From positions 2,181,628-2,245,627 of the forward strand of contig OZ037771.1 in assembly GCA_964035545.1 (NCBI GenBank): a stretch of 64,000 bases of DNA. The letters are read 5' to 3'. Made by a program: the position numbers and the translations under genes. Shown here one piece after another: positions 1-64,000 of this stretch. The notes under the pieces are model-generated. The model ran no database searches, was not told where the DNA came from, and worked only from the letters and a program-made list of their open reading frames with translations. Positions within the stretch are counted from its first letter, which is position 1. Each line of letters begins with the position of its first letter. This DNA comes from Bugula neritina (lineage: Eukaryota; Animalia; Bryozoa).

Positions 1-1753
1 GATCTTCTTGCAAGTCAACTCTCCACCATGGCCTGTATTCCATCTCAGTGTGTACCAGTGAGGCACGAAGATCACTAGGGTTGTAATAAATCCCATCATT
101 TCCATGAGACGCTTTGTACAATGCTCTATTGTAATATGAAGATTGAGTGGCTGGTTTATCTATAAATAAAACATAATGGTTGTTTTAAACTCTAAAGTCT
201 AAGGTATGTTTTGTCAACTTACAGTACTGCTTGTTGTATCAACCAATAGTATGCTAGCAATTTGAGAGTTTAATTACTGAAAAGTAATGAAATTATTTTA
301 GAAAACAATCATCATGCAAATAATAGACTCCAAGAAAGCTTATATAATATAGGAAGTCAGTTATGTGCAATACCATATGCTAGACTTATTATCTATATGA
401 CTCAACAATTCATTGGCTGCATTAATAAACTGCGCAGTTAGTATATGGCATGAAAAGCTGCGCTGTTTTCTTTGAATACAGAAACTAAGTTCAAATGCTC
501 TATAAATTTGCTTTGTTAAAAACATTGATTTTCCAATAACATAAAATATATCACCTATCTGTTGACTTTACTGTTTGAAATAAACATTTTATTCCTGCAA
601 ATTATAAGCGAAGTTCTGTTCTATAAAAACCATAATTATCATTGGCTAGAAGTTAAATAGGTGGTTAGAGGATTGCACAGTGTCAGCTATTGAAGTCATA
701 TAGCAAGTGTTTGGTTTTCAGGGCATTAATTCATTTGGAGTTGTCTTCTGTTACTTGTTGTGGTTCTATATTAGCCTTGACACTGACTAGCAAGTGATCA
801 AACAATGAAAACATACAGTGAGAGTATCACGAAAGCATAAAGAAAGTATAATGGGAACATGGTAAGAGTAGTAGCTATGTGTGATGCATCTTTGTGTTGT
901 GTTTATGCTTCTTACTTTATAGAGTGTATGCAGAACTTAAAGGTGCACTTTAATAACCACAATTGTGTGAGATAACTTATAAGTCACTTTTTAGAGTCTT
1001 TCAAACCTGCACATACCTCTATAATGCATCAATGCACCATGAGGCCGCCATCAACAATATATTGTATCATAATTTTGTATATCAACACATTAATTAGTAT
1101 ATTCACCTCTAGCTAGCAGTTTGTTCAAGCTTTTCCTAAGGTCATCTTTGACATAGACATCGAGGCCTGTCTGCTGATACTCGGTGAGCAAGTCAGGGTT
1201 GAGGCACGTTTCAAATGAACACTTAATTTCTGTCTGTATATGAAACTGAACTCCATGGCACCTTTCATTGGTGAGACATTCATAGGTACAAAGCATGGTG
1301 GAGCTATAACTCTTGGAGTTGCTTACCCCAAAGCGAGGCTCTTGGATTAAAGGAGAAGTCATTCTTGTAAACCCAGAAGTTTCAGTCGACTCAACAGCAT
1401 AAAGGACACAGGCAGCCAAAAATACTAAACATAAAATAAATCATATATTGTGAAAGTTTTCTTTCGGTGACCTAATCGAAATGCTTCTATTTGAAAAAAG
1501 AATTGAGGAAAGGGTCAATGCTCATTGTATACCACATTTAGACAAGTCAAAAATGATTTTAAAATATACAAGCCTCAAAAGAAAATGAAACTTAAAAATC
1601 TGGTGGAATTTAAAGGCAGCAAGCATAATTTGATATAAAAATGGGTCAAACTTTTTATGGCAGGTATTTATACTTAAAAGCGTTCTCTAATTTATGAATG
1701 AACTTAAGATATACGTACATTAAGTTTTTATACTTACCTTTGAAAATAATCAT
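1..1753 (-). CDS. Secreted PAN/apple-domain + F-type lectin (fucolectin-like) protein, 3' end outside the window. Exons 1753-1738, 1424-1107, 159-<1
   Basis: Phase-compatible GT-AG splicing gives the signal peptide MIIFKVFLAACVLYAVEST. Next comes a PAN-like Cys pattern (CTYECLTNERCHGVQF...C). Then LARDKPATQSS...ASHGNDG...VHTEMEYRPWWRVDL, which matches the start of an F-type lectin domain (A.QSS, DG, HT, PWW.VDL). Confidence 0.85.
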
Positions 1754-3340
1754 CTTAAATATCTTATATCGGCAAATATAGTCACTTTAAATATTAAGTT
1801 CAATTTCTTGATTTACAGCTTTCTAGTTACAGTCAACACGCAGCTAGTGTAGACAAGTGAGTGAGTGAGTGCTAGTTAACTTGGTAAATCTAATATTTTT
1901 AATAATATTGTTCATCATACAAAATCTTTCTTTTAAATATTGACCTTCCAAAGTTCGAATCTACAACAGAAACAATCTTTTATATGCAATTAAAGAAACA
2001 GATATTATAAAAACAAGCTTTGATTAAAACAAGAAATGACCAGTTAAGTATATACATTTCATATATTATTTAGAAGCTTTTAAAATGTTTCTTGCTCTCG
2101 AACAAATGAAGCTCTTTTATCATGTTTATGTTGTTCTTGTTTTTCTTTTTGTTAGTCTAAACTTTAATCAGAGTAAGTGTAATTCACAAGTAGTTCAGAT
2201 GTAACTAGAGTGTTTGAACTTGAGTTTCTAATCACTCTTGAGTTTTATAGACTACCACAGGCAAAGACAACTTAAGAGTGTCTTTGTGGTCGGAGGTTAT
2301 AAACTGGACAGCAGGCAGCACATTGTGTATTTTAAATATTTCTTATAAACAACATATGCAGACTGCAACTTTCTTGAAGTTAGAAAAAAATTGAAGCCCA
2401 CCACATAATATTAAGGAGATAATAAAGAAATTGAAAAAAGCCTGTGTTCTAGATTAAAAATGTAGCAAAAAAGTTATGCTCTCGCAAGAATTTCAACCCG
2501 GGCCCAAATCAAATTTTATAAAGAACTTTAAAGAACTTATGCTATCTCAGTTTCTCCACTACTGCTCTTGAGTGATATTAAGTTGATCTTCAGAGAAATA
2601 AAACTGCTGTCTAATCAAATGCTGGCAGAGTAGTTGCCATTAACAGATAATAGCAGGCAGCATCTAACTAATGTCCACGATTGTTTCAGGTTATGCAACA
2701 GAATAACATTGCTGTCAGCAGATTTGGATTTACAGCTTTAAAAATACAGTTAATTGAAAATGTCTATTTATTGTGCAGAAAATAAGGAGCTGAGGATATT
2801 AATTGCTTCTTCTATTGTATCCATCAATTGTTTATATTGTGTAGTATGCATTCATAATGACAGAATATCCACTGCATTCGCCTATCATCAAGTTTCAAGG
2901 ATCAGTTGAATATTGAAGGCTATCAAGCACTTATTGTCTGTTTTGACAATGAAAAACATTTTAACTGTCTATAATTTATAGCAGATGTAAATTAAACGAC
3001 CACTATTTAGGGATGGAAAGGTATGATTTAATTTGAACTGCCCAGGGCATATTGAAGCTTAACAGCTCATGTAAATTTAAACTTTAGTAAAATTTAAAAG
3101 TCGGATACTTACAACTATAATAAATAATTAAATACAACATTCATTTTAAAAAAGTTTTATTATTAAAAACAATTTAATGCGGAATTGTAATATTTCTATC
3201 CTATTTCTAGATGTACACTATTAATAACAAAGAAACCGGTGTAATTGTGAAACTACAAGCATAGTGTTATGAATTAATATTAACTGGCTATAACCTACAT
3301 TATAGCAACTAATTCATACTCTTATTATATGAAATGATTT

Positions 3341-3487
3341 TATAAGCAGCTTCGAGTTGGAGGTGACTGAGTGCAGTAGTTTGGGGTTCTGGAGTCAAAG
3401 GTTTAAGGTGAAACTTTGAACCCCCAACTCCAAGTTTAGGACTCCAAACTACTGCACTCAGTCACCCCCAACTCGGAGCTGCTTATA
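3341..3487. mobile_element. Short palindromic MITE (about 147 bp)
   Basis: Near-perfect inverted arms of about 45 bp (tataagcagcttcgagttggaggtgactgagtgcagtagtttgg ... ccaaactactgcactcagtcacccccaactcggagctgcttata), with TA at both ends. Confidence 0.75.
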
Positions 3488-4259
3488 GCAAATTCTTATC
3501 ACATTTTAGATTATTGGGTACTGGTGCAGCCCTGCCTGGCTGCAGAGCAGCCTTTTATGACTCGCAAGAATGGTGCCATACGGCCAGTAGTGTGACAGCA
3601 GTCAACCAGTGAGTGCGTATACCTCCAGTACGACAGCTAAATGATGTATTCTTGGCAAACAGCTGCCTGGTAAGTCTTTAGGTCTTGAAATACTAATTTA
3701 GAGTCAGAATAGTGAGTAGTTTTAGCATTCACGATATACTGAGTGTAGACATGGTGTAACAAAAGTTGGTATGTTTACTACTATCTGATGTTTCAGGGCT
3801 TACCTGCCAGCATAGAGCTGATTATTTAAGGCTCAAACTGTATTATTGTATATTTATGTTGCTATACTATTTAATTTAATTGAAATCTTATTGTTACTTC
3901 CACAATGTTTGCATTTATCTATTTGTTATTGGAAATTTACTTGGTTGCACTGTCATTATTAGATTATATTAAAATTGATTGAATATTTTAATTATAGACT
4001 TTAAGTTTATTGATATTGCATTTCAACTTTACATATATAGAACAAGCTAGGCTTTAAAAAATTATCTTTTATATAGACAGTTTTATAATTAATATTGCTC
4101 TAGAAATAGTTTTGTAGTATATTTTGTTGTGTCATGATTAAAGAATTTATCTCAATCTGATAATTCAAATTTTTACTATTAATCCTGATTGTTTAGACTA
4201 TAAAACATTTTTTCAAGATTACATGATATTTTTTGCAGTAAGATATAGCCAATTGAACA

Positions 4260-7200
4260 ATGGCTAACATGCTTAGTAAATTTTTCAGTGTTGTGTTATT
4301 TGCTCTGATTGGACAAACATCTGCCGGTTGCTATGAACAGACGAACTGTACTTCCTGTACGAGTTATTCCGGAAACTACCTTTTCCCCTGCACATGGTGC
4401 CCGATGACTCACCAATGCCACACAACTGGCTCGTGTGAGTTACCACCATTTTATTTACTTGCTTCGATCAGTTTGGTTACAGCTTTGTCATTCTCATCAA
4501 CTGCAACTCTTTTATATGAATAACTATAATATGTCCACATGGCAGACATTTATATTATACTTTACTACAGTTAGGTTATTATTTGAGTTGAATATAACAA
4601 ACTACAGTCAACCATAGCAAAGTAGGAATCATTTTGCTACTCAAACTAATGCTTTTAAACAGTTTCGGTCATAATTGGGTCATAAAGCTCATTACTTCAT
4701 GGAAAAATTGAGTATAAAGTATTATACTAATTATACTAACATGATTATGCTATTAATTGCAGTGTATAATGACTGCTATAGACATGTGTACATCACCACA
4801 CCAGACCTCTGCCCTGTAGAAGACTCCAAACCCTACAACCAAACTCTAGCTGCACAAATAGCCCAATGGGCTGCCATGGCATATGCACCGCACACAAAAA
4901 TAGATCCAAAGGTTCTGTCTAAAGTTCTCAGAGATCAACTGCCAGGAAACTACAAGGTAAAAATTTCAGAGTTGTCCTCACCAAAAAAATAATTTCAATT
5001 ATTTTCAAAAAATGGGATTTTATTTTGCAGGTTGGCACATCTTACTAGAAGCTATTGCAAAGTTTGTATGTATATTATGGTCCAAACCCCCTCCCTTCCA
5101 AACCACTTCACTCATTAGCCTCTACCTTTATCATCCGAATGGTCACTAAGGCTATTTTATTGGTTCCTTACAATTACTGCTGGCATTACTGTTTCCATTA
5201 CTTCAAACTATGCAATGGGTGTTGCATTGATGCTGTATGAATGAATTTGTGGTTGCAGTGTGAGTGAACTTATGGTTGTGATTTTGGTTGGATGCAATTG
5301 TTTCCAAACATAATGCTGACAACTAGTGAATAACACACTCCCCCCTACCCGACTGTGTTCCTCCTGTAAAGTGATATACATACATCAGTGTTTCCCAATG
5401 TCTTGCAGATGTTGAAGATTATCCAGAGACATTGTGACCTGATGGTGAACTACTCAGCTTGCACTGTCCTGGTAGCCATGTCTCACCAGGAGAAGAACAT
5501 AATAGTCAGCTTCGAGGGAACTCAGAACATGGACCAGCTGTATGAACAGTTCATCACCACTGCCTTGGCTGGCCTTGAAAATACAATGATAGGTGGAAAA
5601 GTAAGTTGTGTCACTAGCCACTTCACTCCTACTTTATGAACTGAAGCTTCGAATATAACTTAAACCTGTTATGTCGCTGGTTCTGAAGGTCTGATATTTT
5701 GTAGTAAAGTTGTGGTAAGTTTGTGAAGATTATGGAGATGATGGTTTGTTTATTGTATTTGTTGTGTGAGTTTGTCACAAGAAAACAAATAAAATCACCT
5801 GACATCAGGTTATCAAATTGCATTATTTAGTAGCTGAAAGTGATAATAAAATCTTATACCATTTTTTTCAATTATGCAGGTGCTTTTTTACAACGAAAAC
5901 TTACAGAAACTGCTGTACCCTTGTTTGAAGTCGTATCTTGCAGAAATCTTGGCTGCCTATTCGAACTATACGTAAGTGATATGCTGACTTGAAATAGTTG
6001 CATATTTTTAACTCTATAGACAAGTGAGGTTTTATAACAAAACATTACAAAATACAAATACACCATTATCTTAGGAAGATTATTTGAATCTCAAATTGGG
6101 TAATACAATATAAGAAAATGCAGAAGACTTTGAAAATTATCTTTCTTTTTCATCCACCTTAAATGTGGCTGATTAAATTGAGAAAATAGAATAACATTAT
6201 ACAAAGTTTTATCTGAATTTCACAAATTCTATCTTCATCCATAAAACTCAAACTATTAAATAAAGATCAATAAAAATATAGTCTGTACAAGTAGGTTTTA
6301 ATTGTACAAGAATCCAAGAGTTTAAATAGAAGTAAGTTGAACAGTGCAAAAGAACTGGTCAATTTATTCAGTGCTTGCTAGTAACTGAGATGCAATTTTG
6401 CAGCCACTTTTTCATTTCTCATTTTAACTGGTATTTAGAATTTAAACAATCGGACAGCTTACCAATACTGTCACATAAAGCTACTCTATTCAGTTCATCT
6501 CTTGTCAAACCATACTTCTTAGTGAATTTGATTTGTCTCAGTTACTGGCCATTAACTACTATCTCTTTCATTTATGTAAGCATTTCTAGTATTAGCTTCA
6601 GCAGAATCACTTTAACAGAAGTTTTATTCACCAGCTGGATACAATTATGGATTAAATTTCGATATCTTGAATTCACTTATCCAAAAACATTTTGCTTGAA
6701 ACAATTATACTTACTTTATTGGAAATTAAACAAATATTTGCCACTTTAGTGCAAATGTGTCAAAATAATACACGGGTCTGAAAATTATTAATCTCACATT
6801 TTTGACTCAATAAATAGACTGTAGAATTACTAAAGGTTGTCACTACCAGGTCACGTTTTTCACTCATGCATGCCCATCCTTCTGCTGAAATCATTTTAAC
6901 AGCTTGACTGCTGACAATTGAATTAACCACAGGGTATCAAATTATTATTTTGACAGTTCTTAAATACTAACAAAATCCTGCCAAAGTATATTGTTTCTTT
7001 TTATGTAATCATTTGGCCAAAATGTGATATAATAACAAATATTCAGCCAATCGTCATTCAAGATTACGACAGCACCCTAATTTGCTGTCTTATAAGCTGG
7101 CACCAAGCCAACTTTTTATGTTAAAATAATTTAAAAAAGGAAGTTGCTCAATTTTAAACTTGTTATCAAGTCAATGCAGTTTCAAACTGGCCTGTTTTAC

Positions 7201-8844
7201 CCATTCAATTCGAATAGCTATGTTTTTACAATAATTAACTTCATTCAAGTACTTCAATGAGTGCTAGAATAACCTTGTATAACTAATTAACTTGAACAAG
7301 AATTCATTATGAATGTTGACGTTGATGATGAATGAGTCTGTAGATGTGATCCCATCCTATCACTCTGAAAGAACATCCTGTTTATTTCTGGCTATAAAAA
7401 TTAGTTTCTTTAACTGCCCCTCCTCTTTTACCCTTTTGATCCAATGCTTTTGCAGTTGTAATTCTCAAACATAGGATGCTTCGAAAAAAATCCTTATAGC
7501 CTTAACTCTCTCATTTCTATGTCTTATCCATACTATTCTTTCTATCTGTGCCCACAGGCTAACAATGACTGGGCACTCTCTTGGTGGAGCGCAGGCTCAG
7601 ATCGCAGCTGCTACATTAGTCCGGGAGAGAGTCATTTCTACTGACAAGCTGCTAGTTTACACCTACGGAGCACCTCGCTTTGCTGACGTTGATTTCGTCA
7701 GCATCTTTGACAAAGTAGGTTCTGGCAGCACTTAACACACTTCTGATTGCTTCATTAATGGTAGAAAGCATTAACTCAATTTTAATAAGTTTTTCTAAAA
7801 ATTGGAGTATCAGTAGGTTAGAATATGGGGCAATGTTGTTGCTTTACTTTGAGTAAATAATAAATGGTTTTTGTTGTGTTGAAATATGTCTGACTAGTTA
7901 AATGTTTATGTTTTGTCAAAACAATAATTTTTAGCAGCTTTATATATAATTATAAAATATTGATAGCTTTTAATAGTCACATGTAAAACTCTCAATTACA
8001 TCTATGCTCATCTGTTTCACACAACAATATTTATATACTAGCTTTCTTGCACTATATGTTACAGCTTGTTAAAACTAACTGGCGTTTGATACAAGCTAGA
8101 GATCCTGTTCCCAGAATTCCTCCTTCCTACTACCTCTACCACACTCACGGCGAGGTTTGGTTCAGTACACCAGGAGTGACGGTCAATTCAGAGTACGTCA
8201 TCTGTACAGACAATGAGGTGAGAAACTCAGCTTATAATGTTCTTATTAATCATTTCTTTATATAACAGCTTTAGTGTTGGACTGTGTTGAGCTTTAACCT
8301 TTCAAAAGGGAGCTAACTCCAATTTTTGGTTACAATTAAATATAATATGCTGGCAAAAATCAATATTTAGTACTCGCTGTCAGCAATTTTGTGTCTCTAA
8401 AAAAGTTTTATTGGTTGCTTTTTATTATTTAGGGTCATCTAACTGTCATGTTTAGCTTTGCATTAAAATTTGATACAAAATATTCTTGTTTTGCACTAAA
8501 ATGATGCTAAATAGCAAACTAAGGCTTGCATTCCCTATATTACACTACCTAATTATATGACAATATCATGTCTAAATTTTTAAACCGCAAGTTGATTTTA
8601 ATTCCCATCATTTCGATTCGCTGAGATTCTATTCCTAATCTGTAAAATTATTTCACAGGACGAGAGTTGTGCTTGGTCTCAAGGTCCCCCGTTATGCTTC
8701 ACTGATGAGTGTGTGAGGATCCACAAAAACTACTTCATTAAGGATATGGGCTACGCTTTTGATGAGCAGAGGCTAGGAGGCACAAGAAGGCCGAAGAGAT
8801 CAAAGTTGGGAGAGTGCGACTCCTTAGATTTCTCTGAGATATGA
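4260..8844 (+). CDS. Secreted class-3 lipase with an N-terminal PSI-like Cys domain, about 382 aa. Exons 4260-4434, 4763-4956, 5409-5600, 5880-5971, 7558-7714, 8065-8217, 8659-8844
   Basis: Exons sum to 1149 nt in frame. Signal peptide; IIVSFEGT; nucleophile elbow TGHSLGG; YTYGAPR; DPVPRIP (catalytic Asp); IHKNYF (catalytic His). AATAAA at 9121. Confidence 0.92.
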
Positions 8845-10022
8845 GAAAAAAGGGAAACCAGCATTAATGCTTGAACTTAAGGGTTTATTTTAACTTGCTC
8901 TGATTCTTAGTACACTGCTTCAACCTATCAAATGTTGCGATCTTATTGCAGCCCTAATTTGATGTTTATTTTATAAAACGGTATACACATCACATGCAAC
9001 AATATACAGTATTATAAATGGTAATTTCAAACTTTGGAGAAGTTTCAAGAGTATTAGTTTCTTCAAGCATTAACTACATAAGTAGTATATAGTTCCGGAT
9101 TGTTCTGTAATAGCAAACACAATAAACAGCTAAAATTTATGAAGTTTTATTGTTTTAGGCGATAAAATATACTCAAATAAATAAAATATTATGCTGAATT
9201 AATACAATAATACATATGACTATAATTACTGTTACTAAAACAGAAATTTCGTATCATGTAACTTTATGAAATATAGCATCTCATCAGATAGATTTATGAA
9301 AAGTTTGACTAGCAGACTTTGCATAACTTTCAATCATAGTTGTTTTCCCTTGCACTTTTATGTTAAAGCAACTTCTTTGCTTTTAACAAAAGAAGATATA
9401 ACACAAAATTATTAGTTATAGAGACCAATTTTTTGGAAGCAGTGATTGTCTCCTCATGACTCAGATAATGCTGGTTATATTGTGAGATATTTATTAGCTA
9501 ACAGCATAGAAAATACAAACAAATTAGGTAATTATGCAGTTTGAGGACAAGCAATACAAGTTCTGATATGAACAAAGACCTCATGCTTTGCTGTTGAATA
9601 TAATGATTACCACAGAATAGACTAGAAGATAACACAGTCAAAACTAGAAATGCATAATTATAGAAAAAATAATTATACATGATATATTATGCAGGATGAG
9701 GATGGGTAGACAACTACATAGGGTTATAAAAACATGATAAACAATTGCCCAAAAAAGATGCACATGTTGAAATTCAAGGAGGGGGACACGTTGAAGTAAG
9801 AAGAAAAATTATGACTCAATAAATATGACTAAAAATAGTATAACTGAGCTGATGCAATAAAGTTTATATAGTAGAACTGGGTCAAATTGTATGTAGAGAA
9901 AGTTTACTAATTATGCTTATATAACAGTTATTGCAAAATGTAGGTTATACTTGATATGTGATGTAATATCCAACAACATTAAAAAAATCAAGCAGACAAT
10001 TTTTTATGCAAAACAACTTAAT

Positions 10023-13000
10023 CTAGAAATTAAAATTAGACATAATTTCTTCCACTTCTCCGTAGACTGAGAGAGTAAGGGGCAAACTGCTGAGTTTATG
10101 GGGGTCTCTCACACAGAGCGCTGTAGTCACAGCGGATAGCCTCTGAAGAGACTGAATAGACAGAGGGTGGTGAAGTTCCTGGCATACAAAGAGTTTCCTG
10201 AGTAGATTCTGGCCAGTCTTGTACACTGTGCTGTTTAACTGTCTGCAATCATGAGAAGCTACATTAATAGTGATTCCATTTATATTGTATATGAAGTAAG
10301 TATTCACGTGATAAATTATAATAGCCTAAGTACCTGCTGGAGTTGATGTGATGTTTGGTAAAGTATGTGATGAGCTCCGTAAATATGTTACAGCATGTAG
10401 AACTAAGTCTTTCCTTGTGTTTATCTTGTTTGTAGAGATTGTAAAGATCAGTATACTACAAGGGAACAAGTATATACAGTGAGTGGCAAAATATAATATG
10501 TAGTATTATATTATGTAACATAGTATAATATTAATTATATGCGATGTAATATAATATATAAATATAATACACCACTATCATATATATCAACATGATATAT
10601 AAATAAAATATATCAGTATAATATATTAGTATAACATATATAAATATAATAAATAAACATAATATTATATAAATACGACATATATAAATACAATATATTT
10701 AGAATAATAACACCAACCTTGTCAAGTAAACCAGGTTGAGGCTGTATAATATCTTCCTCACTAAACACTGTGTACATCTGCATGATAGAGAACCATTCAG
10801 AATGAATAACTCAATTATACAAAGGTAAGTACACTAGCTGTAAGTACTACACAGAGGTAAGTACAAAAAAGGTAAGTATATAGAGTAGAGTATACAGAGG
10901 TAAGTATATAGAGGTAAGTATATAGGGGTATGTATACAGAGGTAAGTATATAGAGGTAAGTATATAGAGGTGGGTACACAGAGGTAAGTATATGGAGGTA
11001 AGTATACAGAGGTAAGTACACAGAGGTAAGTATACAGAGGTAATTATATAGAGGTAAGTATACAGAGGTAAGTATATAGAGGTAAGTATACAGAGGTAAG
11101 TATATAGAGGTAAGTATATAGAAGCAAGTATAGAGAGGTAAGTTTATAGAGGTAAGTATGTAAAGGTAAGTATGTAGAGGTAAGTACACAGAGGTGGGTA
11201 TATAGAGGTAAGTATACAGAGGTAAGTATATAGAGGTAAGTACACAGAGGTAAGTATATAGAGGTAAGTATACAGAGGTAAGTACACAGAGGTAAGTATA
11301 TAGAGGTAAGTATACAGAGGTAAGTACACAGAGGTAAGTATACAGAGGTAAGTATACAGAGGTAAGTATATAGAAGTAAGTTTATAGAGGTAAGTATGTA
11401 GAGGTAAGTACACAGAGGTGGGTATACTAGATGAAGTCTCAATAATATTTATATTACCTAATTATACATTGAATATACACAATTGTCTACATTTATAATT
11501 TTGCACCGAAAACTATTTTAAGGAAATCAATTATCAATAATATATACTAGTCTTTTTTAGATTTCCAATTCAGTGAAACAAAAAATTGACATGATAGCAA
11601 ATAAATGCTTGCTATGTACAATATAAGAGAAGAGCGTAAGATTTAATGGAATAGAAAGTATTATACAATAAACACTGAAATCAAGAGAATAATTAAGTAC
11701 CTGAAAACCCTGCAGGGGGTCGTCAGTGTAGTACATGGCAGGACTGCAGCCGTCACCAAACCAATCCACACTACAGAAGTGCCTCATTAGAGTGGAGTGA
11801 GTCATACGTATCGGCTGGTTACGGCGATCAGTTAAACACTCCACTCTGTAAAACCATCGTCAGTTTAAACACAACCACGTGTACATGCTAGCATTGCGTC
11901 ATGAGTAATTGTAAATGTGTTTTGTGACAAAGAGATGTTTGTAAAAACAGAAAAAGAAAGTTTTAAGTACTGTTGCTCTTTAAGAGGTTTAAAATTTGTT
12001 TATTATAACGTAGACTTGCTGCACTTGGCAGAATTTTACAGACAAGACTGCAAGCAAACTGACAGATCAGGCTATAATAATTATCTAGTAAGCAATCCTG
12101 CTAGAAAGAGTTTGAAGTTTTCTACCCTTCTCCAAATCCTATTGCAAATACTGTAATGGTTATCATTAATAAAATTGTTGGCAAAACCTTGAAAGCAGAT
12201 ATAAGTTTTCTATTTTGCAAAACAGCACATAGCATAGCGTAAAACTCACATAATCTCTATGGATGTCCCATGCACCCTATCAGTTGCAATAACGTAATTA
12301 CACTGCCTCCCTCCATCCCAGTTGTCCAGGTGAGCATTTGTAACCCACCAAGGTAGTGTCAACATTAGCTCATATCCTAAGGGTGCATGACATACCTTGT
12401 ACACTCTATCTCCACTCAAAGTGTAAGACATGGGCAAGTCTAAAATGTAAATGCATATCTAGTATTTTCCTGAACAAAATACAATTATAACGCAAAGTTA
12501 TAGTAATCCTCAATGCATCGTGGTCACAGATTGCAGATATGATAAGTTTTTCATATTTAGTCCGTGCCTTGACGAATATGCTTCATAATAATATTATTGG
12601 TCACTAGATCTTAGGCAGTACAAATGTTGATAATGTATATAATTTTTGAAAGTTTTCAAAAATAGGATAATTCCCAATAACTGAGCAATTCCTTTTACAA
12701 AATAAATTAATGAAGCATATATTTTATGTCAAGGAGTTTTATGCATAACACAAAAAACTTCAAGTTTTGAAAGCAAAACATCATTTAGGGAAAAATTATG
12801 CCAGCATATAATTGAATTAAAAAGCATTTTTTTCTTGAAACAACGCTAAGCTTGTTTAGGGAATTCATATCATGTACTATTATAAAAATTCTATATAAAG
12901 GCAACATTGTAATGCAAATCTGGAGCTGGTAAATTGTATATAATATGTACATTGACAGTCGACAATCCCAGACACTGAAAGACACTCATCATCACACTCT

Positions 13001-13032
13001 CCTTGGGAATTATCCTCTTCATGTTCAGCCAT
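10023..13032 (-). CDS. Uncharacterised 272-aa protein with a C-terminal SOCS-box-like motif. Exons 13032-12951, 12439-12250, 11845-11701, 10777-10718, 10455-10334, 10242-10023
   Basis: Six GT-AG exons join in frame (819 nt), starting MAEHEEDNSQGECDDECL. The C-terminus SIQSLQRLSAVTTALCVRDPHKLSSLPLT resembles a BC-box (SLQ.L) followed by a Cul5-box (LPLP). The first donor (T|gtacat) is weak. Confidence 0.72.
10823..11426. repeat. 16-bp minisatellite (AGAGGTAAGTATAYAG), about 37 copies, intronic
   Basis: Tandem array visible directly in intron 3 of the SOCS-box-like gene. It explains the spurious YLPLYTYLCILTS ORFs. Confidence 0.97.
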
Positions 13033-13673
13033 TCAGAGTTCTAGTGATCTAAAAAATCTAAAAAATTATACAATATGCAATAAACTTCAGACTGCATTAT
13101 GGATAAGCATCTTTATTGTAATGTATTAAAATGTTTCTATTTTTCTTCAAGTCTTTCACCTTTAGAAAAAAGATGAAATTCTGTTGAGACTTCGCAAGAA
13201 CCAGTCTATCTGAAATTATGAAATAGATCTACAAAAATATCCACTGCTCTCGCTTTTGTTTACAGAGGTTGAGGTTTGTAATAAGAGCATACACCCACTA
13301 ATTAATTCCACAAATAGATCTTAATAAACTGCTAAAATCCAGTGAGTAGACTATCCACAGAAAGGTACTACAGCAAATTATGAGATTACTTCACATTACT
13401 AAAATTAGAGAACAAGAGAAACCTTGTTCTAGCCGCAACACTTTGCTGCAATTATATTATCCGGTTTTTGAAAGAAAAATCTTCAAGTTTATAACTTGTA
13501 TTTTTGTAACTTATTGCAAGGACATGTTGATAGTATTTTAGATTTCAATGATTCATACAGAGAACCACAAGGTATTATCTACTGAGTTTAAAAACTGAAG
13601 ATTTCCAAAGAAACAATGTTTATTGAGTACAAAACGACATGTTACAAAATAAACAATATAAAATTAAAAAGTA

Positions 13674-15322
13674 TCACCACCGATACGGTGTTTTTTCATT
13701 GTCCATCAAAATGATTGGTTTAGAGAGATAATAGTTTGTTATTTTCCAATCTTGCATTTGATCTAATCTTTTAAAAATTAAGTTCAACTTTTCAACTTTG
13801 TCAGTAGTAGCATTGAACTGAGAATCAAATTGTTTTGGGGGTTTAGCTAATAGTCCTTTGATATTTTGTTTAGAAAAAGCAAGGACCAGTGGAGAGCTAG
13901 CAATATGTCTGCGCAGATAACCTTCACTTAGCAAATAGTCAAACGTCTGCTCAATAGCCTGATAACCTCGAGTTTGGAGCATATACATTATAGTGTACTT
14001 GTGGAGTTTGTTTTTAGCGGCATCGTCTTTTGACAGACCTAAAAGGTCCAGGACTTGTTTTGTAGACGCAGACTGAAAGCCACGTTTACTAGGGTGAAGG
14101 TATGACCCCGTGAGATAGTTTGATATAGTATTGGGAGAAGCAAGCCCTAACTCCTGAATCTCCTGTAGGTAGGTCAAAAACTCTGCAATGTTGATGCGCG
14201 ATAAACACGAGTACTCAGAGATAATAGTGTCAGGGTGAGAGTTGATATATCTCATAAGAAGTTGGCTTATCTCCACTGAATGAAGAAGCTGACGGATTCG
14301 AGCAAAATTTGAGATTTCATGTGAATTAAGTTTGTCAATAAGATCAGTGAGTGCCTTCTCGCAAACTCCTTTGGCCTCCAGTAGAGTTGCCAGTGCAGAT
14401 ATACATTCAGGTACAGTTGGAGTGCTGCTGATACCACAAAGGCCCTCTTCTGATACTTTCTTCATTAAATTTTCTACTGTATGCTAGAAAAAGTTGCACT
14501 TGAATTAGAAATTTGATGACATAACTGGTAATACTACACAAAAAGTAGTAAAACAAATCATACATAATTGTATATAACCTATATTTTAGTTTTGACTATG
14601 AGTACTTACAAATAAACACGAAATGCTAATGTAACGACTGATATACTTACACTAGTAGTGCAAACAGTCTTCATTTAAAGTTATTAAATCATATGAGAAT
14701 GATTACGAAATAATATGACAGATTTACCCGCTGACTTTCAGCAAGCAACGTTAAAGTTGTCCACCGTATTTGATATGGATTCGTAAAAGACAGGCTCGTC
14801 CAATGATTAGCCACATCCAGATATTGAAAACCGTGCGCCTCGAAACTGTTACAAAGTTGGTAGTTATCTCGAGCAACTTCTGTGCTCACCACAGTAGCAC
14901 GTGATACTTTAATTGGCTGTGAAACAAGGTGCAGTTTTTGTAGACTAGTCCACTTAGTGGGAAACCGAGAACTTATAAGCTTATCTAAGCCAGTCGTACC
15001 CATGTACCTAACAATGAGTACGCCAGGATTCCTACAAGAACAATATACTCCGTATCAAATACCATAATAAGTATTGTTAGCAATTAAATCAGCCAAGTTT
15101 ATTTTACAGCTAATAGAATATTGCTAAAACAATTTTTTTTAATTTCATCTTTCAGTTAGAGAATCTAAAATACCAGGTAGTTTAGGCTGTGTACAAAGAT
15201 TACAACATGCAAATCATATGCCAATGAAAAGTTAGGAAAAAATAAGTCATTTAAATTTACTATTATTTTTGCATAGCTCACCTGGGTTGAAGTAAAGCAG
15301 AGAATGTTGTTGATCTCATCAT
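13674..15322 (-). CDS. mTERF-like mitochondrial protein, about 384 aa. Exons 15322-15282, 15031-14728, 14483-13674
   Basis: In-frame splicing. The N-terminus MMRSTTFSALLQPRNPGVLIVRYM is Arg/Ser/Thr-rich with no acidic residues, like a mitochondrial presequence. The segment IEQTFDYLLSEGYLRRHIASSPLVLAFS resembles an mTERF repeat (YL...G....I...P.IL). AATAAA on the minus strand at 13619-13624. The gene is well supported; the family call is tentative. Confidence 0.6.
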
Positions 15323-16149
15323 GCTGTGAATATATTCATCTGTAGAGGTAATGATGTGAATGATAAATGTACAAATTGTAGAGTAATAGAGGATGGAGCG
15401 AGTTGTGAGATTGAAATGGTCATGATAAAAGGAAATAATAAATGCACACTTTGTGAATTTGCATATATATGTAAACTATAACAATTATTGCTGGGATGTA
15501 TCATTGTCAGCTGTGACCAAATATGACAAGCACTCTCACAAAGCAACTGGGTGGCGAAGTTAAAGAAGGACAATTATGAAAATATCTATTGTCAATATAA
15601 TTAGGGTCGTGAATAAAATTATAGTTGTGTAAATCTACAGTAATTATTATCAGAGGGTAGAATAAAAGCAAAATAAAATAGATTATTATCATAGTCATGA
15701 GTCACTATATGAGTCAGAATAAACACCTTTATATTTATGATAAGGATCATCATTATGATTATGATGAGCATAAGGATAATCAAAATTATTCTACTACAGT
15801 CAATATCTTTTGTACCTTATGAGTAACAGTCACAGCACCAACATAAATGTGATTTCTCATCGACATGAGCACTGAGACAAATAACACAAATGAGAATCCC
15901 TGGATCTTCTCCCAAAGTAAAAATACTAGTAGAAGTACTAGCAGTAGCAGTAGCTGTGAGAATCAGACTCGGAGTTAGACTCAGAGTCAGTGACTCTGAG
16001 GGTCAGACTGAAAGGTAGAGTGAGAGAAATTTTTTTTTAATCTTGCACTAAATCTAATTCTAAAAAGTAGATTTTCTAAAAGTAAAACTAAAAGTAAAAG
16101 TAACACTAACAGTCAAAAACTAAAAGAAAAATAACTTGCACAAAACTGA

Positions 16150-16700
16150 ATATCACTAAAATATTTATCGTGGCATAGTACAAACTTGAAGGTATTGCTC
16201 TAAATTATTTTGCAAATAAAATGTCCTTTCACACGTGCCAGAGACCTTCGGGCAGTGATATAATTATAATATCAATATGATATCACTCTGAGAGTGAGCG
16301 CTGCTGGCTCAACACCATTGTAGGATTGCCAAGATTCCAAAAACAACTGTTGCGTACGTGCGGCTGAAATTTTAAGCACAGCCCTGTGCTTTTATTATTA
16401 TGATTAACATCTAGCTCAAGGTCATTTTTCTTGAACCCATTTACATTTATTTTAACTCTTTTTTATTTCATTTGCGTGAATCAGAGTGATGCACAATATG
16501 AATACGAATATAATTATATGTACATAATCATAATGATAATGTATGAGTTACAACCATTCGGCTCAAATGTCCTTATACTTATAGTTATTATTCATATTGT
16601 GAGTGAATTTACTATCACTTGCTGGCACCGTGGCTTCATTCGCTCTTTTCCCTTGTGTTACTGTTTTGGTTTAGGTAATTTTGTTGACCAGTGTGAGTGT
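16150..16700. promoter_or_regulatory. Putative bidirectional promoter between the mTERF-like gene and GUF1
   Basis: The two genes diverge, and both first coding exons are preceded by splice acceptors (15340 and 17565). There is a GC/CpG-richer core at about 16230-16390 with CACGTG at 16232, and a candidate + strand donor at 16675. Confidence 0.45.
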
Positions 16701-17696
16701 GAGTCAGAGTGGTGCTAAAAGTAAATTTAAAACTGGTTCAAAATTAAACTAAAATATGTCATAAGGCTCATACTTATAGCCATACGCATAGGCATAGGCA
16801 CTGTAAAACTAAGAGTATCATACTTTCATAGTCAAAAAAATTGTTTTATCATTATGATTAAGTTTAACTCAACTTCAAGGGTTATGACTATCAGTATCAT
16901 TTAGGATTTTGCTTGTCATTATCATTATGGGAGTTTTTAATTTTATTATTTATAAAAGTAATTCACATTTAGATTGATTGTCAAGGTCTTTATTAAATAA
17001 TGATTGCTTTATTATTAACTTTATAACCATAATGATAATTATATTCAATTTTATGATTATCATAAGTCATAACAGTAACTGTTGATCATAACTGATAAGT
17101 TATCGCATGGACAATGAATGAATTATTGCTCTTGTGCTTTGAAGTGAATCAATCTGATTCTATTTATCTATCCACTCCAATCTGAGAGGGCCATTTTTAA
17201 ATTATTTTATTCGCCCTCGGCTCATGTTCTGCTTTTAGTTTTAATCTATATTATATTCATAATGATAATATTAATAATATTAAATTTAATAGTAATATTA
17301 TTATAATTTATCATTATGTTAGTATTACAAATACCAAAGCTTTATTTCATTTAATAGTAATTATTGTTACTTGTCCATTAGACTTAGTGGTAATATTACT
17401 AGTGCTGTCACTGATTTGCTGTTAATAGTTAGAGTGTTACTACTAGCAATGGCTGTATTGCAGGCTAAGCTGATACAAATACTATATATTTTATTGATCG
17501 AAGAATAAATCCCATCAATTGTAGCTATGGCTGCTCATAGTCACTAGTGATTTTATAATTTATAGAAAGAGTGTTATTTGAAGAAATGGCTCATGGCTAC
17601 TGTTGCAAGTGTAGATGACAACATCACTACAAGTTTAAGACTGGATCAGGTTTAATTTCAGTAGGAATCATCAAATCACTCTAGTTTCTTGAAGCT

Positions 17697-20600
17697 ATGA
17701 CTCTGTCTTCCAAGTCTAGAGCCTCACTTTTCCGCTATTATTCATCTTGTGGCTGCAATAACAAATATGCTTTTATAACATATACTCCGACTCTTATATT
17801 CAGTAGAACAAAAACATCAAACCTTGTTCATAAGGTAGGTTATGTTTTATACCTTGTTTTAATATCAAATGTATTTGTATAAATAAATAGATATAAATTA
17901 ATACATATACACGCACACAGCTCTTTGCAATATTCTTATAACTTATAGCGCAAGTTAGACTTAGCAGAATACAGCATTGATAAGATTAGGAACTTCAGTA
18001 TAATAGCTCACGTTGATCATGGCAAGAGTACTCTGGCTGACAGACTTCTGGAACTTACTGGTGGGTATTGAATTAACTCAGGTTTTCATAGGCAGCGTAA
18101 TGACAATATGTACTTGTTCATAAGGTATTGCACTTACGTTTACAAAACTCTATAATATGATTGATAGAAACTCAAGTTTTTGGTATTTGTTCATATCAAT
18201 CAAATCAATTGATTTTATAATAAATAAAAATGAAATAATTTCTTTATACAGCACATTTTTCTATTTTCCTTACTACCTTATATTTTAGTTAAATAATGAA
18301 ATGTAAATATCACATTTAATGGTTTTATTTCGTTTAAATTTTTATCTATTTTTCTCCTGTTTTTTTAGGAAAGCTGTTTTTATAATTGCAAAAAGTTGTT
18401 ATATTTCATTATCAGGGGTTGTAAAAGTTGACAAGGCAAATAAGCAGATTTTGGATAAGCTTCAAGTGGAGAAAGAAAGAGGAATCACAGTAAAGGTAGG
18501 AAATTAAAAAATTATTGTTAATAACAGCAGGCATTTGGTTTGCAGTCAACGGCAAACAGTTTGTATTTCAACATATAATGTTTTTTAAAGGTTTATCCTG
18601 AAAATCAGTAAAATATAAGCATCATTTTTTATATAAAAAGTACCTATTGCTTGGGTGTATTTTCTCGTACAAGATCACAATACTAATACAAATATATTCA
18701 CATATATAAATAAATACTTGCATTATATTTTAACTGAATACTGATTATATAATTTTATCTAATGTTTTGATTGTTTTTAATAAATATACACATTCAACAA
18801 ATTTATGGAATTTTATTTCCATTGTCACAAAAATTTTAGAAATGTTGAGTTTATACTTTTGTGTAAATTTGTTTCCACTCACAATAGAGTTTCCAATCAC
18901 TGTTGCTTGTGTCGTTTCAGGCACAGACTGCCAGTTTATTTTATGAATACAAGGGAAAGAAGCATTTACTCAATCTCATTGACACTCCTGGTCATGTAGA
19001 TTTTCATTACGAGGTTAAAAGGTCACTCGCTGCCTGTCAAGGAGCAATCTTATTGGTTGATGCTAATGAGGTGAGATCTTGTATTTTAGTTTGCAGATGA
19101 TTATAAATAATAGTTGTTTTAAGCTTTAAATTAATTTCAAAAAATAGAAAACGTAAAATATTAGTTTTATATGGTTTGGTTGCGCAAGATTTTGCGTTCT
19201 TTTAATATGACATTGTTTAAATTTTAATGTTTTATAGGCGAGTCTATTTCAGTCTGCTTCACCCTTGTAGACTTTTCAGCCTCTACTGATATAGAATATT
19301 TATATAGTATTATTCTACCTTTGTAGGGCGTACAGGCTCAGACATTGGCAAATTTCTATTTAGCCTTTGAGTTAGATTTACCCATAATTCCCGTCATTAA
19401 CAAGATAGATCTGAAGGTTGCCAAACCTGAAGTGGTGGTACAGCAGCTAAATACTCTGTTTGATATTACTCCAGATCAGATTATTAAGGTAACCTCAGCA
19501 TTTATTACATGTGAATAATTTAGAACTGATTTTCCCTACTGGAAAGTTGTAAATATTTGTGTATATCAATTTAAATGCAGAAAGGACTGTGTAAATAATT
19601 TATTAACACAGAATCGTGCGAGCTCATGATATGCCTACACACTGTCTGCATTAGTGTATTATAATTATTTATCTTGCATGTGGTTATTTAAATTGTATTG
19701 TTTCTGTTTTCTATTTAACATAAACTTTAATTTTATATGTTTTAAGCATCTAATTTTTAATATAAAGAACATTAAGTTGCTTATTTGCCCTCTAAGTATT
19801 TATTATTGACAAAATATTAATTGTGTTAAACTAATTATTTCTATTTCGTATAATTTTTTTTTTAATTTGCGAGTTTTATTCACAGATATCCGCTAAGCTA
19901 GGCACTGGCATTGACGAGGTGCTGAAGGCTATCGTGGAGAGGATACCTTGGTAAGTTGTGACTTTACCCACCATGAGTCACCCCAGGTGTGTTACTATTC
20001 CATATACTCTGTAGTTCCTAGGTCACCTCAGGTATGTTACAAGTCTATATACTCTGTAGTCCCCAGGTCACCTCAGGTTCAGATAAAGCCACACAGGTCC
20101 CCTTCAAAGGTTTGCTGTTTGACTCACATTACGACAGATTCAGAGGAGTTGTGGCTAGTGTTGCTGTTAAGGAAGGACAACTCTCTGCAGGTATTTGCTA
20201 ACAGAAGTGTTTTAGTCTGTTTCAGCTGGCATCATCTCTCGTTGTCATGGTAACAGAACCGCTTAATTTATTACAGAAGTTCCAACTTTAGTTTTAACTG
20301 TAAATTTTCTGTCAATTTGTTGCAATCAAGACATTTAAACCTGAATTAGCGGATAAATAGCAATAAATTGATTCAGCACCTAAGGCTATTGTTTGTGTTG
20401 AAGTGGGGCTTGCAATAGTGCCTTCATATATGAGGATTTTTATTGGAATCTAAGCTACCGTAACCAAGAGCACTGTAACTTCAACTAGTTTATCAGCGCA
20501 TTATTGCTCTGTGTCTCAAGTAACTACATTACGGTTGAAGGTGATAAAATACTATCCTTGCAAACTAAGAAGAAGTATGACGTGCAGGAAGTTGGAGTTA

Positions 20601-23600
20601 TGTCTCCTGATGGCGTACCTGTTTCAAGGCTGTATGAAGGTCAGGTTGGATATATCATTGCCAATATGAAGAAGGCTAAAGATGCACTGATTGGGGATAC
20701 GCTTTGCCTTGCGGAGCACCCGGTAGACCCCCTTCCTGGCTTCAAACCTGCTCAGGCTATGGTGAGATTTACGTACAGTAATCATGATGTTACGACTCTA
20801 TATGCTATATTAGCTTTTCTATATAGTTTGTTTATATCAGTTGCTGCTAATAATAATATAAAGTGTGTGTTCATTTCTGTAACATGTCTCCCAATATAGC
20901 TTGCTAAAGTCCTTTACTATGCATTTTTAATTTATGTGTGCCAATATTAAAAAAATGAATGGCAAAAATTAATTTCTTTTTCCATGTATTCATAAATTTC
21001 TATTTACTGGCATTTATTATAGCAAACTTACTGTAAGCTAGTATAATCATGATAGCTACTGTTATCTGTCCAGGTATTTGCTGGATTGTTCCCCGCTGAC
21101 CAATCAGAGTTCTCGTCTCTTCAGGACGCCATCACTAAATTGACTCTCAATGACTCTAGTGTTGAGGTAAACTCAGATCACAGTGCTGCTTTAGGGCAGG
21201 GTTTTAGGTTGGGTTTCCTGGGCCTCCTCCATATGGATGTGTTTGAACAGAGGCTAAGGCAAGAGTTTCACATCAACGCTATAGTGACGGCCCCCAATGT
21301 CCCATATAAAGGTAACACTACGTGGTAACGCCATTTAGAAGCCACTTTTACAAAGTCAACTTTGTTGTATACATCCTGCGCTTCAAGTGAATTGTATCAG
21401 AAAGCTCATCAGGAGGTTTAAACTTAGTCTTTTCTCCTGAGTAAACTCTTTATTGAAAATTGGTTTAATTCTTTTTAGTATGAATTCTCAAATTTAAGTT
21501 ATATTTTAATATATAGAGTTCTTTTAATGTATTTACAGAACTTGGTCTAGAAACTAGACTATGTTATATTGTATACATGTTATACTATACTAGTGATATA
21601 TTATATTGTATACATGTTATACTATACTAGTGATATATTATATTGTATAAAGCTATAGTTTTGTTGTTTTAGTGAAAGTTAAAGGTGCCAAGAATATAAA
21701 GTTGTATGGTGGAGAAGTAGTGACAGTGCTAAACCCATGTCATGTAAGTACAACATATTATGTGGTACAATAGGTTTACATCTTTCAATGTGATTTGATA
21801 AAATCTTTTATTAAACCATTGACTAGTTAAGTTTGTGGATATATGTGTTATTGTTTTTCTTGTAAATTGTGTAAATGAATGTTGAGAGAATTTCAAATAT
21901 ATTGAACAGAAAAAACGCTATAACTGACATTTTAAACTCATATTGGATCTAATACAATTGTTTTGTCATGTGCTTTGCTTGTGGTCTAATTTATTCTTAA
22001 ATTTTGTAGTTGCCCCCCTTGTCTATTATAGAAGAAATACAAGAGCCTTTAGTGCTGGGAACTATTATTGTTCCTGACTGCTATTTAGGGGACATGGTTT
22101 CCCTCTCTATGGTGAGTCATGGTAGCTCATATTAGGTCATCATGAGTCATATTAGATCATCATGAGTCATATTAGATCATGAGTCATCATCGACCATCAT
22201 GAGTAACTGGCAGCATATAGTAAATACTTCTATCTCATTGGACAAAGCCAGGAGCAGTTAGTAATAAGTGTTTGCTCGGCTGATCTGAAGAATACAGTAC
22301 AGGAAGTAACTCAAACCATCTTATGCGGACAGTTTTCTTTGTTCGTTCACTCTCTCAGTAACACTTCATAAGAACGTAGAGTATATCTCCACCAACACTC
22401 CGATACTGTAATGAAACGAGAGGTGCTCTAGTGGGAAAAACTTGTAAAAAAGCACCTCTATTTGATTCAGAACTTTTTTCTGAAAGAAACTTTGTTAATC
22501 TGCTGATTTATTGTATTTAAAAGGATTTTATTTCTTTACATTAAATAACTTAATGATAATTTCTTTAGAAATACAGAGGGGTGCAGGTAGAACAGTCGTA
22601 TATAGATGATACAAGAATTATGTTCAAAGTTGTCTTCCCTCTCAATGAAATAATCGTCACATTCTTTGATGAGCTCAAGTCAGTGACCTCAGGCTATGGC
22701 AGGTTTGTTTATAGTATGAATTTATAAACACATGTAGCTGTGTAGGTGATTCTGCACACAGATATACACATACCACCCTTCAATCTACCCACATCCTGCT
22801 GTACTCACTCTAATTATTGCAACTGATTTATAAAATCAATCTTTAAAGTTGCCTTCTTAATGCTAGAGACTAAGAGAAAAATTAAACTAAAATACAAATT
22901 TATACCACTTGAATTATCAGTAGCTAGCAGCAGCTGCCTGTCCGTCAGTTCAACAATCAATCATAGTGGTCGTTACATAATGTGCCGATCAGATCCATTG
23001 ACTCCTTGTGAATAACAATATTGTACTCGTAATTTATCTATTAATGTAAAATAGGCTAATATGAAGGTGTGCATTATTGAGAGTCGTTTATTCTATGTCT
23101 AAGTTTCTAACAATGCATTCCCTAAATTCTTGTGTACATAACTAATGATTGTTGTGTAGATTGTTTAGTATACGACTGTTATTCTTGCTGGTAATTGCTT
23201 TCGTGTCTTGCCTGCCATATGAAGAGCAGAGTATGTAAATTGTGATGGTATTACTATCAGTATGTAAAGTGTATAGTATAAAAGTAGTATTGCTATTTGT
23301 ATTGCTATTGTTTGCAGTTTTGATTACGAAGATTATGGGTACAAGAAAGGTAACTTGGTCAAGGTAAGTCACAACATTACGTAATCATATTTTTTTACAT
23401 TCTGCATATGAAATGTGTTCAGATACTCCTTCAGCTAAAATAAATTATATTCTTATTGTTTAGGGTTCAAATAATAACATAAATATGTCTTTATCATCAT
23501 ATCATTTTATCATGATATTGATAATAATAATCAATAATAGTAAATGTCAGTAGTTTATAGTGACAGGGGGCTTAAAACAAAGCAAGTCTTTTTTACCACC

Positions 23601-24958
23601 ATTGCTGTAGTTACATAGTTACATATCACATAGCAAATTATAACACACACACTCGCACAATCACACATACCACACACACATATCAGACACACACACAACA
23701 CACACTCTCTCACACTCACGCGCCACACACACGCACTCACACAACACACACCACATACACACACGCACACAGTCGCACACACACAAACACACAACACACT
23801 CTCTCAGACACACACTCACATGCACCACACACACACACAGCGCACACACTCACTCATACACCCACAGCGCACACTCACACACACACACACGCACCACACT
23901 CATGCACTCACTTACGTGCATCACACACACACTCGTGCACACACACTCACACGCACAAAAACACACCACACACACTCACACACCTATATATCGTGTCACC
24001 CTGCAGCTGGACATCTATGTACACAACGTCATCGTAGAAGAGCTGACCAGCCTGGTCCATGTCACTAAAGTTGAAGATCGAGGCCGGGAGTTGTGTTTGA
24101 AGTTGAAGGAGCATCTCTCCCGGCAGCAGTTTGAATACACCATTCGGGCAGCGATCAACCAGCGATTTATTGCTAAGGAAACTGTAAAGGCATACAGAAA
24201 GGATGTCACTGCTAGAGTGGTAGGGGAGACTACTCTCTTGATGTGTTCACTGCTAGAGTGGTAGGGGAGATTACTCTCTTGATGTGTTTATGTGGGAGAA
24301 GTAGATTTGTAATGCTTTTACATCTGCCTAGAATATGAACAAGTAATCACCAGTTTTCAGGTGTCTTGGTATTTTTTCTGAAAAGTTTGCTGAGTTTTGG
24401 TTAATTAATCCGAAAAGCACCTTCTTTTAACTTCTCCAAAAAATCAGTTGAAATCACTTTGCGTATAATCAGTATGATTGCTCCATTCTTAAGCTTGATT
24501 CAACTTCTTTTCAGTTTGTCATTTAATATAAAACGCAGGAGTTAAATATTTCTAGTCAATGGCATATATCATTCTCGTTAGTTCTGTACTAAAAAGACAC
24601 CAAAAAGTTATTAAAAAGCAGCATTTTTATATTTTATGATTTTGCTTTTATTGTACAAGAAAATCCATTGAAACTGTTTCTTTGGCCAGATTAATGTCTT
24701 GGCTGAAAATAGTGAAGCTATAAAATTTTTTCAGGCATTTTAGCTTTTCACGTTTTATATTAATTATTTCTAAACCTTGTAAATATGTTTGGTTTTGTAA
24801 ATAACTGGCATATTTTTGGTTTTGCTCAGAAATCAGGACATGACATGGCTCGTAAGAAACTGCTGCTGGACAGACAGAAGGAGGGGAAAGCCAGGTTGAA
24901 GTTAGCTGGCAAGGTGCCAGTGAAGAAAGATGTCCTGATGAAGGTGTTACGTAAATGA
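17697..24958 (+). CDS. GUF1: Mitochondrial translation factor GUF1 (EF4/LepA), about 663 aa. Exons 17697-17834, 17949-18060, 18416-18495, 18921-19070, 19327-19488, 19886-19950, 20060-20190, 20541-20761, 21074-21311, 21673-21743, 22010-22111, 22569-22702, 23318-23363, 24007-24219, 24830-24958
   Basis: [89 protein letters not shown]. The 15 exons sum to 1992 nt in frame. Confidence 0.97.
19977..20078 (+). repeat. 45-bp tandem duplication spanning the GUF1 exon-7 acceptor
   Basis: gtcaccYcaggt recurs with its AG at 19985, 20030 and 20075. The sequence atatactctgtagt is duplicated. Confidence 0.9.
21563..21648. repeat. 37-bp tandem duplication, intronic
   Basis: ttatattgtatacatgttatactatactagtgatata repeated a little over twice. 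Confidence 0.85.
22113..22206. repeat. About 20-bp tandem repeat (catgagtcatattagatcat) starting at the GUF1 exon-11 donor
   Basis: 3-4 degenerate copies immediately after gtgagtcat. Confidence 0.8.
23643..23983. repeat. Degenerate (CA)n microsatellite
   Basis: About 340 bp of CA-rich repeat ending just before the GUF1 exon-14 acceptor. Confidence 0.97.
24206..24288 (+). repeat. 41-bp tandem duplication spanning the GUF1 exon-14 donor
   Basis: tcactgctagagtg|gtaggggagaYtactctcttgatgtgtt occurs twice, with donors at 24220 and 24261. Confidence 0.92.
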
Positions 24959-27900
24959 GAGCGTAGCTGAGTGCCTTACAGAAGTAGAAGTTTAGGGGGC
25001 ATGTTATGATACACCCGCACTCTCACTGATGTAAAAGGAATTGTTTATTAGCTTCGAGAAGTTGTATATAGTGTTAAGACATGTAATAGTGAGCTGATAA
25101 CTCCCGGTGCACATTTTCATGGTAGACTATACATATTAGGGCCGTTATAAGATGACTGATAAAAATGTTGTGTGTAGGCTCATGGTTTGTTCTCACTCAC
25201 GCTGCAATCAAATTGATTGAATTATCAACTCATTACAACTGTAATCTGAATGATGTTTTAAGAGGTTTGTTTACATAATTTGTAATTAATGTTATTTTAG
25301 CTATCTGGGTTATTAAAAGTATTTTAACCATAATTTATTGGTTGATGTAGAATATTTTTCATAAACAAAAGCACCCTATTCTTTGTTTTATGAATGTGTA
25401 ATTGTGCTGTTTTTAATCAGGTTTTGTTATGATTGCATACTTTTATTGATGGACTACAGATTGAAAACAAAAAGAAAAAAGTATGTTAGAATTATTAATA
25501 TCATTTCACGTCAAATCTGCAGTACCAAAATAAAAGTAGAGAAATATAGTCATAGTACATTTTAACAATAATATATTTTGCAGCCTATTTGTTCCCTCAT
25601 TTCACTTAAGTACAGTAAATACCATGCTGGTTTTCAAAATCAAATGATGACAGTACAGGCTGTCTGTTGTTTATTTCATCTCCAACCATTTGATCATTGG
25701 CTGGCAGCAACTTGTCTGCAACACATCTGCCTTGCGCTGCCTGTGTAATCATACTCCTCTTAAGAGTTATGTGTCCTTGTTTTATTAAGAACCAAGAGAA
25801 TATAAATCTTTGTAAAGCATTTTTGGTCATGAGTATAGTGGGTGTTGTTATTTCATAGATTCCAGCTCTATGTTATACAGATTTGATGCAGTGAAAGGTA
25901 ATAGATACTCTTATAATATTCCGCAATAATATCCCTCTATGAGATTTGTCTTCTCTTTGCACATAATCAACATTGTTGAACTGGTCCACCTGTTCTCAAG
26001 CTGTGATAGTAACTTATGACTAGATTACTAAATCATTGGCTTCCAAAAGCTAAACACATAAGCTGGTCATACAGCCATGCTATTGGCTATTTTTCTTACA
26101 GCTTAGATTTTTGAACACTTGGTTAAATGGGTTAGTTGACCATAAGATATGCAGTGATTCACACAGCAATGGAATGCTATGCATCTTAAATGAACTCTTG
26201 TAATGGTTGACCAAATCTCTTTCAAAAACATGCCACAAAACCTTTTTAGGGGTACGATCTACTCATTGCTAACAGAGTAACAGGCCAACTATGATGCAAA
26301 CTATTGTGATAGGTTTCTGAAAAATGATGTGCTGTGTAACATTTTTCATATAGCCTATAGTCAACAAATATATAATATGATGCCTCTAACTTTTGGCAGG
26401 TATTTAATTACCTTTTTTTACTTTTGTAGCTAAATTAGTTATCATTTCAGTAAAACCCAGATTCTCATTGCATGTGTTGCTTTTTATCTTCTCAAGCCAT
26501 AAAGCATTTCCTTTAGTAGGTGTATCATTATCACCCTTCATATATAAATTCCTTTGTTTCCAACAAGCAATGTGTTTTACTATTAGTACAAAAAATAACT
26601 AGATTATCTTATTTGTATAATATACTTTATCAGCTAAAGTAAATCTGTGTGTGTTAGTTTATATCATGATTGTGTAACTTTGTTTGCTATGTTGGTATTC
26701 TACTATACTTCGGTATGTCTCTCAGTTGCAATAGATTTATAGTGCAAGCTCTCACTGGATGGATCTCAATGCATATGTATACAAGTTTTGAAATTTAATA
26801 AAATGCATGAATTGCAAATGTGACCTAGTTTTATACATATATCACTGGTACTTTTTATTATCTTGTTTATAAATTTAAAAAGCTTTTCTCAAATACTGTA
26901 CATCTCAAAATGTGCTCTTCTCTTTGACATTCTGTTAGGTTTAAGCTGTTGGAAATCCTATGAGATGTGTTGGGACGCTATAACAATTTCACACATGACT
27001 TGCTACTGCATTATGGGTAAACTAACAATTTATTAATATTTATAATGCATTTTCTATCAAGCTATATATACCCGCAATAATAAACCCCAGAGATTTGATA
27101 AACTATACTTACGTGCAGTACACTGAAGTTGTAGTTAGTTCATGGTGAAGTTTTTTCCAACAATTAATATATTTCTCTTTGCATCTTTTTTAATAAACTC
27201 ACTAATATCAATCAATTAATTAATATATGCAAAAATCAGCTGTGCCATTTAATCCTTTACAAAATGCAGTTCTTCTATCAAAGGTATTTATATGACATTT
27301 TGTAAAAAAAATTATTTTTTTAATGGTAGCTTTATTTACTAGTCCTTGTCTATAATTGTATTCAAAGTTGAAGCACTAACTTAAAAAGCAGCTATGACCA
27401 AAGACATTTCAAAGATTCAGCAATAATCTCATACTTACCAATTAATGGAGAAACATTGAATGATAGATAATGGAAAACGAATTCCAGAGAAGATAACTTC
27501 AAAATAATTTTCAACCAGTTCTGAGATTTCACCATGGATTGATTATCCCAGAGCAGGCAGCTACTAAAGCTAGCTTGTCAAGTAGTTTACCAACACTCTA
27601 AATATGCCACTCATTGATGGTTATTAATTTTCTTTCACTCTATTAACTGATTTAAGATGCTACAATAATCACCTATTGTCCACAGAGTGTAAGGATATTG
27701 GTCTATGCGGCTATTAGCTATTGCATGTCACACTATTATTTGAATAATACTATTGACTGTCAGTGTTTACTTAGCCACAGTATTACATGTTGGATTAAGT
27801 CTGTTTGCATGTACAAGAGCGAGTACAGCACCTCTAGGCAACTTTAAGAAGATAGCTGCTTCTCAAAATCTTCCTACAGTAGATACTCTCGTGAAAGAAG

Positions 27901-28258
27901 CAGACGGATGTGCTTGATTTATAGAAGTAATGCCTGTCAAAACATGTGACTGTAGCATTTAATCAGTGCTAAATCAGTGCGACTCCGGCACACCTGGTGT
28001 GACTGACTACAATGGATTAGCTAATGGAGGCATAACAGTTTGCAGGTTTGCTGTGTTGGCTTATTGGAAATATCTCTGCTACGTTGTTTACACTGCATAT
28101 CAATGTGGAATGATGTATTACTTTAATGCAAGTCTGCATTTTAAACACATAGGTTAGGTTTCAACTTCACGCCAATCAATATTGTAGTGGTATTAGCTGG
28201 GGACCACCTTTTCATATCGAGCTATTGTAAACAACAAATCCGCTTACAACAGAGTAAT

Positions 28259-31200
28259 ATGGATGCGAGGCATCGAGGTAGAGGCAGCGGCTATGATATT
28301 AATTATTCTCTAGATAATCATAATGAGTACGGATTGAAATCTGCAGCTAGTGTTCCCTTATCAAGGCAATCTTATCACGGAGTAGAGGAAGAGACTGGAG
28401 GAAGTAGTAACGGCAGCGAGTCACTGATCAGACATAGCGATACTCAGTTTGACTCAAGCGCTGACGAGACTGTCATACCTTCTATGATAGGTGAGACCAA
28501 TAGTCAGCGATATATTAGCAGCACTTCTATTGGAGCCGTCGGCTGTTTTGATCCTGAGTCGTCCCCGAAATCTCTGCACAGCCGGTTGACAAGGCGCAGT
28601 ATAGACACGGACCAGTGCGGCACCCTCTACGAGGTCACCCTACAAACAGAGCAAGACCTAGAATATAGCAAAAGCAACAACGTCATGGCTGAGCCTGCTG
28701 TTGCTTCTGCTGCTGAAAACAGCATTGAACAATGTGACGAAAGTCAGCGTCTTGTCAGCAGTCCAGCTCCACCAGAGACTTCGAAAGTAGAAGAAGCTGG
28801 AGTTATACAAAGGACAAAAGGTAAGATGTTGAGTGTTTATATGTGGCCAGTAACTTATTTTTGTCACACGGTTTAGTGTAGAGGTAATTGACCTTCTTGA
28901 GATGGTGTTTCATGAGCCAACTTAGTGCAAAGTCTTGCACACATAACAGTAACGCATTGAGTAGGTATAGCTGAGTGGTTTGTGCAGGTTTCTTAAGTAC
29001 GGGCACTATTTAGGGTCTAAGATAAGAGAGTTTTGTGTGAATTTAGCAGTTGTACAAAGTCTCTACTCTAGTATATTGAGCCCTCAGTTGAGTTCAATAT
29101 ACACACTAAATCAAGAATCGTAAATCATATAAAGTCACTCCATTACTGTCAAAGTTTCATACAAAGGCATTACTTCATCAAGTTTGCCAATAAGTGTATC
29201 TTATTGCCAATTTTAAACTGTGAATCACAGAGCACTGTTTCAATTGATCTTTTACTAAGCATAGTGTTATGCTGGCATCTAATATGAGGAGGTGGGGGGC
29301 ATAAGACAGCCATCAGTGTAGGCTCCAGCTTTTGCCAAATTTTTCTCCACTTGCTATAAACATATTTTACAATACAGTTTATGTAACTCATTCTTCTCTT
29401 TAAGGTGCATTGTTTCATTAAGTTAAACAGTATTCAGTAATGTAAAAAAATTGTTTACAGCGTAAACATTGCATTCAAAAATTTGATTACTTCTAATAAA
29501 TGCAAATACTGTCTTTATAATTACATCACTTGTATAACCTGTAAATATTTTCCTTCATAGGCTACTAGTTATTGAGAATTAATGGTTAGTTAACTAGCTA
29601 GTGCTCAAAATATTAGCATTTATTTAAAGTATTTGAAGAATGTGCATAACAAATTCTTCTATTAGTGACTCACCCATCTGGATTGTAGCAACATGATTTA
29701 TCTACACATGTAGATGTATATGTACACATGTGCATAGTATGTGCATGTACATAATATACAGATTTATATGTAAGTTTAAATGTGTAAACACACATGTATA
29801 CATTTAAATGTAGATATAAGCTAAAGGAATAAGTTATAAAGCTCATTAAGTTAGTTAGATTCATAAGATAAATTGAAGCATGGTCTGCAGATATAGCTGG
29901 TTTTGTTGAAGTTGTGTATACAGGTTGTGTTCTGCACTTTTTAATGGCTATCAGAACATAAATTAGTTTTCTATTCTCTATTCAACACATTATTGACTCT
30001 TATACTACTATAAGTTTATATCCAGTCCTCTAATACTGGTAATGTAAACTATTTGCGCAAACCATAATTATAAGAGGGAAACAGAAGTGTGAATCAATGA
30101 ATTCAATTTATTATATGTCTGCAAGTATAGCAATCCAGAGAAAGCCTTTGTTCGTACACTGAGAAGGGGGCAGTCTTTGAGTTTAAATCATTAACATGTG
30201 TATATCTTCTAATCAAAATGAATAAATGAAACTCCATGTCTATAATATATTTTCCTACATGAAAACTGGCCATAAACTTTAAGCTGACTAGTGAATATTA
30301 ATAAATGCTTTAAATAGCTGTTGAGTGTATTTTCTAAAATTATCTCCAGTGCATTATCTTTCATGTACATGGTCTATTTCAACACAGGATACATTTTATC
30401 AGCTTAGAATAGTGAATAAAGACTTATTTCTAAGTGTAACTTACACATATATAGTTGATTACGTGAACATTTATAAATTTAGTGATAACCATTAGTGTCT
30501 CACATTTTATGTTGTACTTACCGTGTACAGTAGGTTACTTCCAATGTCATGCAATAGTATACTATTATCATAATGAGCATGAACTGAAATCAACTGAATT
30601 AAATATAATTGTTGCAAATTGCAATAGCTTTTTCAATCATTTATAAGTTGAAAAAGTTTAGCCGATACCGAGTTGAAAGAAAGCAATTAAAAGTGTGCGA
30701 AATTTTCAAGATTTACAATATTATCTTGGAAAATTTGAACTAAATCAAAAATTATAATATTGGCATAATGTTTATTAATAATGGTTTGATGCATGTAGAA
30801 ATGACATCCAGTTTTAACTATAGGTCTCACTGTTTGCTCTTTTTTCAACTCTCACTATAAACTTAAACTCAATCATATATAACTATGCAAAATAATATTC
30901 ACATCTGCACACTTGCAAACACATGTAGACAGCTATTTATAAAATAGAAGAATCAAATAGTAATTTAGTGACATTTCAAGTAGTATTTACTCAATATATT
31001 GATTTTATGAAATATACATTAGCATTAAATTCTCAACTTCAACACTATAATAGCTAAAGTATATATAAAACCCCTTATTGACTGTCACTTATATCTCTAA
31101 CCATTATAACCCATTCTATGAAGTACTTGTCGCTGCACCTACTTCATTATAAGTAAGTAAATAATCAAGTAGCACTCAGTTCTGTCCAACTTGCCTCCTA

Positions 31201-34200
31201 ATATGTCATAACATTATGACATTTTATATAAAAATGTTCTTTACTAAATATATGTCCGTTTTTCCATCTCTCACCTCCATTTTATTACCATTATTTTCCA
31301 CTTGTATAATATATATTCATACTTCATTGACAACTCAGCACATTAAGCATTATAATCAGAATTGCTGGCAATAAAATAGAAAATAGCTAGTAAATTCAAT
31401 ATATTTGATTAAAATTCAAATGGAAATTACAATAAATTTCTTTTTTACAATTAAATAAAATACTATTATGTTTATTTTCATCTGTTTGATGCTGTCTGTG
31501 TTAGCATTTAACTGTTTTGGTAAAATACTGTTTTCTTAATTACCAATAATTAGTTCCTTTGCCTGGTGTATATTATGTAACATCAGCACTGCTAGTTTAA
31601 CTATGGTGTAACTATGACTGGCATAACTATAATATAACTATAACTAGGATAAATAACTGTATTATATAGTGCAACTATATGTACATTATTATTAGTAAAT
31701 ATTTTGAATATTTTAGCTCATTGTAAATACATATCTGTGAATTGCTTGTTAAATAGCAAGTTAAAGACACTACTCAAAAGTATTTCAAATCAGCATTATT
31801 GACACATTTAGCATCATCTGAACTTAAAAGTCTTATATCGAAATGTGGTCAGCAGTTACCGAGCCTTAATGTTGTATGATCTCTTGAACTGACCCTAAAC
31901 TGGGTGCGTGGTCTACTTTTTCAACTAGAGGTGGAAGCTAGTGGGAGTTGTATTATCAAATTTAGCAGCCTTCAAGAAAAAAAGTGTTAATTATTTGCAT
32001 AATCAGGCTACTATGCTATACTATGCTACTGAGGGCAGCAATTTTCAATTTTGCAGACAGCTCAGGTGCAAATGAGAGTTATCTCCCCAAAAATACTGTA
32101 CAATTATCTTGGAAAATGTTGGATTAGTGCTACAGGTAATACTTGTTTCCATTATATGCTGTGTATTTTATATACCATACACTTAATAATACAATTCAAA
32201 TCATACTTTGATAAAACTTTATGACTCAATATATAGTCAGCATTTAAACTTTTTCTAGTTAAATATAATAATATAATAATATAATATGATAATACCTACA
32301 GCTATATGTAATAATAGTCATCTTAACAGCTATGTGGAACAGATATGCAACATGCTGAAGACTTTATCAAATACAATTTTATATAAATGAATGCAGAACT
32401 TTTGGAACCAATAGATATATTATATGTAAATCCAAGGCTTTTAAACTTTCAAAATAACACACCAACTAATTCCTATTTTTAAATAAGCTGTAAAGTCTTT
32501 ATATTTCACTTATAACTATCTATAAGAACAAGCTATCCAATGCGCTTACTTCATATTTATATTATAACAGTAATTGGAGTTGTCTTGCTAACTTATTTCA
32601 AACGCTGCATGAGTTTTCAACTAAATACAAGACTAGATATTAATATCTCATAATTTTGCTTTAAACATCCTTACTATTATATACTTACATCTGCTCAATC
32701 ATTAAAACTAAGACGTATTCCAACAGCAAGTAAAACTTACACATGTAATAATGTACATTCGTACAGTCTATAAATTGCTACTGATAACCTGCGTATAAAT
32801 ATACAATAGGTTACTATAACTATACGTAAGGTTACACATTATGTTGTACATTAGGATATCAAGAAAGCATAATATATAAATGAACAAGCGATACATTGTT
32901 AGGCTCTTCGCAACACATTATTAGCTAGTAAACTGCATTTAATGGCTACCCTCATCAACTCTATTACATCCATTATAAAACTGCGATACTACATCATGTT
33001 GGCTCTATGTGCCACTCAAGTTGTTGTGAAGTTTTTCTGTCGGCACTTTGCTATTCAGCTGTACTACTAGAACAAAGTTGTCTCTTTTATTCTGACTTTG
33101 ATTGCTGCTGCTGCCGTTACTATGGTCATGCGTTCGTACGACTTTAAGAGATGTAAGTAGACATTTTTAAAAATTAAATAAGATTTAGTACTAAGACTAA
33201 GAAATTAGCTCAGTTTACTGTCACAGTACTGTTTCTTACATCTGTCATAACTTAAAATTAGTTTGCATGCAGTGACTGTGGTAAATATGTGTGCGATGTA
33301 GCCAATAGTAGGGCAGTGTTGGTGGTTTGTTATGACTCATAATTATTATGTTAGTCGTGAATCTCATTCACTCCAAGGTGTAATGCGTGGGAGAACCTGA
33401 CAACGTCTCTCTATCAACCAGTAGGATAAAAATGCGTTTTGACTCAACACTTTTATATAATAACTTTTTTTTACATATTATCAGCATTTAATAGCAGTTG
33501 TTATCTTACAATGCATACAGTTTGATAAAACATTTATAAATTATAAACTTTTTCCCACCCACGTACACAAGACAAAGGTGGTGAAGGCGATGCACCTATA
33601 TAAACATTTTTAAAAATATTTTCGGTATTTTAAACTAAATAATATTTGTTCAACAATATATTTGTTATGGCAATGCTGAAATAATGGTGCTAGATTAACG
33701 CCAGTGAAAATAATAAATATTTACTGTAAATCTCCTATAGCAAGTCACACTGCCTAAGTAAGCCTATAGCTCACATGCAGCCTTGTAGTATAATGCTCAC
33801 TGCATTTATTTGCAATAAATAATGTATTCATTAACCTACATATTACTATTATACAGCTTCTTAAGACTACAGCTCTGTTATTATTTTATCATTTGTCTGC
33901 AATACTTCAACTTATACAAGCATCTAAGAAACTGTGTTTTGTTACAATCTGCATCAGTATTCACATGGACTTGACTTTTCTTTGTAAAGCTTAAATACAA
34001 TCACCATCTATAAAAGTTTTACAATATCTTTCAAAGTACAGAAATTAGAAGTTTTTATGCAGACTGAAAAAGTTAAATTGGCCATAGTTAATAATTTTTC
34101 CAATATATATATAAATATATATATATGAAGAGTTATAATTTTTGTACTCAAAAAGTATTAAACTTGCTGCCACTCCTTAAGTTGTATGAACCATTCATCA

Positions 34201-37200
34201 TATGAGCTACTAATGCATTTAAACAAGTAAAATTATGAGTTACTAGAGAAGCAATTGATATACATTGTAATTTGTAATTGTAGCTACTGGCGTAAGGCTA
34301 ATAATTATGGTAAGAACTGATTTGGTTATCTGGCAGTATAAATTAATACTGAGCACATAACTCCAAATAAAATTGTTGCTAATATTTGAATTCTTATATT
34401 ATTACTACTTGATGTGTCAATTATATACAATATATTGATATGCACTCTACAACTTATATTTAAATTATAAATATAAAATCAACAGTAAATAAATATCTTA
34501 TATGCAGCTATTTTTCTAAAGTAGTCAATATTCTTTTAAAATGATGAATTAAACATAAAACAAATGTAAACACATACCTCGTGCTATAAGCTATATAAAA
34601 TTATTTTATTCTATAAAGTAGAAACAAAGTTACTGTTATCTCACCTTTGCCTTCCCAGTGTGGTTTTTCATCTTTCATCACATTGTCACTTACAAATTCC
34701 AACAACAATACAAATCTGGCCTAAAATATGCAACAATCAAATCAAGAAACAACAGAATTAAAGTCAATGTTGTTATTAAACAGAGTTTTGTGTACTTTGC
34801 TGTTTCTTTGGCTAAATTTGTTAGATTGTTTTTCTTAATGCCAACTATAATCTCTTCACTTGTTGATTTAGAGTCATCTTTAGTAAAATTTACAGTAAAG
34901 TTACAAAACTTGCAGCTGTAGTCTAATGGTTAGTCTTAGAGTAATGTGGGCTTAGTAAGCACAAGGTCATTAGTTCAAATCTTGGTAAAAGCCATTAGCG
35001 ATTTTAGGATGGGCATTTGGTTATCACATCAGAATATCTTTGATATCAGAAGTATGTTGTGTATCAATCTCAGTTTGAGTGATGGAGACATGGCCACAGG
35101 TCGAAACAGGTCGAGGCCGATTTTGGTTGGCTTGAAGCAGCTATAGGTTGAACTCAGATCGAGTTCAGACCAATAAGAGATGAACTATAACTCGTGTACC
35201 AAAGAGGTAAAAAAAGTAGGCTGTCGGAGAAAACTATGCATCATAATAAAAAATGTAAAGACAGCCAACTCTCTGCTCAGACTAGCTGTAGTTGAACTGA
35301 GATAAATATGAGAGAAACTAATGAAAGAAAGTGCTTCTCATAATTACCTGCTAATAGCAAAGTGGTTGGAATTTGCATATATTATATATGGAGACAACTT
35401 ATAGCCAATGAGCTAAATTGCCTTGGCTTTAACAGATTTTCTGCACACAAAATAGGGAAGCAGCCAGCTACTAGTATAGCAATCTTAGCCATGAGATATA
35501 AACAATATAGTCTAACATAAACTAGTTCTCCGGTTACTCTAAACATTTATGAGCAAGTGAAATACCAGATTACTCTGCTATACAACTTTCCACTTACTCT
35601 TCGCAATCATTAAGTACCCATAATGGTTTACAAAAAATCTCCAGATGTTAAAAGATTTGGTTTGACCCGGGAGTAGTAAACCGCAATAATTAATCGCCAT
35701 GGATACAAATGATGCGTCTACCAGCAAGTTCTGGTTAAAATTATGAATTGTGGAAGTCGTACAAATTTTATATGCTAAGAAGAAATTGGTGTGAGCAGAC
35801 ATGTGGAAACATACAAAGATGTCTCATCACACGTTCATAGGCAATCAGCAAGAGTTAGCTCAGTACGAAGATAGGGCTTTAATGAACGAGGACGCTAAGG
35901 GAACTGATGGTACGTTGAATGTTGCAACTTTCTGTGAACACTCTTCATTAAAAAGTGTACCAAGTTTTCTATTGTTGCAGTTTTGCTGGTAACAAATCCT
36001 AAACTCTATCAATTTGGTTGGTTTCAACAAATTCGAGACAGTAGAATTGTGGGATTTTATTTTTGTTTAAAAATGCACCAATGTAAAAATATATCAAGAG
36101 TTAATTGCAACAGTAGTAGTATCTAGCATTCAGTACTGGGCCTAGAGATATTGCAGTGCGCAGTAGTAGTTGAAATCAGTCGCAAGTGGTGATGGTAATA
36201 GTAGAATGTTGCTCAAGTAAAATACATGGCAACAATGCGACAGTATCAGATAGCATATGTATGGCATAACTGTCAACCAATCATGCATGAGGTCAAAGGG
36301 TAGTGTTATAACAGTTTCAGTGGATTCCACACGCATTTTTCTATACACTGTCACCTCGAAAATAGCATAGAAGCAATTAATGCAGTGGGAGTTTATTTCT
36401 AAAACTAATTTGTACGACTAAAAGTACTACTATAACTAATAGTTCTACTACTTTTAATACTGCTATTTCTCGGCCAGTAATCAGTACAAGGCTCAGCTCA
36501 CACCGCCCACATTCACACTCATATTGATCCTGAATCTGATATTTTGACTCTTCAGAAGTACTAGTAGCTGCATTCGCTCACCATGCCTAGTCACGTTGGT
36601 AAGTTAATGTTGTGAGTTCAACTTACTGTTTTTTATAGAGGAGTAATTCGAAGATTCACTGCTAAAACTGTTCAATGCGAAATATTAATAAATAGTAACA
36701 AGTATACATTAAAATTTAAATATCAAGTGTAATATGGTAAAGCTGTTTACTGTTAATGTTACAGATATAGTATAATACTAATACTAATAGTAATAGCGTT
36801 AGATTAAGATATATTTTTATCAGTGAGCTGATAGGGAAAGGCTTCTGATTTTGGATTATCAATACCATTATTATCAACAACATGAACATCATATCTTATT
36901 GATATGTTTAGTAGTCGCTGGGAAATACTAATTTGTTTCTTGTTTTATTTCTTTCCAAAGATATTTTATGATAAATATAATTCCTAAATAGAATTATTCA
37001 TTCATTGATAGTAGAGAATTATAGATTCTGTCTGCATAATATGTCTAGTTGTTATTAAATGCTGCTTTGGCAGCTCACATTGGGCTTCTATTGGCTCTCT
37101 ATTGGTTGAGTTATGCTCCATCTTACTTGATTTACTTACTTGATTTACTACTTGATTTACTTACTTTACTTACTTGCTTTACTTGATCAGTGCTTGTTTG

Positions 37201-40200
37201 AGGACATTAGTTTTAGTACTTCCTTTTAATACTTTCTTTCAAATTAAACATCAGGAAACTGAGCTGCATTTATTAGAATATAATAGCAAAATATTTCAAT
37301 AGAAATCATTGCCAACTTGACTCAAGCTTTTACTGAGATAAGACACTAAGTTCCCTGTTTAACTTTATATAGCAAGCACTGAGAGTAAAAATGTTATCTA
37401 AGTTTCTATTTTTGTGGTAGTGCAGGCTTTATTTTCTATATAAAGTAGATTACAACCACTGGTTTCTATAAACACCAAACAAACATTGGGTGTAGTAGCT
37501 ATGGTAAACTTTCTCTCTACCAGTATAATATTTTCAATAATCATGACTAGGCTTTGATTTCTTTATTTTTGGCAATGTTTCCCAACTTTTCGTTGCTCTA
37601 ATCAATGCAAAAAACAACTTTCAACTGCAATAGCGGGATAATATCGGAGTAACATTGCATGATGCATACCATTCTGATATATCATAAAGTGGTACTAGTG
37701 GGATACTCAACTATAGGCAATAAACTGAAGCTGTTGGAAATAATGACTGAATGCCTGATTGACCGTAGATGATCGTAATATTTGATCTACATGGTAATTA
37801 TAGCCCACATAATTATATATAAAGTTAGCATAGATTTACTAGCAACCATGCAAGTAGCTACGGCCATTATTGTTCAAGGATATTGCTGTTTAGATACTGC
37901 ACTTTGTACTGCTGCCAGCCTTGTGATTAGACTTCTGTGACAGCAACCACCATTGTTTATCTTCTTGTTTATAGAAGCAAAACATTTAATGCAACCTTTT
38001 CAGCTACTTCCTTCAACATATCAACAATGTGGACTACATTCAACTGCTCGCTGTTATTTCTTATTGTCTGGCTAGCTTTAGAGCTGCTGGTTTTGCCAAG
38101 ACTCCAGCAAGTTACAGCTACAATGCTGCCGCATATTCCACTCTCCACTCCAAAGCATAGCAACTGCTTTGCTCTGTAAAATGTTTTTGCTGAAGTTTTG
38201 GTTGTGTTTAAGTTTATACTAGGCAATATTTCATTGAACTGTTGATATGGAATGTGAATAGCTAGTAGACTTATTATTTCTCTTTACTGTGTTGACTTCT
38301 GTGTGAATATATCATCTAAACTTCAGCTTATTAGGAGGCTGCTGTTGCTGCTGCCTTGCCATTAGTTGTTATATATGCACTCTGCAACATCATCTTAATG
38401 TACACAGTCACTCTTGTGATTATGATTGTTCTTGTCATCACTGTACGAATCTACCATAACAGTTCAGATTTCCCAAAACTTTTTTCTTGCTCTACTTTAA
38501 ATCTGTAATCAAAAAGTTACATGGGAAAATCTTTACTTTTTTAGCAATTAACATTTAATATATGCAAGTTGGCATCTCCCTTTTGACTACCTTTCAAATC
38601 CCATAGCCTGTGTTCTATGCAATACTGTATGACTTATGCTAAGCAGCTAGTTGAAATGGTATTTATTTATATTTAGACAACATTTTATCTCTTCTCAATG
38701 ATAAATAAACAGCAGTTTTATTTATTTATTCTAAAGATGACTAAAAGTCATTGCTGATACGCTGTCAAATATGTCTCCAGTACATACCTCTGTGATTGAA
38801 TTACTACCCCTGATCTCTACTTACAATGCTAATAAATGTGCTGGAGAAACTGTTATATATTGGTAGGAGTTGTGGATCTGGTAACTAGTTATATTGAGGC
38901 TGGTTATTAACTCCCCCCTCACTTTTTACTCAGCTGAGGTAGGGGGTACTTAGGCAAAGCAGAGGGGCACTCAGGCAAGTTAGCAGGGCCACTGTCTTTA
39001 TAGGACAGCCACAGTATCATGCAGCACAATGCATCACACCTAGTGTGGTGACCAGGTGGGGTGGGTAGTATAGGTGGGGTCAGCTGATGTGTGTGCTAGC
39101 AAGTTATATTGAAGGTTAGTAGATTAGTAAGTTAGTAAGTCATGCATTAAGAGTATAGTAGATAGTGCTTCATGCTGATAGATTGTATAAACAATAGGTT
39201 GTGGGTTCGCAGTAAGTATAGTAACTAATAAATAAATAGTAAGTAACAAGTAAGCAGTTAGTAACAAGTAGTAAGTCAGTAAGTATAAGTAAGTCAGTAA
39301 GGAGTAACTAATAAGTAAGTATAGCAACTAATAAATAAGAAGTAAGCAGTAAGTAAGTAAGTAAGTAACAATAAGTAAGTAACAAGGAAGTAGTAAGTAA
39401 CAAGCAGTAAGTGAGTAAGTATAAGTAGTAAGTAACAAGTAAATGAGTAGCTGCTGCTGCACAAGCTTCTGTGGCCCACATCTAACATGTCGTCAGCCAG
39501 TGCATTCTTGTGGTCGACCTTTTGACCTGAGCAATGAATTTTGTACCAGTGCAATAGTAGGACTGTTTCTAATATTTTGGTGACTTCATCCAGTATAATA
39601 TAACATCAATGGCTTTATAGAGTTCGGCTGAGTTGGCATTGCTGAGTTCGTTCAACACATAGCCTTTGAGTTTAGTTTAACAGATAACCTTAAAGTTAAT
39701 TTCAACACATATAGCTTCAAAGTTCAACTCAACAGATAGCCTTAGCTCTTAAAGAACAGTTCAAAATTATAACCTTGAAAGATAATTCTATAGAGTTCAA
39801 CTCAACAAAAGCTGTACTGCTCGACAGCCAATTGCTAAAATTATTAGACTGAAGAATGAAATCTAGAGCTGTCGTGATATCAATATGCCACAGTTTTGTT
39901 TTAAAGCTAATTCAACTATATATTCTACCGCATGCACCACGCATCTTATCGGAGGCTGTAACAGTGTAGCTGCAGCAACACTTGCATTTGTGAATATCCT
40001 GCCTGCTGCAAGCTAATATGCAGTATAAAGCTGGTAGCAGCAAGTTTTGAACTACTTCATGGAATGGTGATGGCAGCCATTGAACGGTTTCCAAAAAAAA
40101 TTAGCTATCAGCAAAATTAACAAACTTGGCATGTCATCCGTGTTGTCATCATGTGATCATAAGTCATGTGACTGCCAAACTGCAGCACGTGACATCAGCG

Positions 40201-43200
40201 TTTTTCCTCGTATTTTCTACAGCATATATATGCTATTGCTTATGCAGCAACCACCACCACAAACTACACTAAGAAGTCAATTATGCTGCAGAAGCTAAAA
40301 CACTTTGTAAGGTTTGTGTGGTAATAATATTTTACACTCCATCAGATATAGTTCTGCTCAAAGATCATATATCATAATCCTACACTTGTACAATCTTTGA
40401 GAGATTATCTAACCCCACCTCACTGCTAATTAGTTCAATAGGAACATTAGTTTCAGCTAATTATAAGACTGTTTGCTGCCAAACTACAGGCAGCAAACTT
40501 AAAGGGCAAATGAGCTGCTAACTATATAGTTGATATCACATACCAGGCAGGTTTTGTGCTGTACTATTATAAGACATACTGACAGACTGTCACTCACAAT
40601 GGCTAGACTGTCTCTCCACCAAGTTTCGCCAGCTACTAACATGGACTGCTGCAACTGCAGCAAGTGTAAAGATTGTTGCTTAACGTTTTGCAGCTGTAAG
40701 TAAAGTTTTGTTTACTTTTTTAGTAAGTTATATGCACGTTTCAACAGCACTGTAAGTTAAATTGCTTTAAGGTAAATTGATGTAAGCTAAATTGTTGTAA
40801 GTTAAATTGCTGTAAATTAAATTGATGTAAGTTAAATTACTGTAAGTTGAGTTACTGTAAGCTAAATTGATGTAAGTTAAATTGCTGTAAGTTCAATTGC
40901 TGTTAGTTGAACTTCTGTAAGTTAGATTTCGTAAGTACTGTAGATCTCAATTTGAATAAAAACATAACCAGATCTTGTCAATCATTCAGCTGCCAGTGCA
41001 GTTATTTTAAAAACACTCACAGAAAGAAAACAGGCTGCCAATGTGCTGACATCAATGCTGACCCTGAGTTTTTAACTGTTTTGTTTTTGCTGACCTTAGC
41101 CACTTCGTTATCTGTAGCCACTATTGTTCAGATTGTGACTTTGGATCCTCTGAAAGACTGGATGACTCAATTGTAGTGGTAACCTGGGAAAATCTCTAGA
41201 CTTTAGAACATACAAGTATATAGAACATACAATAATTGTGACCTGGCACCACAAAACAAGGGATGTATATAAAATGTTGAAAACCTATTTATTACTATGG
41301 GGTGATAGAGCAGACTTTTTCAAACATTTTGCACTTTAATTGAAGTCTCTAGCATAAATAGAACTCGAGATATCAGTATTTAAAAACTTTAACGTTTTTA
41401 GAATTTCTAAATTACTGTTTCGAGAAAATCGCGTTTAAAGTTGGCAACTCTAGAATAAGTTGAAAATTATTTGTTTACAATTTACAAGCCTTAGCAACGG
41501 GTTTTTGTATAAAAGCAATAGTGACAAATTTGGTATCAAAATAATTGTGAAAGTTTGGGCTTTCTGTTAAACTAAATTTCATGCTGCCTCAACATGTTAA
41601 TTAGGTCAAATATGGCCGCCAAACTTTTTGTCTAATTTATTTGTCAATTTGCTTTTTACTTTGTTTAATGGTTGAAAGGTTTGACAATTCCAGCAAACAA
41701 GAGGATGTTTCAGCAAGTTTGTGTGTTGAAATATTTAAGTTAGACATCCAAGTCAGCAGGAAGTCATATAAAACAAAATGGCAGCTGCTTCCTGTTATAC
41801 ATTGAATATCTTCCTCTCCTCTAATATATTGTGTAATATATCAAACTGCAGCTATTGAGCTGTGCTGTTTCATAATTATTGCTTAATGAGTAGAACACTT
41901 ATGAAAAAATTATTTGACTATCATGAGATCATGCGAGGTTCATTCATAAATATCTTTATAATCTGTAACGGCAACTAAATTTAGCAATTGATTTGGCTGA
42001 GATGTTGAAAATATAAACATAAAATCAGCTATTAGAACTTTTGAGTTTTATTAGGCATTAATATTCACATTTAAAACATTAAATACATTATTTTAAAAAA
42101 CCAATTAAATGCAGTAAAAAATCCAGCCTGGATACAACCATTATGCTTGAATTAACTCTTATCAAGAAAAGAAATTAGGTAGCTTCTACGGCTTTTGCAA
42201 AGAAGGCACTTATCATCTTTCTACTTCCTTGGTCTTCATAATATGAGTTTACGGAGTATGGACACATAACATCATGTATGTGGCAAAAGCTTCATCACTA
42301 TCATCAGCTGATTTTCTAGCAATTATAGATGCTGCTACTTGACATCCATCCTGCCAATCTACCCACTTATTGTCTATTCCAGAGCTGAAAGTACAATGTT
42401 GACTTTTTTTAAATAACAAAAGGAAACGGTATAGCTTGATTAGAAATTATACCCAGTTATATTATAAAAATTTAGTGGGCTAAACACTCTTGTGGTACTA
42501 TTATGGCAGCAGTTAATTGTGATCCTGCATTTCATTAACTTTTAAATTTATTGATTTCAACAGAACAATTTGAATTAAAAAAATTCTTGATAATTTTCAA
42601 GCATATCATTAAAAGACTGCAAACCTTTTTATGAATGAAATAAGCAGAAGCCATAACCTTGCAAGCCAAAATTCGGAGTGTCTACATTAGAAGTATTAGA
42701 TTGATAGGTAGTAGAGTTGTGTAGGTATAAGTCTTCACTCTAATGCCCTCACAAGTCCACTTTCTAAAATGTACAGAATATCGGATTATTCTATATTTAC
42801 ATAGTATTATCAGTAAAATTACACATTATGCAGTTGAATATCTAGCATATCTGCAATTGGCAATTTTGAAGCAATGTCTTTAGATAGGCATTTAATTGAG
42901 TAAAAAAGCTAGCCAAGTGCAACTGAATCTATTAAAGACTTTTACTATAAAATCAATTTGAATTCAATAAATTACTTTAAAATATGAATACATTTTTGCT
43001 CATCTTATAAAAAAATTAAAAAGTTTAGACTATTTATGCATTCAGTTAGTGTTACTACTCACTAAATAAGACTAAAAGTAACTTACTGAAAAACTAAGTC
43101 AGTCAACTATAGAAGCACGAACTCGCATTAATATTTCATCATTATACTCATTTACATTTAGTCACATTTATCATTTCAATTTGGTTATAGGTGATGCTTT

Positions 43201-46200
43201 TATCAATATAAATATGATTATCAATTGAGTTTTGACAGTAACACTAACTGTAAGCCTGCATAATGTGATAAAGATTTTATCATTATATTTTAAATCAAAC
43301 TTTGAGCTAATTTAAAAATCACAAAAGGAACCGGTAGTTTGACTAGTACTAGTAGGCCTAATGTTAATACTAATAGTAATAGTGATTAGTTACTGTGTTG
43401 AAAAAATCTAAGACAGAGGCTAAAAGTTACTAAGACTAAGAGTAAGTCTAATGTAAATTGAAATATTAACTATAGAATAAATCAATAATTATAATACTAT
43501 CAGTATGAGTATCAAGTTTTAAGAGCAAAGGCGAAACTCAGAGTCAGACTCAAATACTAATACAGTAATACTAATAGTAATAGTGAATTTATAATTATTA
43601 ATTACTTATACTTATACTATTAGTATTAGTATTAATATTTATATTAATCATTAATGAGCTACATTTGGTTTTACTACCAAATACCAGTATCAGTAGATCA
43701 TGAATAATACTCACTATGATTATCATTATGAGTAACCGTACCTTAAACTGTGAGTCATAGTGAGAGTCATTTAAATAGTTACTAGTAGTAGTAGTAGTAT
43801 AGAATAAGAATAGAATAGACCAAGACATACTCCTAGTCCTAGTGATAGTATAAATATTATTAAATTGATAACTACAAATAATCCTGGCTGCAATTCTAAG
43901 TTAGTAGCGTAAAACTAAATGATTGTTTTGAGTATAATTACCTGTATTGTTGTGGTTCTCAAGCTTGAACGCTAAAGATAAAGATTAAGTTCAGCATTTA
44001 TCACCAAAGGGCAAAACAGCTCAGTAACTTAAAAGCTAACTTTGGATGGAACACGATGAAAAACTAAAACTAGCCTTCGATTTTAAATATGATGCTTCTG
44101 ACAATACGAAGAAAGAGGTGTAAACTAAATTTCTTTGATAAAAAATAAATTTGCAAGATCTCACGCTATGAAAATGACTAAAATTGTCTTCTTTCTTTAA
44201 TTGATAACTTCGCAATTTTTTCATCATTTAAAAAATTGAAAGCCTTAGTTACCAACTTTAAATGCAATTTTAGAGCTGAAGGAATCATCAAATGCTCACG
44301 AAAGTATGATTTTTGAAATCCTTGGATTTTTTTGTATTAGAAAAGTCTAAAATCTAAAAATTGGAAATTAATTTCAAACTTAAGTATTTCTAAATTAAAC
44401 CTTCATTTACTACACTTTATAAACGCCGCCACATCCCCGGTTTTGTCGCGACTGGTCACAATTATAGAATACACAAGTGTAGAACATACATTTACATATT
44501 CTAGTATAGATTTTAGACTATACTATAGATTGTAAGATATGAAATATAGATTATAAAGTAGAAGTTATAGAATTTTGAATATAAATATTATAGGTTTAAA
44601 GTACTGAGTGAACATATAGTATAATGATTATAAACTATATACACTAGAATAGGTACAATGTAAATTATAGTGTCTAGATTATAGAATATAAAAGATATGA
44701 TGATATAATCTATATTTTACTAAAATAAGTTATGTTCTGTAATAAGGTCTTTTTGGTTATGAGGGAAGGAAACACCAATACTAAACTTATTAGCTCAAAC
44801 ATTTAGCATTTTATTCCTTAAGAATTTTAAAAAATAGGTTATTCACTATAAAACTATTAGCCGAAATAATTAAAAGAATATAATATGGAAAAATGAGAAT
44901 AAATAAAAAATATAGATCTATTTAAATTCTAGATAATTTAGAAATTAGTAGAATATTTATCCTATAAACTTAATGATGCAAACAGAGAATATTATAACCA
45001 TGAATATTTTACTAGTTTTCATATTGTGGTTATGTAAACACTATTTGTTGCTCTTTATATAACACCACTATAATATTTACTTTCTCTGTAACACATGCTA
45101 TATCAGGTGTCTCCCATATCTGGCCTTGACATCTTGAACTCATTTATCTCAATATCCTGCATATTGTTAATAAAAGACTGCACTTTGTGTATAATAAAAT
45201 AAAGTTGGTTCCCTTGACTTCTATAGAACCTAGCTATTTCTACCGCAGCACATTTTCTCTAGTTTTTGAGATTTGTTTTCTCTTGTGCTTCATGCAACTT
45301 GGTAGTGCTTTATGTTTTTTATGTTACAGCCTATTATAGAGCAATGCAAGGCTCCCTAATAATATCTACTTTAATGTATTGACTTAATATCAAGGCTAGT
45401 GCATTCGTTATACAAGCATAACAATCCATTCTTTTGATTAGTCCATCTCAATGATCCTATTGATTATGTGGAGCACTCAGTGATGCTGTATTCATACATT
45501 CAATGCTATTTATTCAACAACTCTAATTTTATTAATCGAGCCACTTGTCTCTGTTTTACTTGTATAGAAAATATTTCTCGTAGCCTAAGTTTATGCACAT
45601 AAATATTATCTGTACTAGCGGTGTTGCCAGTACTCCCCAACCGACAGGAATTGATTATCTTAGGCTAACTCTTGAATGCTTACTAACTAAACAGTTGAGC
45701 ATTTGGTGTCTGGATGTTAAGCTAATGTAGATGGAAGTGGTTATGCATAGCATTAGGTAGATGCAGGGCTAGGCTGGCTATTACTTTACAACTGCAATTT
45801 CCACTACTGATTGTTGATTTAAGGAATTGATACTATTCGTTGGAATGGTGGACGTTCACGGTAAGGAATGTTGTGTACTAGTAACTTATCTTTTGTATTG
45901 CCTACTAAGTACACAGCAGTGCACTAATTACATAGTTCTTCTTTTTAGTTTAGTCTGTAAACGGCTTTTTGTTTTTATATGATTTTCTACTCCTTTAAAA
46001 GTTTAGCATGAGATTTAGAATTTAGCATAAAGTGAATAAAGTGAATTGGGCAGCTTACTGTTATCTTTATTGAAACCCAAATACAATACCTAGTTTAAGA
46101 TTTTCAGTGCTAAAACACTTCTTGAAAACTATATTTCTAAGTTCAGGAATTTCTTTTGCTAATTTCATACCATAGGCCGCAGTCATGTATTATAACATAT

Positions 46201-49200
46201 GGTGTGTTGAATAACCATTATAACAATAGTTAACTTCACAGAATTAGTAGGACTAGTTACATTATGTCACTGTTAGTAAGTTGCTGTACGACCACGTGTA
46301 CTATATAATGTATGAACATACATTACCTGATGTTGTACAGCTACCTGAATTCTAAATGGCCTTTGAAATATTTCACTGAATAGTAGGCCTAGTCACTGGG
46401 GTTTGGGCTTTAGGATAATTTCTTTGCTTTAAAAGCTGCAGCACTGTTCAAAAACCAAAAAAGCAATACAAAGACTCAGTAAGGTGTTGAAAAGTGACAG
46501 CAGGTGTCACTCAACATGTGCCTGAGTCTGTATTTCATTTAGCAACAACTGCTAGATGTATGATTAAGATATGTCATCTTTCTAGAGCAGTGTTTCTTAG
46601 TTTATTTTAGCCTGCGAATTTCTTTCATCCATCCAAAAGAAACATCTTATAACTTTACAACAGGAATTGTAAACTGATTATGTTTCTTTGTACAAACATT
46701 CCCCAATTCACATTTCTTCAAAGGTGCACAGTAAACACTGTCCTGAAGTTTATTATCCTAGCATTTCACCTCTTTCATTAGATTTATGCCCTAAGGGTTA
46801 CGTAATGCTTTGTTTTTAGGCATTTAACACATTAACCAAAAGATTTGCTGCATTCAATTTTCGACTTGATCTGAGCATTGAAAACTAGTACATAGCTAGC
46901 TGTGGTTAGAGGCAGCAAATATTTGCTGCCGATTGTAGCTAATTGTTAACACGTTGAGTAGCTGCTCTAACTCATCATATATTAGCTGCTAAACTTGTTA
47001 TATCTTTATCACAGATTTGATTACTTTGCAGTATTAGCAGCACATCATAGATGATAGATAAGTGTATAGACACTAGTTATACTATTACTGAGTATAATAT
47101 ACTCAACTATACTTATTCCAACTGCAACGGCCCATTTCTTGTGTACAATTTATTCACATTCATATATGGGTGGTTTTTTCACTCACTCAAATCTAACTAG
47201 AAGGTAAACCTCACTACCATAGCTCTTGAAGTTTGTAGTATAAGGGCAATGCTTTAACTCTAGTTTTATTTATTTACACATCAACTTGGTGTGTGACTAA
47301 CAGAGTTATCTATAGTTTAGTTTACACAGTAAACAGGTAAATATATCCACCATGTTGCTGATAGGGATCACTGTTTACTGTAGATGACTAAGTGCTAGCT
47401 TTCTACCAGAGTTGAGTTGAATGCTACTCAGTGTGATAATTCATTCAAATTTAATTCATAAAACCTGTTCATGTCTTTTCAAACTTCTTGGCTATTGAAA
47501 TTAGCTTATCTTTCATAACCTAAATTCTATGAGAACAAATGCAGAATAGTGCCAATCATAACACTACTTACTACTCGCTCTAATCCATTACTTATCCTTC
47601 AACCAGATTCTATATGATCAGAAGTTCAGAAGTTTGTATAGCTCAGATTTCTTTATTTTGTAGCTGACTACAGGGTGGGTAGCTGCTACCACTGCCTAAT
47701 GAATGTGCCACCAGGAAGTCTTACAGCATGGATTCTAGTCTTTATCTTTACCATAGGCTGGGCTACTACCACCTGGCTCTCTCTTGACTACGGTAAAGAT
47801 CTGCTGAAATGGGTTCAGACGTAAGTATATAAAACCAGACAGATCAAAATCTGTAACTGCACTAAAGCAGTTTTTAAATCATGAAAGTAACTAGTAACTA
47901 GTATTATACCTAAGGCAAAACTCAAACTAGCTGAGTAATGAAAGAAAACAGTGAATCATATTCAAAGTGATCTTGTTTAAATCGGAGGCTTGAATAGAGG
48001 AGGTAACTCTTTGAGTGCTGGCCCATTGCTATTTGAAAGAGTAGCTATTACAACAATGCAGGTGTTAATGGTTGAAATGGTATCCTACTGTATTAACTGG
48101 TTGCTATTTTAGTCTTTCACTGTAGTAAAACTTATAAAATGAACCAAAGTTATACTAAACTGTATAATATGGGACCAAAACTTGTACTTTTAGTTTCTTT
48201 GCCTTTTCAGTTTTGTTTAAAAACTGAATGATAAGTGAAGAGTCAACATAATCATGAGATATTGAAGTAGTCAGTTTTGATATTTACACATTTAGTTGCA
48301 TCTCAGAAAGATGTACTTTAGTGTCGTAATATTATTATTGAGGTTTAGATACACATGCTGTATGCAGTTGTTTTCAACCAACTACAATTTAGAATTTGCT
48401 TGCAGAGAAAGCCAAAATATAAACATATTTTTATTTTCTTTAGCTTTTACTTTTGACCTCTATCTTCAACCTTTAACCTGTGCCATTCACGGGCTTTCCA
48501 TGTACCGATCTCAGATCGATCTCGCTGAGATCGATCTGAGAAATGTGCTCAGATCGATCGTTTTTCCATGAGAGTGTCAGATCGATCTCGCGAAGTTGCC
48601 TCCTCTTAAGTGAAGGATACTTTAAAAGTATAATTTGTTCACCTATTTGAGTGATTAAAGCTACTACTGTTGAAAACAAGATGGTAGTAGTCTAAAATTT
48701 AATTCCAGCTATAAAATATACGCAGCAAAGCTTTCAGTGTATGGTAATTTGGCCAATTTAAAATAACTAGTTTTAATTTTTTAGCTTGACAGCTTATATA
48801 AAATTAATGGCTGTCTTGCAGATTATTAATAAACTTACAGGACTGTTAGGCTTAAAATTACAAAGAAAATAACTAATGAAACTAAGTTTTGATAGTCATT
48901 TAAATTCAATTTAAATTTTCCCATTTTTTTTACTTTCTACTGCATATAATTGAGTTTTCTTAATCATTGTACTGCGAGTCAAAGTTTTGGCATCTGAAAA
49001 AGTGGCTATCATGATTATTTAATACTTTGCTTAGTAATTATCAATAAGTTATCATTTTTATTAGCAGACAACATTGTAGCGCGCAGTCTTTTTCTACTTC
49101 TCGGATCGATCTGGCGTCTTTCCATGGTCTTATTGACATGAGATCGATCTGAGTTCGAGCTCCACAGACCGACCAGCTCAGATCGACGGAGATCGATCTT

Positions 49201-52200
49201 TAGCGTCTTTCCATGAATCGATCTCGCTAAGATCGATCTGAGATCGGTACATGGAAAGCCGGTGATTGACTTCTACAGTTGACCTCTACCGCTGACCTGC
49301 AAGAATTATATGTAAAAATTGGCAACACATTCATTCCTGCCCCTCTTTTATATTGTGCCTGATTTTCTCGAGCAGTTCGAACTTGACTTATCAAATGTTT
49401 GTACTAAAACCTGCCTGGCAATTTTTTTCTATAAAAAATGTTTTAATTTTACCAAAAATACGACTTTTCTAAAAAAAGAGAACAAACAATAAACAAGCAT
49501 GTGTGTTTGGTGAAGCACTGTGTAATATTTCAGCCAGTGCTTTGTGTTCTACAGGGAAGAGTCACTCACATACGAGGAGATTGCGCTGATAACCATCGCC
49601 ATAGCAACTGCACTAATTACTGTAGTGTTTCTAATAATTGCCACCTTCTCCTCTCATAAGATGAGTAGATACTCATTTGCGAGCAGCAAAAAGAACAAGT
49701 TTGGATATTGTCTGTCTGTTACAGTAAGTGTCACAACAAAACCATGTAACAGTTGCTCTATCGTTGTTTGTATTCAGTGCATTTATAATAGAATTTTGCA
49801 TACGTGAGAAATTTGTGTTTAATGTTATTTCAACAACAAAGTCATTTTGTGTGATAATTTTATTTTTATAGGCATATCTTTTAATTAATAACTTTAAAAC
49901 CGGTATTTTAAATAGCAAGAAAGAAGGCAATATTGTCACTGCACCCACTTTTACAAAGCATTTTAATGATGTTTTAGTAAATACTAAATGTAAGTAAAAC
50001 TTATAAACTTACAGAAAAGTAAGCAGTCAGCAACAACTGCCAGGCCACAACCTTATGTCGGCAGCGAGATTTAATTGCTGCCTGAAGTGCCAATAACAAT
50101 CAGCTAAAAGGGATAATTCTTAGAAAGTTGAATTGAATTATTGGCAGTGAGTGGCATCTAAAACAAATTACTCCACCAATATACCCCTGTGGGAGTTGCT
50201 GGCTCGATATTCATTCAATTGATGGCACAATGTTTACATTGCACAAGTCAACTGATCCCATCTCTGATTTATATTTTCTTAGTCTTCTAATATTGGCGTT
50301 TTGAAAATGAACCCGTGCTTCCCAATAACTTAACTTCCATAATCAAAAAGATCCTGTAAGTTTGAAAATAATAATAATGATGATGGTAATAACGGAAGAT
50401 GTATTAAAATAATTTAGTAATTAATATACTTTTTGGTATTTTCTGTAATTGTCTTCCCTTTTTAAAATGATTTGGTATTTCTATGAGTTGCCTACCTTTT
50501 TGCAATGAGTTTAAGTTATAGACTTCTTCATTGTATGTGTAAGTATCTACTCAGTCACACTGAGCATAAATTATTCACTATTTCAAGTTATTTATTTTTC
50601 TATTTACTTCAATATTTTTATAGCTTTTAATATTGCCACCTATTTCAGGTCATTGTCCTCTCATTCGTGTGCGTTCTGTTCTGGACATGCATCATTGCAC
50701 TCACCATGTTGCCCATTGCTGTACTCTCCATCGCTCATCTGCTCGTTCAATCAGACTCTGTTTCTTGCCTCCACCTTCAGAGTTATGGTGAGTCATATTT
50801 TACACCAAAATGTGTTTCTCCGAAACCGTTTGTAGTTTGAGTAAGTGCCTAGTAATGTAGTTATTGTGTTATGTATTTGTAGATAACACACTTGAGAATG
50901 GTTTACTACATATAAAATAATTATTGACAATGTTTTCTACCCAACTTTTGTCTGCTGATCTTCAATAGTTTGCTAGTAAATTATTCAAATAGAAATACCC
51001 AGTGGGTTTATTTTTTACAATAGTACTTTCGAAATTGTTTAATAGACATAATATACATTATTCTAATGAGGCAAGTTTATATAAAATAGACTTGGATTTC
51101 TATACACTAGATCATATAAATCTGCAGTTATATACCAAAGCATACTCTATCTACATCACAGGAGTAAAAATGGGTGATGCTCAAGGTCAAATTACTTCTA
51201 CCTCTGCCACACCAGCAACTTTATTCAGTTCTACTACTACTATGGCCAATACTAGTAAATTTGGTGTTGTAATTATTATATATTGTAGCTACATTTTGTG
51301 TTGCAACATGTTGATAGCCATATAGCTTAATTAAATATTAAGCATGAAATAATAACTATTTTAAGTCATCATGTGTTGTTAATGTTTTTTGTTGTTTGGC
51401 ATGTTGTAAGGATTGAATGATTATATGGCGTTTGAACTCGTGCATAGTTTTGACAAACATAATTAGTCAAAATTTCAATTAATTAATAAGAGAAGACAAT
51501 TTCTGTTCATGTTGTAATTTTCTCATCTCAAATAATGATTTCCATCTAACTAGTGGGTCTTCAGTATTTAATGTCTATGATTTCTTAATATAAATTTGAG
51601 ATGAATATTTTCTTCAAATCTGATGCCATCTTAACCTCGTATTTGCTATCGATGCTCAAATACATACTTATATTAATCAACTTTCATCTTATTCAGGCGT
51701 GGGGATAAATCCCAACATGACTGGCATAACAAACACTAGTCTAGCAAATGATAAGTTGACATGTGGAGACAGTCTGGATATGTGGATGGATGATGCATGG
51801 AGAGTATTTGTACCGCTACTCATTAGCTTATCCTTTGCTATAGCTATTGAGGGCTGTATGGTAAGAAGGCTGTTGCATATTCCAAATACTTAATCTGCTT
51901 TTAGTGTGGGTATTGGTTGGCATAATTTTATAGAAAAACTGCTGTTGAACCTTTTAGATGGTTTACTAGCCTTAATCTTATGTTTTGAGTAAAATTTTGC
52001 ATTCTAATGGAATCAGCACTTTTGTGACAAAGTTGTCTTCTCCTTGACTGAAGAAATTCCAAAGTATTAGGAGTTGCTATACTATGACAGTAAGCTAATT
52101 GTTAGTCATAATGTTCTAATTTTTGACAGCTTGGGTTCTTAGTGGCAGCGAGCAGCAATGCACGCCACTTGAAAGAGCGGATGGAGTACATGAACGAGCC

Positions 52201-52300
52201 TTATTCATACAGCACAGAAAACCTCAACGGCAACGTAAAGGCAACCTCTGCACACGATAAAACTCAGACTAACAATAACCAAAGTGATACTCAGATATGA
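28259..52300 (+). CDS. Proteolipid protein family (M6/GPM6/DM20-like) tetraspan. Common exons 47664-47820, 49555-49723, 50649-50787, (51162-51254), 51697-51860, 52130-52300. Longest first exon 28259-28820
   Basis: CYHCLMNVPPGSLTAWILV (cf. C..CL..VPYASL.A.IL), four hydrophobic segments, FGYCLS before TM3, CLHLQSYG (cf. CLDLRQFG) and FLVAASSNARHLKE (cf. LM.LSAN.A..KD). All junctions are GT-AG and in frame. The link between 28259-28820 and the common exons is inferred from phase. Confidence 0.85.
32072..32135 (+). CDS. Alternative N-terminal exon of the M6-like gene (MRVISPKILYNYLGKCWISAT)
   Basis: Acceptor tttgcag at 32056, ATG at 32072, then 21 codons + 1 nt and the donor cag|gtaata (phase 1). 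Confidence 0.55.
33122..33152 (+). CDS. Alternative N-terminal exon of the M6-like gene (MVMRSYDFKR)
   Basis: ATG, 10 codons + 1 nt, donor gtaagt (phase 1). Confidence 0.6.
34915..35215 (+). mobile_element. Possible degenerate tRNA-derived SINE
   Basis: A-box-like TAGTCTAATGG (about 34918) and B-box-like GTTCAAATC (about 34973) at tRNA-like spacing, followed by a GC-richer body and an A-rich end. It does not fold as a clean tRNA. Confidence 0.4.
36583..36598 (+). CDS. Alternative N-terminal exon of the M6-like gene (MPSHV)
   Basis: caccATG Kozak context, 5 codons + 1 nt, donor G|gtaagt (phase 1). Confidence 0.65.
39220..39450. repeat. Low-complexity (GTAA/GTAAGTA) repeat
   Basis: Visible agtaagta iterations. 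Confidence 0.85.
39620..39810. repeat. Degenerate tandem repeat of about 23 bp (gagttcaactcaacagatagcct)
   Basis: Several diverged copies. Confidence 0.55.
40599..40695 (+). CDS. Alternative Cys-rich N-terminal exon of the M6-like gene (MARLSLHQVSPATN-MDCCNCSKCKDCCLTFCS)
   Basis: In-frame ATGs at 40599 and 40641; donor T|gtaagt (phase 1). Confidence 0.65.
40752..40936. repeat. 15-bp tandem repeat (tgtaagttaaattgc), about 12 copies
   Basis: Directly visible, just downstream of the donor at 40696. Confidence 0.92.
41237..44460. mobile_element. About 3.2-kb degenerate DNA transposon with imperfect TIRs of about 30 bp (superfamily unassigned)
   Basis: The left end tgtgacctggcaccacaaaacaagggatgt matches the reverse complement of the right end, tgtgaccagtcgcgacaaaaccggggatgt. 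Both flanks carry the same tagaacatacaagt-like motif. No intact transposase was seen. Confidence 0.7.
45845..45860 (+). CDS. Alternative N-terminal exon of the M6-like gene (MVDVH)
   Basis: ATG, 5 codons + 1 nt, donor G|gtaagg (phase 1). This is the closest candidate to the common exon at 47664. Confidence 0.6.
48488..49264. mobile_element. 777-bp non-autonomous TIR element (MITE) with CAC...GTG termini and an ATT target-site duplication
   Basis: The TIR cacSggctttccatgtaccgatctcagatcgatct is at both ends, with ATT on both flanks. There are subterminal AGATCGATCT palindromes. Confidence 0.9.
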
Positions 52301-54203
52301 AATGAAGAAACCTCGTGGGAATACTTGTGTATAACTGTAGATGGTAGACACAACTCCCAACCTAATTTCAGTCATTGTAGAGACAACTCCCAAAGCAGTT
52401 GTAGTGTACATAAGTACCAGTCTGGTAAAAGAGAAGACAACTCATTACTAGTTTATGCCTTTTAGAACATGCTCAGCAATACCTGCAAGCACCTGCCAGC
52501 ACTGTGCATGACTGTCATGGCATAGACTGCAATACACTATCATTAGTAGCATTTATATTGTAGCATTCATCACTCAGCTTATAAATTCAAACACTGAAAA
52601 TAATTTTGCTTTTAGCTTTACTATTTTATTTTGTTGTATTAGATTTTACGTTTGTTATTAGTAATTATACACTCTGGTTTATTCTCATGGGGGTTGAAAA
52701 TTTGGTCTTTTATGTTTTATTTCCTTAAAACATACGTTACACTATGTATTGTACAGAGTGACAATCACTTATTCATGGTTCATTTCAAATATTTATTACT
52801 AGAAGTGTAATATTGCTAACTACTTCAATTATTCAGCTTCAATCTTAGATGTAATTGCGGTTACTGTAACAGATATAGTCTGAGTCATAATAAGTATACT
52901 TACTCTACTATTTTTATATTAGTCACTGAAACATTACTTGCATTTTATATATTTTGCTGATGTATTCCTTGCCGCTGGGATATAATATAGCCTACATTTA
53001 AGAGTTAACAGCACATGTTTATTGTCACTATATAGTATATTGTGAAAATGTGCTTTCTATATTTAATGTTATTTTCTATGTACAATACTAACGTTTATTT
53101 TACAAGTTTATATTTTTGCGATAATGTTGAAAGAATAAATGTAACATGCATAAAAGACAATTTTGGAAAAAAAATGAGAATAGAAGCATTTACAGATATG
53201 CAAATTTTAAACATGCTGATGTTTAGCTGGAATCATAAAATACACTGGTCTACATCAAATTTTAATTCAAAAGGTAAATTTGTATATAATTCATACTAAA
53301 TCTTTATATTATTGGCAATCTATTATGATTTGTAACTTAAAGGTTATGCTTAATATACATAATTAGGCCATCAATTGAAATGCTTGAACCAGATTTCTAT
53401 ATATTTACATTTTCAACCATATTTCCACTATACTGGAGCAGTTACGTCTCTAAGAAAGAGCAACTTCTTGAAAAGCTACAATTTCCTGAAATTCTGTTTA
53501 AAAAATTCTTCAATAACACTGAAAAACATTTTAATTAGAATTAAACGGATTCCCACTATTCTTATAATTTTATTTGAAATAAAATGATTGGGTGTCATAC
53601 TCGACATCGCATATCATTGCCAGCAGAATTGTAGGTTCTTTTACAGAGTGGCGCATTGCGAGAGATTACAAATCAGTATATTATATTGGTCTTGTAAAAC
53701 TACAGTTACATGATTGTTATGAATACCAGTAAACAGTGACTAGTTGAAAAGCTCAAAACATGGGCTCAGCAAGACACCATGTGGGATGTAAAAAGGGATT
53801 TAGATGATTATTTGATATAATATATATACAAGTAGGTGACAACCTAGAACTGATCCAACTAAATCCTTTATGGAAACAAATAGCGAGTAAATCTACAATA
53901 TATTATAAATAATATAAACGGGCAAAAATAAGCTCTCTTTAATTTTAAAAATAAATACTTTTAAGAACACCATAAATATTGAGTGCTCTTTATTGATCTA
54001 TTGAATAACGATAAAATAAAACATTTTCTTTTTATTAGTAAAACTACCAGAACAAGTCAGGATAGTTTCTTCAATTTATGTGAAAACTGGCGGATTATGA
54101 CTTCACCAGTACGCGTGACCATCAATCAGTGACATCATCAGCAAGTGCTGTATTTCACATAAGTTAGAGCTCATTAACAATAAATTAGAAAATACAAAAT
54201 TCG

Positions 54204-57200
54204 TCAAGAAGCCAACATGAAAATAGTGAGTGTACTAATTATGGCAATAAGGTGATGAGACAAATGATTTGATCCAATTGGCGAATTGGCGGAATTGGCG
54301 ACTAACACACAGAGACTGCGGTTGGTGGGGTTGGTTGGGTTGGTGGGGTGCATGCAGCTGTAGTTAGTATTGTCAGCTAAGAGATGATCTTGTTTATCTC
54401 CGAAGAAATAACATCCAGTTCCGTTACTCTGACTGAGATCTTCACGACTAGAGTCTGTAGCTGCAACAGTTATTTAAATGATTGATGAAGAGCTCAATGT
54501 GAGATGACTAATATTACTAGTTTAAGTTTCACCTGGCTCTATAATGCAAAGTCAGTTATTCAGTTTTATTTACGTTGTATCTATAACATTTACTTATGCC
54601 GATATAAGTAAAGGTGTAGACTGCCATCTTCATGTATATTCTACACAAATTAACTCTAGGTTAACCTCGCACTCATAACCCATGATTTCCACAAAACCTG
54701 TAGGAATAGTTTCATTAAAACTCTAATTTTTAAGCAAACTTCAAACTTTTCAAACTATATACTTTAATTACTTTATAAACTCAAACAAAACAGTGGCATG
54801 TGTTATACTTCCTCTGATGAAACAGAAAGAAATGTGAGCACGGATAGATTAAAATGAGGAAATGCTGCCTCAGCTGCCAACACACCATTGCATAAGAAGC
54901 CGGGTCCACTAAAGTAGTCGGTACCAGTTTTAGGAAGTAAATAGGGACACGACCTCTTGACCCTATGACATGCCATTGACCTACAGGGTGGTATTAGCTT
55001 GCTGCTGTGGTTGTAGTAGCTGTTCAGAGTGCATAACCATTCCTTGTATGTGTTCTAAAACATGTTGAAGTAACACTCATGGGAGATAACTCCTTATTCT
55101 GCACAATCTGACACAAACTTAGATTATGTTACAGTAAAACATATTTATTTTAAAACAATTGACAAGGATACAACCTAGATTAAGTCAAACTGAGCAAACA
55201 GGAGCCTTTTAACTTTGAGTAAAACCAACTGCATTGCATCAAGGGGAGACAATAACACTATCATTTACATAGCTTAGCTTTTTATATAGAACCGCATCAA
55301 TTGATACAAATTTTGGAGTTATATACCCTCTGTGCATACCTTTAGCCAAGAGAGCACAATTCCCATAAAATTCTAATAATAACAAGTATAAAATACATTT
55401 ACAACTCCCAAGAGTGAAATAGCCTACAGAGTAACAAAAATCTACAACCAAGAAGTGAATTTGGTAAAAACTGATGACTCATAGTGAAGACTGCTGCCTT
55501 TGTTACTTACCACACAATTGTCACAGTCCGAGTTATGACTGTAATTATAACTATAGTTAGTTCTGCAGTTGAACTTCTGTATAATGTCTAAAAACTGGGT
55601 AAAGCTCTTGTTTAAGTCTATACATGTGTCATCTAAAAAGAGAGAGTCCGCCGTGCCATCGCCCTGTACCAGGCCTAACTCGCTGCAAAGCTGATCGTTA
55701 GAACTTAGTCTACATGAGGCTGGTGTGGAGTTATTACTGTCAGATGGGGTGACGGCAGTTTGTTGGTTGGAGGAATGAACAGTCATGGTGAAGATACTAG
55801 CCCCAGATTCTTCTAGTCCAGACAGAGTATTAGTTGGGGGTGAGTGTGAAAGCTGGGCGGATGTGGAGTGTAACATACTAAGGAGCAATATAACCACTGT
55901 AAGGAGTCTTGATTCTAAAAAAGAGTAAAAAAACTCAACACAATGAATGGAAAGCCTAAATATAGAACCTCAAAACACTAAATTCAAAGTTGCCATCACC
56001 CCTAGCCAGTAGGAAGTGTCTTCTAGTTATTTCTATAGTGAGAAAGCAGGTCTACCAGTTGGACTAACTACCTATCAGTTGGACTCACTAACTACCAGTT
56101 GGACTAACTACCTATCAGTTGAACTCACTACCTATCACTTGGACTCACTAACTACCAGTTGGACTCAATGGTTACCAGTTGGACTCACTAACTACCAGTT
56201 GGACTCACTACCTATGGGTTGGGCTCACTAGCTATTAGTTGGACTGACTGTCAATACATTCGCTAAATTTTCATGTCCTGGGCAAACACGAAGTGCTGAG
56301 CACCTGCAAAACTTATAAATCTTACTTTAAAGCATGTTTATAAGGGGCTTATGGAAGCCACTCTGTGACAAATTGCCATGGAGCTTAAACCAGAGCAGAG
56401 TGACGCAGGACAATGTCCTACTAACACATGATACTTAGACCTCATCTAATGGGGTTGCCCAGGCCTTGCAACGTCCAACAGTAAAGAAAATTGAAAAATA
56501 TTACCCCATTACACATTATATTCCCACATTTATCCGAGCTTATACCGTTACTACGGCTAATAACCAATTAGGCAAGGAAATCTAGCCTGATTATATTGAG
56601 CTTGAACCTCAGTCTAAATAACCAGAGACCCTGAATAGTCAAAATTCTCTCGGTTACATTGAATGAAGGTTACTAGTACGCAGACAAACAACTGAGCCCA
56701 AGGCACTTGGGAACCTTCTTAGCCTGACATTTTTTAAGTTCAAATGAATAGGGAGTTATGTACATCTTTGTGTATCAATTCTAAACCAATGTGAAAATAA
56801 ATCAGCTCCCTACAGTTGAACGTGACAGATTGTCTGCTCTTGCTACATATGGTAGGTTATTCTCAACACTACTACTGTCCTCTGTAGGAACGTGTCCAGC
56901 TGCTAGATATGAAGTGAAACTCTACACTGCTGGTCAACGACCTAAGGCTTCCAACAGCGGCTAAGTAATGCAGAAGGACGGCAGCTTATGAGACCGCCAT
57001 TTGTAGTATTGGCCGATAATATAATTATTCGCCACTACCAGGATAATTACACGAGCACTCTAAATACAAATTAGCAATCATAAAAACTCGTTAGCTAACT
57101 AGTGAGAGCAGGCAAAGGTTTCAGTCAATACCCACTAGTCATAATATAAACTCACTATGTACTCACACTCACTGAATATTCACTCTCACTGTGTACTCAG

Positions 57201-57480
57201 TCTTACTCACTATATACTCAGCCTCACTGTACACCCATTCTCACTCATCCTGAATCAAGTACAAGTGTACACCAGAAAAAACACAGTTGTGCCCACCTTT
57301 CCGAGTATATGACGCAGTGAATGTCGTAAAGTAAAATAAAGCCAGAGGTTTGGCCGGTAGACTAGAGTGAGTAAGAGAAGTGCTGACAATTGATGAGTCA
57401 GCGATATACTTGGTTGGAGATTCTGGTGCTGCTTCAGGTGGTAGGAGTGGTGACAATGGCAGCGGTTGACATGAGTACAT
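54204..57480 (-). CDS. NALF1: NALCN channel auxiliary factor (FAM155/NALF/NLF-1, Mid1-related), about 337 aa. Exons 57480-57297, 55914-55511, 55054-54886, 54460-54204
   Basis: FLDIIQKFNCRTNYS...CDNCVNTYKEWLC...PPCRSMACHRVKRSCPYLLP...YFSGPGFLC matches the FAM155 cysteine-rich domain (C...YK.WLC...PC...C..V...CP..LP......G...F.C). Both termini have hydrophobic segments, and the exons sum to 1014 nt in frame. The symbol denotes the family, not a specific vertebrate paralogue. Confidence 0.9.
56052..56247. repeat. About 20-bp tandem repeat (accagttggactcactaact), about 10 copies
   Basis: Directly visible in an intron of the NALF-like gene. Confidence 0.93.
57148..57247. repeat. Degenerate ACTCAC-rich repeat (GTGAGT on the minus strand)
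   Basis: Lies just downstream of the minus-strand donor at 57296. Confidence 0.65.
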
Positions 57481-58267
57481 TGCTCAGATGCTGGAGAAGA
57501 TAGGTGGAGATATGTGGCACATAGAGGAGTGTGGGAAACGCTGACAATATGCTGGTTCACCACTGAGGCTGCAACTCGGTTCATTAGTAGAGCTGGGTGT
57601 GTGAGAGTACACAGTTTGCTGACTAGATTCAGTTGGTATCTGATGTACTACATGAGCTCTACTCTTCATACCAATACAAGTATTCCAGTCTATCACTATC
57701 CCGATAGCAGACAACTCTTAGTAATTGATAATCCAAAATATACGAGGAGATGTATGTTGATATTTGATTCGGTAGTTGGTGAGATATTTCAGCAGACAGA
57801 ATATCCTGACGGTATACGAGAAGTGTGCTAGTTACATACTATAGTTCCAATAGCGTGCATTCAGTATAGCGTGATACAGCTCTACTTCAGCCACCCTGTA
57901 AAACAGATAAGAAAAATAATCAATGAAGCACATACAGCAAGATACTCAACACAAACATACATCAGCAGAGTTGCCTACGGGGCAGCAAAAAGAAAGAGTA
58001 GTTGTGTAGTACACAGCGTTACATAATAGGCTTTGCCTTAGCATTGATTACACGGGCTAGCTATACTTTTCATGCCAGCTGCCAATGGGCAGCGTAAGTT
58101 AGAGTTTATGACCATAATCTCTGGTTGCTGCCGTATAGATTATACCTTCAACTGTACATCAGAAATTCTGTGATAGTTTACAACAAATTCTAAACCCTTT
58201 CTCTCTTTACATCATCACAATAATTTGAATAGTTTCTGCGCTAATAATAAAAAACTCATAACATTGG

Positions 58268-58338
58268 GAACATAGACTAAAGTTAGGAACATAGACTAAA
58301 GTTAGGAACATAGACTAAAAGTAGAACATAGACTAAAG
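58268..58338. repeat. About 19-bp tandem repeat (gaacatagactaaagttag), 4 copies
   Basis: Directly visible. Confidence 0.9.
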
Positions 58339-58855
58339 ATATTTCTAAATCAAAATGTTGTTGCACTCAGCCTCTTGACTGAAACACAATATCCATAATG
58401 TAGGCTACAGGAGATTAAAGCCACTACTTTTACATCTTTACTAGAAATTAGGTTAGTTAAAAAACTGCGTCACGTCACCGGGTGTAAAAAAGCCAGAATT
58501 TATGTTTATAATTGTGTTGTCATAGTAACGCATTATTATTGTGACTTGTGTAACTCCACCACTTGCAATATTAAATACTACACACCCTTCTACACCATTT
58601 AATAAGGAAACTCAATAAATGATTACATCTAGCCTCAGTTTCTTATGCTTTGACCTTGACCGCTGAGAAACTAGTGCTACTGCAAACAAGTGAAAGAGCA
58701 TGAAAGTTAGAAACTTGTAAGGAATTATTTTTAAAAGCTGAATATAAAAGATCAAATAAAGACTTTAAATAAAATGCTTAAAATTATTTGAAGTCATTCC
58801 TCCATAATGCTATAGAAACCCTAGTCAGAGTAACTATCAGGTGACAAACTAAAGT

Positions 58856-59192
58856 TACTTACACCAGTACACTTACACTATATACTTACACTACATACTT
58901 ACACTTACACTATATACTTACACTAGTACACTTACATACACTAGTACACTTACACTATATATTTACACTATATACTTACACTAGTACACTTACATACACT
59001 AGTACACTTACACTAGTACACTTACATACACTAGTACACTTACACTAGTACACTTACTTACACTGTATACTTACACTGTACACATACACTAGTACACTTA
59101 CACTGGTACATTTACACTATACACTTACACTAGTACACTTACACTAGTACACTTACACTAGTACACTTACACTGGTACATTTACATACACTA
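58856..59192. repeat. About 14-bp tandem repeat (tacacttacactag)
   Basis: More than 20 degenerate copies; it reads GTGTAAGTGTA on the minus strand. Confidence 0.93.
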
Positions 59193-62100
59193 AGGTGTAT
59201 AAATAAGTTATCAGTCAAGGCACAATAATAAACCAGGATTCTAGATTTTTAGCATGAGTTCTGCAGTTTTTAAATTTATTATTAATAAACTTATATTTGG
59301 CGTTCGTTTTGCATTCTAGTATCTTGAAATTTTGCTAAAACCATCTTTGATGTTTGATACGCACAGTGCAATATATCTTTCAGTGCAAGTCCTATCAGCT
59401 GGCCAAGCCCCTGGTAATAACCAAATCTAGTTAGAGCTGCAAGTTAACATAAAGTCCCAACTGAATCCCCGCAAAGAAAAGGTTAGAATTGATTAAATTT
59501 CACTTAAACTGCTATTGGCTGTCTAAATAAGTAATCCATTATCTGAAGTCTGCATATGCAGCCCTATCAACATTGCCCATATAACGTATGCCTAGACCCA
59601 ATATACTGCAGATCGCCAACTACAAAAAATAACTACAGTTTATTACTTACAAAAACATTTCTGGTTACTTGGCAAAACAGCAGACTATTGAAAAAAAAAT
59701 CATATTTACAGGGTATTGAATATAGATATGATTGAAATAAGAGGGCAGATATAGGTCTGAGAATGTAGAATTCAAACAAAGACAACCAGATAACTTGAAA
59801 TTAGACACCATTAACTAGGTTTTGGTCTATTGAAATAATTCTTATTATTTAGCCTAATATTTCTATTTTAACTTAAAATTTATATTTTCAGCTCAATAGT
59901 GGTCTCGGTGCTTCAAAGTTTCACCGTCTAGACACCAAGATAAACATATTTCAATATATTTACTGCTTGAGATATCATACTTTAATAATCTAAAATACAA
60001 CATAGAACTATCAACCTTAAAATTTTGTTATACAGATTGTCTATAGTTTGAAGGCCCTAGATAATCAGGGTAGGCAAAAGAAGTCCTTGAAAGAGGAATC
60101 AAGGGCTGGTGGATTACCAGCCGACTAGACCAGGGACTAGAGCCAAGTTTCAAGGGTACCAACAACTTTATAGTACTAAACCTGTAACATTTTGACCTGA
60201 AATTGTCTAAAAAGGCAGCTACGCCATCAATTTCTTTGTTTTAAAAGCAAACAACCTGAAGTCATGCTTTAAACTCCTAAATACTACAGGAAATAGTATA
60301 TATACTGGCTGTTCAGTAATTAGTGTTGACGATATATGAGCTTCAAACTATCCGAATACCTCTCTGAATTGTCATAGCAAACCCTATGCACCTACTTGCA
60401 ATAGGCAAACTGAACAGTTCAAGTAAGTTGGAGAAATTGTAAACGAGTATCGGATGACGTAGAGGCACTTGACAGTACCAGCAATGAGAGCACCGAAGAA
60501 GTCATTAAATAGCTCAAACTATAGTATCTATGTACACAAACAGGAAGCACTTCCTATTCAATGATAAAAATGTATTTTCAGGATCATTTACGTGCTATTG
60601 ATTTTCGTATACTGAATTGAATTACCCACTCTAAAATTCTTGATAAAACAGCTAGTACTGACCAGTTCATTGTGTTAGGCATCGCACGCAAATGCTGGCA
60701 ATGTATTCAACTCCCATTCACCAAAGGTGCTAATTGACACATCTTTTAACTAAGTTTGAGGTACAAGACTACCTGTCTACTTTTGGGAATTGTCTATATA
60801 CTTTTGTCGCAACTTATCTTTTTTGAATTTCTCGAATGTTAAAACCAACTTCCAGTAAGTTCGTGTTGACTTTTCATGCATCTTCATTCAATTAAAAGAT
60901 TTATTCTGTGTTAATAACTGAAAAAGGAATCACTGCTCACAAATATATGTGCATTTCATTATTATTGGTATTTAATATGGCATGTACACTGATTCTTAAT
61001 TGAGCTACGTCTACATTAGAATATTGATTATAAAATACAATCCCGTTCACAGTCGTCACTATGAGCCTGTTTGTCTTAGGTACAAGATCTAGGGGTATCC
61101 TAGTTATGTAATAGAGTTCGTTTAGTAGAATTAGTTTTTATAAAATACCGTTACGGATCAGTGCATAGTTAAATTTGGAAAAAAATCTGAAAATTAGAAA
61201 ATAGCTATGATTTGAATGGTTTAAGTTTAAACCACCACATTGTACTTCAGCCTATTCAGTCTAGAAAACTTTTGTTAAAAAATAAAAGATTTATTTCTGC
61301 AGTAAAGGCATGAATGCAGTGGTTGTAAAGCTATCTATGTTCTATAATCCAAACATGCCAATTTAGAAAATCTTCTGCAGGTTAGCTGATATAAATAAAC
61401 AGTGAGTTGTACGCTCCTTTGTGCAAAGAGTTGAGCTAATAGCTATTTAAGCTGATCTCTAATTATTATAAGTATATATATATGAAGCTGAGTGGTTTAT
61501 AAACATATTGGCTATCGTAGAGGTTAGACCTGTTAGGGTGCAGGAAATTCCAAAGCTAAGTACAGCAAGTATATAAACTTTCAGGAATCTTACTACTAAA
61601 TCTCCATAATCATCAGTAAATAGCAGCTCTAAAACTGACTAAGCAGAAGTGCTTTAATCTAAAAATTTGTTTTAATATATAACGCATTTACTACCCAGGT
61701 ATATAAATTAACTTGACCCAATTAAGGTTTAGGGCAACTTCAAAAGTTTCATATAAAATGAATCCTAAAATATCTTTACGTATCGATTCACTATAAATAA
61801 GCTAACTCAACTGGAAAACTCTAGTGCCTACCAACTGAAAGATCTGAACCAATCATTTGTTTTCTTCCATTAAAAGTTCTAAGGCAGCAAAAACAAAAAA
61901 TAGCTCAAAATATTACACAAAGCCAAGAAAATATTCAGTAGTAGCAGTTTGACTAGATTAATGGTAAAATACTGTAACTCATTGGTGACCTAGTATTCAA
62001 CAGACACACGTCTTTCAATAACTTGCTAAGAATGAGATGGCTTGTGGTAGTACCAGCATGTTACGCCAAGGGAGATGATTCCAAACTCATTACTCACGCC

Positions 62101-64000
62101 AACTACCTGATTGCATCAAAATAGTTTATAATATATAGATTGGAGCCTTATTTCTAACAAAACTATTAGTACGTCTCAACTAAGCACCAGTTATTGCTTT
62201 CAGGTATGTCTCATTCAGGTAATTGGGGGTGCCTCTTTAAGGGTAAACTGAAGTAATGGACAATACTCAAATAACAATAAATATCTTAGAGTTGTTTACC
62301 ATCCAAAATACTAAATATATATTCATTACAACTCTTGTTAAAATGAGTAAGTAAAGTTTAAAATGGCTTTAATATACATGTGTACATTTTATTGATCAGT
62401 CTAGCTTAGCATGTTCAATGCCACTTTTATTCAGCACACTATTTGACTAAACATAAATTATTTCGCCTAATTTATCTCTTTAATTTATTATAAATTCAGT
62501 TCATATTGAGAACACTACACTAGAGTATGCTATCCTTTCAAGATCTGTAGACTATAGCACTATCCAGGGTATGTTTATGTGGCAATTTCGCCTCTAACTC
62601 ATTTTTAGTAGTCTGAACAAACTTAGCTCAACCCTGAGACCATTTATAGTGTGTTATATGCAGTTTAATAAATTTCAGTTCAATAGTAAATTATTTAACA
62701 TACCTATCAATTAGAACTGTAGTGGCATAGTAATGCTTATAATTATAAGGAAAATAATAATACAAGTGAACTTAAATGATTTACTAAATTTTCAAATGAT
62801 GCATGATCAAACATATCACTAAAATAACTAATTCTCTTATGCTTGTGATACAATTTTACATTATGAAAATTGCTTTCATTGCTTACAATTACTACTATGA
62901 ATACTTTATCCACTAACCATAAGAATGTATGCAAACATTATATATTTGCTTGAAGTATCAAAAAATACCTATGCATAATAAAAAATTAAAAATCAAATGC
63001 CGCTATACTGTGAGGTGAAATTGATTTGGTGAAAAGGTTCCATTCTCTCAATAAGTATTAAAAACAAGCAACAATTGCTTAATGCATATTTATTAATAAT
63101 AATTGTAATACTAATAGTAATATTTAGTAAGTTTAATGATTATTTTAAAAACAAAAACCTTTAGGCTTTAACTTTATAATATGATTATGACATCTATATC
63201 AAATATTCAAGTTTTGTATCTGTATCTCTGACTAGGACACTATGACTATCACTACCAGTATAAGTATTAGATTACGATTAAGTTTGAGTATCACCATGGT
63301 AATAATCGTGAATGATGGTGAATATTGATATTCATATTATTGTTAAATTCTAACTTAAACTTATTTCAATTTATATATAAACAGCAACATCAACATGAAC
63401 ATGCATTTCAGTATCACTACAAGTATTAAGTATCAGTATGGTTATCAGATAACTATAACTATACGATTATGATGATTACTACAGTAATGCTAAATGCAAA
63501 TTGTAATGCAATTTAATGGGTGAAATTGATTTTTTTGTTATTTCAACTTAATAGTAATATTATTAATATTATTATAATTAAAAAATTGAATATTAAAGAA
63601 TATATTCAAATTGGAAACATTAAAATATTATTATTCTCAAACCTCAACAATAAAAGTTAAAATCAAATTAATTTTAAAGTGAGTAACCTGTGGTGTAAAA
63701 ATTACCTTTACATTAAGTTTAACTTTACAGCTTAGGCTTAAACTTAAAGTAAAAGTCAAACTTAAAGTTAATGTTTAAACTTCAACTTTAACTTTTAGTT
63801 TGAGTTTAAACATTAACTCTTACAGTTTTCAATCTCTGTCACCGAGACTCTGAGAGTGAGTTGGTGTTACACTCAGTCAGTGACTTACAGTTTGAGTCAC
63901 TGCTACAGTAAGTGTAACTCTAACTGTAAGACTAAGTCAAAGTGTTGCTGTTACGTGAGTGTTAAATTAAGGCTAACTCCAAGTCACTTCGACTTTGAGT

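Follow-up and report, generated by a model that had tools for sequence, protein, structure and literature searches.

A divergent M6/proteolipid-family gene of Bugula neritina with several probable alternative first exons upstream of a constant body

The window, a stretch of 64,000 nucleotides of Bugula neritina DNA, contains on its forward strand, at 28259-52300, what is likely to be a single gene for a divergent tetraspan protein of the M6/proteolipid family, in which several first exons would be spliced onto a common constant body. Its upstream neighbour, GUF1, terminates in its own LepA_C exon at 24955. An Rfam scan of 26-54 kb of the window identified no RNA family. The putative first exons and the constant exons are listed below, with a slash marking the exon/intron boundary at each donor and TM1-TM4 denoting the predicted membrane helices.

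28259..28820, + strand: first exon E1a, 187 codons plus G, donor G/gtaaga; long Ser/acid-rich cytoplasmic head
33122..33152, + strand: first exon E1b, 10 codons plus T, donor T/gtaagt
36583..36598, + strand: candidate first exon, 5 codons plus G, donor G/gtaagt
40599..40695, + strand: first exon E1c, 32 codons plus T, donor T/gtaagt; Cys-rich head with 8 Cys
45845..45860, + strand: first exon E1d, 5 codons plus G, donor G/gtaagg; proximal short head
47664..47820, + strand: constant exon A, phase 1 in and phase 2 out; juxtamembrane Cys pair and TM1
49555..49723, + strand: constant exon B, TM2 and cytoplasmic loop; phase 0 out
50649..50787, + strand: constant exon C, TM3 and beginning of the large outer loop; phase 1 out
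51697..51860, + strand: constant exon D, outer loop carrying N-glycosylation motifs and a single Cys, followed by TM4; phase 0 out
52130..52300, + strand: constant exon E, cytoplasmic tail; stop at 52298-52300

L033, which is a natural spliced transcript from a related species, confirmed all five constant exons. Its product (L033:227-1045, 273 aa) mapped to the five window exons with 44-75% identity and matched PF01275 (Myelin_PLP) with 29.2 bits against a cut-off of 23.8 (E 1e-6), aligning to profile positions 3-228 of 231, and the top Atlas protein clusters were all Myelin_PLP. The window gene and the genome's canonical M6 gene (C7:11.5 Mb) have identical intron phases, 1-2-0-1-0, and the position of the last intron coincides when the two are aligned. 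Together, the orthologous product and the intron phases establish the membership in the M6/proteolipid family that had been proposed in the first-pass annotation from the sequence alone.

An hhalign comparison of exon E with the last exon of canonical M6 reached E 2.5e-5, and BLASTP of the window exons against the canonical M6 exons gave weak matches (lowest E 0.003). Pfam searches with single window exons gave no Myelin_PLP match, and when the genome was searched in six frames with PF01275, the canonical M6 gene was detected at another locus and the window gene was not. The search of representative proteins with exon A returned only a repetitive junk protein, the Atlas search with exon B returned no match, and the protein search with exon D returned only genomic contigs of a close relative that cover 49929-56167, outside the first-exon region. 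One close relative, the L029 species, has 88% identity in DNA sequence.

PLP-family proteins have four membrane helices with both termini in the cytoplasm, and of their two outer loops the first is small and the second large. Four hydrophobic stretches were recognized by reading exons A-D, and an AlphaFold model built from the single sequence placed long helices at matching positions with low confidence (mean pLDDT 51.8). Two conserved cysteines just before TM1 are found in the PLP family (PMC3438117), and exon A has a Cys-x-x-Cys pair that does not vary among the window, L022, L024, L032, L036 and the paralog. The family also has four cysteines in the large outer loop, which form two disulfides (PMC3438117). 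All four are present in the genome's canonical M6 gene. Only two cysteines occupy this loop in the window gene, and the same holds for the paralog and the orthologs, so that they fall short of the family's four-cysteine pattern.

The acceptor at 47663/47664 to which all first exons had been assigned was confirmed as a phase-1 acceptor: it is the exact point at which conservation begins in the paralog, whose exon A has the same acceptor position and phase, and also in three related species. Exon A shares 65-75% identity with exon A of L022 and L024, and 69% over the tblastn match of the L033 product, a match that extends 7 bases past the acceptor.

All seven segments listed in the first-pass annotation are present, each with an ATG start, an open frame and 3n+1 bases up to a GT. 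Six of the donors had been described as strong and the seventh, at 39087, as weaker. The segments at 28259, 33122, 36583, 40599 and 45845 have GTAAG-type donors; those at 32072 and 39087 are not strong because they read gtaata and gttagt. The number of phase-1 segments running from an ATG to a donor is by itself at chance level. In the interval 28821-47663, 55 GT[AG]AG sites were counted on the + strand and 42 on the - strand; the ATG-open segments that belong to them number 3/8/5 and 15/10/9, respectively, in phases 0/1/2. Two repeats account for the surplus of GTAAGT on the + strand (33 versus 13 on the - strand): an (AGTA)n array occupies 39211-39450, and a 15-base minisatellite occupies 40750-40936. 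Conservation was also looked for in the donor-like minisatellite 3' of E1c, and none was found. Four segments rise above chance because they are conserved across species.

The longest of these, E1a, has 10 homologs with 44-57% identity and common invariant motifs, and the conservation ends at the donor; its counterparts in L022, L024 and L026 have a phase-1 G/gt at the identical place. Protein searches with E1a recovered genomic read-through ORFs only and no spliced product. E1a lies 19 kb from exon A, matches no Pfam family and is connected to exon A by no transcript, all of which would fit its being part of a separate upstream gene. That origin is nevertheless very unlikely. The E1a homologs of L022 and L024, 13-16 kb upstream of exon A, keep the same side, strand and phase-1 G/gt donor, and an analogous first exon, long and ending in phase 1, lies 5.9 kb 5' of exon A in the paralog on C2. 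Furthermore, no other conserved coding block was found between E1a and exon A, which leaves no conserved exon downstream of E1a from which another gene could be built, and GUF1 ends before E1a with the LepA_C exon mentioned above. E1a is thus best read as a first exon of the M6-like gene.

The counterpart of E1b, at 4875-4905 of L022, is collinear, has the same 31-base length and encodes 7/10 identical residues, with four codons differing only synonymously; its same-length score was 35 against a null maximum of 15 (0/65). No counterpart was found in L024, which leaves L022 as the only other species in which E1b was seen. E1c has homologs in L022 (13702-13810), L032 (296-404) and L024 (9696-9801), all of which are collinear, start with ATG, are Cys-rich and end in phase 1 at a gtaagt donor. 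For the start of this exon two positions, 40599 and 40641, had been proposed; conservation begins at the ATG at 40599, which was retained, and 40641 was dropped. E1d has counterparts in L022 (15676-15691) and L032 (2081-2096), likewise with 16 coding bases and with 3/5 identical residues and the donor G/gtaaga. Relatives of E1d with 6 residues are located 512 and 148 bases 5' of exon A in L024/L034/L037 and in L036, respectively. The same-length null gave 1/65 for E1d, and the evidence for this exon comes from 5-6 residues. In the window, no AG immediately precedes the ATG of E1b, E1c or E1d, which argues against their use as internal exons.

The order of these elements is also kept: E1a, E1b, E1c, E1d and exon A in L022; E1a, E1c, E1d and exon A in L024; and E1c followed by E1d in L032. 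The phase-conserving conservation of four first exons is therefore established, and the check for mini-exon conservation in related genomes, suggested in the first-pass annotation, was positive for 33122, 40599 and 45845, in addition to the long exon at 28259.

For the remaining mini-exons the support was suggestive or lacking. In L022 the best local match of 36583-36598 falls on 9491, where the first exon of transcript L038 has its ATG. This first exon lies within the collinear interval. The alignment score of the match was not above those of shuffled sequences; the divergence between the window and L022, compared by blastn and local DNA alignment, is too great for exons of 16 bases to be judged in this way. 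The evidence for 36583-36598 as a first exon is therefore suggestive only. Two segments on the + strand gained no support as first exons: 32072..32135, with the donor gtaata, for which neither L022 nor L024 yielded a counterpart, and 39087..39114, with the donor gttagt, which adjoins the (AGTA)n array and for which no counterpart was found. The first-pass count of at least six first exons was consequently reduced to four that are well supported and one that is suggestive, with two lacking support.

Two transcripts of a related species were found, both in metatranscriptomes. In L033, positions 14428-14660 of L022 are spliced to exon A, and in L038, positions 9304-9497, a first exon encoding Met-Pro plus G, are spliced to the same exon A; both transcripts are 100% identical to the genome contig. 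Each first exon has just 7 coding bases, and both exons differ from E1a-E1d and are poorly conserved. None of the transcripts, in any species, joined E1a, E1b, E1c or E1d to exon A.

The same transcripts bear on the possibility that translation starts at an in-frame ATG within exon A (the Met of Leu-Met-Asn-Val), with the upstream exons being non-coding leaders whose phase would be irrelevant. Such an ATG is present in exon A, but conservation in three species and the paralog covers the residues preceding it, with the Cys pair among them, and not the Met itself, and in both L033 and L038 translation begins in the first exon, with no ATG upstream. An internal start is thus extremely improbable.

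It is also conceivable, though rather unlikely, that only one or two of the first exons, such as those at 45845 and 28259, are real and that the others arose by chance or are conserved for some different reason, for example as regulatory elements or small upstream ORFs. The chance-level number of segments, the lack of a significant counterpart for 32072, 36583 and 39087, and the presence of E1b in just one other species would agree with this explanation. It does not readily account for the retention of the length, phase and 7/10 residues of E1b through synonymous changes, for the ATG, Cys pattern and gtaagt donor of E1c kept in four species, or for the use of at least two first exons in the RNA of a related species.

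The layout of variable first exons and a constant body, as proposed in the first-pass annotation, is thus supported by the order, phase and peptide kept for four first exons and by two transcripts of a relative that share one acceptor, and at least four alternative first exons, each with a different cytoplasmic head, probably serve the M6-like gene. Several promoters across the 19 kb upstream, one per first exon, would each produce a first exon consisting of a 5'UTR, an ATG and 3n+1 coding bases, and every first exon would be spliced to the single phase-1 acceptor at 47664. The five constant exons at 47664-52300 would then supply the Cys pair, four membrane helices, an outer loop with predicted glycosylation and the cytoplasmic tail, giving a common membrane core with varied cytoplasmic N-terminal heads. 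The predicted heads are a Ser/acid-rich one of 187 residues with conserved short motifs (E1a), one of 10 residues (E1b), one of 32 residues in which 8 extra cysteines are likely additional palmitoylation sites (E1c), and one of 5 residues (E1d); further first exons, such as 36583, may exist. The use of each exon in B. neritina, the separate promoters and the roles of the heads are inferred from sequence.

Tentatively, and with less than even confidence, we suggest that the first-exon bank is an old set of modules retained in distant relatives, which may switch the anchoring and regulation of the tetraspan core between a heavily palmitoylatable form (E1c), a phospho-regulated form (E1a) and nearly headless forms (E1b and E1d), and to which fast-evolving first exons of as few as 7 coding bases may add lineage-specific promoters.

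Exon 1 of PLP1 stops after the ATG and one base, and its phase-1 first intron is therefore shared with the window gene. Fewer N-terminal variants have been described for vertebrate GPM6A, GPM6B and PLP1 than are proposed here, and we know of no long Ser/acid-rich or Cys-rich head in these proteins. As proposed for the window gene, their N-termini vary through alternative start sites or first exons, and alternative promoters commonly give alternative N-termini in PLP family genes (PMC3438117); the exon 1.1 variant of mouse Plp1 adds 12 residues (PMC9875078). Drosophila M6, the sole PLP-family gene of the fly, has two promoters with alternative first coding exons (PMC3438117; bioRxiv 10.1101/2023.09.04.556077) and is annotated with six isoforms whose N-termini differ (bioRxiv 10.1101/2023.09.04.556077). 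It shares with the window gene the juxtamembrane Cys cluster, which is palmitoylated in the fly, and it has the tetraspan structure and the isoforms differing only in the cytoplasmic N-terminus that are predicted for the window gene. The window gene, however, coexists in one genome with a canonical M6, of which it is a divergent paralog, has two rather than four outer-loop cysteines, and has a conserved 187-residue head, a Cys-rich head and first exons that span 19 kb. Clustered protocadherins and UGT1A likewise have several first exons, presumably with their own promoters, that splice to a common set of constant exons. Their variable exons are paralogous copies and encode the main functional domain, whereas the variable exons described here are short, mutually unrelated and encode the cytoplasmic head only.

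The novelty thus does not lie in the design, which is already known for the PLP/M6 genes of flies and vertebrates. The analysis corrects the model of a gene for a divergent M6-like tetraspan in an invertebrate genome whose annotation is poor and in which first exons of 7 to 31 coding bases would escape automatic annotation, and it suggests that beyond flies and vertebrates the N-terminal isoform design reaches a divergent paralog group. Both the Cys-rich and the Ser/acid-rich head are conserved and may serve as handles on the role of the N-terminus in targeting M6 to membrane domains.

The window is AT-rich (about 33% G+C) eukaryotic DNA and lies at C7:2181628-2245627 in an assembly of 216 Mb. 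Two neighboring genes and the constant body of the M6-like gene (exons A to E), the latter read from the window sequence, are as follows.

about 4.2-8.3 kb: class 3 lipase gene
18300-24955, + strand: upstream neighbor, a GUF1/LepA-type GTPase gene with GTP_EFTU, EFG_C and LepA_C domains
47664-47820, + strand: exon A, entered in phase 1 and left in phase 2
49555-49723, + strand: exon B, left in phase 0
50649-50787, + strand: exon C, left in phase 1
51697-51860, + strand: exon D, left in phase 0
52130-52300, + strand: exon E, with the stop at 52298

The predicted protein ends in Thr-Gln-Ile (52289-52297), as does its ortholog L033, which would be compatible with a class I PDZ-binding C-terminus. 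Contigs L029 and L030 from public samples match positions 49929-56167 at 87-89% DNA identity in introns as well as exons, indicating that a close sister species suited to fine-scale footprinting is present in public data.

A Pfam search with the window exons taken singly gave no matches, and searching the genome in six frames with PF01275 detected not the window gene but a canonical M6 gene at a distance of 9.3 Mb. Family assignment was instead based on a natural orthologous transcript and exon-by-exon comparison. Metagenome contigs were scanned with a degenerate DNA pattern modeled on the conserved beginning of exon A, which yielded six loci; one of these, L033, is a spliced transcript: its positions 1-233, 234-391 and 391-573 align with 14428-14660, 17143-17300 and 17963-18146 of the genomic contig L022 at 98-100% identity. 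Its 273-aa product matched nearly the full PF01275 profile (29.2 bits; cut-off 23.8), its nearest Atlas clusters were Myelin_PLP in every case, and it is 44-75% identical to the five window exons. The window gene and the canonical M6 gene share intron phases 1-2-0-1-0 and place the last intron at the same aligned residue, whereas the large outer loop contains two cysteines in the window gene and four in the M6/PLP family. The M6/proteolipid identity proposed in the first-pass annotation was thus upheld, and comparison of the sequences identifies the gene as a divergent family member.

The canonical gene, detected with PF01275 at G000:C7:11516951-11518880 (L001-L003), has four outer-loop cysteines and a phase-1 acceptor immediately ahead of its Cys motif. 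A paralog of the window gene on contig C2, near 23.65 Mb (23642818-23652100, L013-L016), has the same exon plan and the phase-1 acceptor in the same position. It also has a long, Ser-rich first exon of its own, in phase 1 and 5.9 kb before its exon A, with weak similarity to E1a (E 0.008). A transposon-like inverted duplicate lies farther upstream, at 23635-23638 kb.

The seven N-terminal segments named earlier are all present, begin with ATG and remain open for 3n+1 bases up to a GT; the donors are GTAAG-type in five, 32072 has gtaata and 39087 has gttagt. Between 28821 and 47663, the + strand has 55 GT[AG]AG sites, with 3, 8 and 5 ATG-open segments in phases 0, 1 and 2, and the - strand has 42 sites, with 15, 10 and 9. 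The number of phase-1 segments alone is therefore unremarkable. Two repeats, an (AGTA)n array (39211-39450) and a minisatellite with a 15-base unit (40750-40936), account for the fivefold GTAAGT excess of the + strand, so that a bank of first exons required other kinds of test. Comparison with related species singled out four exons, listed with product lengths expected from exon lengths only.

28259-28820, + strand: E1a, 44-57% identical to ten homologs, short motifs invariant; 453 residues
33122-33152, + strand: E1b, same 31-base length at L022 4875-4905, 7/10 residues identical; 276 residues
40599-40695, + strand: E1c, Cys-rich homologs in collinear order in L022, L032 and L024; 298 residues
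45845-45860, + strand: E1d, 16-base exon in L022 and L032, 3/5 residues identical, ending G|gtaaga; 271 residues

Similarity of E1a to its homologs stops at the donor, and those in L022, L024 and L026 end in a phase-1 G|gt, about 16 kb (L022) and 13 kb (L024) upstream of exon A; in L026 a GUF1/LepA-type gene again precedes the homolog, showing conserved synteny. E1b differs from L022 only synonymously in four conserved codons and scored 35 against a same-length null maximum of 15 (0/65); no homolog was found in L024. The E1c homologs share the ATG start, phase 1 and a gtaagt donor, and since conservation already begins at 40599, the alternative start at 40641 was discarded. Six-residue relatives of E1d lie 512 bases before exon A in L024 and 148 bases before it in L036. 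The suggested conservation of the mini-exons thus held for 33122, 40599 and 45845; no significant counterparts of 36583, 32072 and 39087 were found in the related contigs, nor were other conserved coding blocks found between E1a and exon A.

The minisatellite (12.5 copies) begins 55 bases past the E1c donor, which its unit resembles, creating about a dozen successive GTAAGT-like sites; it is missing at the corresponding place in L022 and L024.

Transcripts of a related species show that at least two first exons are used there. Clustered with the L033 product at 90% is a second protein that differs only at residues 2 and 3; in its transcript, L038, the exon at L022 9304-9497 is spliced to the exon A used by L033. 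Both first exons contribute only ATG and four bases, in phase 1; the phase-1 first intron is shared with PLP1, whose exon 1 ends one base past the ATG. Neither is well conserved, even in comparison with L032, so that an exon may serve as a first exon without being conserved. The interval collinear with 36583 contains the Met-Pro first exon of L038, and the best local match of 36583 in L022 is the ATG of that exon; this is suggestive, no more, of 36583 being the counterpart of that exon. A previously unlisted segment between E1c and E1d, 43716-43749 (ATG, phase 1, starting Met-Ile, T|gtgagt), lies at the site expected for the Met-Ile first exon of L033 and is a candidate by position. About 85 bases upstream of the L033 5' end, a 44-base non-coding block (L022 14300-14343, L032 772-816) is identical at 43/44 positions, compared with only 81% for exon A of these species. 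The block is a possible promoter element, and no copy of it was found in the window.

The best reading is that alternative promoters each drive one ATG-bearing phase-1 first exon, although use of each exon in B. neritina, the separateness of the promoters and any role of the N-terminal heads are inferred. Every first exon would be spliced to the single acceptor at 47664, giving one tetraspan core with differing cytoplasmic N-terminal heads. E1c would put eight more cysteines beside the palmitoylated cluster of the family; a role for palmitoylation in fly M6 has been described, as have six annotated N-terminal isoforms (bioRxiv 10.1101/2023.09.04.556077). Transcript variants that arise from separate promoters and from a choice of first coding exons are described as common in genes of the PLP family (PMC3438117), and the exon 1.1 variant of mouse Plp1 adds 12 residues (PMC9875078). 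Variable N-terminal first exons are therefore a design already known in the PLP family, of which this locus is an additional member.
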